From IMG/VR virus record IMGVR_UViG_3300028833_000001, positions 297,446 through 361,445 of that record: a DNA stretch of 64,000 nucleotides. The stretch is one strand, 5' to 3'. Below, one piece after another: positions 1 to 64,000 of this stretch. This DNA is from a virus. Lineage: Duplodnaviria; Heunggongvirae; Uroviricota; Caudoviricetes. How positions within the stretch are numbered: position 1 is the first letter of the stretch; every line of letters begins with the position of its first letter. The translations under genes and the position numbers were made by a program. The notes below the pieces were generated by a model. The model had not been told where the DNA came from, did not search any database, and saw only the letters and a program-made list of their open reading frames with translations.

Positions 1-2
1 GA

Positions 3-2426
3 GTTTTAAGTGCTTCGTTGGATAAATACAATTTCAAAACCACAGACAAAAAATTAACCGAACTGACATTTGAATATATAAATGGATTATGTAATGGCGA
101 AATTTTAGGAAAATCAACAATTGTGAGTGATGGCGGTGCAGTTGTGTTATATGTTTATTTGGACAAAAACGGAGAAAAAAAGATATTAACCGATGACCCT
201 GGAGCTTTTGGTAATCCTATAATTGTACCAACAAAAGAAGTTTTTGATGAAATGTATGATTCGTTAGATGATTTTTCAAAGGTTTTACTTGATTATACAA
301 CGAATCCATTGTTTGTGGCAAAATTTGATACCCCACATTTTAATCGCGACGGTAGATATTGGGTACTAGAAAAATATATATTTCCAAGTATTACCAGTTC
401 AGACGGTAAATTTTTCAGTCCAAGAACATCTGGCCCAGCATTTTCTGGGTATTTTGCCAAACTAATGGCATTGGCTGAATCTTTGGATGAGTTTGATTCT
501 AATAATTTGATTAGAATGTTGACTCACGAATCAATTTTGAATTTGGATTGGAGTGTATTAAACACGAAATATGCCGATGACGAAGATAATTCTGTTGACA
601 ACTCCAGAATTAAAGCTATGCTTGAAATTTATGCTAGACAGTTTGATGACATAAAAAGATATGCTGACAACGTTAAAAACACTACTAAAATTTCGTATAA
701 TGAATCTAGTAATGTTCCTGACTATTTTCTTTCTGATAAAGCGAATAATGATGGGTGGGATTTGCCAAATATGGCCCCAATAGAGGATACAAGTATATAC
801 ACTAATGTTTTATACCCGCAATCAATGTCTGTCGGGTACAATAGTTCTGATTATAATATAGAGTTTGAAAGAAGACTAATACTTAATAGTCGGTTCATAA
901 AATCATTAAGGGGTACGAGATATGGTGTTGAAACGCTTCTTGGCTTGCTTGGATTGAAAAATGGCGCAAAGGAAACAGACCAATCCATAAACACTGGTTT
1001 GACAGCTGGATATTATGAATTGCATGAACATATTGCGGTTGCAACTACATTTCCGTCATTAATAGACATTAATTTAGCCATTGAAAATAGCGATGATTAT
1101 GACGAAACTTATTCTCAATATTTTGATTACCCAATAGCTATCGTAAACAGGGGTGAAACGCCTAGTGCAAATTTTGTTGTTCCGTGGTACGACAGAAAAA
1201 ATAGCTATACAAATTATATGTACTTTCAGATGAATGGAGGTTGGGGGCACGTTCCGTCTAAAAAAATTAATCTTGAAATTAGTACGGCTTCGTCAATAAC
1301 GGAAACTGCAATAACATCAATCTACGATGAAACTATACAATATTTGAAGTATGCCACCACAATAGATGAGTTGACTGGATACACGCAATCAAATATTAGG
1401 AGAAACATGGTTTGTTATGTCGAAAATATAGAGGGTATTTACGGTGGATACAATGCGGATGAGGAAGATAAGGCTATAATAGAAGAAACTAGTGGCGAAT
1501 GTTTTTCTCACTATTTTATATTGAAAAACACAGCGTTGTCTCCGTTTATAGGATTTGTAACTCCAGATGAAAGTGGGGGGAAATATAATTGTTATGGGTG
1601 GAGAAACGTATTCAGACATGAATTTGATGGAACATCGGCCATAACTTGCGATGGAACTTGCGTTTTGTATTTAGAATCAATACAATCGGATAACAGTGGA
1701 AATAACATGCACGCTGGATTTGGTGAATATGACGATGGGTTAGAATATCTTGAATATTTCAATCAAATTTTTAAAAACAAATTAGAAAATAACCAATTTT
1801 CACTAGTTTCGTCAAACGATGGGGCAGACCTACCAATTTCAATTGACACAATTAAAAATATTGGGTTTAATGTTGATTTTAATTTAGTTGTTGACGATAC
1901 AAAATGCCATTGTTTCATTAATACAGATTCAACTGGAATAGAAATAATTGACCCGTCTGTGCTTGGAGATGATGCGAATGATAGCGAACAGACTGATAGT
2001 GAAACTTTGGTTATAGTTGGCGATGAAGTTGACGATGATATGGATTTAACAAATTGGGATGATATATATGATTCTTTTGTTAATCCTATTGATGGTGGTG
2101 ATTCAGTTGATGAAATGGCTGCTCTATCGGTTATTAATGTTAAAAATACAAATATTAATTTTATAACGAACAATAATATTCATTATAGGGAATACATACA
2201 ATATATCATAATACCTTTATTAGAGCAAATGATTCCGTCTACAACGATTTTTTCATACACATTTGACGGAGAAGAAAGCCCAGCAATTGCTGAACCGTTT
2301 AGTAATGCTCAACCAATTTCAATAACCACATTGTATGCCGATGCTGCTGTTCCGTCAGAATATGAACCATTGACCGAGTTTGACATCAATACAAATACAA
2401 TACCGACAATAATAGAAGTAGAATAA
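3..2426 (+). CDS. Virion structural protein, baseplate-wedge-like; 5'-truncated
   Basis: Frame is open from the window edge. Acidic 800+ aa ORF. 'IKSLRGTRYGVETLLGLLG' resembles the (K/R)GT..G motif of baseplate wedge/tail proteins. Confidence 0.5.
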   Translation, partial: VLSASLDKYNFKTTDKKLTELTFEYINGLCNGEILGKSTIVSDGGAVVLYVYLDKNGEKKILTDDPGAFGNPIIVPTKEVFDEMYDSLDDFSKVLLDYTTNPLFVAKFDTPHFNRDGRYWVLEKYIFPSITSSDGKFFSPRTSGPAFSGYFAKLMALAESLDEFDSNNLIRMLTHESILNLDWSVLNTKYADDEDNSVDNSRIKAMLEIYARQFDDIKRYADNVKNTTKISYNESSNVPDYFLSDKANNDGWDLPNMAPIEDTSIYTNVLYPQSMSVGYNSSDYNIEFERRLILNSRFIKSLRGTRYGVETLLGLLGLKNGAKETDQSINTGLTAGYYELHEHIAVATTFPSLIDINLAIENSDDYDETYSQYFDYPIAIVNRGETPSANFVVPWYDRKNSYTNYMYFQMNGGWGHVPSKKINLEISTASSITETAITSIYDETIQYLKYATTIDELTGYTQSNIRRNMVCYVENIEGIYGGYNADEEDKAIIEETSGECFSHYFILKNTALSPFIGFVTPDESGGKYNCYGWRNVFRHEFDGTSAITCDGTCVLYLESIQSDNSGNNMHAGFGEYDDGLEYLEYFNQIFKNKLENNQFSLVSSNDGADLPISIDTIKNIGFNVDFNLVVDDTKCHCFINTDSTGIEIIDPSVLGDDANDSEQTDSETLVIVGDEVDDDMDLTNWDDIYDSFVNPIDGGDSVDEMAALSVINVKNTNINFITNNNIHYREYIQYIIIPLLEQMIPSTTIFSYTFDGEESPAIAEPFSNAQPISITTLYADAAVPSEYEPLTEFDINTNTIPTIIEVE

Positions 2427-2439
2427 ACACTATACATAT

Positions 2440-3516
2440 ATGGCTAGAATATTTAGTTGGAAAATAACAAACGGTAAGTACGCCTATCTTGTTAAAGATG
2501 AGGAAAATAACACTTATATTAGAAATAGAATAAACGACAGCCTTACATTATTGGCTTTTTCAAAAACAATTTTAGGCTTTAGTGAAAATCAATATATGGC
2601 TGAATATAATAACCTAAGGAATGAAGTATTAAGCCTTTACGGGAAAGATATTGGTAGTGATTATAGCGTATATTATGATACTGGAGAAGATGGAGGCTCT
2701 AACAGGCTAATACTTTTAACTGGAAAAGATGGTGAAAATGCAAGTAGTGTACAAAACAATAATGGAGTCATATCTAATAATGATTATGAGACTTTATCTA
2801 GTATTATAGACACCAGAATTGACGAATATCAAGAAAGGGAAAATTTGTTACGAGACGATGTTAAGGAATATATTGAAGCTTCTATAGGCTCATCAGTGTC
2901 AAATGCTATGGAAAATATAATTGCGACAAACGCAAGACTAGATGCATTACAATTAGAAGTTAATGATGTCATATCCAACGACTCTGATATAATTAATGCA
3001 ATTGATGTTTTTACTGGCGCAACGCAAAACAATATGGCAACACTTTTGTCAGACACAACTGCGTTGAAAGGTTGGATGAATGATTATAGTGGAAGTATCA
3101 GTGGAATTGTTCATGATTATAATGAGGCAAATTATACAATTGGTTCTATGGATGGGGCCAACCCTTCTAGTGGCTTATTCGCCAATATTGGAACATGTTT
3201 CAACAAATTAAACAATAAAATAGGTAAAGTTGAATCTCAATGCTATGAATTATCTGGCACTGTAGAAACTATAAGAAAACCTATATCGAACGATGATATA
3301 ACTCAAATATTATCTTCAAAGTCTGTAATAAATAAAGATTCGTGCGTGCAGCAATTATCTTCAGAAGATGGGATTGTTTTTAAATATAGCGACAACGCTT
3401 TTATGTCGTTTTTGAGCGGCGAAATAACACTACAATCTGGCGATTATGGACTGAAAATAACTAATGATGGTATTTTTGTAAGAAAAAAAGGTGGTGATTA
3501 CATAAAACAAAAATAG
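2440..3516 (+). CDS. Hypothetical virion protein with coiled-coil middle
   Basis: 358-aa ORF in the structural cluster, followed by a terminator. Confidence 0.6.
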   Translation: MARIFSWKITNGKYAYLVKDEENNTYIRNRINDSLTLLAFSKTILGFSENQYMAEYNNLRNEVLSLYGKDIGSDYSVYYDTGEDGGSNRLILLTGKDGENASSVQNNNGVISNNDYETLSSIIDTRIDEYQERENLLRDDVKEYIEASIGSSVSNAMENIIATNARLDALQLEVNDVISNDSDIINAIDVFTGATQNNMATLLSDTTALKGWMNDYSGSISGIVHDYNEANYTIGSMDGANPSSGLFANIGTCFNKLNNKIGKVESQCYELSGTVETIRKPISNDDITQILSSKSVINKDSCVQQLSSEDGIVFKYSDNAFMSFLSGEITLQSGDYGLKITNDGIFVRKKGGDYIKQK

Positions 3517-3526
3517 AATAAAAAAT

Positions 3527-3559
3527 GCGTGGCAAATAAAATGCCACGCTTGTTTTTTT
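3527..3559 (+). terminator. Intrinsic terminator
   Basis: GCGTGGCA/TGCCACGC stem followed by a T tract. Confidence 0.75.
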
Positions 3560-3566
3560 ATGACAA

Positions 3567-3575
3567 ACTATTTAT
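3567..3575 (+). promoter_or_regulatory. Recurrent CTATTTAT motif, candidate phage promoter
   Basis: ACTATTTAT 46 nt before an ATG. The same motif recurs upstream of many genes. Confidence 0.55.
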
Positions 3576-3620
3576 GTTAAATGAATAATAACCACAAGAC
3601 TTCAATATAACAACATATAC

Positions 3621-4595
3621 ATGGCAAGAATAGTTGTAAATCCCCATAGAGATACTGAAAGTGTAATAAGACATGAGCAGAGTAAAGGCAAAATACTTAA
3701 TAACAGAGGGGAGATTTTAATTTGTAACGAGCCTGGAAACGAGGGGGTATACGTTTTAAATTCAAGGCATGAACTTGTCAAAGTTGGAACTAATTTATCA
3801 ACAGCAACAAGCGCTATAACTAAAGAATATATCGACCAAAGAATTGTTGAATTAATGTCTGGCTATAGCGGAACAAGTATTGATGAAAATGTCGTTAGAC
3901 AGATAGCTAATGACAGTGTTAATACGGCTATAGAAGAGTTAATTGATAATGCTGATGAGAGGTATAATACACTTGGCAAAATTTCTGAGTGGATTATTAA
4001 TAATTCTGGTTCCGATGTTACTTGGGTTATTGATAGTATTTCAGCGCTTACAGAAAATATTACTAACATTGAAAATGATGTTTCTGGTATAACAGAAAAC
4101 ATGTCAGGTCTTGATAATAGAGTTGGGTATCTTGAAGGGGTTGTTTCAGGCAAAAGTACAGACCATTTTGTGATGACTTTAAGTCAATATCAAGAATTAT
4201 TGACAAACGGTATTGTTAATGTGGACAAATATGGCACAATAACATATAATGATGACCATTTTTATTGTATATATGAAGATGATACCCCTCAACCAACACC
4301 ATCAAGTGGAACTATTATAATGAGTGGCGACACAATAAGTTTTGATGCAAATTATCCGTATGAAAATGGCGAAGTTCCATCACTATACATAGGAGAAATA
4401 GAAACATCTGGAAATGGTGTAGTTCAAGTTGATTGGCTCATTGATAACGGAAATGATGATAGTCAAACTGAAGATGTTGATATAGAAGGTGATAGAATAT
4501 CAATTAGCAATGCAGTTTATAACTCTGGTGAACTAAACATAGGAACAATAAACGATAATAAATATGGTATTGTTGATGTACCATGGGAAATTTAA
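3621..4595 (+). CDS. Fiber-like structural protein
   Basis: N-terminal RGEILICN module shared with other fiber genes, plus 'YNTLGKISEWI' (DTLxEI-type fiber motif) and a coiled coil. Confidence 0.55.
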   Translation: MARIVVNPHRDTESVIRHEQSKGKILNNRGEILICNEPGNEGVYVLNSRHELVKVGTNLSTATSAITKEYIDQRIVELMSGYSGTSIDENVVRQIANDSVNTAIEELIDNADERYNTLGKISEWIINNSGSDVTWVIDSISALTENITNIENDVSGITENMSGLDNRVGYLEGVVSGKSTDHFVMTLSQYQELLTNGIVNVDKYGTITYNDDHFYCIYEDDTPQPTPSSGTIIMSGDTISFDANYPYENGEVPSLYIGEIETSGNGVVQVDWLIDNGNDDSQTEDVDIEGDRISISNAVYNSGELNIGTINDNKYGIVDVPWEI

Positions 4596-4632
4596 ATTAG
4601 AAGTGAATAATAAGTAAAAAAGAAATAAAAAT

Positions 4633-6672
4633 ATGTCATACGTAAAACAATTTAGAGCAAAAGCAAAAGATACTGGCGCAGATGTAATTCTTGATATTTA
4701 TGCTTCATCAGCAGATACATCTATAAGCGCAGTAACTTCTTTAAATACAGAAGCTATTGGTAATGTTGAAAAATACTCAGAATATGATGGTGAGAAATAT
4801 CATGAAGGTTTGACATTTGTCAATGGAGCACAAAGAGGTGTGATAGAGCTAAATGATAAGGGTAATTTGGCTGTGGAATCGTTATCAAAGCATCTTAACC
4901 TTGAATCAGCAAAGGGTGTGCAAATTAAACCAACAACAAACATAATATTAGACTCAACAAGAAGAATTGTTTCAAATAAGGGTAACGAAATTCAAGTAGA
5001 AGCAAAGTTTGATGATTATGGAAAAGTAACTGGTTTTGACGGCTCTGATGAACCTTGGGCGGAATTAAAAATAAACTCAAGAAATCTTGATTTACGCTGT
5101 CACGACCACGGTGGAATTGCATTGCAAATTGCTGGGCACGATGGAAGCGGTTTTGAAAATAAAATAAAATTTGAAAGCGATAGAACAACGCAAATCGGTG
5201 CGACAAAACATTACAGTGGAGAAGGCGGAAAAGGCCTTGAATTTGGAACCTTTAATAATGAACATGCATCTCTTTTCTGTGGTGATTATAGATTTAAGGG
5301 GGACGCTAATGTATATGGAGTAACAAGACAAACACCAACACAAACGTCAACTGGAAAAATAGATTACCCAACACAAAATGATGATTTTAAGGATGTTATA
5401 GACCCAACAAAGGCTGCTACTTGGAATGAAATTATAGATGCAGCTAAAAAATGTGCAAATCTTGATGAAACTGTTAGGGCTGAAGTTGCAAAAGCGGCTT
5501 TGAGTGGCGAAATAGACACTAGTATATTCGTTACTAAGAGCGATGTTAACGATATTGTAGCGTCCGCAATAAGCGAAGCACATATTGATTTAACTGGGCT
5601 AGCAACAGAAGAGTGGGTTCTTGACCAAAATTATATTGACGCTTTACCAGATGGTGTTCAATATATTAAAATGGGTAAGAGCAAAGGCAATTTCGCCGTT
5701 GATGTTACTGGCAAATATACTTGGGAGTTAACAAGTCCTAAATCAGCAACGACAGTTGATGAATATGATGATGTACACGCAAAAGGTGATAGGGTTATAA
5801 ATTACACAAATGAAGCGTTTTATACCGACCCAAATAAGGTGTACTACAAAGCTGGAATGGAGACCAAACTAGCTGATAACGTTACTGTTGTACCAGCAGA
5901 TACAATTGTTTACAACCAAGCATGTAATTTAACATTTGATGTTCCTGAAGGTGCATATCAATATTTCCCATGCACAAGTGCAGATACATCATTTTATGAG
6001 GACCCAACTAAATTTGCTTATAAATGCCTAATTAAGGACTCTTTAGATTTTGAAGGAAATCCAAGGCCGAAAAAATATATGGTTGATGGTGCTGGCCTTT
6101 CTGAATCAGCAATTACATATTATAACAGTAAAGCAACAGTTTATGATGAAGATGGTGTTACCGTTTTAGTTCCTGGCGAATGGGAACGTGTTGATGTTTG
6201 GAAAAAATCGACATTGTGGTCACAAAACGAAATCAACATTAACCTTGAAACAGATAGTAAAATAAAATTTGCTGGAAAGAAAATAGAAACTGTATGGACC
6301 TATGATGATGTAGACCATAAAATGGATGATATTTTACTTTCAACCAATACATTATCTACAGATGCAAATGAAGTTGTGTTTGAACAAAAGATTTCTAAAA
6401 ACGGTGATAGAGAAGGCCAAGATAGTGAAATAGTGTATTCATTTGGAAATAATGTTGCTGACACTGAAAAGGTTCCAGATTTTGAAGCGTTTAAGGCAAA
6501 TTACAACGGAAAGCATACACCAAAAACAGATGAAGAACTACAATCAATGTATGATGCTTTCTTAGCTGAAGGTCAATCGTTTGAAATTAGGGTAAAAGTA
6601 AGTGAACTTCTTGGATTGGTTTCCAGGGTTGCTGAACTTGAAGCAAGGTTGAATGCATTAGAAAATAATTAA
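4633..6672 (+). CDS. Putative tail fiber/spike protein
   Basis: 679 aa, beta-rich, 'DLTGLATEEWV' fiber motif, C-terminal coiled coil RVAELEARLNALE. Confidence 0.5.
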   Translation: MSYVKQFRAKAKDTGADVILDIYASSADTSISAVTSLNTEAIGNVEKYSEYDGEKYHEGLTFVNGAQRGVIELNDKGNLAVESLSKHLNLESAKGVQIKPTTNIILDSTRRIVSNKGNEIQVEAKFDDYGKVTGFDGSDEPWAELKINSRNLDLRCHDHGGIALQIAGHDGSGFENKIKFESDRTTQIGATKHYSGEGGKGLEFGTFNNEHASLFCGDYRFKGDANVYGVTRQTPTQTSTGKIDYPTQNDDFKDVIDPTKAATWNEIIDAAKKCANLDETVRAEVAKAALSGEIDTSIFVTKSDVNDIVASAISEAHIDLTGLATEEWVLDQNYIDALPDGVQYIKMGKSKGNFAVDVTGKYTWELTSPKSATTVDEYDDVHAKGDRVINYTNEAFYTDPNKVYYKAGMETKLADNVTVVPADTIVYNQACNLTFDVPEGAYQYFPCTSADTSFYEDPTKFAYKCLIKDSLDFEGNPRPKKYMVDGAGLSESAITYYNSKATVYDEDGVTVLVPGEWERVDVWKKSTLWSQNEININLETDSKIKFAGKKIETVWTYDDVDHKMDDILLSTNTLSTDANEVVFEQKISKNGDREGQDSEIVYSFGNNVADTEKVPDFEAFKANYNGKHTPKTDEELQSMYDAFLAEGQSFEIRVKVSELLGLVSRVAELEARLNALENN

Positions 6673-6686
6673 TATATTGTTTATAA

Positions 6687-6866
6687 ATGATAATTCACGG
6701 TAAACAAGAAATAATTGACTTATATCATGGTGCACTTCAATTAATAGAAGTGTACCATGGTAAATTATTGATTTATAAGTTAAAAAAGGAAATAGATTCA
6801 TGTTTTGGTAATGGGTATTGGATTAACAATTTACCGTGGTTAAATACAGATGGGTGGAAAAATTAA
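6687..6866 (+). CDS. Small Trp-rich phage protein (59 aa; not in ORF track)
   Basis: MIIHGKQ...SCFGNGYWINNLPWLNTDGWKN fills the gap between two genes. Confidence 0.7.
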   Translation: MIIHGKQEIIDLYHGALQLIEVYHGKLLIYKLKKEIDSCFGNGYWINNLPWLNTDGWKN

Positions 6867-6904
6867 ATTTTATTAATAACAAACAATATTTTCATTAAGG
6901 AAGA

Positions 6905-9900
6905 ATGGCAAAAACGTATAACGGAAATATTACAAAGCATACTGATTGGGGCGGGGATGCCTCAACAAGCGGATTACCAGTAAGCGGAAAAATCGTACAG
7001 CAATTTATAAAAGATGAACTTGATAGCAAGATTGGCGCTTTCTACAAACCAGAAGGCAGCACAACAATATATTCGTTTCCAGACGATGAAACTAAAGAAG
7101 CTTATATTCTAACTGGAGATGAATCACTGATTATTGATAGTTTTGAAACAGTGTCAAAATATAATGTTGTCATCAATCAAGAAGGCCTTGATTTGTCGCA
7201 TAGTGTTTTAGCTGGTTCTACTGGAAATACGGTTGAATTTTCTTTTAAGATAGTTGACGATAACAACATGAGTTCTGACGCGTCAGCTAAAATTGAGTTT
7301 TCTATTACTGGGTCTGGTATTAATAATAAATTCACGACAGAAGTTGCTGTTGCGGCTGGAGAATGGACCGTTGTACGGGAAAATATAGATAAATATTTGA
7401 GAACTGGGGCAAATAGTGTGTCAATTAAGATTGTAGGTTTGACAACGTTTACAACCACACAATTTATTATGACATATAATTTGTTTGATTTAACTTTTAT
7501 CCCTAATTTTGAATATCAGACAGTCAAAACTGGTAACACAATTTCTGTTCCTTATATTATTGCTTGTAGTGATACAAAATACCTGGAATTTTATATTGAT
7601 GGAGAACAAGTTCATAGTTCAGAATCTGAAACAATCACAGATATTAGAAAAGATGGGACTGCGACTTTGAATATATCTAATTTGTCGATAGGCCAACATT
7701 CATTGCAGGTTAGAGCGTATGTACGTTCAGGAGACGGAACGGTTTTTTATACACCGATACATTTTTATACGTTTGCAAAATATGGCGAAACATCCCCGTC
7801 GTTTTTGTTTTATAAAGAATTACCAAATGACAATGCTATTGTTTTAAATAATGAGGTTTTAACCATTACTGGAAACCAGTTTGAAGAAATATCGTTCGAT
7901 TGGTCTTTATATGATTATCTCGAAAGAAAAACCACTGTTTATTTTGAATTTAATGGTCTTGTAATCGGTAATACTGTTGTTTTGTCAAATGGTGTGCTAA
8001 ATTCATTTTCATATAGGCCTATGGATTTCGGTACCAATTTGCCTTTGCGTGTATATGCATATAATGAAAATGATGCGTTACTATTCGATTATTTGATTCA
8101 TGTCAACGTAATTGAAGCCGTTGGCGGTATTAAGGAAACTAAAGATGGTTTGCTATTAAAATTACAAGCTATAGGAAGAAGAAACACTGATTTGGATAAA
8201 GATGTTTGGTCTTGTGTTGGCAGCGATGGGCAAACATATAAGGCGACATTTAATGGTTTTGCGTGGAATTCACAACAGGGATGGAATGAAGAACACGAGG
8301 CTCTTGTAGTGTCAAACGGGGCCACTGTTGATTTTAATATCCAGCCAATGATATCTGACTGGGCAATTAACGGCGGAACATTTGAAATTGATTTAGAAAC
8401 TTTCGATATTGATGATGATAATGCAGTAATTTGCGAATGCGCTGATGAAGTTAACGCATCAATGTTCAGAATTACAGCAACAAAAGCTGAAATATCCACA
8501 AACCAAGGGGTTTCAATTAATACGAGATATAAAGATAATGAAAAATTAAAAATATCCTTTATATGTAATAGGTCTGGAAATTTCGATGACGGAAATCTGT
8601 TATACATAATGGTTAATGGGGTGTTGGAACGTGCAGCATTATATCTTGATAGCGACAGTGTAAGGTCGTTGGGTTATTTAAAAATTGGCGACCCAACTGG
8701 AAACAGTAAAGTTAGAGTTAAATCGATAAGAGTATACAATAGAGCAATTTCAATTGATGAAGCATTTAACAATTATGTTGTTGATTCTCCTAATGTTCAA
8801 GAGATTTACGATAAAAATGACGTTTTAGGCGCTGGAACAACTGAAGTTGGTTTTGATGAGGTAGCTAATAAAATTCCAGTAATGATTTTTACTGGCAATA
8901 TGGATGATTTAAGGACTAATGGGCAAGATAAGGAGTGGAGGTATTTTGATGTTGAATATGTTAACAGACAAACACCAGAATTAAATTTTGTTTCATTTAA
9001 CTGTAGACTAAAATTACAAGGTACATCGTCTTTAGGCTATCCTCGTAAAAACTTTAAATTAAGCACTAAAGAGTCTGATTTTACACAGGAAATGTATGAG
9101 GCTTCAAATTACGAACTTGACCCTGATAGTACTATAGGTAATAAAATGCTTCGTAATAAGAGGACACATGAATTGATTGATTTTGATGATTTTAAGAATG
9201 GTGGAACATTACACAATAGCTATTGTTTTACACTAGATTCAGATGGAAAGGCACTTAAAAAAGGTAAATATAAATTTAAAAAGGGTGCTCATAAAGCAAA
9301 TAAATGGACATTGAAGGCCGATTTTATGGAATCTTCATGCTCACACAATGTCGGAGCTGGTAGAAGTTGGAACGATATCTTTGAAAATACAGAACTATTA
9401 GCCAATGGAGATGCTTCTTACACTAATCACACATATAGAGATGAGGCATTGGTAAGCAATAGCCCATATTTGAATTACACTAGACAAGACGGTGTTCATT
9501 GTTTTATTGAGAACAACACACAAGCTATTAAAGACCAAAAAAAATATGTTTGTAGGACAGATGCCCAAAAGATTTGTATTGCAAATTTGAGCAATGGAGT
9601 TGATGATATTAGAACAGCAATCGATGGATTTCCTATGGTTTGTTTTTACAGAACATCACATGCAGCAAACGATTTGGTTTTCATGGGCCAATATAATTTC
9701 ATTGACGACAAGGGTTCTTATGAGGTGTTTGGATTTGAAGACATTGAAGACCCAGATGATGATAGTACTATGATTTATGATGCCGATAAAGTTGAATGCT
9801 GGGAAGGGTTAAAAAACACTAATCCAATTTCATTATTCAAGGTGTCAGACACATTTTACGATACTGTTGATTTGGGTGACGGTAAAACCATATATAAATG

Positions 9901-12900
9901 GGAAGAAACTTATGAGTCAAGATATCCAGACCCAGATGATTATGGTAAACCAGGGAAAAAACAATACAATCCAGAAGCGTTATATGAATTAACCAAATGG
10001 CTTGTATCGACCAGACATGAATCCGATAATATAAATTCAATCAATAGTTCTAATACCATAACAATTGACAGTTCTTTTGCTGAACGTATTAATGAGTACC
10101 AATATGGTTATACACCAGATACAGCTAGTAATTATATTTATGACAGTGGTACAATGCCAGATACCCCAGAAAACAGACAAAAGAAATTCAACACTGAAAA
10201 ATGGGAGCATTTTGACGTGTGGAAACTTGCTGGGTATTATATATTCTTAATGAGATATGGAGCTGTTGACCAATTTGTTAAAAATACAATGCTGTTTACT
10301 GATGGTAACGGAAAATATGATTTAAGAACTGATAAAAAATATAGGAAATGGTTCTTTATTAACTATGATAATGACTGTTTGTTTGGATTGAGGAATAACG
10401 GACAGTTAGCGTTTGATTGGACGCTTGATAGACAGACAATCGATTCCGCTTCTGATATAATAGTTGACGACCAGGCCGATAATGACGATTCTAATAATGC
10501 GTATGCTATGATGGGCCACGATTCTACATTGTGGAACAATCTTGAACGCGATGATGAATTTATGAGAATGGTTCGTGATTTGGATTACTCGATGAGTAAA
10601 TACAAATTAAATTACGATAACATGGTTACCGAATTTGATACCAACCAAACTGAACGTTGGTGTGAAAGAATTTACAATGCCAACGAAAAATACAAATATA
10701 TTAACTCAGCAAAGGGTATTGGTGATATGAGCGGAAGCCCAGTAAACAACTTGTGGATGCTACAGGGTACGAGAAGGTCACATAGACACTGGTGGATAGC
10801 TAACCATTTTAACTTACTTGATGCACGTTGGTTGTCAGGAGATTATAAAAATACTTATGTTGAGATTAAAACTAACTGTAAAGCTGGGACCGCGATACAT
10901 GCAGTCGCTTCAATGAAATATTATTACGCTTGGGGTCAACAAAAGAAAATATACGAAAGTAATATGGTGCGCAATGAGGGCGAACCAATCGATTTTATTT
11001 TCGATACAGACCAATCACAAGGCGACCCAGTATATATTTATGCGTTTAATAAGTTTTCTGAACTTGATTTTTCAGAAATTGCACCGTTAGCGTATGAGGG
11101 TTGTTTTAAGTTTGTTCTTGGCGACACATTAGTATCAAACAGCCTTAAAAAGTTAGTACTTGGTAATCCTTCTGTTGTTAATAATGCCGCCCAAGACACA
11201 ACGACTTGGATTAATTTACCTAATTTGGAATATCTCGATATAACTAATTGGGCAGGTATTACAAGCGTTCCGTTACATGCATTTAACAATTTAACAGTAT
11301 TTAAGGCTGGTGGGTCAAGAATTGGCTCATTTGAGCCTTCTGAAGGTTCTAATTTTTCACAGGTTGTATTGCCGACAACAATTAGACATATTAACTTAAA
11401 TAACGTTAAATTTGGTAATAATATGAACCAAAATTTGGAATATACACCAAATACTACGTTAGATAATTTAATTATAAGTAATAATGACGGTGTTGGGTTA
11501 AATTATTATAATAAATTAATATTGCCGTGGATTACCTCAATCGAAAATTCAGTGCAATCAGATTTATTGTATGCAAACAAAACATTATCAATTAACAATG
11601 TTGATTGGGTCTTTAATAATATGAACTCCGTTCGTATTTTTAAGAACTTCAAGACCAAAGGAATGTCGTTTAATATTACTGGTAGAATTGATTTAACTCG
11701 TTGCGGTAATTTATCAATGGAAAATATTGATGAGTTAAAGGAAATTTTTGGTGAAAATTGCTTCAACCCAGTAACCGCTAAACTATATGTACTTACTCCA
11801 GAGAGTATTTTTATTCAATCCGATTCTGACCATATGGTTGCTGGACAAACAGCAATATTTCGTAGGGAAATTTATCCAGACGAAACATCTGTTGACGGTA
11901 AATTGCAATCGTTAAGATTTTTATTGGTTAAGGAAACGGACCAGGATAAATCAGATAACCCAGAAGTTATTGAGGATAATGTAACACAAAAGAGATATTT
12001 GGAATTGACTCCAGATGAAATTGAGGCTAAAAGACATGGATTGACACTGGTTAACAATGCTTTGTTAGCTGATTATGCAACGTTGTATGTGCCAGAAGAG
12101 GTGACAGGAGTGGATACTGAGTGTCTTGTTATGGTATATATGGATTTAACTGGTGGCGGAGAAAAAATAGCTGTAATGAATTTCACGATTAAAGACCCTA
12201 CTTACGCCACAACAGCAACCATTAACGGACAAACATCACAATACCATAACACTGAGTACGTTTATAGTATAGATTTAAGAACGCCAAGCAATAACGTTCC
12301 TATTGGAAGTTATACTGTTGAGTGGAGCCTATCTGGTAACGGTGTACAATACGTAGAATCAAGCGGTATCATAGATGGTAATCAATTAAGGTACAGTATT
12401 GTAATTGGAAATGACCAGCCAGAGGTATCAGAAGAAATGGTTTTACTGGCAAAAGTGTATAACCATAATGGCACGCAAGTCACTAGAACTGTTGAAATTC
12501 TCGTACTAAATGAAGAAGTTATTATGACGTCGCAAAGCAACCAATTTGTTTTAAGTAGATTAAACGCAGCTGGTTGGACATCTGACCCTTATGCGACTGC
12601 AATGAAAAAACAAGAGGCAGAAGCTGTTACAGTCGAAATGTTTGCCAATGACATGCCGTTTTATCAACAGACGCCAGAAAATGGATTTTCTTTTACAGAA
12701 TTACAGTATTTTACTGGTTTAACTAAATTGCCAGATAACGCATTTGCTGGTTCTAATATAAAACATATATCATTGCCATTAACAATGACTGGGCTTGGCA
12801 TTTCTTGCTTTGAATCATGTTCAATGCTAACTGGAATAACAGAAAACGGTGTGGCTGAATATACTGAAAATGATATTCCGTTTAACGTAATCCATAGTGG

Positions 12901-15124
12901 TATAACAACAATTTCCGAGGCTTGTTTTAGAGGTTGTTCAATGCTTAATGATTTAACTTTGGATAATGTTTTAACAATTGAAAATTTTGCATTTGGTAAT
13001 ACTGGATTTAAGGAAGTAAGATTTAGAAATGACCAAAGAGGCCAAAATATTTTAAGAGTATCAGATAACCTCGAAATGTTTAGGCAAAATGCTTTTGAAG
13101 CTGAACGTTGGTCGCAAAACACGACATCAAATAAAATTGAGGTTTTATCTGTACCAAAAGATGCTAGATTTGAAACAAATTATTTATTATATGGTAAAAA
13201 TTATGTCGAATTCATAACACATGATGAAAACATTCGTTATAAGGCGATAGACGGTGTTTTGTGGACGGCAGATGAAACAACATTATTAAGATTTCCTCCA
13301 AAAAAACAAACTAGTGGTGATTTGTATTATTCATATATACAAAACGTTGGTAATTATGCGTTTTTTGGAACTCAATATGTCAATGATATTACAATAGATT
13401 TCACATTAAGTTTAGGCGAAGGAACGTTTAGGGATTCTAAATTTAAAAATATTGACATTTCTAATTGTGATGCCGTGTCATTAATACCAATGCATTGTTT
13501 TTATGGGTGTACGTTGCTTGAGTCTATAGTGTTACCAGATACTGGGGCGCTTAAAGAAATTGGTGTTGGAGCATTCCAAAACTGTTCCACGCTAACTGAA
13601 ATTAATATACCATCTAGTGTTGAAAAATTCTTGTATGGAAATTCAGGCAGTTTGACATTTGCTGGATGTTCAAATATAACACACCTGGAATTGCCAGAAA
13701 ATGCTTCTGTGCTGGGTAGTAACGCGTTTGATTGGTGTACATCGCTAGAAACATTAGTTCTTCCAGGAATGGTACCGCAATTAACATCGCAAACTAATAT
13801 AGTGACTAATTGTCAATCATTAACTGCATTAACAATGCCAATATTCTCATACACGGCAAATTTGAAGTATTTGGTATATAATGAAAATAATGAATTGGTT
13901 GGAGAATTTGTTAATATAGAAGACGCAAATGCCGCTATGGCTGAAGGTTATTCAATGGTTGAGACTGGTGATAATATAATATTAAACACTGAAATTAAAT
14001 CAGAAACAGGAACTACTGGAGGCTATATGATGAATAACACTCCAGAAATTATAAATTTCTATTGTAACGAAAAAGACAATAATCAATTGGTTTATGAGTA
14101 TGATGGTAATCTTTATAAAAAATTGTTTGACGAAAACAATAACGAGATTCCGAACGAACATATGTTGTTAAAGGTTGCTTATGGAAAAACAGTGTTTAAT
14201 CAAAAGAATATTATGCGAGAAGTCGCTCCATATGCGTTTGACGGATGTAATAAATTAACTTCAATAACGTTGGACGATAATGTAACATATGTCGGCGATA
14301 GAGCGTTTGGCGGATGTACGCATATTCAAAATATCGTATTTGGAACGAAAATAACAAATATTCCTACTGAGTGTTTTTATGGCTGTACTGAATTGCGGTC
14401 AATTACTTTACTTGGTGACATTGTAAATATAGATTCAATGGCGTTTGCTGCGTGTCCAAATCTTGGTGCGATTTATTTGAATTCTGTTGTATCACCATCT
14501 ATTTTCACTTTCATTTATTCATCGTTTATCCAAACTATATTTGGCAGAACTGGAGTACTAGGACCAATTAACCCTAAAACAGGTAGCTATAATATTAATA
14601 ACTATGTTTATGTTCCATACAATGCCGAAGGCTATGATAGTGATAATTGGGAATTAGTTAAGGCTAACAATGAGTCTGGTTATAATTTTACTGTACAGAC
14701 AATGGAATTAAATGGTGATTATAATTTTAAGATATATATTGATAATCAAGAAATAGTTGACCCGTCTGCAATTTTTTATGTAAAAAGTGAAAGCGGCAAC
14801 TTGACATACGACAATGGAAACGCTACAGCAAATACTATTTTTAATAGTGACGTTAGTGCACATACGTTAGTTGTTAATAATAATGTTTATAATGGAGAAC
14901 AATTAACTTTTTATACTGATTACGAATGCACAAATAGCATAGGTTCTATTTCTGTTTGGAATGGTAAAAACAATTATGAGGTTGGTGAGCGTATATTATC
15001 TCGTTCAACATTTAAGTCTCCAAAAATTCTTGGTACAAGTGATGATACCATAGAAATAACAAAACAAGATTATTTGACAATGGTTTCAAAATTAAACTTC
15101 TTAATGGAAAAAATTAAAAAATAA
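6905..15124 (+). CDS. Giant virion-associated protein: Ig-like/LamG N-part, CotH-kinase-like middle, BspA-type LRRs at C-terminus
   Basis: 2739 aa. Kinase-like motifs KLQGTSSLGYPRKNFK, WTLKADFMESS and YDNDCLFG. Repeats of I..AF.GC..L.SI.LP (LRR_5). Confidence 0.7.
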   Translation: MAKTYNGNITKHTDWGGDASTSGLPVSGKIVQQFIKDELDSKIGAFYKPEGSTTIYSFPDDETKEAYILTGDESLIIDSFETVSKYNVVINQEGLDLSHSVLAGSTGNTVEFSFKIVDDNNMSSDASAKIEFSITGSGINNKFTTEVAVAAGEWTVVRENIDKYLRTGANSVSIKIVGLTTFTTTQFIMTYNLFDLTFIPNFEYQTVKTGNTISVPYIIACSDTKYLEFYIDGEQVHSSESETITDIRKDGTATLNISNLSIGQHSLQVRAYVRSGDGTVFYTPIHFYTFAKYGETSPSFLFYKELPNDNAIVLNNEVLTITGNQFEEISFDWSLYDYLERKTTVYFEFNGLVIGNTVVLSNGVLNSFSYRPMDFGTNLPLRVYAYNENDALLFDYLIHVNVIEAVGGIKETKDGLLLKLQAIGRRNTDLDKDVWSCVGSDGQTYKATFNGFAWNSQQGWNEEHEALVVSNGATVDFNIQPMISDWAINGGTFEIDLETFDIDDDNAVICECADEVNASMFRITATKAEISTNQGVSINTRYKDNEKLKISFICNRSGNFDDGNLLYIMVNGVLERAALYLDSDSVRSLGYLKIGDPTGNSKVRVKSIRVYNRAISIDEAFNNYVVDSPNVQEIYDKNDVLGAGTTEVGFDEVANKIPVMIFTGNMDDLRTNGQDKEWRYFDVEYVNRQTPELNFVSFNCRLKLQGTSSLGYPRKNFKLSTKESDFTQEMYEASNYELDPDSTIGNKMLRNKRTHELIDFDDFKNGGTLHNSYCFTLDSDGKALKKGKYKFKKGAHKANKWTLKADFMESSCSHNVGAGRSWNDIFENTELLANGDASYTNHTYRDEALVSNSPYLNYTRQDGVHCFIENNTQAIKDQKKYVCRTDAQKICIANLSNGVDDIRTAIDGFPMVCFYRTSHAANDLVFMGQYNFIDDKGSYEVFGFEDIEDPDDDSTMIYDADKVECWEGLKNTNPISLFKVSDTFYDTVDLGDGKTIYKWEETYESRYPDPDDYGKPGKKQYNPEALYELTKWLVSTRHESDNINSINSSNTITIDSSFAERINEYQYGYTPDTASNYIYDSGTMPDTPENRQKKFNTEKWEHFDVWKLAGYYIFLMRYGAVDQFVKNTMLFTDGNGKYDLRTDKKYRKWFFINYDNDCLFGLRNNGQLAFDWTLDRQTIDSASDIIVDDQADNDDSNNAYAMMGHDSTLWNNLERDDEFMRMVRDLDYSMSKYKLNYDNMVTEFDTNQTERWCERIYNANEKYKYINSAKGIGDMSGSPVNNLWMLQGTRRSHRHWWIANHFNLLDARWLSGDYKNTYVEIKTNCKAGTAIHAVASMKYYYAWGQQKKIYESNMVRNEGEPIDFIFDTDQSQGDPVYIYAFNKFSELDFSEIAPLAYEGCFKFVLGDTLVSNSLKKLVLGNPSVVNNAAQDTTTWINLPNLEYLDITNWAGITSVPLHAFNNLTVFKAGGSRIGSFEPSEGSNFSQVVLPTTIRHINLNNVKFGNNMNQNLEYTPNTTLDNLIISNNDGVGLNYYNKLILPWITSIENSVQSDLLYANKTLSINNVDWVFNNMNSVRIFKNFKTKGMSFNITGRIDLTRCGNLSMENIDELKEIFGENCFNPVTAKLYVLTPESIFIQSDSDHMVAGQTAIFRREIYPDETSVDGKLQSLRFLLVKETDQDKSDNPEVIEDNVTQKRYLELTPDEIEAKRHGLTLVNNALLADYATLYVPEEVTGVDTECLVMVYMDLTGGGEKIAVMNFTIKDPTYATTATINGQTSQYHNTEYVYSIDLRTPSNNVPIGSYTVEWSLSGNGVQYVESSGIIDGNQLRYSIVIGNDQPEVSEEMVLLAKVYNHNGTQVTRTVEILVLNEEVIMTSQSNQFVLSRLNAAGWTSDPYATAMKKQEAEAVTVEMFANDMPFYQQTPENGFSFTELQYFTGLTKLPDNAFAGSNIKHISLPLTMTGLGISCFESCSMLTGITENGVAEYTENDIPFNVIHSGITTISEACFRGCSMLNDLTLDNVLTIENFAFGNTGFKEVRFRNDQRGQNILRVSDNLEMFRQNAFEAERWSQNTTSNKIEVLSVPKDARFETNYLLYGKNYVEFITHDENIRYKAIDGVLWTADETTLLRFPPKKQTSGDLYYSYIQNVGNYAFFGTQYVNDITIDFTLSLGEGTFRDSKFKNIDISNCDAVSLIPMHCFYGCTLLESIVLPDTGALKEIGVGAFQNCSTLTEINIPSSVEKFLYGNSGSLTFAGCSNITHLELPENASVLGSNAFDWCTSLETLVLPGMVPQLTSQTNIVTNCQSLTALTMPIFSYTANLKYLVYNENNELVGEFVNIEDANAAMAEGYSMVETGDNIILNTEIKSETGTTGGYMMNNTPEIINFYCNEKDNNQLVYEYDGNLYKKLFDENNNEIPNEHMLLKVAYGKTVFNQKNIMREVAPYAFDGCNKLTSITLDDNVTYVGDRAFGGCTHIQNIVFGTKITNIPTECFYGCTELRSITLLGDIVNIDSMAFAACPNLGAIYLNSVVSPSIFTFIYSSFIQTIFGRTGVLGPINPKTGSYNINNYVYVPYNAEGYDSDNWELVKANNESGYNFTVQTMELNGDYNFKIYIDNQEIVDPSAIFYVKSESGNLTYDNGNATANTIFNSDVSAHTLVVNNNVYNGEQLTFYTDYECTNSIGSISVWNGKNNYEVGERILSRSTFKSPKILGTSDDTIEITKQDYLTMVSKLNFLMEKIKK

Positions 15125-15147
15125 ATGTTTTTTTTCAATACTATACA

Positions 15148-15156
15148 GCTATTTAT
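15148..15156 (+). promoter_or_regulatory. CTATTTAT motif
   Basis: GCTATTTAT ~35 nt upstream of ATG 15192. Confidence 0.55.
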
Positions 15157-15191
15157 TGTGTAGAAAATAATAATATAATATATAATTAATA

Positions 15192-16763
15192 ATGGCAAAT
15201 AGAAAATCTCAACAATTAATCAATTATCATAGTCCTGGCCCACTGTCATCACATCAGCCATCGTCAAGTGATGTCCAATATGGCGAAATACTTGTTATAC
15301 ACAACCAAACAGAGCCATTACTAGGAATAAAAGTAAATTCAGCTGGAACAAATAGCGATTTTGCATGGTTTATTAGTTCAGCAGCAGTTGCGTCTGCTAT
15401 TGCAACGGTTGATGGTGGCGCTACTGATGCGTTAAATAAAGTATTAGCATTGTCTGGTTCTGTAACTGGATTTAGCGCTTCAGTTATAAGTACTTACGCT
15501 ACTAGTTCTAATACTGTTGCAGCTATTAACTCTGCAATAGAAGGCTTGGATTCTGGTCCGTTTAATGGCACATCAGCAAAGACAATTACAAAGGTACAGG
15601 AAGTTAATGGTAAACTTACAACCGTAGAATTTAGCCCAATTTTTATTGAACAAAGCCAAGTTAATGGTTTACCAACAATAGCTAGTGATGTAGCGACCAA
15701 CACTAGCAATATAACTAAACTAACTACTGGGCTTAGCGCAACAGTTGTTTCTAGTTATGCCACAAAAAGCCAAGTAAGTGCTCATGTAAATACTGAAATT
15801 CAAAAATTAGACGTAAGTAATATTAGTGGTTTTGGTGCTGGTAAAACATTAAAAACGTTAACAGAAACTGACGGTAAAATTGCGGCAACATTCCAAGATA
15901 TCGAAATAGCTCAATCTAAAGTAACAGGTTTGGAATCTAGATTAAGTGATATTGACGAGACATTGGTGACGCATACAACAAACATCGGAGCAGTTAGCGG
16001 GTCGTTAGTTGCATTGTCTTCAAGTGTTATTACAACATTAAGCACTGTGTACCATGTTATGGGCACAAAGGGAAGTAAATCAGATTTACCAACAACTGGA
16101 CAGAAAACTGGTGACGTTTGGAACGTTACAAATGCCGAAGGTACTCCTGGAACTACTGGATATACGCCAGCAGGTACGAACTATGTGTGGGATGGAACTA
16201 AATGGGATGCACTTGGAGGTACGGTTGATTTAACTAATTATGCTACAAGCGCTAATACATATAACGCCATAAAAGCAGTTGCTGATGACTTAAGTGGCCA
16301 CATTACTGGTAATTTTAAAACTCTTTCTGGTAATGTATTTACGTTAAGCGGACAAGTTGTGACTAAATATGCTACTAGTGCAAATACTGTCAATGCTATA
16401 AACGCAAAAGTTAACGCCTTAGATTTTGGCCCGTTAAGTGCAGAAACTGTTAGCGGTTTTGTGATTTCAGCAATTAAGCAAGTTGATGGTAAGATAGACG
16501 CCGTAAAATCAAAATTAAGAATTGATACAAGTCAAATTGATGGCTATAGTGCAGTAACAAGCGATATTGCTAAACTAAGAAGTGATTTGAATGCGGTTTC
16601 TGCTGTAACAAAAACAGCTTTACAACAATACAAGCTTAATACTATTAGTGGCACTGGTGGAAATATAACTCAACAAAGTGGTGCTAAGGCTACATATGAT
16701 AATTCAACAAATATAGCTACTTTAGATTTAAGTGGTTTGATTATTGATTGTGGTGACTTCTAA
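15192..16763 (+). CDS. Fiber-like structural protein
   Basis: S/T/A-rich with repeated ExDGKI motifs, a GDVWNV..YVWDGTKWDALGG module and a C-terminal IDCGDF. Confidence 0.65.
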   Translation: MANRKSQQLINYHSPGPLSSHQPSSSDVQYGEILVIHNQTEPLLGIKVNSAGTNSDFAWFISSAAVASAIATVDGGATDALNKVLALSGSVTGFSASVISTYATSSNTVAAINSAIEGLDSGPFNGTSAKTITKVQEVNGKLTTVEFSPIFIEQSQVNGLPTIASDVATNTSNITKLTTGLSATVVSSYATKSQVSAHVNTEIQKLDVSNISGFGAGKTLKTLTETDGKIAATFQDIEIAQSKVTGLESRLSDIDETLVTHTTNIGAVSGSLVALSSSVITTLSTVYHVMGTKGSKSDLPTTGQKTGDVWNVTNAEGTPGTTGYTPAGTNYVWDGTKWDALGGTVDLTNYATSANTYNAIKAVADDLSGHITGNFKTLSGNVFTLSGQVVTKYATSANTVNAINAKVNALDFGPLSAETVSGFVISAIKQVDGKIDAVKSKLRIDTSQIDGYSAVTSDIAKLRSDLNAVSAVTKTALQQYKLNTISGTGGNITQQSGAKATYDNSTNIATLDLSGLIIDCGDF

Positions 16764-16805
16764 CAAGAATAATGTATAATCAACCAAAAGTTGAATAAAA
16801 AAATT

Positions 16806-16835
16806 AACGCAGTCTAAACGGCTGCGTTTTTTTTT
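16806..16835. terminator. Bidirectional terminator
   Basis: AACGCAGTC/GGCTGCGTT stem with A and T tracts between convergent genes. Confidence 0.75.
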
Positions 16836-16853
16836 ATTGAAATTAATAATGTT

Positions 16854-17354
16854 TTATTTTGTTTTGTTCTTTTTTTTGTCTTTTTTTTCAGCTTTTTTTC
16901 GCTCGGCTTCTTTTTTTTTCATTTTTGTAATTTGTGCCATAGTGTATAGTCCCAATCTTGCAGCGTCAATTGTTGGTTCTTTGAATTTTTCATAAAAACC
17001 AAGTGGTACTGAAATCATTGGGCAGCTAAGAATAACTTTATCTTTTTCTGAGTCATAAGAAATAACTTCCATAGCATTTCTAATCCACATATATTTTGTT
17101 TTTTCATCCGCCAATGGATGGCCCATAGGGTCAGTACCATTAAAAACTTCTTCATTGCACATAACAAAAATAAGGTTGTCGCGAGCTGATACATATTCAG
17201 CAAGTTGGTTTGCCCTAACTACTTTACATACTTCTGATAGTTTTTCGGCGCATATTGGTTGTACATCTATGTTATAAGCACTTAAACCTAGCTCATTTGA
17301 AATTTCTTTAACAATTTTAACGATATCTTCCGTTGCTTCAATAAGTTTACCCAT
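16854..17354 (-). CDS. Hypothetical protein with basic tail
   Basis: 166-aa ORF with ATG start. Confidence 0.65.
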   Translation of the reverse strand: MGKLIEATEDIVKIVKEISNELGLSAYNIDVQPICAEKLSEVCKVVRANQLAEYVSARDNLIFVMCNEEVFNGTDPMGHPLADEKTKYMWIRNAMEVISYDSEKDKVILSCPMISVPLGFYEKFKEPTIDAARLGLYTMAQITKMKKKEAERKKAEKKDKKKNKTK

Positions 17355-17442
17355 AATTAATAAAGTAATTGAAAATTATTTATATATTTATTATAATATT
17401 ATGTATTAATAATACATTTTTTTCAATCAAAAAACAAGGCCG

Positions 17443-18486
17443 ATGGAAAATAGCGAACACATATCAAAGAAAGAATTAGCTAGGCGAAAAAAAATTTCTA
17501 GGTACAGAAAACGTGTAATCAAAGAACGCCAAAAACGCGGATACAGAGAATGGTTAAAATTAAAAAGGCGAGAAATTAGAAAACGAGAAACTAAAAAACG
17601 TCATGAAAAGGAAAAAGAAAAATTAAGAAAAGAACGTGAACGTTTAAAAAAATTAAAATTAAAAAAGAAAAAGTCTGTTGGCAGACCCAAAAAACGTGGA
17701 CCAAAGAAAAAACGAAATTACAAAAAGAAAGAATCAGAAAAAAAGAAATGCAATAGGGTCTTGCAGAAATTGCCAAAAATAGAATACAGAATAGTACAAT
17801 TCAGAAACGGTAAACACAACACAACAGTTGGAACATATGATAGTATTGTTACGGCATATGAAACGTTTCATCGCATTTTAGAAGAAAGTAAAAACGTCAT
17901 ATTTCAGGCTACTATAGATGCAAGAGAATGGAATATGCCAGAAGCTATTGACGAATATGTTATAATAACAAATGTTCCGCCAGAAAATCAAAAAGGAAGC
18001 TATTTTAGAAATGAATTCGGAAAATTATGCAAGGCTGAATTAACGAATGACAGATGGTTTATTGTTGACAAGGCAAGATTTTATAAAGAGGAAACGTTTT
18101 GGGTTTGGGGGTATAATAAAGTATCAGACAGAAAAACGTTTTTATGGATTTATGAGAATTTGTTACCTTCTGGCATAAACACGATATATGACCATAAAAG
18201 AATATTAACATTTAGAAATAAAGTTATATTTAAATCAGATAATGGTGAAATTGATTTAATATTGTGTAAGCACACAAGCGATGCTGTTAAATTTTACAAT
18301 AAGTTGTATGAGTTTGTAAAAAGAGATAAGTTAAAGCAATTTTTGTTTGTTGGTGATTTTAGTAAATTAACCCCAGCAAGAAAAAAATTGGAGGAAGATA
18401 TTTTTAAACTTACTGGATGGCCATTAAAAAAAATAAGAATGTCTTCAACAACTTTTTATACAAAAGAAAAAACAAAAACCAAATGA
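17443..18486 (+). CDS. Hypothetical protein with extremely K/R-rich N-terminus (possible nucleic-acid binding)
   Basis: First ~105 aa are dominated by K/R and include a GRPKK AT-hook-like motif. Confidence 0.65.
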   Translation: MENSEHISKKELARRKKISRYRKRVIKERQKRGYREWLKLKRREIRKRETKKRHEKEKEKLRKERERLKKLKLKKKKSVGRPKKRGPKKKRNYKKKESEKKKCNRVLQKLPKIEYRIVQFRNGKHNTTVGTYDSIVTAYETFHRILEESKNVIFQATIDAREWNMPEAIDEYVIITNVPPENQKGSYFRNEFGKLCKAELTNDRWFIVDKARFYKEETFWVWGYNKVSDRKTFLWIYENLLPSGINTIYDHKRILTFRNKVIFKSDNGEIDLILCKHTSDAVKFYNKLYEFVKRDKLKQFLFVGDFSKLTPARKKLEEDIFKLTGWPLKKIRMSSTTFYTKEKTKTK

Positions 18487-18502
18487 GGTTTCGTTTGTAA
18501 AG

Positions 18503-18511
18503 ACTATTTAT
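18503..18511 (+). promoter_or_regulatory. CTATTTAT motif
   Basis: ACTATTTAT ~35 nt upstream of ATG 18547. Confidence 0.55.
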
Positions 18512-18546
18512 TATTGGAAAATAATAAACATAATATATAACATATA

Positions 18547-20613
18547 ATGGCAGCAAACGAAAATAGGCAAAAATTAATTCATTTACACAAATCTACTAGC
18601 GGGTCGCCAGCGACAAGTGATTTAAACTTTGGCGAAATAGCGGTCAATCATTCGATAGACAAGCCTGCTTTGTATATTAAAAATAATGATGGTATTATTG
18701 AATTTTTACCAGCGACAGCTATAACCCAAATATCAAAAATTTATGCCGATGGGTTGATTGATGCTTTGGATGTATCAGCTCAAACTATAGCGTATGTAAC
18801 ATCTGGCGATAACGTTATAATTTACCCAACAATCACAGAAGATGACGGAAAAATATTAATTTCTGGGGACCCAATAACATTGGCAAAGGTGGCTAAAACT
18901 GGAAATGCGGCTGACATCTCTATAGATGATACAAACGATAATTTTAGTGCTACAACAGTAGAGGGCGCATTAGCTGAATTGGTTGCAAAAGTAAGTTTTG
19001 GTACAACTATCGATGGAGAAGGTGGAGTTTTTACTACTGGTAATGGTATTGACGATGTAACATCTGAAAACAAAGTATTATCTGTTAAAGTAAAAGATAA
19101 TGATTACATATCAGTTGACAGTACTGGCGTTCAGTTAGACTCATCAAAAATCGATTCTTCTTATGAGACAGGAACAACTGGAAATCTAGCGACAGTTGGA
19201 ACTGTTAAAAGCGCTATTGAAGATTTAGACACTGATGGTTTTAGAATGCTTGACGTGGTTGCTAGTGCTCAAAACGAAACAACTTTAATTGTTAGAGGAA
19301 TAAAAGAAGTTGACGGAAAAATTGAACTTGATTCACCGACTAACGATTTTGCTATATTGGTTGACGGTCAATATAACAATACAACAAATAAACTTGCAAC
19401 AGAGCATACAGTTTTTGAAGCTATTTCTGGTTTGGATGTTACTGCTATTACTGGCTCGGCTAATCAAACTATTACTTCAGTAAGTGAAGAAGACGGTAAG
19501 ATTTCAGCAACTTATAGCGATATTTCAATAACAAAGAGCCAAATTTCTGACTTGGGAGATTTAGACAGTCTTTATGCGCCGAAATCATTAAGTGGTACTG
19601 TTGAAACGCTTAACGGAAAAATTGATACTTTAATAGGAAGCGATTCTGGAAAATCTGTTAGAACAATAGCAAATGAAGAACTTGTTGCGCAATTAATTCC
19701 AGCAACAGCACAAGAGTCATTAGATACGTTACAAGAAATTGCGGATTGGATTCAGCAACATCCAGACGATGCTTCTGCAATGAATACTGCGATAACATCA
19801 CTAAGTGCTGTATCAGCAAGCACAAGATTATCGGCCCTTGAAACTTCTACTCACACACACGAAAACAAGTCAACACTTGACACTATTAGTGCGGAAAAAG
19901 TAACAGCTTGGGATGGTGCCGTAACAAACTCACATACTCACAGCAATCAATCTTTATTAGATACCTATACTCAAACTGAAGCTAATTTGGCTGACGCAGT
20001 TGATAAAAAACACGAACATTCTAACAAATCCGTTCTTGATGGTATTACAGCAGAAAAAGTTGCTGGATGGGATGCAGCTTCAGCAGATACTCACACACAT
20101 GAAAATAAAGAGGTTATTGATGCTATTACAGCAGAAAAGGTTGCTGGTTGGGATGCCGCTTCGGCAGATTCTCATACTCATAGCAATAAAGCTCTGTTAG
20201 ACACATATACACAAACAGAGGCTAATTTGGCAGCAGCTGTAGCAAGCGCTCATAATCATACAAATGCAACCGTTCTTGATGGTATTACGGCAGAAAAGGT
20301 TGCTGGTTGGGATGCCGCTTCGGCAGATTCTCATACACACACAAACAAATCCATTATTGATGATATTGACCAAACAGACATTGATAAGTGGAATGCTTCT
20401 GTTACTGGCGCAACTGGAGACACTTATGTTGCCGCATCGGTAGCTGATAATGTTGTTACCGTTTCATCAACAACAGCAGCCACAAATGTGTTTACAAATG
20501 CAGTTTTAGGCGTTAATAACACGTCATCAGCAACATCAGCTAATGTTACAGTTGATAGCACATCAAAATTGTTAGATTTTTCAAATCTGTCAATTGATTG
20601 TGGAGAATATTAA
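18547..20613 (+). CDS. Tail-fiber-like protein with HxHxNK repeats
   Basis: FGEIAVNH N-module, EEDGKI motifs, SLDTLQEIADWI, 7 HxHxN repeats, C-terminal IDCGEY. Confidence 0.7.
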   Translation: MAANENRQKLIHLHKSTSGSPATSDLNFGEIAVNHSIDKPALYIKNNDGIIEFLPATAITQISKIYADGLIDALDVSAQTIAYVTSGDNVIIYPTITEDDGKILISGDPITLAKVAKTGNAADISIDDTNDNFSATTVEGALAELVAKVSFGTTIDGEGGVFTTGNGIDDVTSENKVLSVKVKDNDYISVDSTGVQLDSSKIDSSYETGTTGNLATVGTVKSAIEDLDTDGFRMLDVVASAQNETTLIVRGIKEVDGKIELDSPTNDFAILVDGQYNNTTNKLATEHTVFEAISGLDVTAITGSANQTITSVSEEDGKISATYSDISITKSQISDLGDLDSLYAPKSLSGTVETLNGKIDTLIGSDSGKSVRTIANEELVAQLIPATAQESLDTLQEIADWIQQHPDDASAMNTAITSLSAVSASTRLSALETSTHTHENKSTLDTISAEKVTAWDGAVTNSHTHSNQSLLDTYTQTEANLADAVDKKHEHSNKSVLDGITAEKVAGWDAASADTHTHENKEVIDAITAEKVAGWDAASADSHTHSNKALLDTYTQTEANLAAAVASAHNHTNATVLDGITAEKVAGWDAASADSHTHTNKSIIDDIDQTDIDKWNASVTGATGDTYVAASVADNVVTVSSTTAATNVFTNAVLGVNNTSSATSANVTVDSTSKLLDFSNLSIDCGEY
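19852..20394 (+). repeat. Intragenic ~26-28 aa repeats (HxHxNK..LD.ITAEKVAGWD)
   Basis: Seven HxHxN units. Near-identical DNA 'gcagaaaaggttgctggttgggatgccgcttcggcagattctcatac' occurs twice. Confidence 0.85.
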
Positions 20614-20635
20614 AAATTGGAATTTTATTAAAATA

Positions 20636-20666
20636 AAAAAGGAAACCTGATGGTTTCCTTTTTTTT
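20636..20666. terminator. Bidirectional terminator
   Basis: AAAAAGGAAACC-TGAT-GGTTTCCTTTTT between convergent genes. Confidence 0.8.
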
Positions 20667-21021
20667 ATTTTTCATATCTTTTGCGCTTTCTACGCATTGG
20701 CCTTCCAGCGATTACATCACCGTTTGATTCTTCATCAATAGGTTCGTCTTGGTATTCAAATTTTTCAGACCAAGCTTTTGTTATACCAGCGCTTAAAAAT
20801 AGCGAAGCAACTGCGGTGATATATGCCGCCATTCCAGTTAAATCGGTTGCTATTGTATGAGTAAATATAACTTCGACAATAAGTGTTATTGCTGGAACTA
20901 AAAGCAATAGGAAGCCTATAAGAGTTACAACAACTAGAAAAAAACTCTTAGAACTTACTCCACTATTATTAGATACTAATTTTTTAAAAAAACTTTCTTC
21001 TTTATTAACGTTCTTACTCAT
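20665..21021 (-). CDS. Small 2-TM membrane protein (holin-like candidate)
   Basis: Two hydrophobic helices and a basic C-tail. Start placed at MSKNV (the track gives 21063). Confidence 0.5.
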   Translation of the reverse strand: MSKNVNKEESFFKKLVSNNSGVSSKSFFLVVVTLIGFLLLLVPAITLIVEVIFTHTIATDLTGMAAYITAVASLFLSAGITKAWSEKFEYQDEPIDEESNGDVIAGRPMRRKRKRYEK

Positions 21022-21307
21022 AAAAATCGTCCTTAAAATTCTCATTAAATTGCCCTTGTTCATGTTGTTTGTGATATTTTTTAGCCTTAGATTTACATTT
21101 TTGTATTGTTATCCATCTTTGTATTCTTAACAATAAACCATGAAATCTATTTTTTTTAGGCGGATTATTTAGTGTTTCAATCATATCGTCTCCGAATGAA
21201 GTTTTAAGTAACTTTGCGAACTCAGTCTTTTCAGCTTCAAGTTCTCTGTCTTTACTTAAAATTTCGCCCTTTAATGCGTTCAACTCAGTCCTGATTCTAA
21301 AGTCCAT
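21014..21307 (-). CDS. Hypothetical protein
   Basis: 97 aa, translationally coupled to its neighbours. Confidence 0.6.
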   Translation of the reverse strand: MDFRIRTELNALKGEILSKDRELEAEKTEFAKLLKTSFGDDMIETLNNPPKKNRFHGLLLRIQRWITIQKCKSKAKKYHKQHEQGQFNENFKDDFYE

Positions 21308-21732
21308 TATTTATGTATTTCAATTGAATCGTTATTATTATCAATGTATTCTACATTTTGTTGCTGTGAATTTCCGTCGGCAATACTTTCAAAAAAACTT
21401 TCAAAGTTATGGATTAACCACACAATACCAGATGTAAATATACAGTCCCCAATAATCGCAACCCACCATAAATTAGTTCCTATTAGTAAAATGTTAAATG
21501 GTGTTATTGCTATTTGTTTAATAAAGAACCAATCAATTAAACTTGCGACCCATCCTATATTGGCTGGAAAACACATCATGCACTGAAACATTGAGCCAAA
21601 ATGTTCTGATATGTTTGTTGTTATGCTTCTTAGGTGTTCAAAAACACGAAACGGGCCGCTGCCAAACACTGTCATATTTGAGAGTCCGTATGCGGCTATT
21701 GAATATATTAAAATAATTAACCAACTATTCAT
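21307..21732 (-). CDS. Membrane protein with CxxC (DUF1360-like)
   Basis: Three hydrophobic segments, FQCMMCF. Confidence 0.55.
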   Translation of the reverse strand: MNSWLIILIYSIAAYGLSNMTVFGSGPFRVFEHLRSITTNISEHFGSMFQCMMCFPANIGWVASLIDWFFIKQIAITPFNILLIGTNLWWVAIIGDCIFTSGIVWLIHNFESFFESIADGNSQQQNVEYIDNNNDSIEIHK

Positions 21733-22213
21733 TATTTTTTATTTCGTTTTCTTCTTTTTTTTTATTTTCGCTGTTTTTTTCATCAATAACATTGGATTTT
21801 GTTATTTCATTTAATAAATTTACTTGGTTTTCGTCTGTACACGAAAAAGTAAATGACAATTGTCTTAGTGTGTCAATAGATATATTATCGTCGCTAAACA
21901 TTTCTTTTAGCTCTTTTGTTTTTTCGGCCAACAATTTTGCCCTTTCTATCGCGTTTTTCATTTTACTTATGCAGAACGATATGGCGTCAAAAACAATGTT
22001 TTCTCCGTCATCAATATCACAACAAAATGCGTATTCGTTTGAATTTTTTAACGGTAAAACAGTGACGTTAAATTTTTCTTCTACACTTGAATCGATAACC
22101 CATCCATTTGGAAAATTTACAATTACGTATATGATTTGTTTGTCAGCGACAGTTCGTACTTGCATTTCCTTGAAATATTCTTTAATTTCAGATATCCTTT
22201 CGTTTATGCTCAT
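21725..22213 (-). CDS. Hypothetical protein
   Basis: 162-aa ORF in the operon. Confidence 0.65.
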   Translation of the reverse strand: MSINERISEIKEYFKEMQVRTVADKQIIYVIVNFPNGWVIDSSVEEKFNVTVLPLKNSNEYAFCCDIDDGENIVFDAISFCISKMKNAIERAKLLAEKTKELKEMFSDDNISIDTLRQLSFTFSCTDENQVNLLNEITKSNVIDEKNSENKKKEENEIKNNE

Positions 22214-22305
22214 AGATATAATTTTAAATCACTAAAATATAAGTATTTTAAACAATAAAAACAAGAATTTACTTATTAAAAAAAAAACCCGATTAAATCG
22301 GGCTT

Positions 22306-23001
22306 TTAATCAGCTGAAATCATATCTGTTATTATATTTCCATACTTTATTAAAGATTTTTTGATTGATTGTTCTCTTGGCACATGTGTTTCGTCTGTAT
22401 ATGTCGCCCCGATTGCCCCAACAACAGTTTTTTCGTTATATAGCATCATCATACACAGATATTTAACCCCATTATGATTAAGTCTATAATACATTTCTGG
22501 GTCAATTTTTTTCATGTCATCAATGCCAATAAGTAAAAATGATTCTTCAAACAAATTGGTGGCGCTTGGGTATCTTGAAAGTCTTACATTGGTGTATTCA
22601 TCAAGTAACCAAGAAGTTGAATTTTTAGGCTCGGCATATGTTAAATCAACATATAAAAACGGCAGATTGCTTAGGTTTTCTCCGCCATTATGAGCTTCCA
22701 TGACAAAGACTCTGTCTGCGTTTATTTCATTTTTGAAATCAAGCATAGCCTCTCTTATTTTTGGTGTAGCTTCGAGTCTTTTATTTACTGATTTTTGGTG
22801 CTGTTCTTGTTGTATGGTTTCTATTTTTTTAACGAAACTTTCTGGGTTGAATGCTACCTGTCCTACAACTATAACTAGAAAAAGCATCATTATAGTTAAT
22901 ATTATATTCTGAATTCCAGCCTTTTTCACTAGAGAGAAAAGTTTTTCAAGCCATCCTATAATATTACCAGCATTGTTCGAACCTTGTGGTGTTTCTGCCA
23001 T
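22306..23001 (-). CDS. Single-TM protein with GAF-like domain (T4 T-holin-like architecture)
   Basis: N-terminal TM helix followed by ADRVFVMEAHNGG ... VVGAIGATY. Confidence 0.5.
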   Translation of the reverse strand: MAETPQGSNNAGNIIGWLEKLFSLVKKAGIQNIILTIMMLFLVIVVGQVAFNPESFVKKIETIQQEQHQKSVNKRLEATPKIREAMLDFKNEINADRVFVMEAHNGGENLSNLPFLYVDLTYAEPKNSTSWLLDEYTNVRLSRYPSATNLFEESFLLIGIDDMKKIDPEMYYRLNHNGVKYLCMMMLYNEKTVVGAIGATYTDETHVPREQSIKKSLIKYGNIITDMISAD

Positions 23002-23035
23002 TTTTTTTTGAATTTTAATTTATTGTGTATTATTG

Positions 23036-23935
23036 TTATTTTGTTTTTCTTATTGTATTTAACGTTTTTGAAAACATTTCGTCGTCTTCTTTAATTCTTG
23101 ATGAGTGATTTGATGTAGATTCTGGAGAAGTATACTCAACTAGATGTTTTATTTTATTAATAGATTCTCCAAATCCAGATTTATTAGTGTGATTAATTAT
23201 GTTTCCAGTATTATTTTGCCATTCAACAATATATTCATTTCCAGTTTTATCTTTCATTTTAACTTTTGTTCCGTTAACCTTGAATTCGTCTGGAATCTTT
23301 GATAACATGTGCTGTTCGGTAATGAATTCTGTTTTTTTGTAATATATAGTTTTTAATGGTTTTTCACTTGTTTGTGTATTTTGCTCCATTTCAGATATAC
23401 GTTCAGACATTTTTGACATCATTTGCCGCATGTCAAATCCATCTTTACTTTCGTATAGTGTTTCTTTGTCAAATGTTTTATCATCCATTTCACGAGCCTG
23501 AAGTCCTGTTTTTTTGAATTTTTTAACATTATCATCCATTTCTTTTTCGTTTTTGGTTATGGTGTTAAAAAATTTTTCATTGTCAGAATAATCGGCGGCT
23601 TTTTCATAGTCGTTATTCATTTCTTGTTCTGATGAATACCCAAGGGCATTTGCCTTTACTCGTTTTTTGTATTCTTTAGACGCGTTTTCTGGGTTATGAC
23701 CAAGTGTCGTATGGTTACCATCGGTTTTTTCATATTCAGCATCACCACGTGCCCAGTTTTTCTCGTCTTTCAAGCCGTTGTCATACTTTTTCACCTTATC
23801 CATAGAGTCTTTGTTGGCCTTACCGTTGTTTTTCTTATTGTCACTTTCAACGTTTTTGCCAATAACTGGTTTGAATTCGTTGGAACTCTCAGCAATAAGC
23901 TTTCTAATTTTGCCTACATTATAAACTTTATCCAT
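23036..23935 (-). CDS. Hypothetical charged protein
   Basis: 299-aa ORF. Confidence 0.65.
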   Translation of the reverse strand: MDKVYNVGKIRKLIAESSNEFKPVIGKNVESDNKKNNGKANKDSMDKVKKYDNGLKDEKNWARGDAEYEKTDGNHTTLGHNPENASKEYKKRVKANALGYSSEQEMNNDYEKAADYSDNEKFFNTITKNEKEMDDNVKKFKKTGLQAREMDDKTFDKETLYESKDGFDMRQMMSKMSERISEMEQNTQTSEKPLKTIYYKKTEFITEQHMLSKIPDEFKVNGTKVKMKDKTGNEYIVEWQNNTGNIINHTNKSGFGESINKIKHLVEYTSPESTSNHSSRIKEDDEMFSKTLNTIRKTK

Positions 23936-23965
23936 AGTATTGATGTAATTAATGTTATTGTTTAT

Positions 23966-24769
23966 TTATGATGCCATTTTTTTTGCATTTTGAGCAAATA
24001 TGGCCCTTTTCCTCGTTAATTTATTTTTTGAATGTGTTAGCTCTTCGGTAGATTTACCAGTTCTTTTCTTTGTCTGTGTAAATTTACCTTTGTTTTCTGG
24101 TTTAATGTTTATATCTTCTTCAACTTCACCAGCCCAACTTTTTTCCATCATGTTTTTATGGTCTAATGTTGGGTCATTTTTTTTAACGTTCATCGGAACA
24201 TCATAACCAAAATCACCGATTTGAGTGTTCATTACAGACTCCTCTTTAATAACTTTACTTATGGAGTCCATTTGTTCCTGTGTAACAAAAAATGTTCTAC
24301 TGATTGGTTTATTGTTCAATTTGGTTGTAAATTGGCCAGAAGATGCCGCATTTGTTGCCCCAGCAATATCGCCACATCCTTCACCGTCTTCATCTATGCG
24401 TTCAAAACCAATGTTGTTATCAACAACATGAGCATATTCGTATAACTTTCCGTATAATTTTTTGATTTTTCGCAAGATATCCTTGCGAGGAGCTTTATAT
24501 GTGATTTCAAATGTATCTGGTAGTCGTTTTCCGTTTTCATCACTACCATTATCTTTAATTTTGCTTTGTTTAATTAAAATAGCTGAAAAATCATCATCTT
24601 TATCTGGTTTGTCAAGTAATAAGTTAAGCACTTTTTCATTTGTAAAATTATGTTGTTTAAGAAAATCATCAATATCAGCTTTTAATGGGTTTTGTAAAAG
24701 CTGTTTGATATAGTCTTTTATATAATTTACAAAAGCGCCTCTAGTTAATTCATTATGTTCGTGATACAT
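23966..24769 (-). CDS. Hypothetical protein with basic C-terminal IKPENKGKFT...RKRAIFAQNA module
   Basis: 267 aa. The C-terminal module resembles one I recall from crAss-like phage proteins (unverified). Confidence 0.6.
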   Translation of the reverse strand: MYHEHNELTRGAFVNYIKDYIKQLLQNPLKADIDDFLKQHNFTNEKVLNLLLDKPDKDDDFSAILIKQSKIKDNGSDENGKRLPDTFEITYKAPRKDILRKIKKLYGKLYEYAHVVDNNIGFERIDEDGEGCGDIAGATNAASSGQFTTKLNNKPISRTFFVTQEQMDSISKVIKEESVMNTQIGDFGYDVPMNVKKNDPTLDHKNMMEKSWAGEVEEDINIKPENKGKFTQTKKRTGKSTEELTHSKNKLTRKRAIFAQNAKKMAS

Positions 24770-24774
24770 TTTCC

Positions 24775-25005
24775 CTATTTTTTAATTTCATCTTCATAAA
24801 AGTTACGCCTTTGCCATAAAGTTCTAAATAATAAGTTAACTGATGCGGCAACAACCTCTTTAACACGCTTTTCGATGTTCTTTTGTGTTGTTTTGTCATT
24901 TTTTAAAACATCATTAACAATGGCTTTAATTTCCGATTTTGTGATGTCTGATTCCAGTAATAAATCATTAATCTCTTTTTCCGTAAAAGTTCTTGTATTA
25001 TTCAT
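24775..25005 (-). CDS. Hypothetical protein
   Basis: Start moved to MNNTR because ACTATTTAT lies at 25031-25039 on the minus strand. Confidence 0.55.
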   Translation of the reverse strand: MNNTRTFTEKEINDLLLESDITKSEIKAIVNDVLKNDKTTQKNIEKRVKEVVAASVNLLFRTLWQRRNFYEDEIKK

Positions 25006-25099
25006 ATGCTTGAGGCGTATTTTATCTTCTATAAATAGTATTGTGTAATAAAAATCCACCCCCAGTAGAGGTGGATTTGTCTATAAATATGCTGTTTAA

Positions 25100-25639
25100 T
25101 TAATCTTCGCTAGCAGCCTTTGCCATTTTTTCGAGGTCGGTTACTTCCATGTTCCATTCTTCTCTCCAGTTCATGTAAAATCCATATAATTTTTGTAATG
25201 TTTCCATGTTATCTTTTGTTAACACAAGAGAGTCCGCCCAAATAAAACAGCCAAATTGACTATCGGTTTGTAAAACAAATTGAAATTTTAAATTTTTTAA
25301 ACTAGGTATTACTCCACTAAATATTAAATTGGATACCGACTTTTTACTATTTTCGCCGACATTGGCTGTCTTTGGCACAAAAATTAATGGTGATTCACTA
25401 ACATCATTCTCATTTGGTTCAGAGAATTGAGCCCCACTATCGACTTGCGACCTAAATTGCTCTATTTGGTTACTTAAAACATTATTACCAAATTTTATAT
25501 CGTCTGTAATGGCAATTGCCTTATCTGACTTAATATCAGCTTCTACAAGAAGTTGCTGACTTGACTGTTTATAGTTTTCTTGCAGTTTTCTGATTCTTGA
25601 TAAAATACTTCTTGTTATATCGATTTCTTCGTTTTTCAT
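25100..25639 (-). CDS. Hypothetical protein
   Basis: 179-aa ORF. Confidence 0.65.
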   Translation of the reverse strand: MKNEEIDITRSILSRIRKLQENYKQSSQQLLVEADIKSDKAIAITDDIKFGNNVLSNQIEQFRSQVDSGAQFSEPNENDVSESPLIFVPKTANVGENSKKSVSNLIFSGVIPSLKNLKFQFVLQTDSQFGCFIWADSLVLTKDNMETLQKLYGFYMNWREEWNMEVTDLEKMAKAASED

Positions 25640-25644
25640 CTATA

Positions 25645-26076
25645 TTAAAAATCTAAACCACTGCCATTCCACCATGTGGTGAACCCGCCTTTAAAGCTAG
25701 TTTTATTTGGCGATGACATTATTTTTTGAACCTTCTCTTTTAATTCTTCGGCCTTTTCAAGTTCTTCTTGAATGAAATTATTAACTTTGTCAGGCTCTTT
25801 TGACATAAGCGATTCTAATTCCTTTTTCTTTTCGGAAATTTTATCAGTTTCTTCTATAACCTCGTTTACTGGTTCTAACGCACTTTTAATTTCATCTGTT
25901 ATATTTTCCAAATTATCATATTCTATATTAATTTCAGTATTAACAGATTCAATTTGTTTTTTAACCTCATCAACGATATTTCCAGATTCTTCATTTGTTG
26001 TTACTGGTTTACTTCGTCTAGTTTTATTTGGGGTTTTTTTCTTTGTCGTTTCTGTTTTCTTTTTTGTTTCAGCCAT
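25645..26076 (-). CDS. Hypothetical coiled-coil protein
   Basis: 143 aa, E/K-rich. Confidence 0.6.
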   Translation of the reverse strand: MAETKKKTETTKKKTPNKTRRSKPVTTNEESGNIVDEVKKQIESVNTEINIEYDNLENITDEIKSALEPVNEVIEETDKISEKKKELESLMSKEPDKVNNFIQEELEKAEELKEKVQKIMSSPNKTSFKGGFTTWWNGSGLDF

Positions 26077-26099
26077 ATTTGTATTCTATTAATATATTA

Positions 26100-26804
26100 T
26101 TAAATAGTTTGTACACCTAAATTAAGTGCTTCGCACCTCATTTTGTTAAATGCGCCGCTTTTAATTTGCCTAACACGTTCTTTAGTCAACCCTAATTCAT
26201 TGCCAATTTCTTCTAAAGTCATTTCGTCATTGTTATTTAACCCAAAATATTTGGAAATTACTAGTTTTTCTCTATCAGTTAAGCATCCGCACAACAATTC
26301 AACGGTATGTTTATTGTCTTTATCGTTGATATAATTATCATAGTCATAGCAAATATAATTATCTGACTCGCTTTTATCAACATTTTCTTCCGATTTTTCA
26401 TTATCGTAATCAAACGATTCTTCTATGTCATCACAGCAGAGTCTGTTTCTTTTATGCAGGGCTTCAAGAATTGTTTGGCGTATCCACCATACAGAATAAC
26501 TAATGGTCTTAAAACCTTTAGTATAATCAAATTTATCAAAAGACTTAATAAGCCCAATATTACCTTCTGCTATCAAGTCAGAATATGACAAACCAAGTCC
26601 CTGGTACCCTTTTGCTATACTTGCTACAAATTTTAAATTGGACTTAAGTAGTTTATCACGGGCATTTATGTCGTTATTGTTTTTATATTTTTCCCATAGA
26701 CTTAATTCCTCTTCTCGTGAAAGAGGATTTAGTTTACCTATATCTCCGAAATACATTAATGAGCTTTTATCAAAATCAGATTGTATTCTTCTATTTTTAC
26801 CCAT
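26100..26804 (-). CDS. Sigma70-family RNA polymerase sigma factor
   Basis: Region 1.2 LSREEE, region 2 NLKFVASIAKGY..DLIAEGNIGL..YSVWWIRQ, region 4 TLEEIGNELGLTKERVRQI. Confidence 0.93.
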   Translation of the reverse strand: MGKNRRIQSDFDKSSLMYFGDIGKLNPLSREEELSLWEKYKNNNDINARDKLLKSNLKFVASIAKGYQGLGLSYSDLIAEGNIGLIKSFDKFDYTKGFKTISYSVWWIRQTILEALHKRNRLCCDDIEESFDYDNEKSEENVDKSESDNYICYDYDNYINDKDNKHTVELLCGCLTDREKLVISKYFGLNNNDEMTLEEIGNELGLTKERVRQIKSGAFNKMRCEALNLGVQTI

Positions 26805-26815
26805 CCATATATGAA

Positions 26816-29197
26816 TTAATTTTTATTATTTTTAATTCTTGAAATGTTGTTTTCTTTTATAATAGTCACTACATTCCCTTCATCATACCAATCAAGGTCA
26901 ATATGACATATATGTAAAATAAATTCAAATTCTTTTGCTATTTTATCATAAATTTTTTTCATATCGTCATAGTTTTCTTTAGCTACAGTACCAAGTACTT
27001 CATCAAGCAGAATAAAAGGAGGTTTCGGCATTTTTGACAGCTTTCCAAGTACAACTCGCAATGCAAGCGCTGCTTGAGTTGTTTCTAATCCAGATGCGGC
27101 AGATAATCTTGTTCTAACGTCATCACGGATAAGAATAAAATCAATGTCATTCTTGTCGTTCATCGTAACCTCTACCTTGAAATCCGTGGTGTCACACAAC
27201 AGTCTGTTTAGTTCGCTGTTTATGATTGGTAAAGTGTTTCTAAGTACAATTTTAGAAATACCATCTTTTCCAATCATTTGCAGATAAAGTTTCCAGTATT
27301 TTTCGATTTTAATTTCTTCGTCAATTTTTATAATATAACCCTTCTTTGTGCTTATGGTTTCGTTATTAGCGCTAATCTCTCTTTCATATGAAGAGTTAGT
27401 ATTAGTTAATTGTGTTTTAAGATTGTTTTCTGTTGAAATATTAGCGTTTATGACATTTATTTCGGCATCAATTTTATTGTTCTTCTCAATATTTTCTTTA
27501 TTTAAATTTACTTCATTCAAAGTATTCTTAGCTTCTTGATATTCCAGTCTTTTATTAGTTATTTCAGTTGTTATAGCGGCTATTTTCAATTCTATTTGTG
27601 TTTTTTTCATGAATTGTGTTCGTTTTTCTTCGATTTTTTCCATAGCACTGACAACTTTTTCATTTTCAAGTTTCAATTGAACACCTTCTTCCGTGTATTT
27701 TTTGATTTTTTCATTGTTTTCTGCTATAATCCCGCTATTATCAACATTATCAAGTTTTCTATGACATGTTGGACAAATTTCAGCATTGGCAAGGTTTTGA
27801 TTTGTGGCCTTTAATCGTTGAATTTCACTTCTTAATTCGGCCATTTTTGTAATTTGGTTGTTGTTGGTTGTTTTTAGAGATTTATATTCTTCATCAGAGA
27901 ACGAAATATCACCAAAATCTTTTAATAATTCTTTCTGGCTGTTAAGTTCTGCGTTTTTTCTTTTACCAGTTTCGATTATGGTATTAATTGTCGATTCAAG
28001 TGTATTAACGTCTATTTTCAGCAATTTATCGTCAACATTTTGCTTTGCTAACAATAAAGCATCTCTACTTTTATTAAACGAATCAATTTTACTTTCTGAT
28101 TCGGCAATTTTATTTTTATTGTTTTTGATTTCTTCGTTTAATTTACAATTAGTATCCTCAAGAAGTGAAATCTCATTAATCAATTGTTCTCTATTGAACA
28201 TGTCGCAAACGCGTCCAACAGAGATATCTTTATTCCATTTTTCCCTAGCCTTTATATCTTTATCTTCAATAACAGAAAGACCAATCCATCTTGATAAAAG
28301 ACGTCCGCGTTCTGTTTCTGTTAATTTAATTAATGAATCAAGGTCTTTTGCATTTGCACTGATAATCAAATCAAAATCACTTTCATTTCCAATTGCATCT
28401 TTAATTGTTTTGCTTGTAGCTTTGCTACTTTCACCACTGTTATTCTCATCTGGAAGCAATTCTTCTTCTCCGTTTGGCAATAATTTATAATATTCAACCT
28501 TATTAGTTATGGTTTTGGTTTTCTTTTTTGAATTTGGTCTTGTTAATGTCCTTTTGATTAGATAATCCTCACCGTCAATGGAAACACATCCTTCAACTGT
28601 TAAAGTTTTTTCATCTGGAAGATAGTTGTTAAACAATTCAGATAATGTTTTAGCTTTATCCGTATTTGTTTTGCCAAATAGCAAAAAGTGCAGTAAGTCG
28701 TAAGCAAAAGTTGATTTTCCACTTTTGTTCGCTGGTTCTCCATTTAATAGGACGATTCCGTGCAATTTTGTAAAATCAAAATAATTATCTTGTCCATATG
28801 ATAAAAAATTGCTCCATTTAATCCATTTGATTGTATATTTTTTTGAGTTATGATATCTATCGGAGTCAACCATTGAATTAATTTGAGAATCAATTTTAAC
28901 AATTTCACTGAAATCCTCATCAGTTAGTTTTAGTCCGTTATTTTCAACCCATTGTTTCATTAGTTCATGCTGAAATTGAGGGTCGTAAATGTCATCGACA
29001 ACATCTCCAGCCAACGCGCCTTCCTGGCCTTTTTTATTGGAAAAATTAACATCGACACTAATGTTTTTTTCTGGAATCCCATATTTTTCAGCCATTTTGG
29101 ATATAACATTCTTCTGTTCCTCAACAGTTAGAAATGAATTAGTCGTATCAATTCTAATTAAAACTTTTGAATCTTGTCCTATATCAATTTTTTTCAT
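26816..29197 (-). CDS. SbcC/Rad50 (gp46-like) ATPase
   Basis: Walker A NKSGKST, CPTC zinc hook within a coiled coil, ASGLE signature, FILLDE Walker B, ICH switch. Confidence 0.9.
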   Translation of the reverse strand: MKKIDIGQDSKVLIRIDTTNSFLTVEEQKNVISKMAEKYGIPEKNISVDVNFSNKKGQEGALAGDVVDDIYDPQFQHELMKQWVENNGLKLTDEDFSEIVKIDSQINSMVDSDRYHNSKKYTIKWIKWSNFLSYGQDNYFDFTKLHGIVLLNGEPANKSGKSTFAYDLLHFLLFGKTNTDKAKTLSELFNNYLPDEKTLTVEGCVSIDGEDYLIKRTLTRPNSKKKTKTITNKVEYYKLLPNGEEELLPDENNSGESSKATSKTIKDAIGNESDFDLIISANAKDLDSLIKLTETERGRLLSRWIGLSVIEDKDIKAREKWNKDISVGRVCDMFNREQLINEISLLEDTNCKLNEEIKNNKNKIAESESKIDSFNKSRDALLLAKQNVDDKLLKIDVNTLESTINTIIETGKRKNAELNSQKELLKDFGDISFSDEEYKSLKTTNNNQITKMAELRSEIQRLKATNQNLANAEICPTCHRKLDNVDNSGIIAENNEKIKKYTEEGVQLKLENEKVVSAMEKIEEKRTQFMKKTQIELKIAAITTEITNKRLEYQEAKNTLNEVNLNKENIEKNNKIDAEINVINANISTENNLKTQLTNTNSSYEREISANNETISTKKGYIIKIDEEIKIEKYWKLYLQMIGKDGISKIVLRNTLPIINSELNRLLCDTTDFKVEVTMNDKNDIDFILIRDDVRTRLSAASGLETTQAALALRVVLGKLSKMPKPPFILLDEVLGTVAKENYDDMKKIYDKIAKEFEFILHICHIDLDWYDEGNVVTIIKENNISRIKNNKN

Positions 29198-29209
29198 AAT
29201 ATTTTTATT

Positions 29210-29512
29210 TTATAATCTTCTTTTTCTTATAATGATTCCGTTTTCTTCTATGTTTTTTGTAGTAATTTCTGACTCGGTCTTAATTTCGTTTTTGCCTGTT
29301 TCTGCATCGTTTGCTGGCTCTATTTTGTTTTTCTCAATGTGTTGGTTATAGTCAATCATTATGCCAAATGGAGTTTCCCCGTATTGTTCTATTAAAATCG
29401 CTTTTTCAAGTTTTTCGCTACAAAAATCGCTTATTTTTAAGTTATTTGATTTACAATAGTCGGAAATCTTTTTGAAAACATCTTCTTTTATTTTAACGTT
29501 TTTAAAGTTCAT
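29210..29512 (-). CDS. Small putative ribbon-helix-helix DNA-binding protein
   Basis: KNVKIKEDVFKKISDYCKSNNLKISDF pattern. ATG start at 29512. Confidence 0.5.
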   Translation of the reverse strand: MNFKNVKIKEDVFKKISDYCKSNNLKISDFCSEKLEKAILIEQYGETPFGIMIDYNQHIEKNKIEPANDAETGKNEIKTESEITTKNIEENGIIIRKRRL

Positions 29513-29615
29513 TTTTAATATATTATATTTAATAATATAAAAATAAATTTTCTTAACCAAATTATTGTTGACTAATAAGATATGTTTTTTTATTTTTTAA
29601 TAAAATTAGAATTTT

Positions 29616-30434
29616 ATGGAACAAATTGACTCATATAGTGACACGTATCCAAGATATATTTTAGGGTTAGATGTTAGCACTGCGTGTATTGGCGTGAGTG
29701 TTGTAAAGGATGACGGAATAAATAAGCCAGAAATATTATATTTAAGCCATAAAACACCGATTGTGCCAAGAAAAATAAAGGGAATAGAATCTTTATTTCT
29801 TAAAAAACAAATTTTTGAGGATGAATTTATAAATGAAATTTCCAAACAATTTAAAATTACCGATGTAATAATAGAGGAACCGTTATTGTCATCAAATAAT
29901 ATAAACACGGTTGCAACTTTATTACGTTTTAATGGAATGGTTGCCGAATCGATATATAGAATCTTAAAATTGGTCCCATCGTTTATTTCTTCTTATGATG
30001 CAAGAATGTATTCATTTCCAGAATTAATTTCTATTAGAAAATATAACAAAAAAGGCGAGGAATATACATTATCTCATATAAAATCGGCGATTAAAAACAA
30101 TAAAATTGTACTATTTGGCTCGTATCCGTTTGATGTAGATAAAAAAACTGTTATGATGGATATGGTCAATGAAATGTATTCTGAAAGCGGTATAGAATGG
30201 ATTTTAGACAAAAATGGAAATCTAAAAAAGGAAAATTTCGATGCGTGCGATTCTTTGATATGTGTGTTGGCATATATTAATGTTAACAGATATGGGTTAA
30301 GTGAACCAAAAATAATTAATTATGAGATAAACGATACTGAAACTGGCATAAATATTAATTATTCAACACAAATTTGGGATAAAATTTACAATAAACAATT
30401 GATACTTTCAAAAAAAATAACTAATATGGCTTAA
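29616..30434 (+). CDS. RuvC-like Holliday junction resolvase
   Basis: ILGLDVSTACIG, VIIEEP and FDACDS acidic motifs. Confidence 0.8.
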   Translation: MEQIDSYSDTYPRYILGLDVSTACIGVSVVKDDGINKPEILYLSHKTPIVPRKIKGIESLFLKKQIFEDEFINEISKQFKITDVIIEEPLLSSNNINTVATLLRFNGMVAESIYRILKLVPSFISSYDARMYSFPELISIRKYNKKGEEYTLSHIKSAIKNNKIVLFGSYPFDVDKKTVMMDMVNEMYSESGIEWILDKNGNLKKENFDACDSLICVLAYINVNRYGLSEPKIINYEINDTETGININYSTQIWDKIYNKQLILSKKITNMA

Positions 30435-30481
30435 TTTACTATTTTTTTAACAGTTATCTGATTTTATTTCCCATAACACTT

Positions 30482-30490
30482 ACTATTTAT
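30482..30490 (+). promoter_or_regulatory. CTATTTAT motif
   Basis: ACTATTTAT at the head of the second structural operon. Confidence 0.5.
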
Positions 30491-30601
30491 TCTAAGAAAA
30501 AGAATATTATTTAAATTAATATTTTATACAAATTTTATAGTTTAAAATTAATAGATTTAAATAGTGCTATATATTAATAATATTATTATAATATACTTGT
30601 T

Positions 30602-31660
30602 ATGGGATATTTAAACGACCCAAGGGAATTACAAATAAGACCAGAAAGCGGAGTTACTCTTGAACAGGATAACAGATTTGAAGAAATGTATCATTGGGGG
30701 GCCGCTGTTTTAGATTTATGCAATCTACCAGTCGATGAATATATGAGGCCTATGACAGTTAACATAGGAGAAGGTGGCGGTGGCATATCCCCAACTCCAA
30801 CTGTTAAAACATATACGCTTAAATATTATATTAACGGAAGTGTTAACAAAACAATAACACTTGCGGCTGGAGACGAAATAACGCAATACACTCCGAGTAC
30901 TGTAGGATACACGTTTAATGGGTGGTATACTGATTCAAGGCTAACCGCTAAGTTTACAGATACTGTTATGCCTGAAAGAAATGTTACCGTGTACGGCGAA
31001 ATGGTTCCAAATGAATATGTTTTGGCATTTTATAATGAAACAGAATTAATCTCATCGGCAAATGTTGCATATAATACAAATATAACATACCCAAATATGC
31101 CAGATAAGATTGAAAGCGGTGTTCAATATACTTTTGTGTGGGACGACGGTATATATAACGTAATGCCGAATAATGATTTGGATGTATATGGCCATTACGA
31201 AATAGTTTCAACGTCAGATACGTTTTATTATGGTGTATTAATGAACTCAAGCCTTGGTAATAATTTGAATGGTATCGAGAGCTCATTGACAGAAGCATTA
31301 ATAAGCCAAATAGAGCCAAATGACTATTATCCAATGGAAATTCCAGCAATTACCGACCAAGAGTTTTCTGAATTTGAAGAAGAATGGTTTGATAAATTTG
31401 AAGAAGACGATGAATTTACTGAAAATTGGGTAAATAATTATTCATTTTCAGTAGTTATTGTAGTACCAAGCGATAGGGAAATATTATCGGTCAAACAAGG
31501 CGATATTGACGCTGTTGATTGGGTTGGAACAAATTATGAGACAAATTATGGTTCTATAAACATAAATGGTATAGAATATAATGTCTATGGCTATAAGACT
31601 AAAAATTATTATGTGCAAGACGATAGTAAACCAAAACAAATTTATATCGACATAAAATAA
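30602..31660 (+). CDS. Protein with InlB B-repeat (Listeria-Bacteroides repeat) domains
   Basis: GYTFNGWYTD...MPERNVTVYG and a second YTFVWD...MPNNDLDVYG. Confidence 0.75.
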   Translation: MGYLNDPRELQIRPESGVTLEQDNRFEEMYHWGAAVLDLCNLPVDEYMRPMTVNIGEGGGGISPTPTVKTYTLKYYINGSVNKTITLAAGDEITQYTPSTVGYTFNGWYTDSRLTAKFTDTVMPERNVTVYGEMVPNEYVLAFYNETELISSANVAYNTNITYPNMPDKIESGVQYTFVWDDGIYNVMPNNDLDVYGHYEIVSTSDTFYYGVLMNSSLGNNLNGIESSLTEALISQIEPNDYYPMEIPAITDQEFSEFEEEWFDKFEEDDEFTENWVNNYSFSVVIVVPSDREILSVKQGDIDAVDWVGTNYETNYGSININGIEYNVYGYKTKNYYVQDDSKPKQIYIDIK

Positions 31661-31676
31661 AAACACATATTAAAAT

Positions 31677-34748
<3,072 letters not shown>

Positions 34749-34772
34749 TAAGGTTAACAAACACAACAAGAA

Positions 34773-35348
34773 ATGGCTAGTTATACAGAAGAAAATATAA
34801 AATCGACAATGTCTTGGGCAAATTCGTTCTCAAGACTGAATCCAGATGTTTTGGATAGAACATCATTATGGGGCTCTTTGATTGATGCACAAAAATACGC
34901 TAAAGGTGATAAAAACGACCCAGATTCAAGGGGTTTATTCGGAACGTCATACATTGGTCAAATATTAACTGTTTACGAAAATGATGAAGTAACTGTTTAT
35001 AAAATTGATTCAAACAGAAATTTAATTGAAATAGGCGCTGCATCAAATGTTTTAACGGCCCAAACATATACGGCTGGTCTTGTATATGCAACTTCTGACA
35101 ATGTAGGAAAAATTATAAGTGTTGTTGAATCCGAAACAATAGAAGAAGGCGGAGAAGAAGTTACATACACTGACGGATTATATATTGTTGTAGGTGCTGG
35201 AACTTTGGCTAAAATAGCAACAAGCACAGCAACTGGAGATGTTACGGCTGATATTATTGCATTACAAACAAGAGTTGGGGCATTAGAATCGTCTCAATCA
35301 GAGCAAGACGGGGCTTGCTATTGGGAAACGGATGGAATAATAGTTTGA
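34773..35348 (+). CDS. Structural protein (fiber-associated)
   Basis: FSRLNPDVLDRTS..YIGQILTV, C-terminal coiled coil. Confidence 0.55.
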   Translation: MASYTEENIKSTMSWANSFSRLNPDVLDRTSLWGSLIDAQKYAKGDKNDPDSRGLFGTSYIGQILTVYENDEVTVYKIDSNRNLIEIGAASNVLTAQTYTAGLVYATSDNVGKIISVVESETIEEGGEEVTYTDGLYIVVGAGTLAKIATSTATGDVTADIIALQTRVGALESSQSEQDGACYWETDGIIV

Positions 35349-35363
35349 AATTAAAATATACAA

Positions 35364-35798
35364 ATGGCAAAACAATTAGTAAAACATTGGAAAGGTACTG
35401 CGTCATCATACAACTTTTTAAAACAAAACAACGCATTAAGTCCGTGGACAAGATATGTTGTTGTGGATGAACAAAGTGGAAACGTAATATCAGAATATTA
35501 TGGAGAGAATGTAATTTCTGTTCCAGCAGGACAGTTATTACCAGTAAACGATATTGTTCCTGATATTTCATCAATTCCACAAAATAAAAATCCGTTTGAC
35601 AGATATCTTGTCGGAACAAATGAATTAGGATATTCATTAGTCGAATTCCAACCGATAAGTGGAGGAACACTTGTTATGACCACGACTGAATTTAATGAAA
35701 AATATGGTGTTAGAGTTGCTTCGCGAGGATATAAAAACTATATATACTTCAACAACCGATTAATTACGTACGATGACGTTGATTGTGGGACTTTTTAG
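35364..35798 (+). CDS. Structural protein with C-terminal DCGTF
   Basis: Shares the DCGxF terminus with the 15192 and 18547 products. Confidence 0.6.
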   Translation: MAKQLVKHWKGTASSYNFLKQNNALSPWTRYVVVDEQSGNVISEYYGENVISVPAGQLLPVNDIVPDISSIPQNKNPFDRYLVGTNELGYSLVEFQPISGGTLVMTTTEFNEKYGVRVASRGYKNYIYFNNRLITYDDVDCGTF

Positions 35799-35826
35799 TT
35801 CTATGTATTTTTTGTACTATTAATTT

Positions 35827-35854
35827 AAAACGTGCAATCGCACGTTTTTTTTTT
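35827..35854 (+). terminator. Intrinsic terminator
   Basis: AAAACGTGC-AATC-GCACGTTTT followed by a T tract. Confidence 0.8.
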
Positions 35855-35884
35855 GTTACAAAAAATTTTTGTATCATAGATTTC

Positions 35885-36877
35885 GTGAGAAGAATTTATA
35901 ATATATTGGTTAGTCTACTTGGTGAAAGTAAGCAAGGTTGGTATGATGATAATGAAACACAATACCAATTTAATTGTCCATTTTGTGCTGAAGAAAAAGG
36001 AGGAATTGACAACAAATATAATTTAGAGGTATCCTTTTCTCTTGGAAAATTTCATTGCTGGTCGTGTGGTAATGCTGGGTCAATATCTAAATTGATTAGA
36101 ACAGTAGGAGGAAAAGAATTAGTTAGTGAATATTTCAGTATTATTCAAGAATTAAAAGAGTCGAATTATTATAATATCGACATGTTTAAAGATTATTCCG
36201 ATATAACATCTGAAAAATTTTTAAAATTGCCTAAAACATTTCAAAAAATCAACTTGAAAACAAATAGAGATAAACAATTAATATCTTATCTTGAAAAACG
36301 TAAAATAACACAAGGCATAATTGATTTTTACAATATAGGTGCAACAAAATGGGATGGCGAGGATTACAAATGGAGAAATAGAATTATAATTCCATCATAT
36401 AATCGCGCTGGTGAATTGAATTATTTTATAGGAAGGATATACAAAAATAACGATAAAAGAATTAAATATAGAAATTGCGATTTTGATAAAAATGAAATAA
36501 TTTTACACGAAGACAAAATACAATGGGATGCCGATATATATTTGGTGGAAGGAGCAATAGACTGTATCTATTATCCAAATTCAATAGCCCTTATGGGAAA
36601 GGTTTTAACCAATAAAACATACCTTTATAAAAAACTGTATGAAAATGCTAATGCAAATGTTGTTATTTGTCTTGATGGAGATACAACTTTGTCTGAAATA
36701 AAGTCTGTTTATAAAATATTGAATCACGGTAGGTTATATGGCAAAATAAAATATATTCAACTTGGAGAACCAAATACGCCATATAAAGATTTTGGTGAAC
36801 TTTATGAAAATGAAGAAAAAAAAGGTATAATTAGAGTAATGAAAGAACAGAAATCCTTCAAGGATTTTGAATTATAA
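35885..36877 (+). CDS. DNA primase (zinc-binding + TOPRIM)
   Basis: CPFC...HCWSC, YLVEGAID, LDGD. Start uncertain: GTG 35885 chosen because the track start runs through the terminator. Confidence 0.85.
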   Translation: MRRIYNILVSLLGESKQGWYDDNETQYQFNCPFCAEEKGGIDNKYNLEVSFSLGKFHCWSCGNAGSISKLIRTVGGKELVSEYFSIIQELKESNYYNIDMFKDYSDITSEKFLKLPKTFQKINLKTNRDKQLISYLEKRKITQGIIDFYNIGATKWDGEDYKWRNRIIIPSYNRAGELNYFIGRIYKNNDKRIKYRNCDFDKNEIILHEDKIQWDADIYLVEGAIDCIYYPNSIALMGKVLTNKTYLYKKLYENANANVVICLDGDTTLSEIKSVYKILNHGRLYGKIKYIQLGEPNTPYKDFGELYENEEKKGIIRVMKEQKSFKDFEL

Positions 36878-36911
36878 TTTATTTTTAGTAAAATTAAAAA
36901 AAAGATAAATT

Positions 36912-37127
36912 ATGTCAGAAAATATTGTAGAAATAAGAAACGAAGATGCCAAAAATATAGTAATGTGTTGTGGTAACGTTGGTGTATTATCAATCGTTGA
37001 TAACGATGAATTATCTGATAACCATGATGTACAGTTGCGGCACAAAATGGCTTCAGACAAGGCAAAAAAATATGGAAACAGTCCAGAAGTTCAAGCAATT
37101 TATGCAAGAATATTTGGGCTAATTTAA
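36912..37127 (+). CDS. Hypothetical protein
   Basis: 71 aa, in the operon. Confidence 0.55.
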   Translation: MSENIVEIRNEDAKNIVMCCGNVGVLSIVDNDELSDNHDVQLRHKMASDKAKKYGNSPEVQAIYARIFGLI

Positions 37128-37141
37128 TTAAAATTTGGAAT

Positions 37142-37318
37142 ATGGGAAAAACTTGCGCAGATTGTGTGTATTTTAGTTGTGCTTTGTTTGTATGTTTTCA
37201 TCCAGACAATGAGGGGAGGAGAGTGTTTCCAGACATTCCAGGATGTGGAAAACATAGAACAGAATTAAGCGAACAAGAAGAAAAAGAATTTAAAAATCAG
37301 TTATTTAATCAAGAATAG
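37142..37318 (+). CDS. Small Cys-rich protein (58 aa; not in ORF track)
   Basis: MGKTCADCVYFSCALFVCFHP...GCGKH fills the gap exactly. Confidence 0.6.
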   Translation: MGKTCADCVYFSCALFVCFHPDNEGRRVFPDIPGCGKHRTELSEQEEKEFKNQLFNQE

Positions 37319-37319
37319 T

Positions 37320-38168
37320 ATGGTAACAAAAATAATTGCATGTTCAGATATTCATATACCATCGTTAAAGGGTATCGATTCGTTAAAAGAACATTTAAAG
37401 AAGTTTATTAAGAAATGCGCCAAAGTAGTTAAAGATGAGGGCGGTCCAGAAAATGTTAGAATTGTTGTTTGTGGTGATATTTTCCATTCCAAGCTAGCAA
37501 TAACAAATGAATCAATACTTTGTGTTGATTGGTTTTTCAAAGAATTAGACAAGTTATGTAAAACATATATTATCGCTGGAAACCACGATATGCTGATGAA
37601 CAATCTTGACAGGGTTGATTCTATTAGTTCATTATTTGAAATTGGTGACTATAAACAAGTTGTTTATCTTGACAAAGAATTAGGGTATAATTCTGGAATT
37701 TTACATGATGATAACATCAATTGGTGCTTATATTCTTCATTTTCAGGGTTTAATACACCAGATATTGAACCACATAAGGCATCAAACAAAAATTCAGAAA
37801 ACGAAATTTATGTAGGGTTGATACATGGCGACGTTAATGGGGCTATTACAGTTACAAACTATGTCACTGACCACGGAATCGACCCAGCTGTGTTCGATGG
37901 TTGTGACTTTGTGATTGCTGGACATATCCATAAACGACAGGAAATTAAAAAGAATGGCGTCAGAATAGTCTATTGCTCAAGCATAAAACAACGTGATTTT
38001 GGCGAATCAGTAACTGGACACGGATATGTTTTATGGGATGTCGAAGATAAAGATGATATTACATACAAATATGTTGATATTAAAGACAATGACGGTGGTT
38101 TCTTTAAATTTACCATCAAATCAATAGAAGATATAGATAACGATAATGAAGAATTAATTAATTATTAA
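37320..38168 (+). CDS. SbcD/Mre11 (gp47-like) metallophosphoesterase nuclease
   Basis: SDIH, GDIFH, GNHD and GHIH motifs. Confidence 0.88.
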   Translation: MVTKIIACSDIHIPSLKGIDSLKEHLKKFIKKCAKVVKDEGGPENVRIVVCGDIFHSKLAITNESILCVDWFFKELDKLCKTYIIAGNHDMLMNNLDRVDSISSLFEIGDYKQVVYLDKELGYNSGILHDDNINWCLYSSFSGFNTPDIEPHKASNKNSENEIYVGLIHGDVNGAITVTNYVTDHGIDPAVFDGCDFVIAGHIHKRQEIKKNGVRIVYCSSIKQRDFGESVTGHGYVLWDVEDKDDITYKYVDIKDNDGGFFKFTIKSIEDIDNDNEELINY

Positions 38169-38184
38169 CAAAATACATAAATTT

Positions 38185-38868
38185 ATGAATGATTTTAGAA
38201 AATTTGCTGTTAGCAACAATGTGAATGGAAATACTCTTGATAGTTACACGAAAAAGGTTAATAGTATTATCAGTCCTACAATTATTGAAGAACGACAGCT
38301 TAATGCTGTAACAATTGATGTTTTTTCCGCGTTGATTAGAGAGAGAATTATTTTTTTAGGGACAGCTATTGATAACGATGTAGCAAATATTGTTAATTCA
38401 CAATTAATGTATTTGAATTCGCTGGATAATGAAACGCCAGTTAAACTGTTCATAAACAGTTGCGGAGGCGTAATCGACTCTGGCTTAGCAATATATGATG
38501 TCATGAACTGGGTTGATTGTGGCGTTGAGACCTATGTTATGGGTATGGCAGCATCAATGGCATCTGTGTTATCTTCCTCTGGAATGAAAGGTCATAGGTA
38601 TGCACTGAAAAACAGTAGAATTATGATTCATCAACCTATGATGGGAATTCCTCCTGGCACACAGGAATCTGATATTGCTATTGCATATAATGAAATTAGA
38701 AAAGATAAGGAATTGTTACTTGGAATTCTTGCTGAAAACTGCGGAAAAACCATAGAAGAACTTAGAGCTGACGCAGACAGAGACCATTGGCTTACTCCAA
38801 GCGAGGCGCTTCCTGGTGTTTATGGTGAATTTGGACTTATTGATGAAATTATCACCAAGAAAAAATAA
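38185..38868 (+). CDS. clpP: ATP-dependent Clp protease proteolytic subunit
   Basis: ERIIFLG, MAASMAS (Ser), MIHQP (His), DRDHW (Asp). Confidence 0.95.
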   Translation: MNDFRKFAVSNNVNGNTLDSYTKKVNSIISPTIIEERQLNAVTIDVFSALIRERIIFLGTAIDNDVANIVNSQLMYLNSLDNETPVKLFINSCGGVIDSGLAIYDVMNWVDCGVETYVMGMAASMASVLSSSGMKGHRYALKNSRIMIHQPMMGIPPGTQESDIAIAYNEIRKDKELLLGILAENCGKTIEELRADADRDHWLTPSEALPGVYGEFGLIDEIITKKK

Positions 38869-38872
38869 ATAA

Positions 38873-39454
38873 ATGAATACAATTGAACAATTAAAGGAAA
38901 AGCACGAACTTGTGAAAAATAATCCATATTGGGTTAATTTCGATGAGAAATATCTTCCAGGGATGCTTAATTTGTTCAGAGATATGGTGAATAATGTTTG
39001 GGGCACTGGTGATACTTCAAATCCGTATTATGTAATTCTTCGATGCTGCACACATGATGTAAATGCAATGATTTCCACAATTCAATATATGATTGAGGAA
39101 GAAAAAGAATTTACAAAGGATGAGTTTGGAAATGTTATCACAGCGTTACAGACTTTTCTTACAAATGTACACGCTTTCGTGAATGGAGACAGGGCGAAAG
39201 ATAATGTGATTGGTTATCTTTTCACATTTGACAAAAGTGGTTTGCGTAAATACAAGTCAGTTTATGACAACGAAAAAAACGAATGGAGAGCTTTTAATAT
39301 TATCAAGCCAACCGATATTGAAAAAGTCAGAAAAATGGTTAAACCATATCTGAAACTGAAAGACACAAGAGCGGTGAAACAATGGGCCGCTGAATGTATA
39401 GATGATATAGATTCTGGAAAAAAAATTATTGGCGGCTGTTATATGATTGAATAA
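38873..39454 (+). CDS. Hypothetical protein
   Basis: 193-aa ORF. Confidence 0.65.
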   Translation: MNTIEQLKEKHELVKNNPYWVNFDEKYLPGMLNLFRDMVNNVWGTGDTSNPYYVILRCCTHDVNAMISTIQYMIEEEKEFTKDEFGNVITALQTFLTNVHAFVNGDRAKDNVIGYLFTFDKSGLRKYKSVYDNEKNEWRAFNIIKPTDIEKVRKMVKPYLKLKDTRAVKQWAAECIDDIDSGKKIIGGCYMIE

Positions 39455-39472
39455 TAAACAAAATAAAAATAT

Positions 39473-41092
39473 ATGATAAAAATTATTGTTGCAGTAGGTA
39501 ATTATATCCCAGAAAAGGGGTTTCCAATTGGAAAAAACGGTGGCTTGGCCTGGAATTTTCCAGAAGACCTTAAATGGTTCAGAAAAACAACTGAACACAA
39601 TATAGTTGTAATGGGCAGAAACACGTATAAATCATTCGGAGGTAAGCCATTACAGAATAGAGACAATTATATAGTTTCAAATTCAATGACCGAAATCCCA
39701 GAAGGATTTTGCGGGATTTTGCACAGCATTGATGAAATTGTTGACTTATCTAAAAACCAAATAGGAGACGTGTATATTATTGGTGGCGCAGAGTTATACA
39801 GGTCAGTTCTTGACGCTGATATTGTTGATGAAGTTTTAAACGACTTTATTGATGTTGAAGTTCCAGATGCAGACACATTTTTCCAGCCTTTGGATTTGAA
39901 TAAGTGGAAAATTGATGAAGAGGGTATAAGATTAAGCGATAAATGCACTGTCAATACATTTAAACATGCAAAATTTTTTAATGATGTTGATGAACAATAT
40001 TTGAATTTGGTGCAAGATGTTATAGTTAATGGTGAATTGAAAGAAACACGGGCTGGAATGACAAGGTCTGTTTTTGGAAAGCAACTTCGTTTCAACCTTA
40101 AAAATGGTTTGCCATTGCTAACAACAAAAAAAGTTTACACAAACGGTATCATTCATGAACTTATTTGGTTCCTTAAAGGCGATACGAATATTAAATATCT
40201 TGTTGACAATAATGTGCATATATGGGATGATGACGCATACAGATATTATCTTGAGCTTGTTGAAAAAAACAACGAAGTCTTTAAATGTGATGACACACCA
40301 TTGTTGAATGCTCATTACTTTGAGCCTATCACAAAGGAAGAGTTCTTGAAAGCTGTCATTGAAGAAAAAGACTGTTGGTTATACCTGGATAGATTGGCTG
40401 GTTTTATGTCATACTATCCAAACAACTATTATATTCATTATAAATTTGGCGACCTTGGTCCTGTTTATGGTGAACAATGGAGAAACTGGTATGGCGTTGA
40501 CCAAATAAAGACAGTTATTGAAACATTAAGAACAAATCCAGATGACAGAAGAATGATTGTCTCTGCTTGGAATGTTAAAGAATTGGATAAAATGGCTCTT
40601 CCTCCTTGTCATTACTCATTTCAATTTTATACAAAAAAAATGGATATTGTAGAAAGAATGAATTGGGCCTTAGAACATAATTTAAATTGTTGGGATGAAA
40701 AATCTTTGGATGACAATAATGTACCTTCACGGAAATTAAGTTGCCTCTGGAATCAACGTAGTGTAGATTCAATATGCGGATTGCCGTTCAATATAGCATC
40801 ATATGCAATTCTTACTTATATGATTGCACAATGCTGTAATATGAAACCAGATGAATTGATATTTAATGGTGGAGACGTTCATGTATATGAAAACCATATA
40901 GAAGCATTTACAGAACAATTATACAGAAATCCACATAAATATGCATTACCACAATTGGAGCTTAATCCAAACGTAAAAGAAATTGATGATTTTAGGGCAT
41001 ATGATATTAAAATAGTTGGATATCAATCATACCCAGCGATAAAATATCAATTAAATGTAGGCCTAAATAATAACAATGGCGAAGCTAAATAA
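39473..41092 (+). CDS. thyA: Bifunctional dihydrofolate reductase-thymidylate synthase
   Basis: DHFR: IGKNGGLAW..EDLKWF, VMGRNT, IIGGAELY, ADTFF. TS: PLLTTKK, LGPVYG.QWR, MALPPCH, QRSVD, PFNIASY. Confidence 0.95.
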   Translation: MIKIIVAVGNYIPEKGFPIGKNGGLAWNFPEDLKWFRKTTEHNIVVMGRNTYKSFGGKPLQNRDNYIVSNSMTEIPEGFCGILHSIDEIVDLSKNQIGDVYIIGGAELYRSVLDADIVDEVLNDFIDVEVPDADTFFQPLDLNKWKIDEEGIRLSDKCTVNTFKHAKFFNDVDEQYLNLVQDVIVNGELKETRAGMTRSVFGKQLRFNLKNGLPLLTTKKVYTNGIIHELIWFLKGDTNIKYLVDNNVHIWDDDAYRYYLELVEKNNEVFKCDDTPLLNAHYFEPITKEEFLKAVIEEKDCWLYLDRLAGFMSYYPNNYYIHYKFGDLGPVYGEQWRNWYGVDQIKTVIETLRTNPDDRRMIVSAWNVKELDKMALPPCHYSFQFYTKKMDIVERMNWALEHNLNCWDEKSLDDNNVPSRKLSCLWNQRSVDSICGLPFNIASYAILTYMIAQCCNMKPDELIFNGGDVHVYENHIEAFTEQLYRNPHKYALPQLELNPNVKEIDDFRAYDIKIVGYQSYPAIKYQLNVGLNNNNGEAK

Positions 41093-41106
41093 GCTTCGCT
41101 TTTTTA

Positions 41107-41247
41107 TTAAATGGGCCTTTTGTAGATTATCCTACGTTGTACGTTCTTGCGAGGGCCAGTAGCAGAACTAACTGGCTTTTTCTTTACTACTTGCTTTCCA
41201 GCAACAATTTGTTTTCCAGATGACCCACCTTTACATGAACATGCCAT
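41107..41247 (-). CDS. Small basic protein MACSCKG... (46 aa; not in ORF track)
   Basis: ATG-TAA ORF with a TATTTAT motif ~35 nt upstream and a shared terminator at 41078-41105. Confidence 0.55.
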   Translation of the reverse strand: MACSCKGGSSGKQIVAGKQVVKKKPVSSATGPRKNVQRRIIYKRPI

Positions 41248-41367
41248 TTCTTTAAGTATTAATATTCTTATTCACAAGATAAATATATCACATTTGTGAA
41301 AAAATTTTGTTTTTTCGTAAAAAAAATATAGAATAGCCATAAACGTGTTTAATTAATAAAAATTAAT

Positions 41368-41988
41368 ATGGAAAAATTATTTTACAAATGGCTTAGTAGC
41401 AGTAAGTATTTGAAGTTTCATCAAGAAATAAAAAACGCTTTACGCGTTATTAATGAATATAAACTTTATGAATCGCCAAAATTCTTTTCTGAAAATATTC
41501 AATTTGATAAAAACAATGAAACCTGTCTGATTGATTCTTCAAGTGAAAGTATTACTATTTGTAAAACTGTTGTTGAGTCTAAACAATCATATAACATATT
41601 TATCGGCAACATTCAAATTAGAGTTGAAGAAAATAATATTAATAAAGAACAGGTATATAGTATCCATATTAAAGAAAATAATGGGTTAAACTGGGAAATT
41701 AAAAGAAATGACGAAGATTTGGATTATTGGGACTATTCACACCCGACAAACAAAACACTTAGAATTTTTGTTTGGTATGATGTACCAGTGTTAAACATCG
41801 CTCGTTCTGTTGGAGAAGTTTATGAAGCTGGAAACTGGAATAAGTATGTGTGCAAAACAATCGACTTTTTTACTACTGAAATTGATAAATGCACAGACTC
41901 ATCAAGTTTCAACACAATGTATGAAGAATCGGATTGGGAAAATTTCAAAAATTGGTTTAAAAATTTGTTCAATAAAAAACAAATGTAA
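41368..41988 (+). CDS. Hypothetical protein
   Basis: 206-aa ORF. Confidence 0.65.
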   Translation: MEKLFYKWLSSSKYLKFHQEIKNALRVINEYKLYESPKFFSENIQFDKNNETCLIDSSSESITICKTVVESKQSYNIFIGNIQIRVEENNINKEQVYSIHIKENNGLNWEIKRNDEDLDYWDYSHPTNKTLRIFVWYDVPVLNIARSVGEVYEAGNWNKYVCKTIDFFTTEIDKCTDSSSFNTMYEESDWENFKNWFKNLFNKKQM

Positions 41989-42335
41989 TAATAAATCAAA
42001 TATGAAAAATACGATAGAATAATTTAAAAAAAAAACTTGATTTTTTTAAAAAATAATACTATTTATATTTTTGAAATCACATAAGAATTTTATATCATTG
42101 AAATATGTTAAATAACATCTTTAGGAATATAGACCCATTATATTTGGACGCCCATAACGGTATCCAACAAGAAAGTCTTGTTCCAACAAGAGCAAAAAAT
42201 GAAAAACGTCTGAGGATGGTGGGAAAGTAAACAAACACAAAAACACATAGGTTTCTAACCACAACATATTTACCACCACTGAAGACAATATAGAACATGT
42301 TTCAGTGGTTTTTTTATGCCTGAACCTATGTAAAC

Positions 42336-42416
42336 TGTCATTTTGACGTATTAAATGTCAATTTGGCACATAAGCATGACAAAATGCCATAAATTTAAAT
42401 TGGCATGATGTTTGCA
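42336..42416 (+). promoter_or_regulatory. Sigma54-type promoter with three upstream TGNCA-N3-TGNC(A/G) boxes
   Basis: TGGCATGATGTTTGCA (42401-42416) has exact -24/-12 spacing. Boxes start at 42336, 42356 and 42377. Confidence 0.65.
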
Positions 42417-42434
42417 TAAATAAAAAAACGACAT

Positions 42435-42507
42435 GGTGCCGTTAGCTCAGTGGGTAGAGCGCATGTCTGTGGAACATGAGGCGTTGGTTCAAATCCAACA
42501 CGGCACC
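42435..42507 (+). tRNA. tRNA-His(GTG)
   Basis: Cloverleaf with G-1 and C73; CATGT-CTGTGGA-ACATG. Confidence 0.95.
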
Positions 42508-42566
42508 CGAAAAAAAAAGTTTGGAAGTTTAAAAAAAGATTTGTAATCTTACAAACACAAACGAGA

Positions 42567-42577
42567 GTTCTTTGAAA
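42567..42577 (+). promoter_or_regulatory. boxA-like antitermination site
   Basis: GTTCTTTGAAA shortly after a promoter-like TTTG..TAATCTTAC. Confidence 0.5.
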
Positions 42578-42589
42578 AAATTGAAATAT

Positions 42590-43036
42590 AAAGTGATTGT
42601 GAGAATGATAGCAAAACAACTATCATGCATAGGCGAGAAATCCCTATGTAGAATCTCCTAAATTCGGTAGAATCCTTAAAGGCGTTAGCCTTCGTAAGAG
42701 AGAAAATATGTAACCTCACTAAACAATAATGTGGAAGGACTAACCGAGCGAAAATGTAATGCGGAATTTCAATAAGTTAGGAAGATATTACATAATCGTG
42801 TAGAGGCCAAACGGGAGATACCTAAGTTGGAATTTGTATAATTGAGGGATAGCGCAAGCAAGTATGTTTTCTTTTAACAGTTAACAGAACAATCAAATTA
42901 TACATCTTGCAAGAATTCCAATATGGTAAGATGGTCCAGGCCACAACAACACTACAAGCAGTGTCGAAACCAGACATAAGTACTGTTGTAACAAAGTGTT
43001 GGCTATGATAACATAGTGTGGCATCACAATTACTTT
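42590..43036 (+). ncRNA. Group I intron-like structured RNA closed by a 13-bp terminal helix
   Basis: P3 ATCTCCT/GGGAGAT, P4 TTCGGT/ACCGAG, P7 GAGGCCA/TGGTCC, P8, P9. Ends AAAGTGATTGTGA/TCACAATTACTTT. Confidence 0.75.
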
Positions 43037-43041
43037 TACTT

Positions 43042-43114
43042 GCGCCCGTAACTCAGCTGGTAGAGTACATCCCTTTTAAGGATGGAGTCGTGGGTTCGAA
43101 TCCCACCGAGCGCA
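43042..43114 (+). tRNA. tRNA-Lys(TTT)
   Basis: Cloverleaf; CATCC-CTTTTAA-GGATG. Confidence 0.93.
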
Positions 43115-43141
43115 CAATAATAAATTTAAAATTATAATAAA

Positions 43142-43319
43142 ATGGAAGACGGGGCAAAAATTAAAAGAGTATCTTAAAAAAGAATTTGAATGGAATAATC
43201 ATAAGAAGTATAGGAAATATTTTGATGAATGGTATTCAAATTTAACAGAAAATCAAATACTATATTATAAAAGTTATTCTATTGGACAGAAATCACCATG
43301 GATTAAAATTGACAAATAA
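43142..43319 (+). pseudogene. Small ORF with apparent frameshift in an A-run
   Basis: The ATG frame stops after 11 codons. A shifted frame reads KLKEYLKKEFEWNNHKKYRKYFDEWY... to TAA. Confidence 0.35.
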
Positions 43320-43379
43320 AAAAAATGTAAGAAGATTTGGAAAATTTAAATTTAAATTGTATTCTTACATAGCGTTGAA

Positions 43380-43452
43380 CGGGTAGTGGCGCAGTTGGTA
43401 GCGCGCTTCATTTGGGATGAAGGGGTCGCAGGTTCGAGTCCTGTCTACCCGA
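43380..43452 (+). tRNA. tRNA-Pro(TGG)
   Basis: Cloverleaf; CTTCA-TTTGGGA-TGAAG. Confidence 0.95.
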
Positions 43453-43460
43453 CAAAAAAA

Positions 43461-43476
43461 GTTCTTTGACATATTG
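43461..43476 (+). promoter_or_regulatory. boxA-like antitermination site
   Basis: GTTCTTTGACATATTG, rrn-leader-like. Confidence 0.55.
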
Positions 43477-43574
43477 GAGAGAAGCTATTGAAATATATGT
43501 GGTAAAAACAATTTTTTGTTTTTAAAGCCAAATTATATCGTATAGTGGGCCTTTGTCTGCTGTACGATTTTTTC

Positions 43575-43664
43575 GGAGGGGTGGCCGAGTGGTTTAAGGC
43601 AGCGGTCTTGAAAACCGCCGAGGTGTAACAGCCTCCGTGGGTTCGAATCCCACCCCCTCCGCCA
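43575..43664 (+). tRNA. tRNA-Ser(TGA)
   Basis: Long variable arm, G73, encoded CCA. Confidence 0.95.
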
Positions 43665-43726
43665 TAATATAATGAAAACGTATATACATTTTGATTATCA
43701 CAAATATTTATTAATAAACCAATACT

Positions 43727-44443
43727 ATGAATCAGAAAAGAGAATACGTTAGAAAAAATTTGGATATAATAAACAAAATGATAGAAAACAAACGACCTAA
43801 GTTTGAAATAGCTAGGGTTTTGGGAGTTAAATATTCCACATTAGATAAATATTTAAAAGAATTTGGTATTGATTATAAAGGAAACCCAAATAGAAAGGGA
43901 ATTCCGCATATGGAAGGAAGAATGCTAATTGAAGAATATTTAAATGGAAATAGAAACATACAAGCATCTAAACTAAGACAAAAACTAATAGAAAATGGTT
44001 TAAAAGAAGAAAAATGTGAATGCTGTGGGTTAACTGAATGGATGGGTAAAAAAATTCCGTTAGAACTTCACCATAAAAATATGAACCATAACGATAATAG
44101 TTTAGACAATCTTCAAATACTTTGTTCTAATTGTCATTCTTTAGCACATGAATATAATAATACAAAAGGTAAACCAGAAAGTTCTATTGATACTATTTTA
44201 TTAAAAAAACGTGTTAAAGAGGTTGGTCATTGCAAACAGTGCGGAAAAGAATTAACAAATAGCCAGAAAATTTATTGTTCACAAGAGTGCGCTCATTTAA
44301 ATGTTAGTAAAATACCACAAAAAAACGAATTAATTGATAAATTAAATGAGTTTAACTGGAATAAAACAAAAACTGGTAAGTATTTTGGCGTAAGTGATAA
44401 CGCAATTCGTAAATGGATTAAAAAGTACGACATAAAAAAATAA
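43727..44443 (+). CDS. HNH endonuclease with HTH and Zn-ribbon modules
   Basis: CECCG..LELHHKNMNHNDNSLDNLQILCSNCH, with N- and C-terminal HTH. Confidence 0.9.
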   Translation: MNQKREYVRKNLDIINKMIENKRPKFEIARVLGVKYSTLDKYLKEFGIDYKGNPNRKGIPHMEGRMLIEEYLNGNRNIQASKLRQKLIENGLKEEKCECCGLTEWMGKKIPLELHHKNMNHNDNSLDNLQILCSNCHSLAHEYNNTKGKPESSIDTILLKKRVKEVGHCKQCGKELTNSQKIYCSQECAHLNVSKIPQKNELIDKLNEFNWNKTKTGKYFGVSDNAIRKWIKKYDIKK

Positions 44444-44444
44444 T

Positions 44445-44521
44445 ACCGCTGTGGGCAAATTGGTAAAGTCGGCTATTTTAGGGGTAGCGTCATATTGTCG
44501 GTTCGACTCCGACCAGCGGTA
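44445..44521 (+). tRNA. tRNA-Leu(TAG), short variable region
   Basis: GCTAT-TTTAGGG-GTAGC; 8-nt variable region. Confidence 0.8.
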
Positions 44522-44534
44522 CAATAAATAATTT

Positions 44535-44618
44535 GGCTCTGTGGTGGAATTGGTAGACACGACAGACTTAAAATCTGTTGTCCGAAAGGACGTGTGGGTT
44601 CGAGTCCCATTGGAGCCA
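44535..44618 (+). tRNA. tRNA-Leu(TAA)
   Basis: Cloverleaf with variable arm. Confidence 0.95.
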
Positions 44619-44623
44619 CATAA

Positions 44624-44769
44624 GCTCCTATAGTTCAATGGACAGAACAGAAGTTTCCTATACAAGAGTAAACTTGTTTAAATCATTTCTATGTGAAATT
44701 GGTTTTATTGGGTTCGAGTCCCACACATAGAACAAACTTCAAATCTTGGTTCGAATCCAAGTAGGAGTA
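44624..44769 (+). tRNA. tRNA-Arg(CCT) interrupted by a 74-nt insertion (44660-44733)
   Basis: Removing the insert gives GAAGT-TTCCTAA-ACTTC with normal D, T and acceptor arms. Confidence 0.85.
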
Positions 44770-44788
44770 CTAAACACATAACATATAT

Positions 44789-44873
44789 GGGAGTGCGGTC
44801 ACGATGGTGGAGTGGCGGCGGTCTGTAAAACCGTTACAACGAAACACAGTAGGTTCGAATCCTACCACTCCCA
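44789..44873 (+). tRNA. tRNA-Tyr(GTA), atypical D and variable arms
   Basis: GCGGT-CTGTAAA-ACCGT. Confidence 0.85.
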
Positions 44874-44892
44874 CGAAACAGCGAACATGCAC

Positions 44893-45030
44893 AAGCGCAA
44901 ACTGAAGGGGAATTGGTAAACCCTCGCCCCTAGATAACATCAGAGCAGGGAGGTTTGGTGAGGCAACCGTAAAAGTAATCCAGCATGTGTAGCAAGATGG
45001 AAGTTCTGGTTCGAGTCCAGATGAGCGCTT
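44893..45030 (+). ncRNA. tRNA-shell RNA (D and T arms, ~80-nt non-tRNA middle)
   Basis: AAGCGC/GCGCTT, GGG-GAATTGGTAAA-CCC, TCTGG-TTCGAGT-CCAGA. Confidence 0.55.
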
Positions 45031-45040
45031 ATTTTATGAT

Positions 45041-45114
45041 GGGCCCATAGTGATAGTTGGTTAGCACGGGAGCTTTGCAAGCTCTTAGCCTGGGTTCGAG
45101 TCCCAGTGGGTCCA
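45041..45114 (+). tRNA. tRNA-Ala(TGC)
   Basis: G3-U70 pair, cloverleaf. Confidence 0.93.
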
Positions 45115-45120
45115 CAAATT

Positions 45121-45293
45121 AAAAACAAACAAGGAGAGTGGGCTCGGTGATAAAAAACCTTGTATGAAATGGGTTACAGGGGAAAACCGAAAAATAATGT
45201 CCTGCAAAGGATATTCACACGTAGGCTGGTTAATTATCGTGGCCAGGGCCTTTGCTATCAGGTGACTACGCAAATCCTGATGTGTTTGTTTTT
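45121..45293 (+). ncRNA. Unidentified multi-junction structured RNA
   Basis: 11-bp closing stem plus at least 7 nested helices. Confidence 0.6.
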
Positions 45294-45331
45294 TTTGGTT
45301 CTATGGCTGAACTAGTAGACGCGACAGAGTC

Positions 45332-45387
45332 ATCAAGGCAAAAGAACGGTTCGACTCCTTAGTGTAACGGTAGCACATTGTCTTGAT
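45332..45387 (+). ncRNA. Permuted tRNA-elbow mimic (T loop before D arm)
   Basis: ATCAAGGCAA/TTGTCTTGAT encloses GG-TTCGACT-CC and then GTG-TAACGGTAG-CAC. Confidence 0.45.
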
Positions 45388-45395
45388 TTTCTCAC

Positions 45396-45483
45396 GGAGG
45401 GTTACCCAAGCTGGTGAAGGGGACGGTTTGCTAAACCGTTAGGTCACGAAAGTGGCGCGAGAGTTCGAGCCTCTCACCCTCCG
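45396..45483 (+). tRNA. tRNA-Ser(GCT)
   Basis: Long variable arm, G73. Confidence 0.95.
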
Positions 45484-45502
45484 CAAACAAATTTGGCTTT
45501 AT

Positions 45503-45607
45503 AATACACATAAAGGACACACTCGCCAATACCAATTGGCAAGCGAGAGAAGTTAGCGCAGGACGGAATTGAGGCCGTAAGTGTGATAGTGAAATGTAAA
45601 GTGTATT
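45503..45607 (+). ncRNA. Unidentified structured RNA
   Basis: AATACAC/GTGTATT closing stem; CACAC(T)/(A)GTGTG; CTCGC/GCGAG; ACGG/CCGT. Confidence 0.4.
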
Positions 45608-45615
45608 TTTTGATA

Positions 45616-45689
45616 AATGCTGTGATGGTGTAATAGGAAGCATCACCAGAATATCTGGAGGTACAGGTTCAAGTCCGAAACACAGCATT
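45616..45689 (+). ncRNA. tRNA-like RNA lacking an anticodon loop
   Basis: 9-bp AATGCTGTG/CACAGCATT, D arm, CCAGA-ATA-TCTGG, T loop. Confidence 0.55.
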
Positions 45690-45702
45690 GTTTTTAATAT
45701 AT

Positions 45703-45817
45703 GTGTTGATGGCGCAATGGTAGACGCACACATGCACGTGGTTCGCGGTTCGAGTCCGCAAGTAGTTGGGCACAACGAAAAAATGGTAGAATGATGGTTC
45801 GAATCCATCTCAACACA
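45703..45817 (+). ncRNA. tRNA-shell RNA with a second internal T-loop hairpin
   Basis: GTGTTGA/TCAACAC, D arm, internal GCGG-TTCGAGT-CCGC, terminal GATGG-TTCGAAT-CCATC. Confidence 0.6.
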
Positions 45818-45824
45818 CAATAAA

Positions 45825-46003
45825 TCCCCTATTAGTTCAATTGGCAGAACGTAGTTATATCAATTCTTTGACGAAAGAATAAATTGTATAACTAAGGTTG
45901 TAATTATTTTGTGAAGTAGTGACTTGTTGACAATGGGTGCGCAACAGAATCAAAGATTAGAGCTGTGAATCATTTTAACGGGGTTCGAATCCAACATAGG
46001 GGA
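45825..46003 (+). ncRNA. tRNA-shell RNA with extended anticodon arm and ~80-nt insert before the T loop
   Basis: TCCCCTAT/ATAGGGGA, GTTC-AATTGGCA-GAAC, TAGTTATA/TATAACTA, GG-TTCGAAT-CC. Confidence 0.55.
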
Positions 46004-46016
46004 CAGGTATAAGTAT

Positions 46017-46086
46017 CGGGATGTAGTTTAATGTTAAAATAATTGTGCTTAGGACAGTGATATAGGTGCGAATCCTATCATCTCGG
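46017..46086 (+). pseudogene. Degenerate duplicate of the adjacent interrupted tRNA-Pro
   Basis: Shares its 5' end, T arm and trailer CAAATATTTCATAT with 46120-46252. Lacks G18G19, U33 and the TTC T-loop. Confidence 0.65.
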
Positions 46087-46119
46087 CAAATATTTCATAT
46101 AGTATAAACATAATAGCAT

Positions 46120-46252
46120 CGGGATGTAGTTTAATTTGGTAAAATGCGTTAATTTTTTCGTGTTTTGTTCTTTAAAAACACAGACAGCAACTTTTCTTTA
46201 AAATTATTGTTTTGGGGAAACCGTGTTATAGGTTCGAATCCTATCATCCCGA
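46120..46252 (+). tRNA. tRNA-Pro(GGG) interrupted at 28/29 by a 60-nt insertion (46149-46208)
   Basis: Removing the insert gives CGGTT-TTGGGGA-AACCG. C1-G72 and A73 give Pro identity. Confidence 0.75.
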
Positions 46253-46266
46253 CAAATATTTCATAT

Positions 46267-46340
46267 GGGCCATCAGTCCAGTTGGAGTGGATGCCACCCT
46301 GTCACGGTGGAGAACGCGGGTTCGAGTCCCGCATGGCCCG
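46267..46340 (+). tRNA. tRNA-Asp(GTC)
   Basis: Cloverleaf, G73. Confidence 0.93.
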
Positions 46341-46350
46341 CTTTATAAGC

Positions 46351-46464
46351 AACATTCCCAGTGAAAAAGGGTTAGTAGTAGCGTTGTACAGCCAGTAACC
46401 CTGAGATAGTATCAAAATCAACGGTTAGACGTAGATGAACTGTAAGTACAACTTTGGGAATGTT
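46351..46464 (+). ncRNA. Unidentified pseudoknotted RNA
   Basis: AACATTCCCA/TGGGAATGTT; AGGGTTA/TAACCCT; loop GTTGTAC pairs with downstream GTACAAC. Confidence 0.6.
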
Positions 46465-46478
46465 TGTAATAATAAAAT

Positions 46479-46552
46479 AGCGGATTAGCTCAGTTGGTTA
46501 GAGCAGTACTCTTATAAAGTAAAGGTCCCCAGTTCAAGCCTGGGATTCGCTA
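46479..46552 (+). tRNA. tRNA-Ile(TAT)
   Basis: (G)TACT-CTTATAA-AGTA(A); otherwise canonical. Confidence 0.85.
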
Positions 46553-46562
46553 CAATCAATAG

Positions 46563-46743
46563 TGCGGGATGGAGCAGAGGTCAGCTCGTCAGGCTCAATA
46601 CAGAGTGGTTTTCTGAAAAAAACTGTTGATGCCAATTGTTCAAGAGAAGAGCCGATACACAATCAAATTGTGTGTCGAGGCTGGTTCGAGTCCAGCTGGC
46701 GTCGCTAACCTGAAGGTCGGGGGTTCGAATCCCTCTCCCGCTA
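46563..46743 (+). tRNA. Initiator tRNA-fMet(CAT) interrupted inside the anticodon by a 108-nt insertion (46598-46705)
   Basis: 1:72 mismatch and A11-U24. Removing the insert gives TCAGG-CTCATAA-CCTGA. Confidence 0.88.
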
Positions 46744-46938
46744 CAAATCCAGGTGCATAACGATTTGAAACCGTAGTGGGTGTTAAAACCACAGCCTGGA
46801 ATAATAAGATTGCAGCAATACTAGTCAGGCTGGTCTTTCCGTGAAAGTCGGACGTATTACCATGCAACGATAGCGTTGATACCTGTATAATGGCAGGTGT
46901 AGCAAATGGCCCGTCAGGTCGCTACTGACGGTTTTTAT

Positions 46939-47015
46939 GGGGCTGTAGCTCAGTTGGAAGAGCGCTGGACTGAAAATCCAGGACGTTAGCGGTGGTTCGA
47001 TTCCACCCAGCCCCG
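46939..47015 (+). tRNA. tRNA-Phe(GAA), 9-nt variable region, G73
   Basis: CTGGA-CTGAAAA-TCCAG. Confidence 0.85.
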
Positions 47016-47123
47016 CGTGAAAGGATGTAGTGTTCTTTGCCGTGTTTCAACAAAGTGCATCAACCAGCCTTTTGGATGTGGCGCCCAAGTCCATGAAAGG
47101 AGGACAAAATGAAAGCGGAGTAT

Positions 47124-47198
47124 GGGCTCGTAGCTCAGTCTGGTAGAGCATCTGATTTGCAATCAGAGGGTCATTGGTTCAAATCCCATCGTGGTCCA
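47124..47198 (+). tRNA. Second tRNA-Ala(TGC), imperfect acceptor and T stems (possibly decaying)
   Basis: TCTGA-TTTGCAA-TCAGA; extra base in the 3' acceptor strand. Confidence 0.7.
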
Positions 47199-47253
47199 CA
47201 AGCGATATCCGAATCAGTGAAATTATCGTTCAATGAGTTGAAAGAAGATATCA

Positions 47254-47326
47254 AGTGTTTAGTATATCGGAAGTACGTTACCAAGAACGAGTTGGTAAAA
47301 GTGTGAGTTCGAATCCCACAACACTA
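47254..47326 (+). ncRNA. Atypical tRNA-like RNA (7-bp anticodon stem, purine-rich loop)
   Basis: AGTGTT/AACACT, GTAT/GTAC, TTACCAA-GAACGAG-TTGGTAA, TTCGAAT loop. Confidence 0.55.
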
Positions 47327-47333
47327 TAATAAT

Positions 47334-47404
47334 AGGTTCCTAGTTCAATGGTAGAATAATGGTCTCCAAAACCATAGATTGAGGTTCGAGTCCTTGGGTT
47401 CCTG
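47334..47404 (+). tRNA. tRNA-Trp(CCA)
   Basis: ATGGT-CTCCAAA-ACCAT; two T:T mismatches in the acceptor stem. Confidence 0.85.
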
Positions 47405-47413
47405 CAATAAAAT

Positions 47414-47496
47414 AGCCAAGTGGCGGAATGGTAGACGCGAAGGTCTCAAAAACCTTTGGGGTAACCCCCGTGCGGGTTCAAGTCCCGCCTTGGCTA
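47414..47496 (+). tRNA. tRNA-Leu(CAA)
   Basis: Cloverleaf with variable arm. Confidence 0.93.
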
Positions 47497-47511
47497 CTGA
47501 TAGAAAAATAA

Positions 47512-47581
47512 AGGATACATACAGCAAACCTTTTTTTTAAGCATCAAACTTTTAATTTGAAAACGCTAAGAAAGTATCCTG
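47512..47581 (+). ncRNA. Free-standing ACAGCAA module presenting a Lys(TTT)-like anticodon stem-loop
   Basis: AGGATAC/GTATCCT, ACAGCAA at 47521, TCAAA-CTTTTAA-TTTGA. Confidence 0.65.
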
Positions 47582-47587
47582 TTTTAA

Positions 47588-47660
47588 CGCCCTATCGACA
47601 AGTGGTTTAAGTCATCACCCTTTCACGGTGGAGTCACGGGTTCGAATCCCGTTGGGGCGA
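47588..47660 (+). tRNA. tRNA-Glu(TTC)
   Basis: TCACC-CTTTCAC-GGTGG. Confidence 0.93.
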
Positions 47661-47679
47661 CAATAAAAAAAAATCAAAA

Positions 47680-48222
47680 ATGGAACAAGACGAATTGAAT
47701 CACAACAGGCGTGTTTTCGCAAATATTAACAAATTAGATATTGAAGATGTCCATCCAATCCCAAAGGTCGAATTAGTTGTTGGGAAAACATATAAAGGCA
47801 ATTGTAGGAATTCAGATAATGCGGTTTGGGATGGAAAAGTATTTTGGTACGACAGGCACAAGTTTGGTAGTACATTTAGGGAAAGTATAAATCACTACGA
47901 AGATGATGATGGTTACGATGTTTTTGTCCCATTTGAAACAGATGAATCGTTTATTGTTCTTCCAGAAGATTCGGTTAAGAAACTTTCTGATAGAGATTAT
48001 TGGGGTACTATTGAGAAAATATTTATGGAAATTACCAATTTGATGACGGAAAAAGCATTTATTAATGAAGCTAAACATATGTACCCAAATATGTCAGATG
48101 AAGACATTAGAAAACAATTGAAAAACATGCTTTACGATAATTATGGAAATATTGTAAGAGGTGCTGATATGTTTGATTTTAGTGGTAAGTTAAAAGGTGA
48201 ACCAGGAACTCCTGGAAAATAA
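47680..48222 (+). CDS. Hypothetical protein within the tRNA array
   Basis: 180 aa, codon style matches the other genes. Confidence 0.7.
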   Translation: MEQDELNHNRRVFANINKLDIEDVHPIPKVELVVGKTYKGNCRNSDNAVWDGKVFWYDRHKFGSTFRESINHYEDDDGYDVFVPFETDESFIVLPEDSVKKLSDRDYWGTIEKIFMEITNLMTEKAFINEAKHMYPNMSDEDIRKQLKNMLYDNYGNIVRGADMFDFSGKLKGEPGTPGK

Positions 48223-48237
48223 TAAAACAAAAAAAAC

Positions 48238-48310
48238 GCCGATGTAGCTCAATTGGCAGAGCGTTACACTTGTAATGTAAATATTGTAGGTTCGATTCCT
48301 ATCATCGGCT
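48238..48310 (+). tRNA. tRNA-Thr(TGT)
   Basis: TTACA-CTTGTAA-TGTAA. Confidence 0.93.
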
Positions 48311-48378
48311 CTTAAAATAAAATTTATCCCGAAACGTGTTTTTAGCTTTTTATGACTATTTATAAAAAAAATAGTAAT

Positions 48379-49083
48379 ATGAATAATTTTGAAAATTGCA
48401 AATCGTTAAATGACATTGCTAGGCAAGAATTTGGAAAAGCAAACTATACTAATCGTGAGAAAGCTAAAAAACTATTATTTGAACACGGAATAGATTGGTT
48501 AGATTGGCTAGAATCTATTAAAATTTCTAATAAAAAGTTTTGTCTTGTTTGTGGTAAAGAATTAAGAAATGGTCAAACAAAATTTTGCAGCCATTCATGT
48601 TCTGCTGGATATAACAATAAGTTTCGAAAAACATATAAAGATAATGAAAGCCGAGAACATCATGAAAAAATTACCAAAAGTGACAAATTCTGTTTGTATT
48701 GTGGCGCAAAATTAACAAATCAACAAAAATTATTTTGTAATAATAAATGTCAACAAGATTTCAAGTATAAAGAATATATAGACCGATGGATAAATGGTGA
48801 TGAAAATGGTTTAAAGGGCCAGTATTCTTTATCAAGGCACATCAGGCGATTTTTATTGGAAAAAACAAATTGTAAATGTGAAAAATGTGGCTGGGGAGAA
48901 AAAAATCCATATACAAACACAATCCCATTAGAAATACATCATATTGATGGTGATTATACAAATAACAAGGAAGAGAATCTTCAGGTTTTGTGTCCAAATT
49001 GTCATTCTTTAACAGAAACACACAAATCACATAATAAGAACGGAAGACAAGGTAGAAGAAAATATTATAAAAAAACAGAATAA
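48379..49083 (+). CDS. HNH endonuclease with two CxxC..FCxxxC Zn modules
   Basis: CEKCG..LEIHHIDGDYTNNKEENLQVLCPNCH. Start placed at MNNFE after ACTATTTAT (48355-48363). Confidence 0.9.
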   Translation: MNNFENCKSLNDIARQEFGKANYTNREKAKKLLFEHGIDWLDWLESIKISNKKFCLVCGKELRNGQTKFCSHSCSAGYNNKFRKTYKDNESREHHEKITKSDKFCLYCGAKLTNQQKLFCNNKCQQDFKYKEYIDRWINGDENGLKGQYSLSRHIRRFLLEKTNCKCEKCGWGEKNPYTNTIPLEIHHIDGDYTNNKEENLQVLCPNCHSLTETHKSHNKNGRQGRRKYYKKTE

Positions 49084-49217
49084 GCTAAAGCTCTTTACCG
49101 ATACGTAGCGGTAAATGGTGCGTACCCAGGGTCAGACGCACGGTTGTATTCTGTACCTATATATGGATGATGTACAGCTTTTATGTGTAGGTTAAACAAA
49201 TATGGCCCGACCAATAA

Positions 49218-49350
49218 TATCTTAATGCTGAGCGTGAATGAAGAAAACGGAAACCAAAGGCAACATAGCTGTAGCAGAATTTGATTGCAATGGATAACAG
49301 TGAAACACGCAAGATTCAGTAGATAATGCTTTGACGGTTGCATTAAGGTA
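49218..49350 (+). ncRNA. Unidentified helix-closed RNA
   Basis: TATCTTAATGC/GCATTAAGGTA; inner CTGAG/TTCAG and GCGTG/CACGC. Confidence 0.5.
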
Positions 49351-49354
49351 GCAA

Positions 49355-49423
49355 GTGGAGTAGCTTTATAAGGATGAGCCTTGGATTTTACCAAGAGGTG
49401 GTAGTTCGAATCTGCCCTCCACA
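49355..49423 (+). ncRNA. tRNA-like RNA with a 6-nt anticodon loop
   Basis: GTGGAG/CTCCAC, GCTT/GAGC, CTTGG-ATTTTA-CCAAG, GGTAG-TTCGAAT-CTGCC. Confidence 0.6.
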
Positions 49424-49642
49424 ACAAAAGCAAACGAAACCAGTTGACCAGATGGGATAAAACGCATAGTCATCCGTGATGCCACTGCGGATTAATAAAT
49501 AGATGGCTAAGACGGAGGTAACGTTACCGTTTAAACAACTATATTTTTAATGCTGACAGAGCGGGCGTGGAAAGTTCTTGAAATGTTAATATAAAACTGC
49601 CAGAATCGCAAAATTGTACGGGTTTGCACGTGCAAAACTTTT

Positions 49643-49714
49643 GGGGAGGTAGCTCAACGGTAGAGCAACTGGCTGTTAACCAGTAGGTTGTGGGTTCGAA
49701 ACCCACCCTCCCCG
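49643..49714 (+). tRNA. tRNA-Asn(GTT)
   Basis: ACTGG-CTGTTAA-CCAGT, G73. Confidence 0.92.
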
Positions 49715-49719
49715 CGAAT

Positions 49720-50132
49720 ATACCAATTAACAGTAGGCTTGAAAGCAGCCATCTGATAATGAGTTGCGAGAGGAAGTTTGCGTGGAAGTCATGACTCCGC
49801 AAAATAACAAGGCGCATGTGAGTAACTTGGCAATAAGCATGTGAGAAACACCTCAGGAATAGCGAACGTGGAAATCCCCGATGCAAAGAAAGGAACACAG
49901 TTGAAATACTGTGCGAGGTTCCAGTAGCGTGACGGTGCATCGAAGCTATGTAGCTAAGTTTTATGTAAGCCCCAACAGTACGAGAGGAACCTGGGGTCAA
50001 TGGGTGCCATGAATTTGGTTTCTATGCCGTAAGTGAGTCGGTAAAGAACGCGAGAAGTATCAAGTGAAGACTCGCGCCCAAAAGCATAAAACAGTCCTTA
50101 GAGCATTTGGCGTGGCAGCACATAATTGGTAT
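49720..50132 (+). ncRNA. Large ornate RNA with a 23S H43/H44 mimic (GOLLD-like candidate)
   Basis: ATACCAATTA/TAATTGGTAT ends; AGTAGGCTTGAAAGCAGCCATC; GGCGTGGCAGCAC; many internal helices. Confidence 0.7.
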
Positions 50133-50135
50133 TAT

Positions 50136-50207
50136 GCGGGTATAGCACAACGGTTAGTGTGCCAGCTTGCCATGCTGGAAATGTCAGTTCGATTCTGATT
50201 ACCCGCT
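50136..50207 (+). tRNA. tRNA-Gly(GCC)
   Basis: CCAGC-TTGCCAT-GCTGG, U73. Confidence 0.93.
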
Positions 50208-50212
50208 CATAT

Positions 50213-50286
50213 GGCGGCATAGCGGAGTTGGTTTCATGCGCCGCTCTCATAAGGCGGAGACGGTGGTTCGAATCCACCTGCCGCCA
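50213..50286 (+). tRNA. tRNA-Met(CAT), elongator type
   Basis: G1-C72 paired; CCGCT-CTCATAA-GGCGG. Ile2 is not strictly excluded. Confidence 0.85.
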
Positions 50287-50287
50287 C

Positions 50288-50512
50288 AAGTCAAGAACAG
50301 ACCACCGAGTAGTGTTCGGGGTAAATTGAATGGGGATGTATACTTAACCAGTCAATGTAGTCTTGGGTGGTGTGACCCTCAGCCCGATGAAAAGTGTCAG
50401 TTATCGTGAGGTACTGTAGCGCAACGCAACAGGAGGTAAAACCCTATGTGGTAACGCAATCCTCGTCTAGCCGAGGTTTCTCCAGTCCGTAGCTCGTAAA
50501 TTTTCTTGACTT
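50288..50512 (+). ncRNA. Unidentified ~225-nt structured RNA
   Basis: AAGTCAAGAA/TTCTTGACTT perfect closing stem; CGAGT/GCTCG, TGGGGA/TCTCCA, CCTCG/CGAGG. Confidence 0.6.
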
Positions 50513-50521
50513 ATTTTTTTT

Positions 50522-50640
50522 CGGGGAGTAGCTCAGTTGGTTAGAGCGCGTAATGTAGATTCTTGTAAAAGAATCAAACAGCAATGTTTACGAATGTCAT
50601 TTGAAGACCGTGGTCGTGGGTTCGAGTCCCACCTCCCCAG
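50522..50640 (+). tRNA. tRNA-Gln(TTG) interrupted at 28/29 by a 45-nt insertion (50551-50595)
   Basis: Removing the insert gives CGGTC-ATTTGAA-GACCG; weak 1:72 pair, G73. Confidence 0.8.
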
Positions 50641-50648
50641 CAAATTAT

Positions 50649-50803
50649 ATTTGGCTAATTTGAGGTTCAAGAAGGCCCCCGTAAGATGGACAATCGTGGG
50701 GGCAATGCTTGAGATGGATACTGTGAAGGGACAGCCATAAGTCATGAAGTACAGTTAGATGTGGGGTCTGGTGGAATGACAGACTGTGTAGGATTAACCA
50801 AAT
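50649..50803 (+). ncRNA. Unidentified ~155-nt structured RNA
   Basis: ATTTGGCTAATTT/GGATTAACCAAAT; TCAAG/CTTGA; GCCCCC/GGGGGC; GGTCTG/CAGACT. Confidence 0.55.
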
Positions 50804-50807
50804 TTAT

Positions 50808-50878
50808 TGAGCCATCGTCTAACGGCAAGACACCAGATTTTGGTTCTGGGAATCGAGGTTCGAATCCTCGTGGCTCAA
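50808..50878 (+). tRNA. tRNA-Gln(TTG)
   Basis: U1-A72; CCAGA-TTTTGGT-TCTGG. Confidence 0.93.
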
Positions 50879-50885
50879 CAAACAA

Positions 50886-50958
50886 CTTCCCATAGTTCAA
50901 TGGATTAGAACGTGAGTCCACGAAACTCAAGATTGGGGTTCGAGTCCCTGTGGGGAGA
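50886..50958 (+). tRNA. tRNA-Arg(ACG) with C33
   Basis: TGAGT-CCACGAA-ACTCA, A20. Confidence 0.85.
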
Positions 50959-50996
50959 CTTAATACATATATCGAAATAGTTTCAATCCAGAATAT

Positions 50997-51071
50997 GCGT
51001 CTGTAGCTCAGTTTGGTTAGAGCACTACACTGATAATGTAGGGGTCGCTGGTTCAAGTCCAGCCAGACGCA
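50997..51071 (+). tRNA. tRNA-Ile(GAT)
   Basis: CTACA-CTGATAA-TGTAG. Confidence 0.95.
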
Positions 51072-51104
51072 CTTGAGTTGATGCTAACATGGCACAACTA
51101 TTAT

Positions 51105-51180
51105 GCGGGTGTAGCTCAGTTGGTTCAGTAGCGCTTGCCTTACAAGCAAGAGGTCGTAGGTTCGACTCCTACCATCCGCA
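51105..51180 (+). tRNA. tRNA-Val(TAC)
   Basis: CTTGC-CTTACAA-GCAAG. Confidence 0.92.
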
Positions 51181-51190
51181 CATTTATTAT

Positions 51191-51265
51191 GCTCCAGTAG
51201 CTCAATGGATGAGCGGCACCCTTCTAAGGTGCGGGTTGTAGGTTCGAGTCCTACCTGGAGTACCA
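51191..51265 (+). tRNA. tRNA-Arg(TCT)
   Basis: GCACC-CTTCTAA-GGTGC, encoded CCA. Confidence 0.95.
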
Positions 51266-51340
51266 TATATAGATAGGGCCGAATTGGTGATGGAATGCCA
51301 AAGTTAAATAAGCTTTGGTAAGTAAAGAAATGTTATCATT

Positions 51341-51586
51341 ATGAGTGAATTTGGAGAATTTAAAAGAAATAATTATTTGGTCAATCATCCGTATGGTAAT
51401 CCATATGAGAATAAAGCATTTGTGCTTACTGCGGAGCAACAAAAAGAGCTTGAACGCAAAGTGGATTTAGAATGGACATTGTATTATTTGAAGAAAGCAA
51501 TTAGATTGTTTGGTGATATTAAAATCAGTGATGCAATTGCCAAAACAAAACACGAACTTGAGCCTAAAATCAATTTTAAGCATTAA
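51341..51586 (+). CDS. Hypothetical protein
   Basis: 81-aa ORF after the array. Confidence 0.6.
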   Translation: MSEFGEFKRNNYLVNHPYGNPYENKAFVLTAEQQKELERKVDLEWTLYYLKKAIRLFGDIKISDAIAKTKHELEPKINFKH

Positions 51587-51602
51587 AAATGCATGTTTTA
51601 AA

Positions 51603-53267
51603 TTAAAAACCGCAATATGAAATTGTTTGAGATTGCATTTCAGCCCATATTGATGATGACCCGCTTAATTTAAGGTCGGTATTGTAGGCATGCGTCTTCC
51701 AGCATGGTTCGCATAGAATATATGATATATCAGCGTTTAATTCAATTTGAAGTGAATAATTATGAGTACTTGACGTTCCAGTTGCAGTTAAAGACGCATC
51801 TGTAAGTGTTTGGTTTGTATATGCCACGCCAGAAGAAGTTGATATTGTTGTAGTTGTATCAGTATAATATGGGGCGACATATGTTAATTCAAATGTTTCA
51901 GAGACTATTGAAGTGTTTGTTGTGTTGTCAAATAAGGTGTATATGGCGCTACCGCTAAGAACTGTTATTGAGTGAAATTTTGAATATGTAATACCACTTA
52001 AATAACAATTAATTATTGGTGACGCAATCATAATGGTTGTAGCGTTTGGGGCTGAAAATGTTGCAACATTTCCAGTAAGTGACATATTTCCTGAATATAC
52101 ACGCGCATTTGAAAACCATTCAGAACTATTTTGGTCGAATGACCCAGCTAGGTTTGAAAAATCTTCAATTGAAGTATAGTTATTATAATCAGTCGATGGA
52201 GTGTATGTTTTAATACTTGTAACTTCACCGCTCCAGTAAGATGTAGTGATATACCCAGTAATTGGTGGGTTTTCAGGAAAATCATCTCCAGGGTTATAAG
52301 GATTAGTTCTTAAATAATCTTCAATTCTAAGTGTAAGTATATCTTGATTTGTGGCTATTGTACTGTAAACAAAAGGTTGGTTACTCAATTCAGGCGGTTG
52401 CTGCACTCTTGAATAATTTTTATAGTTACCAAGACTTTGTGCTATATTTGGTATTATATCAGGAAACGTTTCTTCAAGTCTTAAATTTGATGCAACCTCT
52501 CCGTCTCCGCTTAAAATATGATTAAAGCTATTATATAGCGCAAAGATATTACTACTAGTTTGCGTTGCTTCGTATAGTCTTGTGGTTTTTATTGATGGTT
52601 TAAACCCATTACGTGATGCTTTAAAATAAGATATAGTACCAGGTATCCCGCTTACATATGTGTTGTTTCCAGTATTACCTGTTACTACGATATTACCATC
52701 ATGCCCAGAATATACATAATTTACATTAGAAATTGAACAATTATTGGTGTCTATAAAGTTATGCGTTGTACTGATTGGGAATTGTCTGACATTAACTGAA
52801 CCAATTTTAGGGTATGATGGCGAAAAAGTTTTAATACCAGTTTCAACACCGTCATATATTTCAGAATATATTGTCCAATAGAATGGGTTATCGTCACCGT
52901 GAATTTCGTCAGCCACATAATCAAAGTATCCGTTTTCCCTTGTAGAAAGCGTGAAAGGTATGAACGTATTCCCTGTCATGGTATATCGTTTGTCTCTTTG
53001 ATATTTGTCTATTTCTCTAGAGTCCAACCAAGGAGGAAGATATAATGTATTCGTAATAACAACACCAGAATTCCAAATTGACACGTCGCGTCCGCTGTTT
53101 CTTTCTAACAGACTTCTGCATTGTGTAACATTTCCTCCGCTCACAATAAAAAATGGGTTTGTTTGTCTGTCAGTTATGATAATAGAGTTTTCTATTGGCG
53201 TTCTTCCGTCAGCATGATAAACAGAAAAATTAAATTCAAATTTCCAAAATAATTTATTTACAGCCAT
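51603..53267 (-). CDS. Hypothetical S/T/N-rich protein (probable virion component)
   Basis: 554 aa, beta-rich. CTATTTAT lies on the minus strand at 53286-53293. Confidence 0.65.
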   Translation of the reverse strand: MAVNKLFWKFEFNFSVYHADGRTPIENSIIITDRQTNPFFIVSGGNVTQCRSLLERNSGRDVSIWNSGVVITNTLYLPPWLDSREIDKYQRDKRYTMTGNTFIPFTLSTRENGYFDYVADEIHGDDNPFYWTIYSEIYDGVETGIKTFSPSYPKIGSVNVRQFPISTTHNFIDTNNCSISNVNYVYSGHDGNIVVTGNTGNNTYVSGIPGTISYFKASRNGFKPSIKTTRLYEATQTSSNIFALYNSFNHILSGDGEVASNLRLEETFPDIIPNIAQSLGNYKNYSRVQQPPELSNQPFVYSTIATNQDILTLRIEDYLRTNPYNPGDDFPENPPITGYITTSYWSGEVTSIKTYTPSTDYNNYTSIEDFSNLAGSFDQNSSEWFSNARVYSGNMSLTGNVATFSAPNATTIMIASPIINCYLSGITYSKFHSITVLSGSAIYTLFDNTTNTSIVSETFELTYVAPYYTDTTTTISTSSGVAYTNQTLTDASLTATGTSSTHNYSLQIELNADISYILCEPCWKTHAYNTDLKLSGSSSIWAEMQSQTISYCGF

Positions 53268-53345
53268 TTAATTTTAATATTTTCTATAAATAGAAATTTG
53301 GTTTTATAATTTTTTTTTTGTTTTATTACAATAAAAATGAAATAG

Positions 53346-54014
53346 ATGAAAAAACTAAGAAATTTTAAAGTTGAAAATGCGTGCTCAAATTGTTCTACCC
53401 GTTTGTCTTGTCAGTTAAAAGAAAGAATAGAGGGTGACAGCGAAAACCCAAGGTTGAATTGTGATTATTACGAAATGGATGACGATGCATTATCGTGTGA
53501 TAATTGTAAGATAAAGGATAATTGTCCTGGTTATTTACCACAAGCGGCCACATGTACTGAATTTGTCCTCGACTATCACTATACCTGTTATGACTGTGAA
53601 AAACAAGATACATGTAAAAGCTTCAAGGAAGACGGTGATATTTGTGATAAATTTGTAGAAGCCAGATACTATCTAACCGACAAGGGGTGTTTTATGCTTG
53701 CGTGCGTAAATGTTCTAGGTGAATGGTGTTTTGAAAACGAATTAATTGATGAACTCTTTGAGAGTTATAAGCATAATATGTACATAAATGGGTTGATATC
53801 AGAAGGTGATTGTAAAATTGTTGAGGTGGTTAAAGAGTTTTTGAAGGACGTAAAGCGAGTGTTTTCTGGGAAAGGGCGTAAAAATTCATATGATATTTTC
53901 ATGGAACTTGCAAATAGAAATGAATATGCAGAGTTGTTTGAAGATGATAATCAGAAAAAAGAAGTGTATTCAACATTTTTAAAAATAATGAAAGAACAAG
54001 ATTTAATTAAATAA
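53346..54014 (+). CDS. Protein with three N-terminal CxxC-x4-C..C repeats
   Basis: CSNC..C, CDNC..C and CYDC..C units. Confidence 0.65.
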   Translation: MKKLRNFKVENACSNCSTRLSCQLKERIEGDSENPRLNCDYYEMDDDALSCDNCKIKDNCPGYLPQAATCTEFVLDYHYTCYDCEKQDTCKSFKEDGDICDKFVEARYYLTDKGCFMLACVNVLGEWCFENELIDELFESYKHNMYINGLISEGDCKIVEVVKEFLKDVKRVFSGKGRKNSYDIFMELANRNEYAELFEDDNQKKEVYSTFLKIMKEQDLIK

Positions 54015-54018
54015 ATTT

Positions 54019-54894
54019 ATGGATAAATCAGAAAAAATTAAGTTGTTCATTAATGAAATTAATGATATTAAAGGAGAGAAGGCTAGAAAATTTGCCGAGG
54101 AGTTAATTGGTAATGCTGATGATTATTTTTTCTCAGTTCCAGCAAGTTCAAGCGGAAAATATCACCCTCAGTTTGATTTAGGGCTTGGTGGTTTAGTTAG
54201 ACATACAAGATGTGTTACTTTTTTTGCTGAAGCAATGGCAGAGTCTTTGGATTTTGATGATAACACTACCGATTTGTTGATTATTGCCGCACTAGCGCAT
54301 GATATTAGAAAGCAGGGCGACAACACAGGACATACTGTAAGAGAGCATCCAATTTTAGCATCAAAATATGTAAAGGAATTGAACAAATCAAACAATCTTC
54401 TTAGTGAGTCAGAAGTTGATATGATTTGTGGTGCTGTTGAATCGCACATGGGAAAATGGGAGCATAAAAAATGTTTTGTTAAATTCAACGAGGATGCATA
54501 TCCGATGCCAAAGACTGATTTTGAAAAAGCGTTACAAGCAGCTGATTATGTAGCAAGTCGAAAGGAAATACTTGATTTTAATTTCAGGCCGACAGAGCAA
54601 GTAATTGTTGAAGAGGTTGAACCAAAGAAATACGAAGGGGACCCAGGAGACTATATTATTGATTTCGGGAAGAAATATGGTGGTCAGAACAAGACAATCC
54701 GTGAGATTCACGAAACAGAAAAGGCTATAGACCCGACAAGAAGCAGTTATATAGAATGGATGGTAGGTTGCGAAGATTTTCATTTTGTTGAGGCACAAGA
54801 AATGGCAAGAAAATATTTGGAATCTTTGAAAAAAAATGATATTATTACAGAGAATTCAAATGTCAACAATAGTTGTGACGATTTACCGTTTTAA
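54019..54894 (+). CDS. HD-domain phosphohydrolase
   Basis: PASSSGKYHP..GGLVRHT, AALAHD, SHMG, ADYVAS; C-terminal FGKKY module. Confidence 0.85.
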   Translation: MDKSEKIKLFINEINDIKGEKARKFAEELIGNADDYFFSVPASSSGKYHPQFDLGLGGLVRHTRCVTFFAEAMAESLDFDDNTTDLLIIAALAHDIRKQGDNTGHTVREHPILASKYVKELNKSNNLLSESEVDMICGAVESHMGKWEHKKCFVKFNEDAYPMPKTDFEKALQAADYVASRKEILDFNFRPTEQVIVEEVEPKKYEGDPGDYIIDFGKKYGGQNKTIREIHETEKAIDPTRSSYIEWMVGCEDFHFVEAQEMARKYLESLKKNDIITENSNVNNSCDDLPF

Positions 54895-54915
54895 TTAAAA
54901 ATTTAAATTTACAAT

Positions 54916-56034
54916 ATGGACAATAAATTGTATTTCAAAAGAGAAAATGTTTATCAACAAATTGGTGGTGGTGTTGACATTGTTGACCGTCTTCCTGTTG
55001 GTGTTTATCGCTTGTACTATGACTCTATGAAGGATGAATTTTCTTTGGAGTTGTGGCAACCAAAGTTTAGTTTTGAGTTTAAGCTGTACGGTTTGGATGA
55101 GAAATTTGTAAATCACGTCATTGTGACTTACAAAAATCAAAAGGCTAAACATAATATTGGTGTGCTGCTTAACGGCGAAAAGGGTGCTGGTAAGACTGTT
55201 ACGGCTAAATATTTGTGCAATGAGTTGAATTTGCCAGTGATTATTTGTGATACCAATTACAAGAACATCGACATGTTCATTTCAAGTATTGACCAGGATT
55301 GTGTTTTCTTTTTTGATGAATTTGAGAAGAATTTCCAAATGAGAAACCAATATGATGATGATTGTGCTGGTCAAAATCTTTTGAGTGTTATGGATGGTTT
55401 GAATAACGCCAATAAGACACACATTTTCATTTTGACAACAAACAACAAATATATTGATTCAAATCTTATGTCAAGACCTTCGAGAATTAGATATATTAAG
55501 GAGTTTGAGAGTATTCTTAGTAAGGACGTTGTTATTGATTATCTGAACGATAACCTTGAGTATAAAGAATATTTCGATGACATTATTAACTTGTTTTCGA
55601 AAATGGAAACAATTACTATGGATATTCTGAAGTGTGTTGTTGATGAGGTTAACATGCATAATTGTCCCGTGTCAGAGTTTGAAGGTATTTTTAATTTCAC
55701 CGAGAAAGAGCATAGTTACTATGGAGTGAAATATGATTTTCAGGCTAAAGACGAGGAAGAATTTAAATATAATGTTGAGAAGTTTTATGAAATGTATAAT
55801 AACAAGGAGAATTGTTATTACAACACGAGAGAACTTTCATTTGCTAAGCCATTTGACAGACTAACTATTGGCGATTCTGATTATTACGGCAGAGATGAAA
55901 TTTATTACATTGACATGGACCGTAAAATTATTGTAATGTCAGATGGCGGACTTGATTTTGGTATGTACATCTTCCCATACACATCAAATAGAAATAAGAA
56001 AATTGGACAAGCTGAAAAATCGTGGCAGGAATAG
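54916..56034 (+). CDS. AAA+ ATPase
   Basis: GEKGAGKT, FFDEFEK, LTTN, SRPSRI. Confidence 0.9.
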   Translation: MDNKLYFKRENVYQQIGGGVDIVDRLPVGVYRLYYDSMKDEFSLELWQPKFSFEFKLYGLDEKFVNHVIVTYKNQKAKHNIGVLLNGEKGAGKTVTAKYLCNELNLPVIICDTNYKNIDMFISSIDQDCVFFFDEFEKNFQMRNQYDDDCAGQNLLSVMDGLNNANKTHIFILTTNNKYIDSNLMSRPSRIRYIKEFESILSKDVVIDYLNDNLEYKEYFDDIINLFSKMETITMDILKCVVDEVNMHNCPVSEFEGIFNFTEKEHSYYGVKYDFQAKDEEEFKYNVEKFYEMYNNKENCYYNTRELSFAKPFDRLTIGDSDYYGRDEIYYIDMDRKIIVMSDGGLDFGMYIFPYTSNRNKKIGQAEKSWQE

Positions 56035-56549
56035 GTGATATAGTACAAACATTTTATAAAAATGGTAAAGTAGTTGAAGCCAAATTCGCCAATGATTTGA
56101 TTTCTGAAGATGGTGGTGAAATTATTCCATCTACAGAATATGATGACACACAACGGCACATTGACCTATTTTGGAAATATTCAGAAGAAAAACGCCCTGT
56201 CGGTTTTGATGTAAAGGGTGCTAGAAAAAGGTCAAGATATGATACTACAGTTAATTACAATTCAACCTGGCTGGAGTTACAAAATGTTAACGGACAGCCA
56301 GGTTCGATGTATGGTGATGCTGACTATATAGTATTTGAAGGAGAAAATACATGGTTTATAACTAATAGAAGTAATTTATTGAATAAACTATTATCAGAAA
56401 TTTCTGATAATACTATATATACAGACAATCCAAAATGCTATTTTAAAAAATATCAAAGGGCTAAATGGGGTAGAAAAGATATTATAGTTGAAGTCCCAAT
56501 TACCTTTATTGAAGATTGCACAGTGAAAAAAGTGATGAAAAATGTTTAA
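56022..56549 (+). CDS. PD-(D/E)XK-like nuclease-fold protein
   Basis: E..F, HIDLF and FDVKG motifs. Confidence 0.5.
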   Translation: MAGIGDIVQTFYKNGKVVEAKFANDLISEDGGEIIPSTEYDDTQRHIDLFWKYSEEKRPVGFDVKGARKRSRYDTTVNYNSTWLELQNVNGQPGSMYGDADYIVFEGENTWFITNRSNLLNKLLSEISDNTIYTDNPKCYFKKYQRAKWGRKDIIVEVPITFIEDCTVKKVMKNV

Positions 56550-56892
56550 TATTACAGATTTAATGTTTGGCGATTATATCCAAAATTCAAATGGAGCTAT
56601 TTTCAGAATGACAGAGGCCATTTTTACTCGCTATCTTAATGATAATTTATTTGGCATTATTTTTAAGCCAATAGAATTAACTGATGAGATTCTTGAAATA
56701 AATTTCCCAGATACAGATATTCTTTCATGGTGGGCTACTGGTAAAGATGGATATTATCATATAGAGATTGAACAAGATGATTTCGATGACAATCTTGGTG
56801 GAACTGAAGTTATTATTAAATTAAAATATGTCCATGAATTGCAACATTTATTAAAAATTTGTAATATAGATAAAGATATTGAATTAAAATAA
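56542..56892 (+). CDS. Hypothetical phage protein
   Basis: PIELTDEIL...YVHELQHLL pattern. Confidence 0.7.
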   Translation: MFNITDLMFGDYIQNSNGAIFRMTEAIFTRYLNDNLFGIIFKPIELTDEILEINFPDTDILSWWATGKDGYYHIEIEQDDFDDNLGGTEVIIKLKYVHELQHLLKICNIDKDIELK

Positions 56893-56899
56893 ATTATAT

Positions 56900-57490
56900 A
56901 TGGGTTTTAGATTTAGTTTATATTGTGTTCCTCGCACAACGGTTGAAAAGTTTCGAAATATAACAAATGAAGAGTGTGAATCTGATTGTGTTTATGATGA
57001 ACTTACAAAAGAAAAAGTCATGTATGACACATTAACAGATATACTTAGGTATGACAGTCAAGGTAAATTTTCCGACAGATTGTTCAATAACAAAGTTGAT
57101 ATCGAGTGCGATTTGTCATTTGTTACAATTTCAAAGGAGCAACTATTAAATATTATAGAAGAAGTAAGAGTAAATCATATATTAAAATGGTTTGACGGAA
57201 GACGAATTGACAGTGATACAGAACTTGGCAGTGAATGGAATAAAGACCAAGATGTTGAAAAAGCTTTGAGAGCAAATCAAGGTGAATGGAATTGGAAAGC
57301 TAATAGATGGAAAACATCTTGGTTTGATGAGGACAAAGGAATAAACGGATATCTCAATATAAATATTGACACTAATAACAAGTGGATTGTTAGCGGTGGT
57401 TGGTCATATGAGTATTTGATATTCGACCTAATCCATATATTGAAGATTTTTGATTGGGAAAACGATGTGTTAGTCGCAATCGGTGGCTAA
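56900..57490 (+). CDS. Hypothetical protein
   Basis: 196-aa ORF. Confidence 0.65.
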   Translation: MGFRFSLYCVPRTTVEKFRNITNEECESDCVYDELTKEKVMYDTLTDILRYDSQGKFSDRLFNNKVDIECDLSFVTISKEQLLNIIEEVRVNHILKWFDGRRIDSDTELGSEWNKDQDVEKALRANQGEWNWKANRWKTSWFDEDKGINGYLNINIDTNNKWIVSGGWSYEYLIFDLIHILKIFDWENDVLVAIGG

Positions 57491-57582
57491 CATTGAAAAC
57501 AATTTGGTTTTTTAAAAATAAAATTGTATAATAATATAATTACAAGATAAGAAATAATAATAATTTTAATAAAAATTTAGAA

Positions 57583-59469
57583 ATGAGTAAAATTATAGGT
57601 TTGGATTTGGGTTCAACTTTGAGTGAAGTTGCGGTAATGGAAGGCGGTCAACCGACAATTTTAATTAATGAAGAAGGTAGTCGCACAACTCCTTCTGTAA
57701 TTTCGTTCAGTGAAAATGGAGAGCGGAAAGTTGGTGCGGCAGCTAAAAGACAAGCAATTACAAACCCAAAGGGAACTGTTGTTCTTATTAAGCGTTTTAT
57801 GGGTGGGACTTATGATGAAATTAAAGACAACATCACACATGTACAGTATGATGTTGACAATGTTGATGGATATCCGAGAGTTAAAATTGGTGATAGGCAT
57901 TATTCTCCAGAGGAATTGTCAGCCATGATTCTTACAAAGTTGAAACAAACAGCAGAAAACTCTTTAGGGGAAGAAGTAAAGGATGCGGTTATTACAGTTC
58001 CTGCTTATTTTAATGATGCGCAAAGAGAAGCAACAAAGCGTGCAGGTGAAATAGCTGGGCTAAATGTGAGAAGAATTGTAGCAGAGCCAACCGCCGCCAT
58101 TCTTTCCTCAAATATTGACATGAAAAAGGGAGGAAAGTACCTAGTTGTTGACTATGGTGGCAGCACTCTTGATTTTTCAGTTGCAGACATCTCAGATGGT
58201 GTTGTTGAAATTTTAGCCTCAAATGGTGATGTGTATTGTGGTGGTAGTGACCTCGACAAATTGGTTGCTGACTATGTTGTGTCTGAATTTAATAAATCCG
58301 ACGGAGTTGATTTGTCTAAGGATTCTATGGCTATGCAGCGTGTTTATGATGCGGCTGAAAAGGCAAAGATGGAGTTGTCGAACACTATGAACACAGAGAT
58401 TAATTTGCCATATATTACAGCTGTTGACGGCGCACCTAAACATTTGGCAATTTCATTGAGCAGGGCAAAATTCGAATCACTTATTGATAAAGAAATTGCG
58501 AAGGTTATCAATCTTGGCAAAGAAGCTGTTAATAAGGCGAAGATTACAAATAATGACCTTGACGGTGTGCTTCTTGTCGGTGGTTCAACAAGAATCCCGA
58601 AGGTACAGGATGAACTTACAAAAGCTTTTGGAAAACCGTTGTTGAAGAATATCAATCCTGATGAAGCAGTCGCTCTTGGCGCAGCTGTTCAAGCAGCAAT
58701 TCTTAGCGGAGATAAAAATGATATTGTTTTGCTTGATGTTACTCCATTGAATCTTGGTATTGATACAATGGGTGGTGTAATGGCAAATATTGTTGAAGCT
58801 AATACTACAATTCCATGTAAAAAAAGTCAGATTTTCACAACAGCAGAAGATAATCAGCCAGCTGTAACTATTGTTGTAGCACAAGGCAATAGACCGTTGA
58901 CACGTGATAATAAGCAAATCGGTGTGTTTACTCTTGACGGTATTCTGCCAGCAAGACGTGGAGTTCCTCAAATTGAAGTCACATTCGACATTGATTCAAA
59001 CGGTATCTTGTCCGTGTCGGCTAAGGATACTGGTACGAATAAAGAGCAGCATATCACGATTGAGTCATCATCATCATTAACTGACGAGGATATTGAAAGA
59101 ATGAGAAAAGAGGCCGAAGAGCATGCTGAGGAAGACAAGAAAACAGCTGAAAATATGGCAACAATAAATATGGCCGATTCATTATCATTTAGTATTGAAA
59201 AATCTATAGATGAAATGGGTGACAAAATTACAGAAGATGAAAAAACAAAATTGACTGAAAAAATAGAAAAACTTCGTGAAGTTGTTAAAGCCAAAGATGT
59301 TGAAAACGTTAAAGCATCTCAAAAAGAGTTGCTAGATATTTGGAACCCTATAGCTGAGAGACTTTATAAGTCAGATAGCGCATCAACATCGACTAATTCT
59401 ACTGATTCGCCTTTTGGTGATTTTAGTAAACAAAATCCGTTTGGCGGTGATAATATATTTACGAAATAA
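57583..59469 (+). CDS. dnaK: Hsp70 chaperone DnaK
   Basis: [51 protein letters not shown] linker, [10 protein letters not shown]. Confidence 0.96.
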
Positions 59470-59497
59470 TAATATTAAATGTTGAATTTAATTACCA

Positions 59498-59524
59498 AAA
59501 GTCAGCTTAGGCTGGCTTTTTTTT
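59498..59524 (+). terminator. Intrinsic terminator
   Basis: AAAGTCAGC-TTAG-GCTGGCTTT followed by a T tract. Confidence 0.75.
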
Positions 59525-59558
59525 GTTAAATAATCTATATATGTAAAAAACAAATTAT

Positions 59559-60221
59559 ATGGCGATATCAAATAAGCATAAACAATTAATTGTTGTTGCA
59601 TTTTTATGTATATTAAGCGTTATTGGTGGTTTTTTTATTGGCAGGTCAAGAATTAAGGATAAAAATCCGACAACGGTGACCGAATATATTCAAGGTCCTA
59701 CAATACATGACACAATCAACAAACCAATTCCATATAACGTTATACTACCAATAGATACTATTGGGATAATACAACAATGTGTTAGAGACGGAATATATGT
59801 TGAATTATTTCCAACTAAAATAGTTACTGAATACGTTGAGGTTACAAGAGAGGATACATCTGTTATTATGACTGATTGGGCAACGACAAGACAATACGCA
59901 GAAACATTGTTTGATATTGATACAATTGGCAAATGCGATATTCAGGCTGAAGTTCAGTACAACAGATTAAAGTATTTGGGCTATAATTACACTCCAATTA
60001 TTAAAACTGTGACTATTATAGAAACGAAAGTTAAGGCTTTTAGTCCATTTATCGGTATTAACACCGCTTTAAATCCTTGGAAATCTCAAGCAATGGACCC
60101 TATGGCTGGAATTAATGCTGGCTTTTTTATAAAAGAAAAATATGGAATACAATTACAGTATAATCATGCATTTTATACTAATAATGATTTTATTGGCGTT
60201 AATTTATTGTATAAATTCTAA
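59559..60221 (+). CDS. N-terminally membrane-anchored protein
   Basis: TM helix at aa 10-27; C-terminal beta strands ending YKF. Confidence 0.65.
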   Translation: MAISNKHKQLIVVAFLCILSVIGGFFIGRSRIKDKNPTTVTEYIQGPTIHDTINKPIPYNVILPIDTIGIIQQCVRDGIYVELFPTKIVTEYVEVTREDTSVIMTDWATTRQYAETLFDIDTIGKCDIQAEVQYNRLKYLGYNYTPIIKTVTIIETKVKAFSPFIGINTALNPWKSQAMDPMAGINAGFFIKEKYGIQLQYNHAFYTNNDFIGVNLLYKF

Positions 60222-60254
60222 ATTAATTTACTATTTATGAAAAAAAGGAATAAA

Positions 60255-60572
60255 ATGTCATCAATAAAAGAAAAAATAGATATCATTTGCGATAAAATCA
60301 AAAAACAAAATGCTAGAGGAATTGAGTGGATTGGTATAGACGGGTTGGCAAATGCAGAATCAGCCGCGCTTTTAACGCTTTTTTTAATGATGTTCTGTTC
60401 TATAGTGTGGGCAATGGCTATAAGTGTTTTTTTAGTTATGGGTAAATGTATTCTAGATAAAAAACGTGGCAATAAAAATGAGAAGCATGATTTTATTTGT
60501 GCTTGTATAGGAGTTTTAGTTGGGGTTATTCTTGGCGTTGCCTTATCGCACGCTTCATTAGTTCTTTTTTGA
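60255..60572 (+). CDS. Small membrane protein
   Basis: Hydrophobic segments. Start placed at MSSIK after ACTATTTAT (60230-60238). Confidence 0.6.
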   Translation: MSSIKEKIDIICDKIKKQNARGIEWIGIDGLANAESAALLTLFLMMFCSIVWAMAISVFLVMGKCILDKKRGNKNEKHDFICACIGVLVGVILGVALSHASLVLF

Positions 60573-60648
60573 TAAGATATTTTTTTATTTTAAACGTACA
60601 GCACCAACTATTTGTTGGTGTTTTTTTTATTTGGTTTGCGGTGTTATA

Positions 60649-60657
60649 ACTATTTAT
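60649..60657 (+). promoter_or_regulatory. CTATTTAT motif
   Basis: ACTATTTAT ~35 nt upstream of ATG 60693, just after a terminator hairpin. Confidence 0.55.
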
Positions 60658-60692
60658 GGTAACACATAATATAGAAATTTGTTTTACATTAT

Positions 60693-64000
<3,308 letters not shown>

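Follow-up and report, generated by a model that had tools for sequence, protein, structure and literature searches.

Conserved candidate RNA genes interleaved with tRNAs in a jumbo-phage tRNA array

The window, a 64,000-nt stretch of a 361-kb phage genome, contains a tRNA array (positions 42436-51265) encoded entirely on one strand (+). ARAGORN identified 26 tRNAs, all on the + strand, and Rfam added three interrupted tRNAs (44624-44769, 46120-46252, and 50522-50640) and one weak tRNA (49354-49424). A further interrupted gene at about 46563-46744, with a 108-nt insert, was detected by ARAGORN when introns were permitted, giving approximately 31 tRNA-type genes in total: 26 standard, four interrupted, and one weak. 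Neither ARAGORN nor Rfam found a Cys anticodon among the tRNA genes of the array. These results confirm the first-pass annotation of the locus, which described a one-strand tRNA array of about 9 kb without Cys and with four interrupted tRNAs (three recovered here by Rfam, the fourth by ARAGORN with introns). The rest of the 361-kb genome has a single further tRNA, the distant Gly(TCC). Protein genes within the array comprise two HNH endonuclease genes and one ORF without assigned function (Table 1).

Table 1. Features of the tRNA array (positions in the window)
Feature	Positions	Strand	Remarks
tRNA-His(GTG)	42436-42508	+	
447-nt RNA	42590-43036	+	group I intron family, without tRNA exons
tRNA-Lys(TTT)	43042-43115	+	
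tRNA-Pro(TGG)	43380-43453	+	
Conserved AT-rich spacer	43454-43574	+	95% identity to L003; terminator-like hairpin at end (43537-43568)
tRNA-Ser(TGA)	43575-43664	+	
HNH endonuclease gene	43727-44443	+	238 aa
tRNA-Leu(TAG)	44445-44522	+	
tRNA-Leu(TAA)	44535-44619	+	
tRNA-Arg(CCT), interrupted	44624-44769	+	74-nt insert after anticodon
tRNA-Tyr(GTA)	44789-44874	+	
Spacer	44875-45040	+	T-arm word at 45009, poor acceptor pairing
tRNA-Ala(TGC)	45041-45115	+	
173-nt candidate RNA	45121-45293	+	11-bp closing helix, borderline statistics
tRNA-Ser(GCT)	45396-45484	+	
Claimed closed spacer	45503-45607	+	7-bp helix at chance level; 98% identical in L003
tRNA-like RNA	45703-45817	+	7-bp acceptor-type helix, T-arm, second internal T-arm
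Weak candidate, 178 nt	45826-46003	+	ends can pair as 7-bp acceptor-type helix round weak T-arm word
Aberrant tRNA	46017-46087	+	anticodon TTA (stop) by ARAGORN; paralogue of 46120-46252
Interrupted tRNA	46120-46252	+	~73-nt insert in anticodon arm
tRNA-Asp(GTC)	46267-46341	+	
114-nt orphan RNA	46351-46464	+	11-bp closing helix
tRNA-Ile(TAT)	46479-46553	+	
tRNA, CAT-type exons	~46563-46744	+	108-nt insert
Conserved spacer	46744-46938	+	115-nt block identical to L003; terminator-like hairpin at end (46911-46931)
tRNA-Phe(GAA)	46939-47016	+	
tRNA-Ala(TGC), copy 2	47124-47197	+	
tRNA-Trp(CCA)	47334-47405	+	
tRNA-Leu(CAA)	47414-47497	+	
90-nt spacer module	47498-47587	+	7-nt word shared with two tRNA inserts
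tRNA-Glu(TTC)	47588-47661	+	
ORF, 180 aa	47680-48222	+	phrog_18490, without assigned function
tRNA-Thr(TGT)	48238-48311	+	
HNH endonuclease gene	48352-49083	+	243 aa
133-nt candidate RNA	49218-49350	+	11-bp closing helix ending 3 nt before weak tRNA, borderline
Weak tRNA-like gene	49354-49424	+	Rfam 32.7 bits
tRNA-Asn(GTT)	49643-49715	+	
413-nt RNA	49720-50132	+	23S H43/H44 copy, sarcin-ricin-loop hairpin in insert
tRNA-Gly(GCC)	50136-50208	+	
tRNA-Met(CAT)	50213-50287	+	
225-nt orphan RNA	50288-50512	+	10-bp closing helix starting directly after tRNA-Met
Interrupted tRNA	50522-50640	+	~45-nt insert in anticodon arm
155-nt orphan RNA	50649-50803	+	6+6-bp closing helix, end 4 nt before tRNA-Gln
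tRNA-Gln(TTG)	50808-50879	+	
tRNA-Arg(ACG)	50886-50959	+	
tRNA-Ile(GAT)	50997-51072	+	
tRNA-Val(TAC)	51105-51181	+	
tRNA-Arg(TCT)	51191-51265	+	

Eight spacers had been proposed to be closed by terminal helices, and all eight helices were located exactly where they had been placed, with 6+6 to 13 contiguous pairs. They were compared with dinucleotide shuffles, either in a gap-spanning test or in a test with one end anchored at the tRNA. Four exceeded the shuffled sequences: those of the 114-nt (P=0.003), 413-nt (P=0.008), and 225-nt (P=0.014) RNAs in the gap-spanning test, and that of the 447-nt RNA (P=0.017) in the anchored test. The helix of the 155-nt RNA was not significant in the contiguous-helix test and is backed by covariation. 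Of the others, two are present with borderline statistics in the anchored test (P=0.09 for 45121-45293 and P=0.08 for 49218-49350), and no relatives of either candidate were found in the data searched; the 7-bp helix of 45503-45607 was at chance level in the same test. These last three of the eight proposed closures lack support. Minimum free energy z-scores of the spacers, taken alone, were only moderate (-4.6 to +0.3), and weak for several of them.

Comparison with other phage contigs indicates that at least five array spacers are conserved structured RNA genes, located on the tRNA strand. The five families (413, 447, 225, 155, and 114 nt) were found again between different tRNAs, usually at a distance of 0-15 nt. 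In several phages the closing helices begin 0-10 nt downstream of the preceding tRNA and end 2-9 nt upstream of the next one (13-15 nt for the 114-nt RNA). Covariation in homologs, proposed by the first-pass annotation as a check, was indeed found, with compensatory changes in the spacer RNA families, closing helices included: members of a family may have wholly different closing-helix sequences that still pair, with G-U pairs possible on the tRNA strand only. The genes, their structures, and their conservation are observed directly, as is their behavior as cassettes occupying inter-tRNA gaps in several phages. In particular, the 413-, 225-, and 155-nt RNAs have relatives in contig L002, where they lie between different tRNAs and where the 180-aa ORF product is 56% identical to that of the window. 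The five modules are 85-95% identical between phages with far more diverged proteins; AT-rich spacers are also highly identical to contig L003, so this conservation may partly reflect recent common descent rather than selection.

The 10-bp helix that closes the 413-nt RNA begins 5 nt downstream of tRNA-Asn and stops 3 nt short of tRNA-Gly. This RNA copies two ribosomal RNA elements where translation factors dock, namely the GTPase-associated center of 23S rRNA (H42-H44, E. coli 1051-1108) and the sarcin-ricin loop (H95): it contains the H43 word, a hairpin resembling H44, and the 14-nt sarcin-ricin word in exact form. The H43 word coincides with that of true 23S genes from genome contigs, and both words are invariant in all seven members of the family. 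In the alignment of these seven sequences, 89 pairs are 90.6% paired (about 40% with partners slid), and 31 double-sided pair changes are observed versus 16.1 +/- 2.6 in shuffled alignments, none of 500 shuffles matching the observed number. Nevertheless, the RNA differs from 23S rRNA in several respects: it does not lie within a 23S gene, its two elements are about 245 nt rather than about 1,400-1,600 nt apart, a variable closing helix takes the place of H42, and H43 and H44 are separated by a long conserved helix bearing an insert. H43 copies outside any 23S gene were detected in 39 viral contigs, the majority of which have 5-26 tRNAs on the same strand within the examined stretch. One family member (L269) is not beside tRNAs, and thus the tRNA flank is not obligatory.

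The 447-nt RNA, the largest of the proposed closed spacers, is a structured RNA as had been suggested, and its relationship to group I introns means that it is not an unknown one. The nearest known counterparts are the group I introns of tRNA anticodon loops (Rfam RF00028; Azoarcus and cyanobacterial type). Two core words, in the right order, are common to the 447-nt RNA and RF00028-positive introns found in phage tRNA arrays, and its close relatives are located in tRNA anticodon loops. However, neither the 447-nt RNA nor these close relatives match Rfam RF00028, and the region between the core words is expanded (139-255 nt versus 54-62 nt in the RF00028-positive introns). In the phage of the window, as in L003, L004, and L051, the RNA lacks tRNA exons and a 13-bp helix closes it; in the window this helix ends 5 nt before tRNA-Lys. 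These features point to descent from a self-splicing tRNA intron that has lost its exons.

The three remaining families are orphans. The 225-nt RNA has relatives in L003 and L002; comparison of two sequences gave six double-sided changes, five of which lie in a single hairpin. For the 155-nt RNA, nine double-sided changes were observed over three sequences, including relatives in L002 and L132, the latter divergent and abutting a tRNA. The 114-nt RNA is about 95% identical in L003 and L161, more distant in L377, and weakly matched in L002. Conserved single-stranded words are present in both the 155- and the 114-nt families.

Since at least five conserved folded RNAs are packed with about 30 tRNA genes, the array is probably a vehicle for several noncoding RNAs as well as for tRNAs. 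We consider it moderately likely that the locus is a jumbo-phage RNA-gene island in which tRNAs are interleaved with helix-closed noncoding RNA cassettes that are co-transcribed, freed by tRNA processing, and imitate parts of the translation machinery. The noncoding RNA genes would be separate and evolve independently, each with its own terminal helix a few nucleotides from tRNAs. Transcription of the + strand would yield one or few long precursors, RNase P would cut at the 5' end of every tRNA, and an RNase Z-type enzyme would cut after every discriminator base, because the tRNA genes do not encode CCA (28 of 30 lack it, two have it). Both this near lack of CCA and the spacing to tRNAs fit such a release. 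The same cuts would liberate the RNAs between the tRNAs, whose paired ends would shield them from exonucleases. The logic proposed is that of tRNA punctuation in animal mitochondria, where tRNAs are the cutting signals by which RNase P and RNase Z free intervening mRNAs and rRNAs, whereas the putative products here are small structured RNAs whose ends are paired. We infer co-transcription, processing, and function from sequence. The cargo would include the 413-nt rRNA copy, the 447-nt ribozyme relative, the three orphans, several tRNA-like RNAs, and the tRNAs that carry short inserts. As for their role, our leading guess is that they act as decoys, mimicking translation machinery parts and thereby binding or diverting host factors or defense toxins.

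The earlier view of the array as a polycistronic carrier holds for the conserved structured RNAs in its spacers and less well for its transcription. Promoter and terminator scans of the array gave nothing above chance; two + strand hairpins that resemble terminators (43537-43568 and 46911-46931), together with the conserved AT-rich spacers, suggest that transcription may be divided among several units instead of yielding one long polycistron.

An unlikely explanation is that the spacers are debris (decayed tRNAs, dead introns, and homing-endonuclease remains), their helices being leftover acceptor or anticodon stems without a functional RNA. It would account for the additional T-arm words whose acceptor pairing is poor in 44875-45040, 45294-45395, 45608-46016, and 47198-47333, for the two HNH genes, the intron origin of the 447-nt RNA, and the weak z-scores, as well as for the large presence/absence differences from L003, which lacks segments 44541-45321, 47587-50133, and 50516-50804. 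However, the five modules retain their structure by compensatory changes and their identity despite protein divergence, a 5-bp anticodon stem cannot decay into a 13-bp closing helix, and the H43 and sarcin-ricin words do not vary among seven members. Improbable too is a role in cis only, in which the spacers aid pre-tRNA folding, processing, or transcript stability and are then degraded; their tight placement between tRNAs, the isolation of each by its closing helix, and the fact that no target in trans is in evidence agree with it. But a length of 413 nt and invariant copies of two functional rRNA sites are more than a simple insulator requires, and such a role would not explain the single-stranded words, the family member apart from tRNAs, or the many tRNA pairs of the same array that are only 4-12 nt apart without a structured spacer. 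Least probable is that small MITE-like or hairpin-ended mobile elements insert beside tRNA genes, the helix being a terminal inverted repeat recognized as DNA: cassettes are present or absent among close relatives and lie between different tRNAs, with boundaries at tRNA ends and endonuclease genes close by, but they have no common terminal sequence, no second copy was found in the genome, the terminal repeat covaries within a family without keeping its sequence, G-U pairs become mismatches on the opposite strand, and the single junction aligned has no target-site duplication.

The proposed RNA-gene island has precedents in other phages. The T4 tRNA region produces RNA C and RNA D (also called species 1 and 2), small, stable non-tRNA RNAs that are likewise encoded inside a tRNA cluster and are transcribed with it (PMC3014915). 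Whereas T4 has two such RNAs, at least five families of larger ones occur in the array, among them an rRNA copy and a ribozyme relative, and they pass from phage to phage as cassettes. The sequences showed no relationship to T4, and GenBank phages, when searched, yielded no match. GOLLD and ROOL are also structured RNAs near phage tRNA islands, large and sometimes with tRNAs inside (PMC12286853). At 114-447 nt, those of the array are smaller; they comprise several unrelated types, and the Rfam GOLLD and ROOL models match nowhere in it, even at E up to 5.

Finally, about seven tRNA-like RNAs had been proposed in the array. Ten extra T-arm words were detected on the + strand (nine outside annotated tRNAs, one within the insert of Arg(CCT)), and a well-paired T stem accompanies six of the ten, in rough agreement with that number. 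Tests gave no support for a folded RNA in 44875-45040, which is probably a tRNA remnant. The Arg(CCT) insert terminates in an acceptor-like stem and T-arm, and the L003 copy of this tRNA is uninterrupted; similarly, the 108-nt insert has its own acceptor-like stem and T-arm, and L400 and L413 have the corresponding tRNA without an interruption. Conversely, the L003 tRNA-Lys has a 74-nt insert that is missing from tRNA-Lys(TTT) of the window. The 90-nt module has partial relatives in L005, L383, and L142.

The virus record, a single sequence of 361,445 bp with 33.6% G+C, is rated complete by CheckV, and the window forms its final 64 kb. The tail fibre, SbcC-like and ThyA-DHFR proteins encoded in the window identify the virus as a jumbo phage. 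Its tRNA array, with a G+C content of 39.6%, above that of the genome, contains 26 standard tRNAs detected by ARAGORN, every one on the + strand within 8.8 kb; only one further tRNA is found elsewhere in the genome. Rfam adds three interrupted tRNAs and one weak tRNA, and a fourth interrupted tRNA was recovered by ARAGORN with introns allowed, so that the dense one-strand array amounts to 26 standard, 4 interrupted and 1 weak tRNA genes, none with a Cys anticodon. The first-pass annotation, which had described an all-+-strand array with four interrupted tRNAs and no Cys and had named these two programs as the check, is borne out on each of these points. Three ORFs are located within the array, two encoding HNH endonucleases and one a protein without known function. 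A candidate stop-codon (TTA) reader predicted by ARAGORN is a paralogue of the interrupted tRNA next downstream. In Rfam it scores 42.5 bits with a poorly aligned anticodon arm; it is perhaps not a genuine suppressor.

Features of the tRNA array and its surroundings, with P values of terminal helices against dinucleotide shuffles
Feature	Position in window	Helix P	Remarks
Long ORF	6905-15124		2,739 aa
Fused dihydrofolate reductase-thymidylate synthase gene	39473-41092		539 aa; just upstream of array; anchor in search for relatives
tRNA array	42436-51265		+ strand
9-nt word	42567-42575, 43461-43469		in conserved AT-rich spacers upstream of 447-nt RNA and tRNA-Ser
447-nt RNA	42590-43036	0.017 (one end anchored at tRNA)	fold-energy z -4.6
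Terminator-like hairpin with U run	43537-43568		+ strand; before tRNA-Ser
Interrupted tRNA	44624-44769		Rfam
Insert in Arg(CCT)	44660-44733		minihelix-like
Extra T-arm words	44875-46016		several tRNA-like or decayed tRNAs
Spacers attributable to debris	44875-45040, parts of 45608-46016		
Spacer with terminal helix	45121-45293	~0.08-0.09 (one end anchored at tRNA)	
Spacer with terminal helix	45503-45607	chance level (one end anchored at tRNA)	
Predicted stop-codon (TTA) reader	46017-46087		ARAGORN
Interrupted tRNA	46120-46252		Rfam
Insert in anticodon arm	46148-46222		shares 7-nt word
114-nt RNA	46351-46464	0.003	fold-energy z -3.0
Interrupted tRNA	46563-46744		ARAGORN, introns allowed
Insert in tRNA 46563-46743	46598-46705		minihelix-like
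Block identical to L003	46827-46941		115 nt
Terminator-like hairpin with U run	46911-46931		+ strand; before tRNA-Phe
Free 90-nt module	47498-47587		shares 7-nt word
Spacer with terminal helix	49218-49350	~0.08-0.09 (one end anchored at tRNA)	
Weak tRNA	49354-49424		Rfam
413-nt RNA	49720-50132	0.008	
225-nt RNA	50288-50512	0.014	
Interrupted tRNA	50522-50640		Rfam
Insert in anticodon arm	50550-50598		shares 7-nt word
155-nt RNA	50649-50803		
10-nt word of 155-nt RNA	50768-50777		equals E. coli 5S rRNA positions 80-89

It had further been proposed that the array carries many structured non-tRNA RNAs, with eight spacers closed by terminal helices, and all eight helices were found where they had been placed. 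Helices spanning a gap with both ends at most 15 nt from the flanking genes were compared with dinucleotide shuffles in 16 gaps, three of which (the 114-, 413- and 225-nt RNAs) beat the shuffles. The expectation that the helices exceed shuffled sequence thus held for these three and, with a single end anchored, for the 447-nt RNA; it was borderline for 45121-45293 and 49218-49350 and failed for 45503-45607. Fold-energy z-scores are moderate, the 447-nt RNA being the best, followed by the 114-nt RNA. By these measures single-genome statistics back about half of the helix claims, and the comparative evidence is stronger.

The contig L003 (11 kb) has a syntenic array and a ThyA-DHFR 86% identical to that of the window. 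Third codon positions of this gene are 76% identical between the two, as compared with 91-98% for many spacers. AT-rich spacers are as well conserved as the others, and some tRNAs have been replaced, which suggests that part of the L003 identity reflects mosaic recent descent, and identity with L003 alone was therefore left out as evidence of selection. L002 represents a different phage, with an ORF180 protein 56% identical, and contains the 413-nt RNA (91% identical), the 155-nt RNA (85%) and the 225-nt RNA (about 90%, one hairpin tip being extended by 56 nt); there too these RNAs fill tRNA-tRNA gaps, and the flanking tRNAs are not those of the window. The 114-nt RNA has relatives in L003 and another contig, L161, and a covariance model finds it diverged in contig L377 and weakly in L002, while a model search detected a third, diverged member of the 155-nt family in contig L132, abutting a tRNA. 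Across the contexts compared, the closing helix starts 0-10 nt after the previous tRNA and ends 2-9 nt before the next one (13-15 nt for the 114-nt RNA). The comparison covers few close relatives, and the 225-, 155- and 114-nt families comprise 3-5 sequences each. Searches of GenBank phages yielded no sequence resembling the array or its 447- and 413-nt RNAs, the array-flanking proteins (206 and 554 aa) found no relatives in IMG/VR, and further matches in a metagenome search with ThyA-DHFR were short fragments of close relatives only. A permuted tmRNA (RF04321, 62 bits), absent from the window, lies among the tRNAs of the L002 array (L002:9522-9756).

Compensatory changes were analyzed in an alignment of seven members of the 413-nt family with 89 predicted pairs. 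Paired bases occupy 90.6% of pair cells, versus 38-47% with partners slid by 1-3 columns, and double-sided changes are observed in 31 pairs versus 16.1 +/- 2.6 after shuffling (0 of 500 shuffles reach 31). The closing helix of this family differs wholly in sequence between members and has G-U pairs, which would be mismatches if read on the opposite strand. Six double-sided changes, five of them within one hairpin, were found in the 225-nt RNA (two sequences), and nine, several in the closing helix, in the 155-nt RNA (three sequences). This substitution pattern indicates that the structure is selected at the RNA level.

The 413-nt RNA combines likenesses of two functional sites of 23S rRNA, the GTPase-associated centre and the sarcin-ricin loop. 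It shares exact matches of 11 nt (positions 1069-1079) and 12 nt (2654-2665) with E. coli rrlH, and its 21-nt H43 word recurs letter for letter in true 23S genes in genome contigs of many bacteria; the H43 word is accompanied by an H44-like hairpin outside any 23S gene. The 14-nt sarcin-ricin word AGUACGAGAGGAAC (PMC4574749) occurs exactly, in a hairpin within the insert whose stem covaries. In L269, a divergent member of the family, 30 of 33 positions match E. coli 1056-1088 and the H44-like hairpin is also present. The H43 word was detected in 39 viral contigs, where the downstream sequence is not 23S, and in approximately 15 of them a sarcin-ricin-like word follows 234-291 nt downstream; in 23S genes the distance is about 1,400-1,500 nt, in contigs long enough. 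Family members range from 116 nt (just the closing helix, H43 and H44) to about 424 nt. Same-strand tRNAs are present at 26 of the 39 viral loci in the stretches examined, 23 loci having 3 to 26 of them, and at six loci the next tRNA begins 4-6 nt past the closing helix. A plain search of IMG/VR with the 14-nt word gave mostly unrelated matches, the relatives being L269 and L270 (the same contig as L002), and our literature search found no paper describing this family. Eight cyanobacterial genome contigs (L421, L428, L429, L431, L437, L439, L443 and L445) also have the H43 word and an H44-like hairpin, with no sarcin-ricin word within the 3 kb or, often, less downstream of H43; they could represent ribosomal-protein leaders that mimic this rRNA site, or else incomplete 23S genes.

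The Rfam group I intron model (RF00028) did not match the 447-nt RNA at the gathering score, nor when 500 nt were searched with E relaxed to 10, and it missed the close relatives of this RNA as well. A degenerate 27-nt core word taken from the most conserved block was used as a probe for the family and was found in at least 120 viral contigs; RF00028 covers it in 13 of 20 loci checked. A second core word upstream, AAATTCGG, is common to the 447-nt RNA and its close relatives, and the two catalytic-core words (J3/4-P4 and the J6/7-P7-P3 region) are present in the correct order both in the window copy and in the family. The distance between them is 139-255 nt in the 447-nt subfamily versus 54-62 nt otherwise, which explains why the model misses the whole subfamily. 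Close relatives reside inside ARAGORN tRNAs at about 12 other places as anticodon-loop introns of 450-780 nt. ARAGORN with introns found no tRNA exons around the 447-nt RNA, nor around its counterparts in L003, L004 and L051; it interrupts no host gene with exons on both sides, lying between an AT-rich spacer upstream and a tRNA-Lys separated by 5 nt from its 3' end. Its 3'-terminal context, including the last G, aligns with true introns, and the 3' strand of a 13-bp closing helix follows directly. Given the family core words, the relatives in anticodon loops and the lack of a surrounding tRNA, the 447-nt RNA is, by sequence comparison, a group I intron relative now standing alone.

Three of the inserts in interrupted tRNAs, in Arg(CCT), in the 46563 tRNA and in a tRNA-Lys of L003 (L003:4583-4656), have the same five letters straight after the anticodon, then a small hairpin, then an acceptor-like stem and T-arm; this architecture may represent a novel class of short tRNA inserts that are cut out as tRNA-like minihelices. 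Two other inserts, in the anticodon arm, have a 7-nt word that also occurs in the free 90-nt module. This word occurs three times in the array, always on the + strand, and partial relatives of the module are found in contigs L005, L383 and L142. Presence of the inserts varies between close relatives: the Arg(CCT) gene is uninterrupted in L003, as are the Lys gene in the window and the 46563 tRNA in L400 and L413. Since the exons stay conserved, this suggests that inserts are removed or tolerated. The phage genome encodes, outside the window, an Rnl2-type RNA ligase (G000:C1:7011-7583, - strand; L368; PF09414, 76.8 bits, 418-aa frame), which could function in tRNA repair or in ligating interrupted tRNAs. 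RtcB was not found in the phage genome, and a T4 Rnl1-type ligase had no match there or in the control genomes, so that this second negative carries no weight.

The 225-, 155- and 114-nt RNAs matched no known RNA in Rfam, and over the whole array Rfam gave only tRNAs and chance-level matches, whether the gathering score was applied or E was relaxed to 5. GOLLD, ROOL, tmRNA, RNase P, 6S and Y RNA were rejected as identities at the gathering score; hits below that score were confined to YrlA and permuted tmRNA, both partial and at chance level (E 0.8-4.7), while GOLLD, ROOL, RNase P and 6S had no hit at all, and ARAGORN found no tmRNA in the array. When all spacers were aligned to E. coli 16S, 23S and 5S rRNA with shuffles, the 413-nt RNA alone was convincing. 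The exact 10-nt word that the 155-nt RNA has in common with 5S rRNA (local alignment z=3.0 versus shuffles) is a weak lead.

Some spacers can be accounted for as debris of the array (Table), but decay leaves the five covarying families unexplained. The small orphan RNAs may act solely in cis, as insulators of folding; such a role explains neither the invariant copies of two rRNA functional sites nor the member of the 413-nt family that stands away from tRNAs. A DNA-level mobile (MITE-like) element is unlikely, since an all-against-all comparison of spacers revealed no similarity, no repeated element family and no common terminal sequence, the elements are single-copy, their terminal helices covary instead of being conserved and include G-U pairs, and no target duplication was seen at the one junction where it was looked for.

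RNase P cuts the 5' end of every tRNA, and in bacterial tRNA precursors without CCA, RNase Z cuts after the discriminator. CCA is encoded by 2 of the 30 tRNA genes, and in 28 of 30 the discriminator is directly followed by C, A being the commonest base after that. With both enzymes acting on the tRNAs to either side, a cassette would be released with overhangs of 0-10 nt on the 5' side and 2-15 nt on the 3' side beside a stable terminal helix.

Phage tRNA arrays are usually viewed as aids to codon usage or as a reserve of tRNAs against tRNA-cutting defences. The present array demonstrates that the same loci can hold a varied, exchangeable set of other structured RNAs, including a copy of a ribosomal factor-docking site. 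The general idea is already known: the tRNA region of T4 gives rise to RNA C and RNA D, whose role is unknown (PMC3014915), and GOLLD and ROOL are large phage RNAs often near tRNA islands (PMC12286853). As in T4, the RNAs of the window are encoded inside the tRNA cluster on the same strand. New in the present case are how many and how varied the cargo RNAs of a single array are, the way they are exchanged between phages like cassettes bounded by tRNA ends, and what two of these RNAs are; some individual modules may also be new kinds. We offer only tentatively, as a rather doubtful generalization, that jumbo-phage tRNA arrays are modular RNA arsenals, in which exchanged tRNA-flanked cassettes encode free-standing mimics of a ribosomal factor-docking site, of anticodon arms and, within tRNAs, of acceptor/T-arm minihelices, with an exon-less ribozyme alongside; freed by host tRNA-processing enzymes, these RNAs would act on host defence toxins or translation factors as decoys or sponges. 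If such enzymes do free the RNAs, phages would have in their tRNA arrays a general platform for expressing non-coding RNAs, and the arrays would be a good hunting ground for new RNA families, for derivatives of ribozymes and for counter-defences based on RNA. As defined sequences, the cassettes can be synthesized and tested for processing, protein binding and effects on host defence.

Scans of the array for sigma-70-type promoters and terminators gave chance-level results, and the Bacteroidetes-type promoter word is absent from it. Two terminator-like hairpins with U runs were found, and promoters could lie in the conserved AT-rich spacers; the array need not be a single transcript. The 9-nt word repeated in two of these spacers is not enriched over the window as a whole. 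It may belong to a promoter; at each of its two sites the 5' end of the Rfam DUF2693 RNA model is matched weakly and in part. Finally, the 115-nt block identical to L003, longer than any identical run inside a tRNA, ends in a hairpin and U run directly before tRNA-Phe.

Follow-up and report, generated by a model that had tools for sequence, protein, structure and literature searches.

An exon-less group I intron relative at the head of a tRNA gene cluster in a huge rumen phage

Group I introns are thought to persist through clean splicing and spread by homing. A copy that has neither a host gene nor splice sites can do neither, and the locus described here, a group I fold standing between two intact tRNA genes, raises the question of where such a copy comes from and whether it still has a job.

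Setting and fold of the element

The DNA comes from a huge (giant) rumen phage whose tRNA gene cluster is headed by an RNA element of about 450 nt. The stretch analyzed (64,000 nt; the window) is the final 64 kb of a 361,445-bp virus record rated complete by CheckV, and the element occupies positions 42590-43036 of it. As the first-pass annotation of the window had stated, no ORF or tRNA is interrupted: intact tRNA genes flank the element on the + strand, tRNA-His(GUG) on the 5' side (42436..42508, not an exon) and tRNA-Lys(UUU) directly 3' (43042..43115), and an ORF check of the element region found no notable ORF overlapping 42590-43036. The two genes stand at the head of an array of 26-29 tRNA genes, every one of them on the + strand. 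A scan for sigma-70 promoters and terminators around the element gave nothing on the + strand above the shuffled background. Upstream of the element, the + strand carries a leader motif, AGTTCTTTGAAAAAATTGAAA (42566..42585), which resembles rrn boxA and may function as one; a related motif recurs at 43459-43472.

Several other features of this region and of similar phage arrays were recorded. BoxA-like motifs (GTTCTTTGAAAA, GTTCTTTGACA, GCTCTTTGACAA) are found within phage tRNA arrays, at the two window positions just given and at ~17305-17320 of contig L005. The window array includes a tRNA with anticodon UUA (46017-46087), which would decode the UAA stop, and two stand-alone HNH endonuclease ORFs (43727-44443 and 48352-49083) with helix-turn-helix or zinc-ribbon domains. 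Elsewhere in the window are genes for a 1023-aa collagen-repeat protein (31677-34748, in a GC-rich patch), ClpP (38185-38868), a fused DHFR-thymidylate synthase (39473-41092) and Hsp70 (57583-59469). A permuted tmRNA (Rfam RF04321, 65 bits) lies at 6163-6355 of L207, inside the tRNA array of a 302-kb phage.

The first-pass annotation had described an ordered group I core sealed by a terminal helix, and every helix it named was recovered at its coordinates. The ends pair over 13 bp (42590..42602 with 43024-43036) with probabilities of 0.70-1.0, and the minimum-free-energy fold of the element has a z-score of -3.7 against shuffles. Next comes a hairpin at the position of P1 (42605..42626; AUGAUAG/CUAUCAU) with an A-U pair where the U·G splice-site wobble is expected. 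P2 (42627..42649) has a bulged C and a GAAA tetraloop (42637-42640), and 8 of its 9 pairs covary across the family described below. The 5' strand of P3 (42653..42659) pairs with 42813-42819 in a pseudoknot with P7; one of its pairs is CG in 25 cases and UA in 21. By family comparison, 42660..42748 holds J3/4 (AAA), P4 (42663-68 / 42743-48), J4/5, P5 (42673-77 / 42735-39, with a CC:GG receptor) and the P5 extension, and it is followed by the P6 stem-loop (42754..42793; strands 42754-60 / 42787-93), assigned from sequence and the minimum-free-energy fold.

The classical R element (42794..42819) comprises J6/7, the P7 5' strand G-A-GGCCA (42803-09) and the P3 3' strand. P8 (42820-34 / 42914-27) and its variable extension cover 42820..42927, and 99-100% of the family's cells are paired there; at its base we read from the letters an 11-nt GAAA-tetraloop receptor (CCUAAG 42821-26 / UAUGG 42922-26). 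The classical S element (42928..42939) consists of J8/7 (AAGA), the P7 3' strand UGGUCC (42932-37) and J7/9 (AG). P9.0 (42940-45 / 43017-22) encloses the P9 domain (42940..43022), in which the P9 hairpin (43003-43016) has an AUAA loop (43008-11) where relatives have a GNRA loop, GUAA. The 3' tail (43023..43041) runs to the 5' end of tRNA-Lys, holds the second strand of the closing helix and lacks omega-G. The absence of a U·G pair in the P1-position hairpin, the A that follows P9.0 in place of omega-G and the short J8/7 had all been noted in the first-pass annotation.

The core architecture of a group I RNA is thus present: the P3/P7 pseudoknot, P4-P6, the P3-P8-P9 domains and the R and S elements. 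Judged by its sequence, the guanosine site appears to be kept (a P7 G-C pair and a bulged A; 42803-42805 with 42936-42937). Of the features of IC3 introns, the L2 tetraloop and the matching P8 receptor are both found in the window copy; it lies in no tRNA anticodon loop, and its L9-P5 docking pair is broken on the L9 side.

A family of IC3-like introns in phage tRNA genes

Relatives of the neighboring DHFR-thymidylate synthase gene served as the starting set and were searched with nhmmer. The first matches were L002/L003, which carry the same RNA, and L005, which has two tandem copies, and their conserved blocks, GUGUAGAGACUAnAC and AAGnnAUAGUCC, match the R and S elements that are classical for group I introns. 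Together with nhmmer, a family HMM and the scanning of viral contigs for sequence patterns let us identify ~54 distinct, full-length homologues on huge-phage contigs. In the genome collection there were four loci, namely two tRNA-embedded copies, one member cut at the end of its locus and a fourth without an nhmmer match. Other probes returned nothing: BLAST of the element and of a 12-kb flank against the phage collection gave no match, a neighboring 206-aa ORF tried as a marker had no relatives, and an exact 22-mer from the S block had no match.

According to ARAGORN (introns allowed), 37 of the ~54 members sit in anticodon loops of phage tRNA genes, with isotypes Arg, Leu, Ser, Thr, Gln, Lys, Met, Ile, Tyr, Pro, Phe and suppressor (several isotypes being assigned only approximately). 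Most of the members read have a 5' exon with a terminal U, frequently as CUU, which gives a U(-1)·G pairing with the guide; in the embedded members read, the guide (GAG, GGA or GUG) stands immediately 5' of UGCA-P2, and the intron ends in ...GUGGYANG with a terminal omega-G. The intron of L182, for instance, splits a tRNA-Leu(UAA) between U34 and A35, the classical cyanobacterial site, with P1 CUU/GAG, and that of L200 holds an HNH endonuclease ORF in its P1 loop. The 11-nt GAAA receptor (CCUAAG/UAUGG) at the base of P8, facing the GAAA loop of L2, is found family-wide. L9 and P5 switch jointly between two subclades, GAAA going with a CUAAG/UAUG P5 (11-nt type) and GUAA with a CC:GG P5; we note this switch (alignment L9 columns 946-949) as a clear case of tertiary-contact covariation. 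The layout of the family is one that we take to be IC3 (Azoarcus-type). The family consists of IC3-like group I introns of tRNA genes, and membership in it explains the origin of the element.

In an alignment of 48 homologues, 87% of the cells in the 56 pairs of the tested structure, which was taken from the window copy itself, are standard pairs, and shifting the partner by 1-3 columns lowers this to 33-42%. Changes on both sides occur in 36 of the 56 pairs, a number reached by 0 of 500 shuffles, and this family covariation bears out the ordered core proposed at first. A search with the group I model RF00028, which had been suggested as a check, was run and is silent: the element has no match in Rfam (group I, ROOL, GOLLD or others) at E up to 10. 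This is uninformative about the element because RF00028 misses its tRNA-embedded relatives as well (six members tried, unmatched at E up to 0.1). A literature search of incomplete coverage turned up no paper about group I introns in phage tRNA genes or about group I RNAs that lack exons.

Some members of the family stand apart. In the tRNA-Arg(ACG) introns of L185, L196, L198 and L101 the 5' exon apparently ends in C rather than U, and those of L185, L196 and L198 carry the boxA-like motif in their P1 loops. The C(-1) matches the C(-1) type among the 21 bacterial tRNA-intron cases that have been mapped (Williams 2020, bioRxiv 10.1101/2020.01.27.920355). Suppressor-type tRNAs are interrupted by family introns in L203 and L205. 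L186 (640-1489) is a tRNA-flanked intron with a small ORF in P9, the short J8/7 AAUGU also seen in exon-less copies and no evident guide G, and it may represent an intermediate stage of inactivation. L210 (CACYXI010000001.1, 286,648 bp), filed as an uncultured Bacteroidales MAG, has a tRNA-Leu(UAA) split by a family intron and is possibly a huge phage whose genome was placed in a bacterial bin.

A second kind of insert is found in the same arrays. Inserts of 74-108 nt occupy anticodon loops of tRNA genes in the window (44624-44770, 46563-46744), in L002 (4548-4695), in L207 (38-195, 1848-2021) and in L071, L078 and L079. They start with (A)AUACAG or AUACAAGAG, often followed by GUAA, and those read end in C; some hold tRNA-like T arms, and one insert of L207 scores as a tRNA alone. 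These short inserts are a class distinct from the group I introns and recur in several huge phages, among which L071, L078 and L079 have the inserts and no exon-less copy.

The exon-less copies compared with embedded introns

Using 36 embedded introns as the reference, we found 109 alignment columns that are at least 90% conserved. The window copy deviates at 7 of them, the embedded introns at a median of 3 (range 0-11). Two of the seven deviations, in P8 and P9.0, exchange one base pair for another and are thereby compensated. The remaining five are uncompensated, and none of these falls in a helix; they are in unpaired joints and loops that handle P1 or omega-G. The guide G has become U at 42623, so that the P1-position hairpin has A-U and not U·G; J4/5 has G -> A at 42669; J5/4 has lost a single U after 42742; J8/7 (42928-31) is AAGA, compared with 7 nt in embedded relatives; and L9 has changed from GUAA to AUAA at 43008, with the CC:GG receptor of P5 retained. 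Omega-G is absent, AUC standing at the columns where embedded relatives show AGG, and 43023-43041, up to tRNA-Lys position +1, contains no G. Every one of the 56 scaffold pairs, in a structure derived from the window copy itself, is standard in that copy. The changes in guide, omega-G and joints make the canonical mechanism impossible for either splicing step, with a scaffold that looks on a par with working relatives; the element is unable to self-splice by the standard mechanism.

Exon-less copies are known to us from three phage lineages, four copies in all: the window, L002/L003, and L178/L207 with two copies (L178a and L178b). They were retrieved by patterns demanding intact P3-P4 or R blocks, so the set is biased to preserved scaffolds; a pattern of leader plus P2, with a 19-mer from the promoter region, returned only the same three contigs from viral and metagenome contigs. 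The guide G and omega-G are missing from all four copies, each of which has the boxA-like leader AGTTCTTTGAAAAAAT(T)GAAA directly 5'. J8/7 is short in all of them (AAUGU in L002 and L178, AAGA in the window), apparently as the result of two independent shortenings. All four retain the GAAA loop of L2 and the 11-nt receptor of P8, L002 with one change in the receptor (G -> A, by which a G·U wobble becomes A-U).

Other defects differ among the copies. L002 has lost the P9 hairpin; L178a, with P7 and pairs of P8 broken, is visibly decaying; and L178b keeps 52 of the 56 scaffold pairs. In L002, L178a and L178b alike, the P7 residue corresponding to Tetrahymena C312 has changed from C to A, and the guanosine pocket of P7 is damaged in these three of the four copies, which leaves the GTP-binding RNA put forward in the first-pass annotation unsupported; the idea of a GTP sensor was rejected because the pocket is unconserved among exon-less copies. 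A search for homologues with closed ends, also suggested there, gave a divided answer. L002 has a closing helix of other sequence and register than that of the window, both with probability near 1, and for the L178 copies none is predicted, so we rejected the closing helix as a common hallmark.

In their subclade, the window (0.70) and L002 (0.56) have the longest terminal branches, the others ranging over 0.07-0.46; the family tree is too weakly resolved to decide whether the exon-less copies arose once. Flanking sequences in the window and L002 look roughly 90-96% identical by eye, and the interior is 72% identical, with unalignable segments in addition. Hsp70 of the 361-kb and 302-kb phages is 74% identical, and in both its gene follows the tRNA array at a comparable distance; neither phage has an embedded family copy able to serve as a repair template. 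The collagen-repeat ORF, tried as a marker of phage relatedness, was uninformative. The P5 extension of the window copy differs at only 2 of ~68 positions from that of the tRNA-Leu(UAA) intron of L182 (BLAST identity 84% over a wider 222-nt piece), which is carried by an unrelated 174-kb phage with no Hsp70 homologue, and its P7 variant GGCCA/UGGUC is common to three tRNA-embedded introns (L172, L187 and L060b). The shared extension and P7 variant point to module exchange with working introns.

RNA libraries that several studies made from the rumen of sheep and cattle contain sequences of the family at high depth. These data are contigs, which show neither ends, strand nor level, and DNA may occur in RNA libraries. 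A 447-nt contig matches 42300-42654 with zero mismatches, and one bovine rumen RNA contig extends to 43027, into the 3' junction specific to the exon-less form. In run X3, cover is low over 42958-43051; we did not count cover differences in contigs as evidence. RNA contigs of runs X3 and X6 join ...GUGGCA-AG to the 5' start of the intron (window 43023 back to 42650 / 42625), as expected of full-length circles of excised relatives, though tandem DNA copies might also give such joins.

Remnant or reused scaffold

From its anatomy and ancestry, the element is very probably an orphaned, splicing-dead member of the phage tRNA-intron family. It would descend from IC3-like group I introns in tRNA anticodon loops of huge rumen phages and would have lost its tRNA exons and both reactive sites. 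The RNA is predicted to fold with the P3/P7 pseudoknot and P4-P6, with the GAAA of L2 docked in the 11-nt receptor of P8 and with its ends in the 13-bp helix. Co-transcription with the neighboring tRNAs is probable because the stretch is tRNA-dense and has no predicted terminator on the + strand. Ordinary tRNA processing on both sides would probably release the element, and a cut by RNase P at the 5' end of tRNA-Lys would fix its 3' end. The first-pass annotation had called it a domesticated stand-alone group I derivative, of which the stand-alone part (no exons or splice sites, sealed ends) holds. Domestication is another matter: the intact scaffold and the confinement of changes to substrate-handling joints speak for it, and the differing defects among copies, the long branches of the window and L002 and the module swaps with working introns speak against it.

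That the element is a neutral remnant without function is a reading to which we give a little less than an even chance. The cost of keeping it would be low because it interrupts nothing, and its good preservation would be explained by a loss of no great age and by continuing module exchange with working introns of co-infecting phages. The presence of the form in only three lineages agrees with this, as do the differing defects, the long branches and the modules shared with L182 and the P7-variant introns. A remnant sits less well with 56 intact pairs out of 56, with uncompensated changes that all fall outside helices and with a J8/7 shortened twice, or with a form found in phages whose Hsp70 is 74% identical, under a common leader motif and with no repair template. 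The closing helix, too, differs between the window and L002 yet pairs in both.

With the same ancestry, the scaffold could instead have found a second use in the tRNA operon as a structured RNA without catalysis, its catalytic apparatus having decayed or been selected against; we regard this as a serious possibility that falls short of being probable. Such an RNA, following the boxA-like motif, could form a stable leader domain that serves to insulate or organize the long structured transcript, to withstand nucleases or to bind a protein of the phage or its host. What argues for it is a scaffold fully paired with compensatory changes, in which changes at conserved sites cluster in the guide, J4/5, J5/4, J8/7, L9 and omega-G, together with the retention of the L2 loop and its P8 receptor in every exon-less copy. 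The form is also retained in related huge phages that have no embedded copy, the 302-kb phage keeps two copies, helices of unlike sequence seal the ends in the window and in L002, the leader motif is conserved before each copy, and the bovine rumen RNA contig reaches the exon-less 3' junction at 43027. Against this, the sequence names no function, the copies differ in their defects (L178a is in open decay) and those of L178 have no predicted closing helix. Four copies in three lineages are too few for a test of constraint within the clade, the search patterns favor well-preserved scaffolds, and the RNA contigs show neither ends nor levels and may derive from DNA in the libraries. Taking this reading further, a huge rumen phage lineage would have turned a tRNA intron into a free-standing, catalytically disabled scaffold kept by selection for its fold, which we consider conceivable but somewhat doubtful. 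With a boxA-like leader and a place at the start of the tRNA operon, the scaffold might then be a structural or protein-binding module for tRNA expression or processing, a role we propose only tentatively.

A working ribozyme with a non-standard reaction is improbable. Candidate reactions are guanosine-dependent or hydrolytic cleavage of the 3' tail, with the closing helix as an analogue of P1 (U43031·G42595), or a trans reaction with the insert-bearing pre-tRNAs as substrates, and the trans-acting ribozyme had been among the roles suggested at first. The window copy does keep the guanosine-binding pair of P7, the bulged A and the flanking G-C, its closing helix has one G·U with the U on the strand of the 3' tail, and insert-bearing tRNAs are in the same array. 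However, the damage sits in J8/7, J4/5 and J5/4, which dock and recognize P1; L002 and L178 do not conserve the G·U of the closing helix, and L002, L178a and L178b all have a damaged P7 pocket. A trans reaction in particular finds no free guide sequence, and the short inserts start with AUACAG, end in C (those read) and are also present in L071, L078 and L079, phages with no exon-less copy. A split intron, to which the short inserts would contribute P1 and omega-G and the element the core, was likewise dropped: the inserts read end in C, and they are present elsewhere without the element.

Least credible is an ordinary self-splicing intron in an overlooked host RNA: the flanks do pair together like the anticodon-stem halves around embedded introns, but there are no flanking tRNA halves, the 3' strand of the P1-position hairpin has no G and therefore no possible U·G, no G occurs from P9.0 to tRNA-Lys position +1, and homology puts U in the guide-G column and AUC in the AGG (omega-G) columns.

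The tetraloop-receptor clamps L2-P8 and L9-P5 are presumably common to the Azoarcus structure and the family of the element. IC3 tRNA introns (tRNA-Leu(UAA) of cyanobacteria and plastids, tRNA-Ile(CAU) of Azoarcus and the cases of Williams 2020) have the same core topology as the element; among the embedded relatives, L182 is at the classical U34/A35 site and some are of the C(-1) type. Unlike these introns, the window copy has no tRNA exons, U·G or omega-G, its J8/7 is 4 nt long, its L9 is broken and its ends are sealed over 13 bp; moreover, the family is carried by phages and missed by RF00028.

The lariat-capping ribozyme GIR1, from the twin-ribozyme introns of Didymium and Naegleria, is a non-splicing group I fold with no normal P1 and with paired 5' and 3' regions. 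The element is similar in its group I-derived fold, the loss of splicing, the lack of a normal P1 and the paired ends. GIR1 keeps omega-G, a three-nucleotide lariat fold and its active site, performs a branching reaction and lies inside an intron upstream of a homing-endonuclease mRNA; the element shows none of these features: it has no omega-G, tRNA-Lys lies directly 3' of it, and it has no Rfam match. In the homing cycle reportedly modeled by Goddard and Burt, introns are gained, decay and are lost, and a mobile family with HNH genes in some members (L200) and inactive copies with differing defects resembles such a cycle. Decaying introns normally remain in the host gene and must splice until precise loss, whereas here the host gene is gone and the intron remains. 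The c-di-GMP-controlled group I ribozyme that Lee et al. are said to have described in 2010 in a 5' leader of Clostridioides difficile is active and keeps its splice sites; the element shares with it a group I fold in a non-coding leader and, unlike it, has no evident ligand-sensing domain. ROOL and GOLLD, large phage ncRNAs found near tRNAs, gave no Rfam match with the element at E up to 10.

As the large family of phage tRNA introns is invisible to the standard Rfam model, the tRNA sets of phages are under-annotated. As a remnant, the element would illustrate a seldom observed end point of the intron life cycle, an intron outliving its lost host gene, and also the swapping of modules between unrelated phages. 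If instead selection maintains the fold, the element would be a natural case of a ribozyme scaffold reused without catalysis, among the little-understood non-tRNA RNAs of huge-phage arrays; it would then be the second group I fold in nature to have taken on a new job, after GIR1, and the first that is non-catalytic.

Follow-up and report, generated by a model that had tools for sequence, protein, structure and literature searches.

A putative Lak-type, tRNA-shaped intron in the anticodon loop of a huge-phage tRNA-Arg(CCU) gene

An interrupted tRNA-Arg(CCT) gene in a phage tRNA array

The gene described here belongs to an uncultured phage represented by a 361,445-bp IMG/VR virus record (G000), which has a GC content of 34% and is rated complete by CheckV. 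We analysed the stretch G000:C1:297446-361445, a window of 64,000 nucleotides to which all coordinates below refer. Between positions 42436 and 51265 it carries an array of about 30 tRNA genes, all on one strand, with two HNH endonuclease ORFs sitting among them. A free-standing HNH/HTH endonuclease ORF recognized with Pfam lies within the array at 43727-44443 (plus strand, as for every feature given below); its membership in the system considered here is uncertain.

The tRNA-Arg(CCT) gene spans 44624-44769 and is interrupted in its anticodon loop by an insert of 74 nt at 44660-44733. The Rfam tRNA model matches the whole interval as a single tRNA with a long insertion (51.3 bits, E = 7e-9), ARAGORN with introns allowed reports tRNA-Arg(cct) i(37,74), and the minimum free energy fold of the gene retains both the host cloverleaf and the helices of the intron (z = -3.2). 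According to the Rfam model and ARAGORN, the 5' exon (44624-44659) comprises the 5' strand of the acceptor stem, the D arm, GAAGT, the loop bases TT and the anticodon CCT, while the 3' exon (44734-44769) supplies the loop bases AA, ACTTC, the variable loop, the T arm, the 3' strand of the acceptor stem and the discriminator A. Together they form an acceptor stem GCTCCTA/TAGGAGT with a G1.U72 pair, a D arm GTTC/GAAC, an anticodon stem GAAGT/ACTTC and a T arm CTTGG/CCAAG; as read from the sequence, no CCA tail is encoded by the gene. The anticodon loop, TT-CCT followed by the 74 nt and then AA, becomes the 7-nt loop UUCCUAA once the insert is removed, and exact excision is predicted to create the exon-exon junction ..GUUUCCUAAACUUC.., that is, ..AGUUUCCU joined to AAACUUC.. 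This intron-bearing copy is the sole Arg(CCT) gene that ARAGORN calls in the G000 genome.

The insert reads as a small tRNA-like structure preceded by a hairpin. Its first two bases, AU (44660-44661, from the family alignment), lead into a 5' hairpin, ACAAG/CTTGT with the loop AGTAAA (44662-44677), which is found in the fold and whose stem covaries across the family described below. The alignment then places an A-rich linker, TTAAATCAT (44678-44686), for which the family consensus is AAAUCA.. By eye, the AAAUCA of this linker can pair with UGGUUU of the connector in the Arg copy; a similar 5-bp pairing exists in the Phe intron of G002 and none in the minimal Asn introns. The 9-nt 5' strand of an acceptor-like stem, TTCTATGTG (44687-44695), pairs with the 3' strand CACATAGAA (44724-44732), the latter being defined by covariation and by our parser. 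Between the two strands lie a 13-nt D-loop-like connector, AAATTGGTTTTAT, with GG inside (44696-44708, from sequence reading and the family parse), and a T arm of 4 bp, TGGG and CCCA, closing the 7-nt loop TTCGAGT (44709-44723, from the fold). The stack thus totals 9+4 = 13 bp and is followed by one unpaired, discriminator-like C (44733), the last base of the intron. All the elements that the initial annotation had read in this insert are present where it had placed them, as judged from sequence, Rfam, ARAGORN and fold, and the 1-nt ambiguity of the boundary that it had pointed out (36/37 or 37/38) is real.

The same annotation had proposed that an initiator-like tRNA of the array harbours another insert of this kind, and such a sister element does exist. 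The gene occupies 46563-46744, is the sole initiator-like gene seen in the array, and contains a 108-nt intron at 46598-46705, for which ARAGORN and the parser give 13 stack layers followed by C; its anticodon CAT arises only by joining CA upstream of the insert to T downstream of it.

A family of introns defined by structure

The DnaK of G000 was used to reach the related huge-phage records G001, G002, G003 and G005, whose tRNA arrays were scanned with ARAGORN; further members came from pattern scans of viral, metagenome and genome collections and from a covariance model, R1, built from 15 sequences with the tRNA-Arg(CCT) insert among them. This insert scores 68.7 bits against R1, and a Lak-sized record of 553,716 bp (L065/G008) has a Gly(TCC) intron that scores 82 bits, both being scores of training sequences (the Gly intron by way of L149). 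Relatives sought through a 554-aa neighbour protein gave none. The first DNA pattern (ATACARGAGT...GGTTCGAGTCC) was dropped because chance matches to ordinary tRNAs predominated. With the second pattern, the matches on viral contigs were mostly to one conserved protein-coding stretch, and one base was added before the metagenome and genome scans. A free-standing element found in L002, L005, L006 and L008, made of ATACAGGAGT, a hairpin and a minihelix located after a tRNA, was treated as unrelated: the L002 copy does not fit R1 and its stack is shorter than 13 bp by eye.

The collection holds 26 members in 10 kinds of tRNA, namely Arg(CCT), Phe(GAA), Asn, Tyr, Gly(TCC), Thr(TGT), Lys(TTT), Ala(TGC), Pro(TGG) and initiator-like Met, and covers several huge-phage lineages including the 554-kb Lak-sized record. 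The closest counterparts of the Arg intron are found in orthologous tRNA-Arg(CCT) genes: that of G002 has a 101-nt intron with a different minihelix (8+5 bp), and that of L202 has a 121-nt intron with the same 5' module and a different, compensated minihelix. Over their first 26 nt, the G000, G002 and L202 introns match save one base. Introns of the same design interrupt the tRNA-Phe(GAA) genes of G001 and G002, a divergent one of the family design interrupts a tRNA-Pro(TGG) gene of G005, and G006 has at least four family introns, each in a different tRNA. When one genome from each of 185,579 prokaryote species was scanned by pattern, only 1 of 67 matches proved to be a true member; it resides on a Bacteroidales MAG contig, and its R1 length and score equal those of the G001 Phe intron. 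As far as this exact pattern reaches, then, members outside phages are all but absent.

The members follow a small set of structural rules. All of them begin with (A/U)UA, then a hairpin, then an A-rich linker; in an alignment of 15 members, A1 is present in 14 and both U2 and A3 are invariant. The hairpin has 4-6 bp and its stem covaries (ACAG/CTGT, ATGG/CCAT, ACGG/CCGT, CTGAC/GTCAG), its loop stays A-rich and is mostly AGUAAA, and the consensus of the linker resembles AAAUCA. Between the acceptor-like strand and the T arm, the connector has no conserved sequence and a length of anywhere from 7 to 91 nt, and GG occurs in this region in 23 of the 24 parsed members. The pattern exceeds what chance would give: a parser free to choose any stack from 9 to 16 layers, with no tail or one of up to 3 nt, assigned exactly a 13-bp stack and a tail C to 24 of the 26 members, the other two having one mismatch each, and the terminal C itself is invariant (26/26). 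The acceptor/T-like stack of 13 layers, capped by a 7-nt loop, is split as 9+4, 8+5, 7+6 or 6+7, so that the distance from the loop to the 3' junction stays at 13+1 nt despite the varying split.

Compensatory changes argue strongly for this stack. Among 21 distinct members aligned to the model, the 8+5 stack is 98-99% paired and changes on both sides of a pair occur at 12 of its 13 positions, the loop-closing pair of the T arm being an invariant GC. The proportion of paired cells is 93.8%, against 64.8% in shuffles. The covariation score of the same members, 0.74, was reached by none of 500 shuffles, which score 0.20, and slid registers gave at most 0.14. Because this alignment was fitted to R1, RNAalifold was run on a plain MAFFT alignment as an independent check; it returned the same 8+5 stack, and of the 14 pairs that it predicted, 13 show compensatory changes. 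The suggestion that the two G000 inserts represent a conserved, structure-defined intron class is accordingly borne out by the 26 members and by covariation across homologues, for which the initial annotation had called, and the three features whose absence from homologues it had named as a refutation (the ATACA-type start, the 13-bp stack and the terminal C) all hold. The further idea that a ruler measured from the T loop sets the 3' cut survives in part: the constant 13+1 nt with varying split is what such a ruler predicts, whereas the sequence of the T loop appears dispensable, for two Thr(TGT) variants keep 8+5 and C with a non-T loop, AGYGAUA.

The position of the introns within their hosts points to their exact removal. 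Excising A1 to C, and nothing else, leaves a 7-nt anticodon loop in every member. The resulting junction falls at 36/37 in the Arg, Gly, Thr, Lys, Pro and Ala tRNAs and in the initiator-like tRNA of L166, and at 35/36 in Asn and in the initiator tRNA of G000; the boundaries are set by the intron itself and not by the host tRNA. The bodies of the hosts agree with the anticodons restored in this way: genes in which the intron separates CTGT from TAA have short variable arms, as in tRNA-Asn, and those in which it separates CTGT from AAA have long ones, as in bacterial tRNA-Tyr. In homologous initiator-like tRNAs the intron follows CA and precedes T in G000, and follows CAT and precedes AA in L166, and CTCATAA is restored in both. 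The Arg(CCT) exons of G000 and G002 differ at 6 of 72 nt, all in loops except position 1, where a G.U pair becomes A-U, and no stem is broken. Finally, G001 has the same tRNA-Arg(CCT) without an intron, collinear with exon 1 plus exon 2 and identical at 35 of 36 positions of the 5' exon. Taking together the fit of the Asn and Tyr bodies, the two initiator registers, the conservation of the exons and the intronless orthologue, precise splicing into a working tRNA is hard to avoid. We therefore take 44660-44733 to be, on this comparative evidence, a real and precisely bounded tRNA-shaped intron of the Lak type whose host, a phage tRNA-Arg(CCU) gene, is functional, and one that, by the same reading, must be excised from the RNA with A1 (44660) and C (44733) as its exact first and last bases.

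How the intron might be removed

The intron is neither of the group I nor of the archaeal type. A search of 4227 Rfam families at E <= 1 over positions 41500-52500 of the window returned only tRNA, with no group I, group II or small-ribozyme model. Group I introns are rejected on several counts, since 74 nt is too short, the P3-P8 core is absent, the intron ends in C in 26/26 members, and the last base of the 5' exon may be U, C, A or G. Group II introns and the known small ribozymes are set aside for want of an Rfam match, and the element is too short for group II as well. A bulge-helix-bulge cannot form, as the bases at the 3' border belong to the variable stack and are unable to pair with the conserved AUACA start. 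The tRNA-intron endonuclease EndA (PF01974) was found in none of G000, G001, G002, G006 and G008, with positive archaeal controls, and neither RtcB (PF01139) nor Rnl1 (PF09511) rose above the family cut-off in the phage records. The insert is not an independent nested tRNA gene either: a 13-nt connector alone stands between acceptor-like stem and T arm, with no anticodon arm, and ARAGORN and Rfam call no tRNA within it.

It is tempting to hypothesize that splicing depends on protein or RNP enzymes that read tRNA shape, and we give a probability of about 45% to a scheme combining an RNase Z-type 3' cut, a second nuclease and an RNA ligase. The 13-bp acceptor/T-like minihelix with its one unpaired C resembles the 3' end of a pre-tRNA lacking CCA, and an RNase Z-type cleavage right after the discriminator-like C would generate the 3' splice site, the 3' exon then beginning with a 5'-phosphate. 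RNase Z cleaves directly 3' of the unpaired discriminator, leaving a 3'-OH, and it recognises the acceptor stem and the T arm by their backbone and can do without the D and anticodon arms; a CC located just downstream is inhibitory (PMC7479834). As far as sequence rules go, the intron has the features of such a substrate: its acceptor-like stem and T arm form one stack, a single discriminator-like base is unpaired and no CC lies directly 3'; the base after the terminal C is A, U or G across the family, and AA follows in the Arg copy. These rules put the 3' splice site exactly where the comparison of members puts it. At the other end, a second nuclease, possibly a host RNase E/G-like or a phage enzyme, would cut one or two bases 5' of the conserved hairpin, between N and AUA, and leave a 3'-OH; an extra RNase P cut might occur at the border between linker and minihelix. 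An ATP-dependent RNA ligase would then close the anticodon loop, a candidate being an Rnl5-like enzyme of the phage. Rnl5 enzymes are ATP-dependent and join a 3'-OH to a 5'-phosphate. G000 encodes a 415-aa protein with PHA02142-OB and RNA_ligase domains that is related to the RNA ligase of Naegleria gruberi (E = 2.5e-33), and it also encodes a PF01743 (CCA-adding-type) nucleotidyltransferase. Ligases of PF09414 are likewise present in G006 and G008, two other well-covered intron-bearing records.

Several weak points keep the scheme at this level of probability. It accounts for the 3' cut only, no known enzyme being predicted to cut between N and AUA. An RNase P cut at the 5' end of the minihelix would leave the 5' module of 24-29 nt on the 5' exon, and the idea that AUCA of the linker mimics an RCCA tail and so lets RNase P make the 5' cut was rejected, for its distance from the hairpin shifts by 0-2 nt among members. 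The requirement of RNase Z for about 12 bp or more does not explain the conservation of exactly 13 layers, and the two Thr(TGT) variants with an AGYGAUA loop imply that recognition of a tRNA elbow may not be essential. As for the ligase, Rnl5-type enzymes favour nicks in duplex RNA, which counts against that step, and the gene does not discriminate carriers of the intron, since G003 has a PF09414 ligase while the scan of its 19-kb tRNA region revealed no family introns.

The question then arises as to whether a single dedicated enzyme could do the work. Each splice site is separated from a helix by one or two unpaired bases, and the two are near each other at a three-way junction of anticodon stem, 5' hairpin and 13-bp minihelix; moreover, the strict 13 layers and the conserved 5' module look more like a surface shaped for one particular enzyme than like a substrate of the general tRNA-processing machinery. 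A phage or host endonuclease reading this junction could cut both strands and leave 2',3'-cyclic phosphate and 5'-OH ends for the host RtcB to ligate, following the logic of archaeal and eukaryal tRNA splicing with a different recognition motif. RtcB is present in the Bacteroides control genome, a contig of a Bacteroidales MAG carries one family member, and Prevotella is infected by Lak phages (PMC6784885). However, no candidate nuclease emerged: the five records searched have no EndA-like gene, a bulge-helix-bulge is impossible, and no non-HNH ORF is shared among the tRNA arrays. Moreover, the phages carry ATP-dependent ligases acting on 3'-OH and 5'-phosphate, not RtcB, and we regard this route as unlikely.

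Still less probable, in our opinion, is that the insert stays unspliced, the gene being either a disrupted tRNA or a scaffold that is sacrificed when RNase P and RNase Z free a small tRNA-like "elbow" acting as decoy or regulator. The minihelix does resemble a good substrate for both enzymes, but the boundary and orthologue evidence given above argues against a pseudogene or scaffold: the flanks always rebuild a 7-nt loop with the anticodon that matches the body (Asn versus Tyr, and initiator CAU in two registers), orthologous exons keep tRNA-like constraint, an intronless orthologue exists, and the interrupted copies are the only Arg(CCT) gene called by ARAGORN and the only initiator-like gene seen in the array. 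A new small self-splicing or self-cleaving ribozyme, with the 5' module and minihelix as its catalytic fold, would explain why AUA, the AGUAAA loop and the AAAUCA linker are conserved across distant phages beyond the needs of a simple spacer, and the loop and linker, both rich in A, could be engaged in tertiary contacts. Yet conservation is limited to about 25 nt, the connector differs in length between 7 and 91 nt and lacks conserved sequence, no Rfam ribozyme matches, the intron does not end in G and the 5' exon ends in no particular base, all of which makes catalysis by the RNA itself the most improbable of these readings. Returning to the shape-reading enzymes that we favour, what the intron might do for the phage is another matter: the initial annotation had proposed that anticodon nucleases are denied access to the anticodon by the insert, which is pure speculation.

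Relation to known introns, mobility and annotation

Introns of this design have been encountered before. Devoto et al. (2019, Nat Microbiol; PMC6784885, Fig. 4 and Table S6) reported "enigmatic" introns in the "Tyr(GTA)", Thr(TGT), Phe(GAA) and Gly(TCC) tRNAs of Lak megaphages, left unclassified by Rfam, and remarked that one of them "may encode a tRNA"; their account offers no mechanism, boundary rule, 13-bp rule or demonstration of splicing. In the entries of Table S6 compared by eye, the Lak Tyr and Thr introns have an (A)TACA-type start followed by a hairpin, like the G000 Arg intron, and the Lak "Tyr" intron ends with an 8+5 stack and C, like the G000 family (PMC6784885). This shared design makes the G000 intron a new member and not a new kind. 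It thus belongs to an already known, unexplained Lak family, with novelty in its phage lineage and host tRNA: at 361 kb and 34% GC, G000 differs from the complete Lak genomes (about 26% GC; Table 1, PMC6784885), and its copy is a minimal version of 74 nt in another host, Arg-CCT. A search of the literature found no later paper explaining the Lak enigmatic introns.

The understood tRNA introns of bacteria and phages are, to our knowledge, all self-splicing group I introns, and protein-dependent tRNA splicing is regarded as an archaeal and eukaryal trait. The resemblance to group I introns in bacterial, plastid and phage tRNAs (Leu UAA, fMet, Arg CCU, Ile CAU) lies in the insertion into the anticodon loop, in the shared hosts Arg-CCU and fMet, in presence/absence polymorphism and in nearby homing endonuclease genes; it ends there, since group I introns have about 200 nt or more, a P3-P8 core, a 5' exon ending in U and a terminal G, whereas the G000 Arg intron has 74 nt, no core and a final C. 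Archaeal and eukaryal introns, removed by EndA/Sen with RtcB or Trl1, are also short, lie in or near the anticodon loop and depend on protein enzymes and a ligase, as we infer for the phage intron, and in eukaryal tRNA splicing a ruler principle fixes the cut sites, as proposed here; they rely, however, on a bulge-helix-bulge, whereas the phage intron has none, comes without EndA, sets its position by itself and occurs in a bacterial-phage setting.

Two further likenesses concern the minihelix. An embedded acceptor/T-arm minihelix with dispensable D and anticodon arms marks RNase P and RNase Z sites in the MALAT1 mascRNA, in mitochondrial tRNA punctuation and in the tRNA-like domain of tmRNA; unlike these, the phage element is nested in the anticodon loop of another tRNA, its flanks need rejoining, and it has an extra conserved 5' hairpin. 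A 13-bp acceptor/T stack is also that of tRNA-Sec, split 8+5 in bacteria and 9+4 in archaea and eukaryotes, and the phage introns show both splits. This likeness is geometric only, for the anticodon arm, long variable arm and UCA anticodon of tRNA-Sec are all missing.

The distribution of the introns suggests a selfish element, given their presence or absence among orthologues, the several members per genome, the near-identical 5' modules shared by distant phages and the HNH ORFs of the arrays. Homologues of the two HNH ORFs of G000 were found inside the tRNA arrays of L040, L041, L042, L046, L049, L107, L135 and L202, and in L202 and L107 they directly adjoin intron-bearing tRNAs; spread between phage genomes may be aided by these free-standing endonucleases. 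A complete picture would be a third kind of tRNA splicing in huge phages, not known from bacteria, in which the mini-tRNA of the intron is cut by RNase Z, perhaps with RNase P, at 13 bp plus 1, the hairpin directs the other cut, an Rnl5-type ligase rejoins the exons and HNH enzymes help the intron to spread. As a whole this picture is doubtful, more so than the excision scheme taken by itself.

Widespread tRNA-shaped phage introns far below group I size nevertheless imply an undescribed splicing route, and the A1 to C boundaries, the 13-layer stack, the 5' hairpin module and the insertion at 35/36 or 36/37 make the "enigmatic intron" remark of 2019 experimentally addressable. There are also consequences for annotation. 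Finders of tRNA run in bacterial mode miss the intron-bearing genes, and those run in eukaryote mode misplace the junction and can misassign the anticodon, reading Asn as Tyr or an initiator as Arg, which skews the phage tRNA repertoires and recoding inferred from them. An example is probably at hand in the Lak set, where eukaryote-mode boundaries (37/38) would have labelled an Asn(GTT) gene as Tyr(GTA) (PMC6784885).

Split anticodons and the assignment of tRNA identity

Within the window, an initiator-like tRNA gene (46563-46744) carries a 108-nt tRNA-shaped intron that splits the CAU anticodon between A35 and U36. The gene displays a U1.U72 mismatch, its body is close to that of bacterial tRNA-fMet, and the Arg(cct) label given by ARAGORN to this locus is a miscall. 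In the homologous, likewise initiator-like tRNA of L166, the intron is shifted one base 3' (CAT|..|AA). The identity of intron-bearing tRNAs also comes into question in Lak phages: in Table S6 of Devoto et al. 2019 (PMC6784885), the intron-bearing tRNA of Lak A1/A2 is labelled "Tyr GTA". If the intron is taken to run from its first base A1 to the terminal C, and in view of the short variable arm, this tRNA is more likely tRNA-Asn(GTT), reading CTGT|intron|TAA; the eukaryote mode of tRNAscan imposes a 37/38 junction.

A second insert class and other unusual tRNA genes

A different, second class of tRNA insert, which includes a hairpin and the motif ACAGCAA, occurs in the window at 46120-46252 and 50522-50640; it is frequent in all related arrays, with many ARAGORN intron calls in L040, L041 and L042. 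Two tRNA-Thr(TGT) introns (L182, 3143-3227; L040, 8465-8545) possess the 5' module, 8+5 stack and terminal C of the tRNA-shaped class, while their 7-nt loop, AGYGAUA, replaces the T loop and their 5-bp stem is overlapped by the motif ACAGCAA/ACAGCGA. These introns may link the two classes.

At 46017-46087, ARAGORN calls a "tRNA-Stop" of anticodon UUA, which scores 42.5 bits with Rfam and in which the base preceding the anticodon is C, not U. Over its first 16 nt and most of its 3' end it agrees with the gene at 46120-46252 that bears the insert. This UUA tRNA might act as a suppressor, or it might be a decayed duplicate. The tRNA array of L049 holds, besides four small tRNA-shaped introns, a tRNA-Tyr(GTA) with a 208-nt intron (7958-8250, minus strand), a length that a genuine group I intron could have. 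An odd tRNA in L007 (10275-10392, minus strand), whose anticodon loop is not 7 nt, bears at the variable-arm position a hairpin starting ATACAAGAGT (TACAAG/CTTGTA), which may be a coincidental resemblance or a 5' module that has changed its place.

Endonucleases, RNA ligase and a member in a bacterial bin

Homologous free-standing HNH endonuclease ORFs recur in the arrays of intron-bearing phages (window 43727-44443 and 48352-49083; L202, 3220-3645; L107, 2781-3566; L046, 4225-4653), often adjoining intron-bearing tRNAs, and this recurrence and placement suggest collaborative homing. Outside the window, the stretch G000:C1:5511-9083 (L094) of the same phage record encodes an Rnl5-like RNA ligase of 415 aa (PHA02142 OB and RNA_ligase domains) whose neighbours are a vWA/DUF7788 protein and a DUF932 protein; the three genes may form an RNA-repair-like cluster.

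The only intron-family member found in the prokaryote genome collection (L245, 5058-5154) comes from a contig of 24.7 kb that was assigned to the MAG of an uncultured Bacteroidales bacterium, a location that is either a hint of the host or the result of mis-binning of a phage contig. Its match to R1, the covariance model of the family, equals in length and score that of the Phe intron of the related phage G001.

What the first reader, a model, noticed from the sequence alone, without database searches (positions are those of the whole stretch)
46120..46252. Same ACAGCAA module at the same 28/29 site in tRNA-Pro(GGG)
Seen: ...AAAT-G-CG[TTAATTTTTTC GTGTTTT-GTTCTTTA-AAAACAC AG ACAGCAA CTTTTCTTT AAAATTATT]GTT-TTGGGGA-AACCG. 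The layout matches the Gln insert: outer stem TAATTTT/AAAATTA, a 7-bp hairpin whose 5' strand is followed by G, 2 nt, then ACAGCAA. The junction is the same (GCG|...T|GT) but the stem sequences differ completely. Two independent tRNAs with identical position and architecture make chance unlikely.
Basis: seen in the sequence. Interest (0 to 1): 0.85.

Follow-up and report, generated by a model that had tools for sequence, protein, structure and literature searches.

The report
tRNA-Pro carrying a Y-RNA-like docking arm
A giant sheep-gut phage encodes a proline tRNA with a 60-base side arm (hairpin plus ACAGCAA) in its anticodon stem; this arm is the signature of small RNAs that sit beside Ro60-like protein genes in many phages, so it is more likely a permanent protein-docking handle than an intron.

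Summary
Window 46120-46252 is a tRNA-Pro(GGG) body (Rfam tRNA, 42.1 bits) split between G28 and G29 by a 60-nt insert (46149-46208). The insert is a 7-bp stalk, a 7-bp hairpin, AG, ACAGCAA and a tail. tRNA-Gln(UUG) at 50522-50640 has the same layout at the same site.

The module is not private to these two genes. "Helix strand, 2 nt, A, CAGCAA" also opens a stand-alone RNA at 47512-47580. I found it in at least nine further tRNAs of related rumen jumbo phages. It also marks small RNAs beside Ro60-like genes in 19 of 55 metagenomic phage loci and in Escherichia phage mio, Listeria phage A511 and Mycobacterium phage Rose5.

This phage encodes such a protein (DUF7788/vWA, 534 aa). Its predicted fold matches Ro60/Rsr, and it sits in an operon with an RNA ligase and a kinase.

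My reading (about 0.6): this is a tRNA-shaped Y-like RNA whose handle is a circular permutation of the stand-alone form, attached where YrlA's Ro60-binding module attaches. Protein binding and retention of the arm in the mature RNA are inferred, not shown. A true intron (about 0.2) is not excluded.

This scan reached the same reading before on other phage DNA. I found no paper describing it.

The parts
46120..46252 (+). tRNA-Pro(GGG)-shaped RNA gene carrying the side arm (133 nt; no encoded CCA)
   Evidence: Rfam RF00005 at 42.1 bits with the insert skipped; sequence.
46120..46148 (+). 5' tRNA part: acceptor 5' strand CGGGATG, D arm, G26, C27, G28
   Evidence: Read. C1 pairs with G72.
46149..46208 (+). 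60-nt insert (the docking arm) between G28 and G29
   Evidence: It is identical 60/60 in relative G004, while the tRNA parts differ at 2 loop positions and the flanks diverge.
46150..46156 (+). Stalk 5' strand TAATTTT, pairs with 46200-46206
   Evidence: 7 complementary bases. The cloverleaf-plus-stalk fold is weak in silico, -12.5 kcal/mol.
46160..46181 (+). Handle helix: GTGTTTT, 8-nt loop, AAAACAC (7 bp)
   Evidence: Predicted in every fold. Equivalent helices in 8 copies pair at 51 of 54 positions with different sequences.
46182..46190 (+). Spacer AG plus ACAGCAA (invariant core CAGCAA)
   Evidence: CAGCAA is invariant in 8 insert copies. Weight-matrix rank 5 of 287.
46191..46199 (+). Tail CTTTTCTTT between the motif and the stalk 3' strand
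   Evidence: In the minimum-energy fold this tail and the stalk's 3' strand (46193-46204) pair over 12 bp with G29 to A40, masking the anticodon. This pairing is not conserved in the Gln copy.
46200..46206 (+). Stalk 3' strand AAAATTA
46209..46252 (+). 3' tRNA part: G29-U31, loop UUGGGGA (anticodon 46214-46216), AACCG, variable loop, T arm, acceptor 3' strand, A73
50522..50640 (+). Sister chimera: tRNA-Gln(UUG) body with a 45-nt arm (50551-50595): GATTCT, TGTAAA, AGAATC, AA, ACAGCAA (50578-50584)
   Evidence: Rfam tRNA 43.5 bits; sequence. The helix fits the stand-alone consensus AGR.../...YCU. The whole block 50516-50804 is absent from relative G004.
47512..47580 (+). Stand-alone CAGCAA RNA: closing stem AGGATAC/GTATCCT, AT, ACAGCAA (47521-47527), then a hairpin that copies a tRNA-Lys(UUU) anticodon arm
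   Evidence: Weight-matrix rank 1 of 287. Homologues in G001, G003/G005 and G004.

Best explanation
46120-46252 encodes a tRNA-shaped, Y-RNA-like non-coding RNA.

A genuine tRNA-Pro body has a 60-nt arm grafted into the 5' strand of its anticodon stem. The core of the arm (7-bp helix, 2 nt, A, CAGCAA) is the recognition handle of a widespread phage small-RNA family. In the stand-alone members the helix is formed by the RNA's own 5' and 3' ends. Here the same helix is closed by a loop and the RNA ends lie at the tRNA acceptor stem, so the arm is a circular permutation of the stand-alone form.

The handle most likely docks the phage's Ro60-like ring protein (534 aa, DUF7788 plus vWA, genome 8232-9836, outside the window). 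That gene lies in an operon with an RNA ligase, DUF932 and an AAA_33 kinase.

The arm stays in the finished RNA and leaves the anticodon hairpin 8-21 nt downstream of CAGCAA, as in the stand-alone RNAs that display bare anticodon arms. The complex would therefore present a tRNA or anticodon arm to tRNA-directed enzymes. It could act as a bait for host anticodon nucleases, or as a tether or guide for the neighbouring RNA-repair enzymes or a host exonuclease.

Shown here: the anatomy, family membership of the motif, its association with Ro60-like genes, and the Ro60-like predicted fold.
Inferred only: binding, retention of the arm in the mature RNA, and the biological role.
For: 1. Same motif and register as stand-alone RNAs.
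- In 55 IMG/VR loci holding homologues of the Ro60-like protein (plus or minus 4 kb), CAGCAA occurs 48 times in non-coding DNA on the gene's strand. The 59 other permutations of the hexamer average 10.9 (sd 5.7).
- 37 of the 48 have a perfect 7-bp closing stem, against a mean of 2.9 for the others.
- 19 of 55 loci carry at least one, many within 150 nt of the gene.

2. Cultured phages show the same arrangement.
- Escherichia phage mio has four such RNAs in the tRNA array that starts about 170 nt after its vWFA gene.
- Listeria phage A511 has three directly upstream of its 'RNA-binding protein' gene.
- Mycobacterium phage Rose5 has three in the gap after its 'Ro-like RNA binding protein' gene.

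3. A weight matrix built only from those foreign sites ranks this genome's sites 1st, 5th (Pro) and 12th (Gln) of 287.

4. The G000 protein scores DUF7788 69.7 bits and VWA_2 28.3 bits. Its AlphaFold model (pLDDT 82) has as its best solved matches Ro60/TROVE structures over the full length: 9kop, 2nvo, 9l5y, 1yvr and 2i91, all at probability 1.0, TM about 0.5.

5. Insert-type copies occur in at least eleven tRNA bodies.
- G000 Pro and Gln; G001 Asp-like, Pro-like and Lys(CUU); G003/G005 Pro(UGG); L023 Lys(UUU); G006 Lys(UUU); G014 Ile(UAU); and two whose identity I did not parse (L055; G009).
- In the nine I parsed the site is 28/29, 29/30 or 31/32.
- In all nine the flanking anticodon stem stays a perfect 5 bp.

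6. Handle helices pair at 51 of 54 positions with different sequences.

7. The arm is identical 60/60 in G004. The two tRNA differences fall in loops and the flanking spacers diverge.

8. Two G001 chimeras have A instead of U at position 33, which argues against a decoding role.

9. Metatranscriptome contigs from sheep gut cover both chimeras unspliced with no differences. This is weak evidence, because contigs hide rare forms.

10. Published YrlA Y RNAs are tRNA mimics whose Ro60-binding module continues from the anticodon stem. They carry a short conserved motif (GNCGAA) just after the 5' strand of the closing stem (PMC4201824; bioRxiv 10.1101/312249). That is the same place and the same logic.
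Against: - No binding data exist. The link to the Ro60-like protein rests on gene neighbourhood in other phages.
- In this genome the protein gene is not next to the RNA. It is about 21 kb away if the record's ends join, otherwise about 330 kb.
- CAGCAA differs from the known Ro60 motifs GGUCCGA and GNCGAA.
- Rfam YrlA does not match the chimera. The only YrlA hits are two chance-level ones elsewhere in the array, 21 bits against a gathering score of 69.
- The Pro helix starts AAA/UUU instead of the commoner AGR/YCU.
- Deleting the arm restores a textbook tRNA-Pro with identity elements. Many copies share a junction CG|UAAU ... AWU|G that could be read as splice sites.
- The phage has a ligase and a kinase that could seal exons.
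- The cloverleaf-plus-arm fold is thermodynamically weak in silico (-12.5 against -33.6 kcal/mol for the best fold).
- Read-level RNA data were not available.
Confidence: 0.6

Rival explanations
1. A new kind of protein-dependent tRNA intron. An unknown endonuclease cuts at CG|UAAU and AWU|G, guided by the hairpin-CAGCAA element. The phage kinase and RNA ligase then seal the nick, which lies inside the double-stranded anticodon stem. The product is a decoding tRNA-Pro(GGG).
For: - Precise deletion restores a perfect anticodon arm and a tRNA with C1:G72, A73, G35, G36 and G37.
- The same holds in all nine copies I parsed.
- The junction is recurrent: exon 1 ends in G, the insert often starts UAAU, exon 2 starts with G.
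- The phage encodes an Rnl-type ligase and an AAA_33 kinase.
- Pro(GGG) has no uninterrupted copy in the array.
Against: - No EndA, RtcB or reverse transcriptase in the phage.
- No bulge-helix-bulge by inspection, and no ribozyme or group I match in Rfam even at E up to 1.
- The insertion site varies between 28/29, 29/30 and 31/32.
- The identical motif opens stand-alone RNAs that have no exons.
- Some chimeras have A33.
- No spliced junction turned up in the JGI metagenome contigs.
- The ligase-kinase-Ro60 gene set is the usual RNA-repair neighbourhood (PMC7824862).
Confidence: 0.2
2. A dead tRNA gene. A copy of the handle from a stand-alone CAGCAA RNA was recombined or duplicated into redundant tRNA genes. 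The chimeras are pseudogenes with no function of their own.
For: - Several interrupted tRNAs have intact twins: Gln(UUG) at 50808-50879, and Asp, Pro(UGG) and Lys in G001.
- The Gln block is missing from G004.
- Three neighbouring G001 copies carry nearly the same arm.
- HNH endonuclease genes lie within the array.
Against: - The arm and tRNA parts are 131/133 identical between G000 and G004 while the spacers diverge.
- The anticodon stem halves stay perfectly complementary in all nine parsed copies, with different sequences.
- The design recurs in distant phages (L055, and the jumbo phages G006, G009 and G014).
- The region is present in RNA libraries.
Confidence: 0.12
3. CAGCAA with its helix is a processing or transcription signal of the tRNA array, such as an RNase site or a phage promoter, and not a protein handle. 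The tRNA copies are cut into halves there.
For: - Strong strand bias of RCAGCAA in the arrays: 4/0 in G000, 9/3 in G001, 5/0 in G004.
- Many copies lie between tRNAs.
Against: - The motif always sits inside a closed structure with a covarying 7-bp stem, not at spacer boundaries.
- It occurs next to Ro60-like genes in phages with no tRNA array nearby, such as Rose5.
- A sigma-54-like reading fitted only the G001 copies.
Confidence: 0.05

Closest known systems
YrlA/YrlB-type bacterial and phage Y RNAs bound by Ro60/Rsr (Chen et al. 2014, PMC4201824; Wang et al. 2018, bioRxiv 10.1101/312249; Thermus phage phiLo Yrl1/2, PMC12135203; Rfam RF02553)
   Same: - A tRNA-like L-shaped domain joined through its anticodon stem to a protein-binding module.
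- The module is a helix followed by a short conserved single-stranded motif.
- Encoded in genomes with a Ro60-type ring protein, often beside RNA ligase or repair genes.
- Several copies per locus.
   Different: - Motif CAGCAA instead of GNCGAA or GGUCCGA.
- The partner is the DUF2828/DUF7788 branch, not a Pfam TROVE hit.
- Topology is reversed. YrlA has its ends in the Ro60 stem and a looped acceptor stem with no free CCA end. Here the ends are at a normal acceptor stem and the handle helix is looped.
- A complete anticodon arm with a sense anticodon is kept.
- No RF02553 match.
Archaeal and eukaryal tRNA introns (bulge-helix-bulge, EndA/Sen endonuclease)
   Same: A short insert in or near the anticodon arm whose removal restores the tRNA. 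Non-canonical positions in the anticodon stem are known in archaea (PMC4090602).
   Different: No bulge-helix-bulge, no EndA in the phage, a bacterial-type phage, and a conserved internal motif shared with RNAs that are not introns.
Bacterial group I introns in tRNA anticodon loops
   Same: They interrupt bacterial and phage tRNA genes.
   Different: Those are about 200 nt or longer, have a catalytic core, and lie in the loop. This insert is 60 nt, lies in the stem, and has no Rfam intron match.
Engineered tRNA scaffolds for expressing RNA cargo
   Same: A foreign structured RNA carried on the anticodon stem of an otherwise normal tRNA body that provides folding and stability.
   Different: As I recall, the engineered version replaces the anticodon loop. 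Here the loop is kept and the arm branches from the 5' strand.

Membership tests
tRNA (Rfam RF00005) | Cloverleaf with acceptor, D, anticodon and T arms scoring above the gathering score | tested here: met
   42.1 bits against 29, full model 1-71, with the insert skipped.
tRNA (functional decoder) | Uninterrupted anticodon stem in the mature RNA; aminoacylation and ribosome use | not testable with these tools
   Only contig-level RNA data, which show the unspliced form. No read-level or biochemical data.
CAGCAA small-RNA family of phages (unnamed; defined here) | A 6-8 bp helix whose strand ends mostly in C, then 2-3 nt, then (A)CAGCAA single-stranded | tested here: met
   AAAACAC-AG-ACAGCAA with a 7/7 paired helix. 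Weight-matrix rank 5 of 287 genome sites.
CAGCAA small-RNA family of phages (unnamed; defined here) | The genome encodes a Ro60-like DUF2828/DUF7788-vWA protein | tested here: met
   G000 8232-9836, DUF7788 69.7 bits; fold matches Ro60 structures. G001 also has a DUF7788 ORF.
Y RNA (YrlA type, RF02553) | Match to the YrlA covariance model | tested here: not met
   Only two chance-level hits elsewhere in the array, 21 bits against 69.
Y RNA (YrlA type, RF02553) | Ro60-binding motif GNCGAA(N)G near the 5' end within a stem formed by the RNA's 5' and 3' ends | tested here: not met
   The motif is CAGCAA and the helix is a local hairpin.
Y RNA (YrlA type, RF02553) | Encoded within about 4 kb of the Ro60 gene on the same strand | tested here: not met
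   Here the gene is at genome 8.2-9.8 kb and the RNA at 343.6 kb. The criterion is met for stand-alone family members in other phages.
Y RNA (any type) | Physical binding to a Ro60-type protein | not testable with these tools
   Needs EMSA, RIP or a structure.
Group I intron | P3-P9 catalytic core, usually 200 nt or more | tested here: not met
   60 nt; no Rfam intron hit at gathering score or at E up to 1.
Archaeal-type spliced tRNA intron | Bulge-helix-bulge at the exon-intron junctions, plus a splicing endonuclease | tested here: not met
   Junctions lie at the base of a stalk helix with 1-nt and 2-nt linkers. PF01974 is absent from the phage while the control genomes ring. The host genome is unknown.
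MITE or IS-derived insertion | Multiple near-identical copies, terminal inverted repeats and target-site duplication | tested here: not met
   The 60-nt arm is single-copy in the 361-kb genome. There is no duplication at the junction. The Gln arm shares only the motif.

The most novel reading that the evidence does not exclude
Phages from enterobacterial Felixounaviruses to rumen jumbo phages run an undescribed ribonucleoprotein system. A Ro60-like ring protein is docked, through a helix-CAGCAA handle, onto whole tRNAs or bare anticodon arms of chosen specificity (here Pro GGG, Gln UUG, Lys UUU). These act as baits for host anticodon nucleases, or as guides that bring the adjacent ligase and kinase to cleaved tRNAs. 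That would make this a programmable counter-defence, with the anticodon as the exchangeable cargo.
Probability: 0.3. Interest if true: 0.85.

Novelty: new variant of a known kind. Interest (0 to 1): 0.7.

Why it matters
If the reading is right, some "tRNA genes with introns" or "tRNA pseudogenes" in phage annotations are really a class of tRNA-shaped Y RNAs. The CAGCAA handle would then give a simple sequence rule for finding the RNA partners of a very common but uncharacterised phage protein: 689 of 50,697 phage records hold a homologue, including Felixounavirus, Listeria phage A511 and mycobacteriophages.

Three things would become directly testable in cultured phages:
- what phage Ro60-like proteins bind;
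- why they travel with RNA ligases and tRNA arrays;
- whether displayed anticodon arms counter host anticodon nucleases.

It would also correct annotation. For example, a "hypothetical protein" CDS in phage mio overlaps two of these RNAs.

Tried and rejected
- **Group I intron, known self-cleaving ribozymes, other Rfam families.** Nothing at gathering score or at E up to 1.
- **Bulge-helix-bulge.** The junction geometry does not fit, and there is no EndA.
- **RtcB.** Absent. The T4 Rnl1 search is uninformative because its control was silent.
- **Retron-like branching at AGC.** No reverse transcriptase.
- **Sigma-54-like promoter (GG-N10-GC).** The spacing fits only the G001 copies, not G000.
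- **GCAA tetraloop hairpin.** Forms only in the Gln copy.
- **RNase P/Z excision.** No minihelix in this class of insert. That idea belongs to the separate anticodon-loop inserts.
- **Trans-acting guide complementary to ACAGCAA.** No TTGCTGT on the + strand of the G000 array.
- **Close cultured relatives.** None in the phage collection by DNA.
- **ORF 41368-41988.** No relatives in IMG/VR.
- **RNA evidence for splicing.** Only Logan contigs could be laid. They show unspliced RNA-library contigs, and none of the 15 joints listed falls at 46148/46209 or 50550/50596. Another 145 joints were not shown and contigs drop rare forms, so this neither proves nor excludes splicing.
- **Uninterrupted or spliced junction AAAATGCGGTTTTGGGGAAACCG.** 0 hits in the JGI metagenome contigs.
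- **Orthologues with other inserts (ATGCG-N40-70-GTTTTGGGGAAACCG).** Only the G004 contig is real. L076 and the other 65 metagenome hits are chance matches.
- **MAFFT alignment of the hairpins.** Out of structural register, so I counted pairs by script instead.
- **First closing-stem test with 6-mers.** Too permissive. Repeated with 7-mers restricted to non-coding DNA.
- **tRNA listing for 14 jumbo phages.** Cut off before the long, low-scoring hits, so I fetched the arrays and scanned them locally.
- **Complex prediction.** Not used, because it takes no RNA chain.

Full report
**Setting**

The window is the last 64 kb of a 361,445-bp IMG/VR phage record. The DNA is held almost completely by sheep-gut metagenomes and metatranscriptomes.

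Window 42.4-51.3 kb is a dense tRNA array. ARAGORN finds 26 tRNAs. Rfam adds three tRNA hits with long internal gaps, at 44624-44769, 46120-46252 and 50522-50640. HNH endonuclease ORFs lie inside the array.

**Observation**

Rfam's tRNA model aligns end to end at 42.1 bits and skips the middle.

The tRNA parts are 46120-46148 and 46209-46252. The insert is 46149-46208 and is 60 nt long. Its layout is:
- T
- stalk TAATTTT
- TTC
- hairpin GTGTTTT / GTTCTTTA / AAAACAC
- AG
- ACAGCAA
- CTTTTCTTT
- stalk AAAATTA
- TT

Deleting it gives a 73-nt tRNA with stem CGGUU/AACCG, loop UUGGGGA, C1:G72 and A73.

The Gln(UUG) gene at 50522-50640 is split at the same place (GCG|T...T|GT) by 45 nt: TAATGTA, GATTCT / TGTAAA / AGAATC, AA, ACAGCAA, TGTTTACGAAT.

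**The module is a family**

Two related phages came in through ORF 47680-48222. Three more came in through a conserved element next to the stand-alone copy.

- G004, a close relative, has the same Pro chimera. The arm is identical 60/60, the two tRNA differences are in the D loop and the variable loop, and the flanking spacers are strongly diverged. G004 lacks the whole Gln-chimera block.
- G001 has three chimeras in a row: Asp-like, Pro-like and Lys(CUU).
- G003/G005 have a Pro(UGG) chimera whose hairpin (GATTCTT..AAGAACC, TA, TCAGCAA) is a clear homologue of the G000 Gln arm, but sits at 31/32.
- Further chimeras appear in L023 (Lys UUU), L055, and the arrays of G006 (Lys UUU, 28/29), G009 and G014 (Ile UAU, 29/30).

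In the eight copies I aligned, CAGCAA is invariant and the helix in front of it pairs at 51 of 54 positions with different sequences. In all nine copies I parsed, the two halves of the anticodon stem remain perfectly complementary to the 3' strand.

**The same motif opens stand-alone RNAs**

In G000 at 47512-47580, the helix strand AGGATAC, then AT, then ACAGCAA is closed by GTATCCT 50 nt downstream. The interior is a copy of a tRNA-Lys(UUU) anticodon arm. G001 has five such RNAs with different, complementary closing stems. RCAGCAA is strand-biased in the arrays.

The tRNA arms are therefore circular permutations of these RNAs. The stand-alone order is "AGRNNNN, NN, A, CAGCAA, cargo, NNNNYCU". 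The tRNA-arm order is "NNNNYCU, loop, AGRNNNN, NN, A, CAGCAA". In both forms an anticodon hairpin follows CAGCAA by 8-21 nt.

**Lead from earlier scan notes, and my own tests**

Earlier reports of this scan on other phages proposed that hairpin-plus-CAGCAA is the handle of Y-like RNAs partnered with a Ro60-like DUF2828 protein. I treated this as a lead and tested it.

1. *The phage encodes such a protein.* Genome 8232-9836 (minus strand), 534 aa, scores DUF7788 69.7 bits, VWA_2 28.3 bits and DUF2828 25.7 bits. With a 36-sequence alignment AlphaFold gives pLDDT 82 and pTM 0.84. The best solved matches are all Ro60/TROVE rings over the full length: Thermus phage phiLo Ro60, D. radiodurans Rsr, and Xenopus and human Ro60. 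Pfam TROVE itself does not hit. The gene is followed by an RNA ligase (PHA02142 OB fold plus PF09414), DUF932 and an AAA_33 kinase.

2. *CAGCAA RNAs sit next to homologous genes in other phages.* In 55 IMG/VR loci with homologues down to 24% identity:
   - non-coding CAGCAA on the gene's strand numbers 48, against 10.9 (sd 5.7) for other permutations of the hexamer;
   - 37 of the 48 have a 7-bp closing stem, against 2.9 for the others;
   - only 14 lie on the other strand, 2 of them closed;
   - 19 loci have at least one.

   The stems covary freely. Base pair 1 is mostly A-U, pair 2 mostly G-C, and the last pair mostly C-G.

3. *Cultured phages behave the same way.* Phage mio (Felixounavirus), Listeria phage A511 and Mycobacterium phage Rose5 have three or four such RNAs directly beside the gene.

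4. *Cross-genome scoring.* A weight matrix from the foreign sites ranks the G000 sites 1st, 5th and 12th of 287.

5. *More arrays.* The arrays of 14 further jumbo phages that carry the protein hold 82 closed stand-alone sites and several tRNA chimeras.

**Comparison with the literature**

Published Y RNAs have a stem formed by the RNA's 5' and 3' ends, and a short conserved motif near the 5' end (GNCGAA in bacteria, GGUCCGA in animals) that Ro60 reads mainly on the 5' strand. YrlA carries a tRNA-like domain whose anticodon stem continues into the Ro60-binding module. Most YrlAs resemble circularly permuted tRNAs with a looped acceptor stem and no CCA end (PMC4201824; bioRxiv 10.1101/312249). 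Phage phiLo Ro60 binds two Yrl RNAs encoded beside it (PMC12135203). Jumbo-phage TROVE proteins have been noted as part of RNA-repair gene sets (PMC7824862).

The present RNA follows the same logic: a tRNA shape with a handle on the anticodon stem. It differs in four ways:
- the motif is different;
- the partner belongs to the DUF2828/DUF7788 branch;
- the permutation is the opposite one, with normal tRNA ends and a looped handle;
- the anticodon arm is intact.

I found no paper that mentions DUF2828 together with Ro60, or a CAGCAA RNA.

**Intron or handle?**

Against an intron:
- no EndA, RtcB or reverse transcriptase;
- no ribozyme or group I signal;
- a variable insertion site;
- the motif is shared with RNAs that have no exons;
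- A33 in two chimeras;
- unspliced form in RNA-library contigs;
- no uninterrupted junction in the JGI metagenome contigs.

For an intron:
- perfect restoration of a tRNA-Pro with its identity elements;
- a recurrent junction G|UAAU...AWU|G;
- a ligase and a kinase in the phage.

The RNA data are contigs only, so splicing is not excluded. In silico, the arm's 3' part can pair with the anticodon region over 12 bp, and this fold is far more stable than the cloverleaf. That pairing is not conserved in the Gln copy, so I give it little weight.

**Verdict**

- Handle-bearing, tRNA-shaped Y-like RNA: about 0.6
- True intron: about 0.2
- Pseudogene: about 0.12
- Processing or promoter signal: about 0.05

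Binding, retention of the arm and the biological role (bait for anticodon nucleases, or tether for repair or decay enzymes) are inferences to be tested as listed under next steps.

Noticed in passing
window 46563-46743 and 44624-44769; also L006 2785-2925 (G001 tRNA-Thr) and L009 (- strand; reverse-complement coordinates about 6385-6540, G004 tRNA-Tyr): A second, different class of tRNA insert lies in the anticodon loop (74-108 nt). It always starts NUACA(G/A/U) and ends with an acceptor-plus-T-arm minihelix followed by N-C. The tRNAs are fMet-like (CAU), Arg(CCU), Thr(UGU) and Tyr(GUA). This class is unrelated to the CAGCAA arm, except that the G004 Tyr insert also contains ACAGCAA as the start of its minihelix.
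   Followed up: partly
window 47512-47580: A stand-alone CAGCAA RNA displays a 5-bp/7-nt hairpin (TCAAA CTTTTAA TTTGA) identical in loop to a tRNA-Lys(UUU) anticodon arm. It is conserved in G001, G003/G005 and G004 and is a possible bait for Lys-specific anticodon nucleases.
   Followed up: partly
window 42604-42907: Contig depth in the RNA libraries is extreme here (16,462 in X3 and 9,634 in X21, against about 50-220 in the DNA run). Rfam gives no hit.
   Followed up: no
window 46017-46087: A paralogue of the Pro chimera's body without the arm. ARAGORN calls it a UUA 'suppressor', but the loop is GCTTAGG with C at position 33. The block 45841-46108 is absent from G004. It is probably another non-decoding tRNA-like RNA.
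   Followed up: partly
window 50516-50804: The Gln chimera plus a 165-nt structured spacer form a block that is missing from the otherwise collinear G004 array. This is a presence/absence polymorphism of a whole chimera.
   Followed up: partly
window 45703-45817, 45825-46003, 44893-45030: tRNA-like shells with acceptor, D and T arms whose anticodon region is replaced by 55-130 nt of other structure. One has a second T-arm-like hairpin. 45703-45817 is conserved in G004.
   Followed up: no
window 49596-50203: A region between tRNA-Asn and tRNA-Gly has high RNA-library depth (about 1,900-2,300 in X3).
   Followed up: no
genome G000 5,974-9,836 (outside the window; loci L003, L014): An operon of Ro60-like protein, RNA ligase (PHA02142 OB fold plus PF09414) and DUF932. 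In the 91%-identical relative L015 an AAA_33 kinase follows. This looks like an RNA-repair cassette.
   Followed up: partly
L073 (Escherichia phage mio, MN850631.1) 5330-5560: The annotated 'hypothetical protein' CDS mio_111 on the opposite strand overlaps two closed CAGCAA RNAs. It is probably a mis-called ORF over ncRNA genes.
   Followed up: no
window 39473-41092: A fused dihydrofolate reductase-thymidylate synthase ORF (539 aa). I recall this arrangement as typical of protists and plants and unusual in phages.
   Followed up: no

Follow-up and report, generated by a model that had tools for sequence, protein, structure and literature searches.

How does a phage come by its initiator tRNA when the gene for that tRNA carries 108 extra nucleotides within the anticodon? 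The question is raised by a locus in the final 64 kb of a 361,445-bp phage contig (GC content about 33%, long open reading frames in the standard code), and this stretch of 64,000 nucleotides is called the window in what follows, with positions counted from its first letter. The window includes a tRNA array at about 42.4-51.3 kb (42436-51265), in which the first-pass annotation, made from the sequence alone, had described a split initiator tRNA gene with an insert at 46598-46705 and exon ends CUCA and UAA; the sequence reads exactly so. The 108-nt insert divides the CAU anticodon between bases 35 and 36, leaving CA on one side and U on the other, and is flanked by two exons.

46563..46597, + strand: 5' exon of an initiator-type tRNA, 35 nt, comprising the acceptor 5' strand, the D arm with A11:U24, the anticodon-stem 5' strand and loop bases 32-35 (CUCA)
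46706..46743, + strand: 3' exon, 38 nt, comprising U36, A37 and A38, the anticodon-stem 3' strand, the variable loop, the T arm, the acceptor 3' strand and the discriminator A

Identity of the interrupted tRNA

The discriminator of the initiator tRNA is followed by C-A-A, and CCA is not encoded. With introns allowed, ARAGORN reported here a tRNA of 74 nt interrupted by 108 nt, but placed the intron 1 nt out of register and called the anticodon as CCT. The correct anticodon of the split tRNA is CAT, because the joined exons form a clean cloverleaf with a U1.U72 mismatch and A11:U24, because a related 373-kb phage (G001) has a similar initiator gene with CAU entirely inside the 5' exon, and because uninterrupted homologues in seven metagenome contigs (L168-L174), identical in the D arm and the anticodon stem, read CUCAUAA across the junction. 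The exons had also been credited with keeping the identity elements of fMet tRNA, and this holds for the CAU anticodon, the U1.U72 mismatch and A11:U24, all of which are present once the exons are joined, but not for the anticodon stem, which has two G-C pairs (30:40 and 31:39) where the bacterial initiator canon has three; the uninterrupted homologues have this same stem.

The sole other CAU tRNA in the 361-kb genome (50213-50287) has a paired G1-C72 end, so the split gene is the only initiator-type tRNA of the genome, which extends to all 361 kb what had been claimed for the window. As the insert lies in the one initiator tRNA that this jumbo phage has, the tRNA that reads start codons would depend on removal of the insert. 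The locus also bears on annotation practice, as bacterial-mode tRNA finders miss such genes or misassign the anticodon, ARAGORN's CCT in place of CAT being a case in point.

Several other features lie in this array or in those of other phages. At 46017-46087, ARAGORN reports a tRNA with the anticodon UUA, which would read UAA, and the phage open reading frames are open in the standard code. A paralogue of this UUA-anticodon tRNA (46120-46252) has a different kind of insert, one of a second family of short inserts with (A/G)CAGCAA that is found in further tRNA genes, both in the window (50522-50640) and in G001 (L006:10399-10519 and 10713-10843). Two free-standing HNH endonuclease genes (43727-44443 and 48352-49083) are located within the array, and a permuted tmRNA (Rfam RF04321, 62 bits) sits inside a phage tRNA array in G002 (L002:5522-5756).

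Fold of the insert and its relatives

Minimum free energy (MFE) folding, together with a comparison across related introns, divides the insert into the parts listed here.

46598..46600, + strand: J1, three unpaired bases (AUA) at the intron start; most family members start N-U-A
46601..46615, + strand: P1, a hairpin of 5 bp (46601-46605 with 46611-46615) and a 5-nt loop, taken from the MFE fold and aligned to the family P1 by covariance model R1
46616..46626, + strand: A-rich unpaired linker of 11 nt, from the MFE fold; 8-17 nt in other members where P1 and P2 are both predicted
46627..46704, + strand: tRNA-like domain, from the MFE fold, family comparison and covariation
46627-46634 with 46697-46704, + strand: P2, an acceptor-like helix of 8 bp whose first pair is U.G
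46638-46652, + strand: D-like hairpin of the tRNA mimic
46653-46677, + strand: long arm of the mimic
46680-46696, + strand: T arm of the mimic, with the loop UUCGAGU; P2 and the T stem make 13 stacked bp (8+5)
46705, + strand: single unpaired C, the final intron base; C in 16 of 16 tabulated members and in a member found later

This fold has an MFE of -36.7 kcal/mol (z = -4.07) that none of 200 shuffles reached, and the opposite strand is unremarkable (z = -1.5), so that the small 5' hairpin, cloverleaf mimic and single C described at first reading are borne out. So is the statement that the insert fits neither group I or II introns nor the bulge-helix-bulge type. When the Rfam 15 covariance models were run against positions 44400-51400 with E values up to 1, the insert matched no family, and group I (RF00028), group II, hammerhead, twister, pistol, hatchet, hairpin and HDV/theta models had no match anywhere in that interval. 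A hammerhead-type core sought by eye in the insert was not found; inspection of the splice sites revealed no bulge-helix-bulge that could form around them without destroying the anticodon stem; and a search of the phage genome for an archaeal-type splicing endonuclease (EndA, PF01974) gave none.

The insert belongs, with very little room for doubt, to a family of small, tRNA-shaped, Lak-type introns in the anticodon loops of large-phage tRNAs. The arrangement as such is not new: introns of this kind have been on record for Lak phages since 2019, as a family of 70-140-nt tRNA inserts that are neither group I nor group II and that came without a mechanism. A covariance model, which the first-pass annotation had proposed as a check, was built from aligned introns (n = 12) of other phages, among them the tRNA-Gly and tRNA-Pro introns of Lak phages, with the present genome (G000) left out. 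This model, R1, recovers the initiator insert, matched end to end at 46589-46713 (33.7 bits, E 3.8e-4), and matches end to end a second intron at 44650-44740 (53.4 bits, E 2.9e-8); a third match in the window, at 44351-44528 (E 0.01), overlaps an ordinary tRNA-Leu. The second intron interrupts another gene of the same array.

44624..44769, + strand: tRNA-Arg(CCU) with a 74-nt intron (44660-44733) made up of AUA, P1, linker, a 9+4 bp stack and C; second family member in the array

About 17 members were gathered. Besides the two in the present genome, they are found in tRNA-fMet and tRNA-Thr of G001, tRNA-fMet and tRNA-Asn of G003, tRNA-Thr, tRNA-Asn, tRNA-Lys and tRNA-Tyr of G005, tRNA-fMet of G006 (at the same 35/36 site as here), tRNA-Gly and tRNA-Pro of the Lak records G004 and G007, tRNA-Asn and tRNA-Phe of contig L087, and tRNA-Lys of contig L173. 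Pattern searches were less productive. An exact 27-nt pattern from the 5' exon had no match in the viral contig collection; an initiator tRNA followed by N-TAC returned mostly ordinary tRNAs with a CAUUAC loop, together with three distinct real introns (four matches, two of them on one contig); a pattern of P1 plus linker recovered the Lak tRNA-Gly alone; and a pattern of two T loops 18-40 nt apart gave, among the matches listed, mainly tRNAs with a duplicated 3' fragment and other tRNA-like RNAs.

Folded member by member, the introns largely share one layout of J1, P1, A-rich linker, P2 on a T arm, and a final C. J1 is 1-3 nt long and mostly N-U-A, and P1 has 3-6 bp and a loop that is often of the type A-R-U-A-A-A, a common and not a universal feature, the loop here being UGGUU. 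Between P2 and the T arm lies variable material, often with a D-loop-like GG. The linkers of the G001 introns, of the tRNA-Arg intron in the present genome and of a Lak tRNA-Phe intron often read like U-A-U-A-A-A-U or U-U-A-A-A-U and resemble T4-type late promoter boxes.

The most regular element is the tRNA-like arm. P2 and the T stem together come to exactly 13 bp in each of the ten members with a mismatch-free stack, split as 8+5, 9+4 or 7+6; every position is paired in all ten, 12 of the 13 with several pair types, and the pair that closes the T loop is always G-C. Beyond the stack comes one unpaired C and then the 3' splice site. Alignment A1 of the introns has 87% of its cells paired, compared with 59% for shuffled versions (none of 500 reaches the observed value) and 29-42% when the partner columns are slid, and 19 of the 21 pairs have compensatory changes. 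Two members have no T loop (G003 tRNA-Asn and G001 tRNA-Thr), and the first of these is predicted to fold as a 13-bp hairpin with a GUGA cap, followed by AC.

The position of the intron in the tRNA differs between members (33/34, 35/36 or 36/37) and its 5' border lies about 3 nt before P1 in most of them, and the splice sites are therefore set by the intron and not by the tRNA. When each tabulated member, across 8 tRNA species, is trimmed by a single excision rule, from the base before U-A through the C, what remains has a 7-nt anticodon loop with U33 and a plausible anticodon, and hand parsing of a tRNA-Tyr member found later gave the same outcome.

Possible routes of insert removal

Taken together, we consider it quite likely from the sequence comparisons that the insert is removed from the RNA. 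The layout of tRNA 3' ends in this phage bears directly on how the 3' cut might be made. None of the 26 tRNA 3' ends tabulated for this genome showed an encoded CCA. In 24 of 27 tRNA genes the discriminator is followed by C and then mostly by AA or UA, and nine further phage arrays (among L006, L007, L159-L165, L173, L174 and L087) likewise have C after the discriminator in 79-100% of genes. A tRNA gene of this phage thus runs from 12 bp through N73 and C to an A/U-rich trailer, and the intron from 13 bp through C to an exon that starts AA or UAA, with the C located 14 nt past the T loop and followed by A/U in both cases. The 3' splice site therefore copies the phage's own tRNA 3'-end layout, which is the best support for a tRNA 3'-processing nuclease making the 3' cut, and a cut of this type is probably what takes place there. 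As regards the tRNA genes themselves, the C after the discriminator may mark the 3'-processing site, or C74 may be kept and only C75 and A76 added.

The first-pass annotation had placed the 3' splice site at a tRNA 3'-processing-type site and had proposed that the mimic recruits a tRNA nuclease for its own excision. The geometry of 13 bp and a C agrees with the 3' half of this proposal, but the 5' cut is not explained by it and the phage has no RNase Z-like gene. A fuller nuclease-plus-ligase route, to which we would give a little under an even chance for the initiator insert, can be outlined as follows. In the pre-tRNA, the anticodon stem, P1 and the tRNA-like arm would most likely meet in a three-way junction, with both splice sites within 1-3 nt of it. 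A nuclease of the tRNA 3'-end-processing type would make the 3' cut, taking the 13-bp stack and C as the end of a tRNA and the exon as its trailer, and the intron would also determine the position of the 5' cut, which in most members falls about 3 nt before P1 and would be the work of some further enzyme. The exons, held together by the tRNA body, would then be sealed by an ATP-dependent RNA ligase, for example the DRB0094-type enzyme of the phage.

Two enzyme genes of interest here are present in the genome.

G000:C1:7011-7583, - strand, outside the window: DRB0094-type ATP-dependent RNA ligase
G000: CCA-adding-type nucleotidyltransferase

The genome-wide search for RNA ligases and endonucleases that had been suggested at first reading thus yields the DRB0094-type ligase, but no RtcB, no member of the metallo-beta-lactamase RNase Z family and, as noted above, no archaeal-type endonuclease; the Bacteroides thetaiotaomicron control genome has RtcB. 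A T4 Rnl1-type ligase likewise had no match in the phage genome, in a search that matched no control genome either, so that absence is not implied. With no RNase Z-like gene in the phage, a host enzyme would be needed for the 3' cut. Cuts of the RNase P or RNase Z type leave a 3'-OH and a 5'-phosphate, ends that DRB0094-like ligases seal directly. PF09414 ligases were found in all four of the other intron-bearing phage records searched, and lie beside or inside the tRNA array in G001 and G005. Large phages commonly encode RNA ligases for the repair of tRNA, and the presence of such enzymes here is for that reason weak evidence.

Two gene neighbourhoods in these related phages may be recorded here. 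Just upstream of the tRNA array of G001 (L176:710-6307), a calcineurin-type phosphoesterase, a LAGLIDADG gene and a small RNA ligase are clustered and could constitute an RNA end-healing and sealing set. In the array of G005 (L164:5138-7090), the gene for a 223-aa RNA ligase directly adjoins a TnpB (IS605 OrfB / Cas12f-like) gene. This TnpB gene and the TAC motif had suggested a DNA element of the IS200/IS605 type, an idea that was rejected, as no target sequence is common to the flanks and it is the anticodon loop that fixes the boundaries.

Several observations count against the nuclease-plus-ligase route. The 5' splice site is located some 30 nt upstream of the mimic and 3 nt before P1. Because the mimic has its RNase P site elsewhere, enzymes that trim tRNA ends cannot by themselves produce both cuts. 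RNase P was accordingly rejected as the 5' nuclease, since it would be expected to cut where P2 begins, about 30 nt beyond the 5' splice site, and a model with trimming enzymes only has no account of the 5' cut, of P1 or of the linker. In a canonical tRNA the first unpaired base comes after 12 bp and not after 13. In addition, an enzyme that binds the tRNA elbow might reject an arm with a GNRA-type tetraloop in place of a T loop (two members have no T loop), and a GNRA-type cap fits a role in RNA tertiary contacts equally well. The more general proposal is one that we put forward tentatively, and with greater reserve than the route itself: the inserts may represent a third mode of tRNA splicing, which in bacteria and their viruses would be the first to depend on proteins, and in which end-trimming nucleases would cut at the borders of the mimic, 13 bp and one base from the T loop, and a phage ligase would reseal the exons, a system through which the phage could gate its only initiator tRNA.

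The same conserved parts can be read as those of a small ribozyme, which we regard as unlikely. The junction, with U-A of J1, the A-rich linker and the terminal C, would then cleave one or both sites, the tRNA-like arm would act as a fixed-length strut, and the exons would be joined by reversal of the cleavage, by RtcB, or by end healing and a ligase. Such a reading would account for the conserved unpaired bases, which are found exactly at the junction that bears both splice sites, for a 5' cut that is defined by the intron and falls at 33/34, 35/36 or 36/37 in different members, and for the exchange of the T-loop cap for GUGA on the predicted 13-bp helix of the G003 tRNA-Asn intron, a swap typical of RNA tertiary modules. 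It could also draw on the G001 calcineurin-type phosphoesterase near the ligase by the tRNA array, which could heal cyclic-phosphate ends, and on RtcB as encoded by B. thetaiotaomicron. The invariant bases are, however, very few for a catalytic core, and neither P1 nor the linker is constant in length or sequence, the P1 loop here departing from the usual A-R-U-A-A-A. The phage itself is without RtcB, no Rfam ribozyme matched at E up to 1, and Devoto et al. 2019 (PMC6784885) had no Rfam match for most Lak introns and a tRNA match for one.

It is quite improbable that the insert is never spliced, being instead selfish mobile DNA or part of a rebuilt RNA, with the tRNA dead or turned to another role, in which RNase P and a 3' nuclease might release the mimic as a decoy or regulator, or tRNA halves might be formed. 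Mobility is indeed suggested by homing-type HNH genes inside the arrays, by intron presence or absence that differs among Lak strains (Devoto 2019, PMC6784885), and by a near-identical intron in genes with more diverged exons, since the G001 and G003 initiator genes differ at 2 of 80 nt in the intron and at 7 of 73 nt in the exons. Better conservation of the intron than of the exons fits strong constraint or recent transfer. The exon changes themselves argue the other way. Six of the nine sites that differ between these two genes make up three compensatory pairs in the exons (T stem and acceptor stem), two are pair-preserving changes in P2 of the intron, and the remaining one is position 72, which is the pattern predicted for a working tRNA with a constrained intron helix. 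Neutral drift of the exons, which had been raised at first reading as a point to look for, is therefore not what the comparison reveals: the changes are compensatory and a perfect cloverleaf is kept. An unspliced insert is also hard to square with its position in the phage's only initiator-type tRNA and with the one excision rule that restores a proper loop and anticodon in every tabulated member and in the later tRNA-Tyr.

An assembly chimera or sequencing artefact, the other concern raised in that annotation, has a negligible probability, as three assemblies made independently from different samples (contigs L003, L004 and L005) carry the DNA with 100% identity over 1.5-8 kb and structured homologues occur in many other phages. 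The phage is present in samples JGI 3300024342 and 3300035054, SRR10838750, SRR9006729 and ENA ERZ27257202.

Of the readings set out above, the nuclease-plus-ligase route is thus the one we prefer. Testable predictions for the enzymes involved follow from the constant 13-bp length of the arm, from the terminal C and from a splice site that resembles a tRNA 3' end.

Comparison with known systems

Introns in bacterial and phage tRNAs are thought to be self-splicing ribozymes of group I or, rarely, group II. Group I introns, known from tRNA-Leu(UAA), tRNA-fMet, tRNA-Ile(CAU) and tRNA-Arg(CCU), resemble the present insert in that they occupy the same kind of site, partly in the same tRNAs, are mobile and vary in their presence. 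They differ in having 200 nt or more, a P3-P9 core, a 3'-terminal G and a U before the 5' splice site, whereas the insert has 108 nt and ends in C, and its 5' exon ends in A. Group II introns, with six domains including domain V and several hundred nucleotides, are likewise unlike this 108-nt insert without an Rfam match. Inserts of 255-257 nt, likely of group I size, interrupt tRNA-Leu(UAA) in G001 (L006:8493-8833) and a CAU tRNA in a Lak phage (L159:7735-8064), and classical introns and mini-introns therefore coexist in the same arrays.

The bulge-helix-bulge introns of archaea and eukaryotes, which are processed by EndA/Sen and by RtcB/Trl1, are similarly short, lie in the anticodon loop and need an RNA ligase, and in both cases removal is probably protein-dependent. 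The insert differs from them in the absence of the motif, with its two 3-nt bulges 4 bp apart that bear the splice sites, in a site other than 37/38 and in the absence of an EndA-family gene. In eukaryal tRNA introns the ruler is measured from the body of the tRNA, whereas here it would run from the intron's own tRNA-like arm. The use of an embedded tRNA mimic to recruit end-processing nucleases, which then cut a longer RNA at the borders of the mimic, has precedents in MALAT1-mascRNA, in the t-elements of plant mitochondria and in mitochondrial tRNA punctuation. To our knowledge, these systems create ends without ligation of exons, and none of them operates inside a tRNA anticodon loop.

The closest counterparts are the introns of Lak megaphages, whose tRNAs were described by Devoto et al. 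2019 (Nat Microbiol, PMC6784885) as holding 'enigmatic', highly conserved introns, mostly without an Rfam match, of which the one in tRNA-Thr(UGU) 'may itself encode a tRNA'. Neither a consensus structure nor a mechanism was given there (Fig. 4 and Table S6), our search of the literature, including later papers that cite the Lak introns, found no mechanism and no published demonstration of splicing, and a paper on the 360-402-kb 'Jug' gut phages does not mention tRNAs. The phages themselves differ, Lak phages having genomes of about 540 kb with 26% GC and code 15, as against 361 kb, about 33% GC and the standard code here. The introns differ as well: the Lak site is 36/37 and the present one 35/36 in an initiator tRNA, the P1 loop here is not of the A-R-U-A-A-A type, and the mimic has in addition a complete D-like hairpin and a long arm. 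Yet the Lak intron sequences in Table S6 (PMC6784885) show the same layout as the insert, an anticodon-loop insert of 68-141 nt with N-U-A, a hairpin, an A-rich linker, an acceptor-like helix on a T arm, a final C and no Rfam match. Under the family rule, the gene listed for Lak phage A1 as 'tRNA-Tyr (GTA)' (Table S6, PMC6784885) becomes CUGU + UAA, that is Asn(GUU), with a short variable loop, and a near-identical intron in contig L087 (L087:3311-3468) is embedded in a typical tRNA-Asn body.
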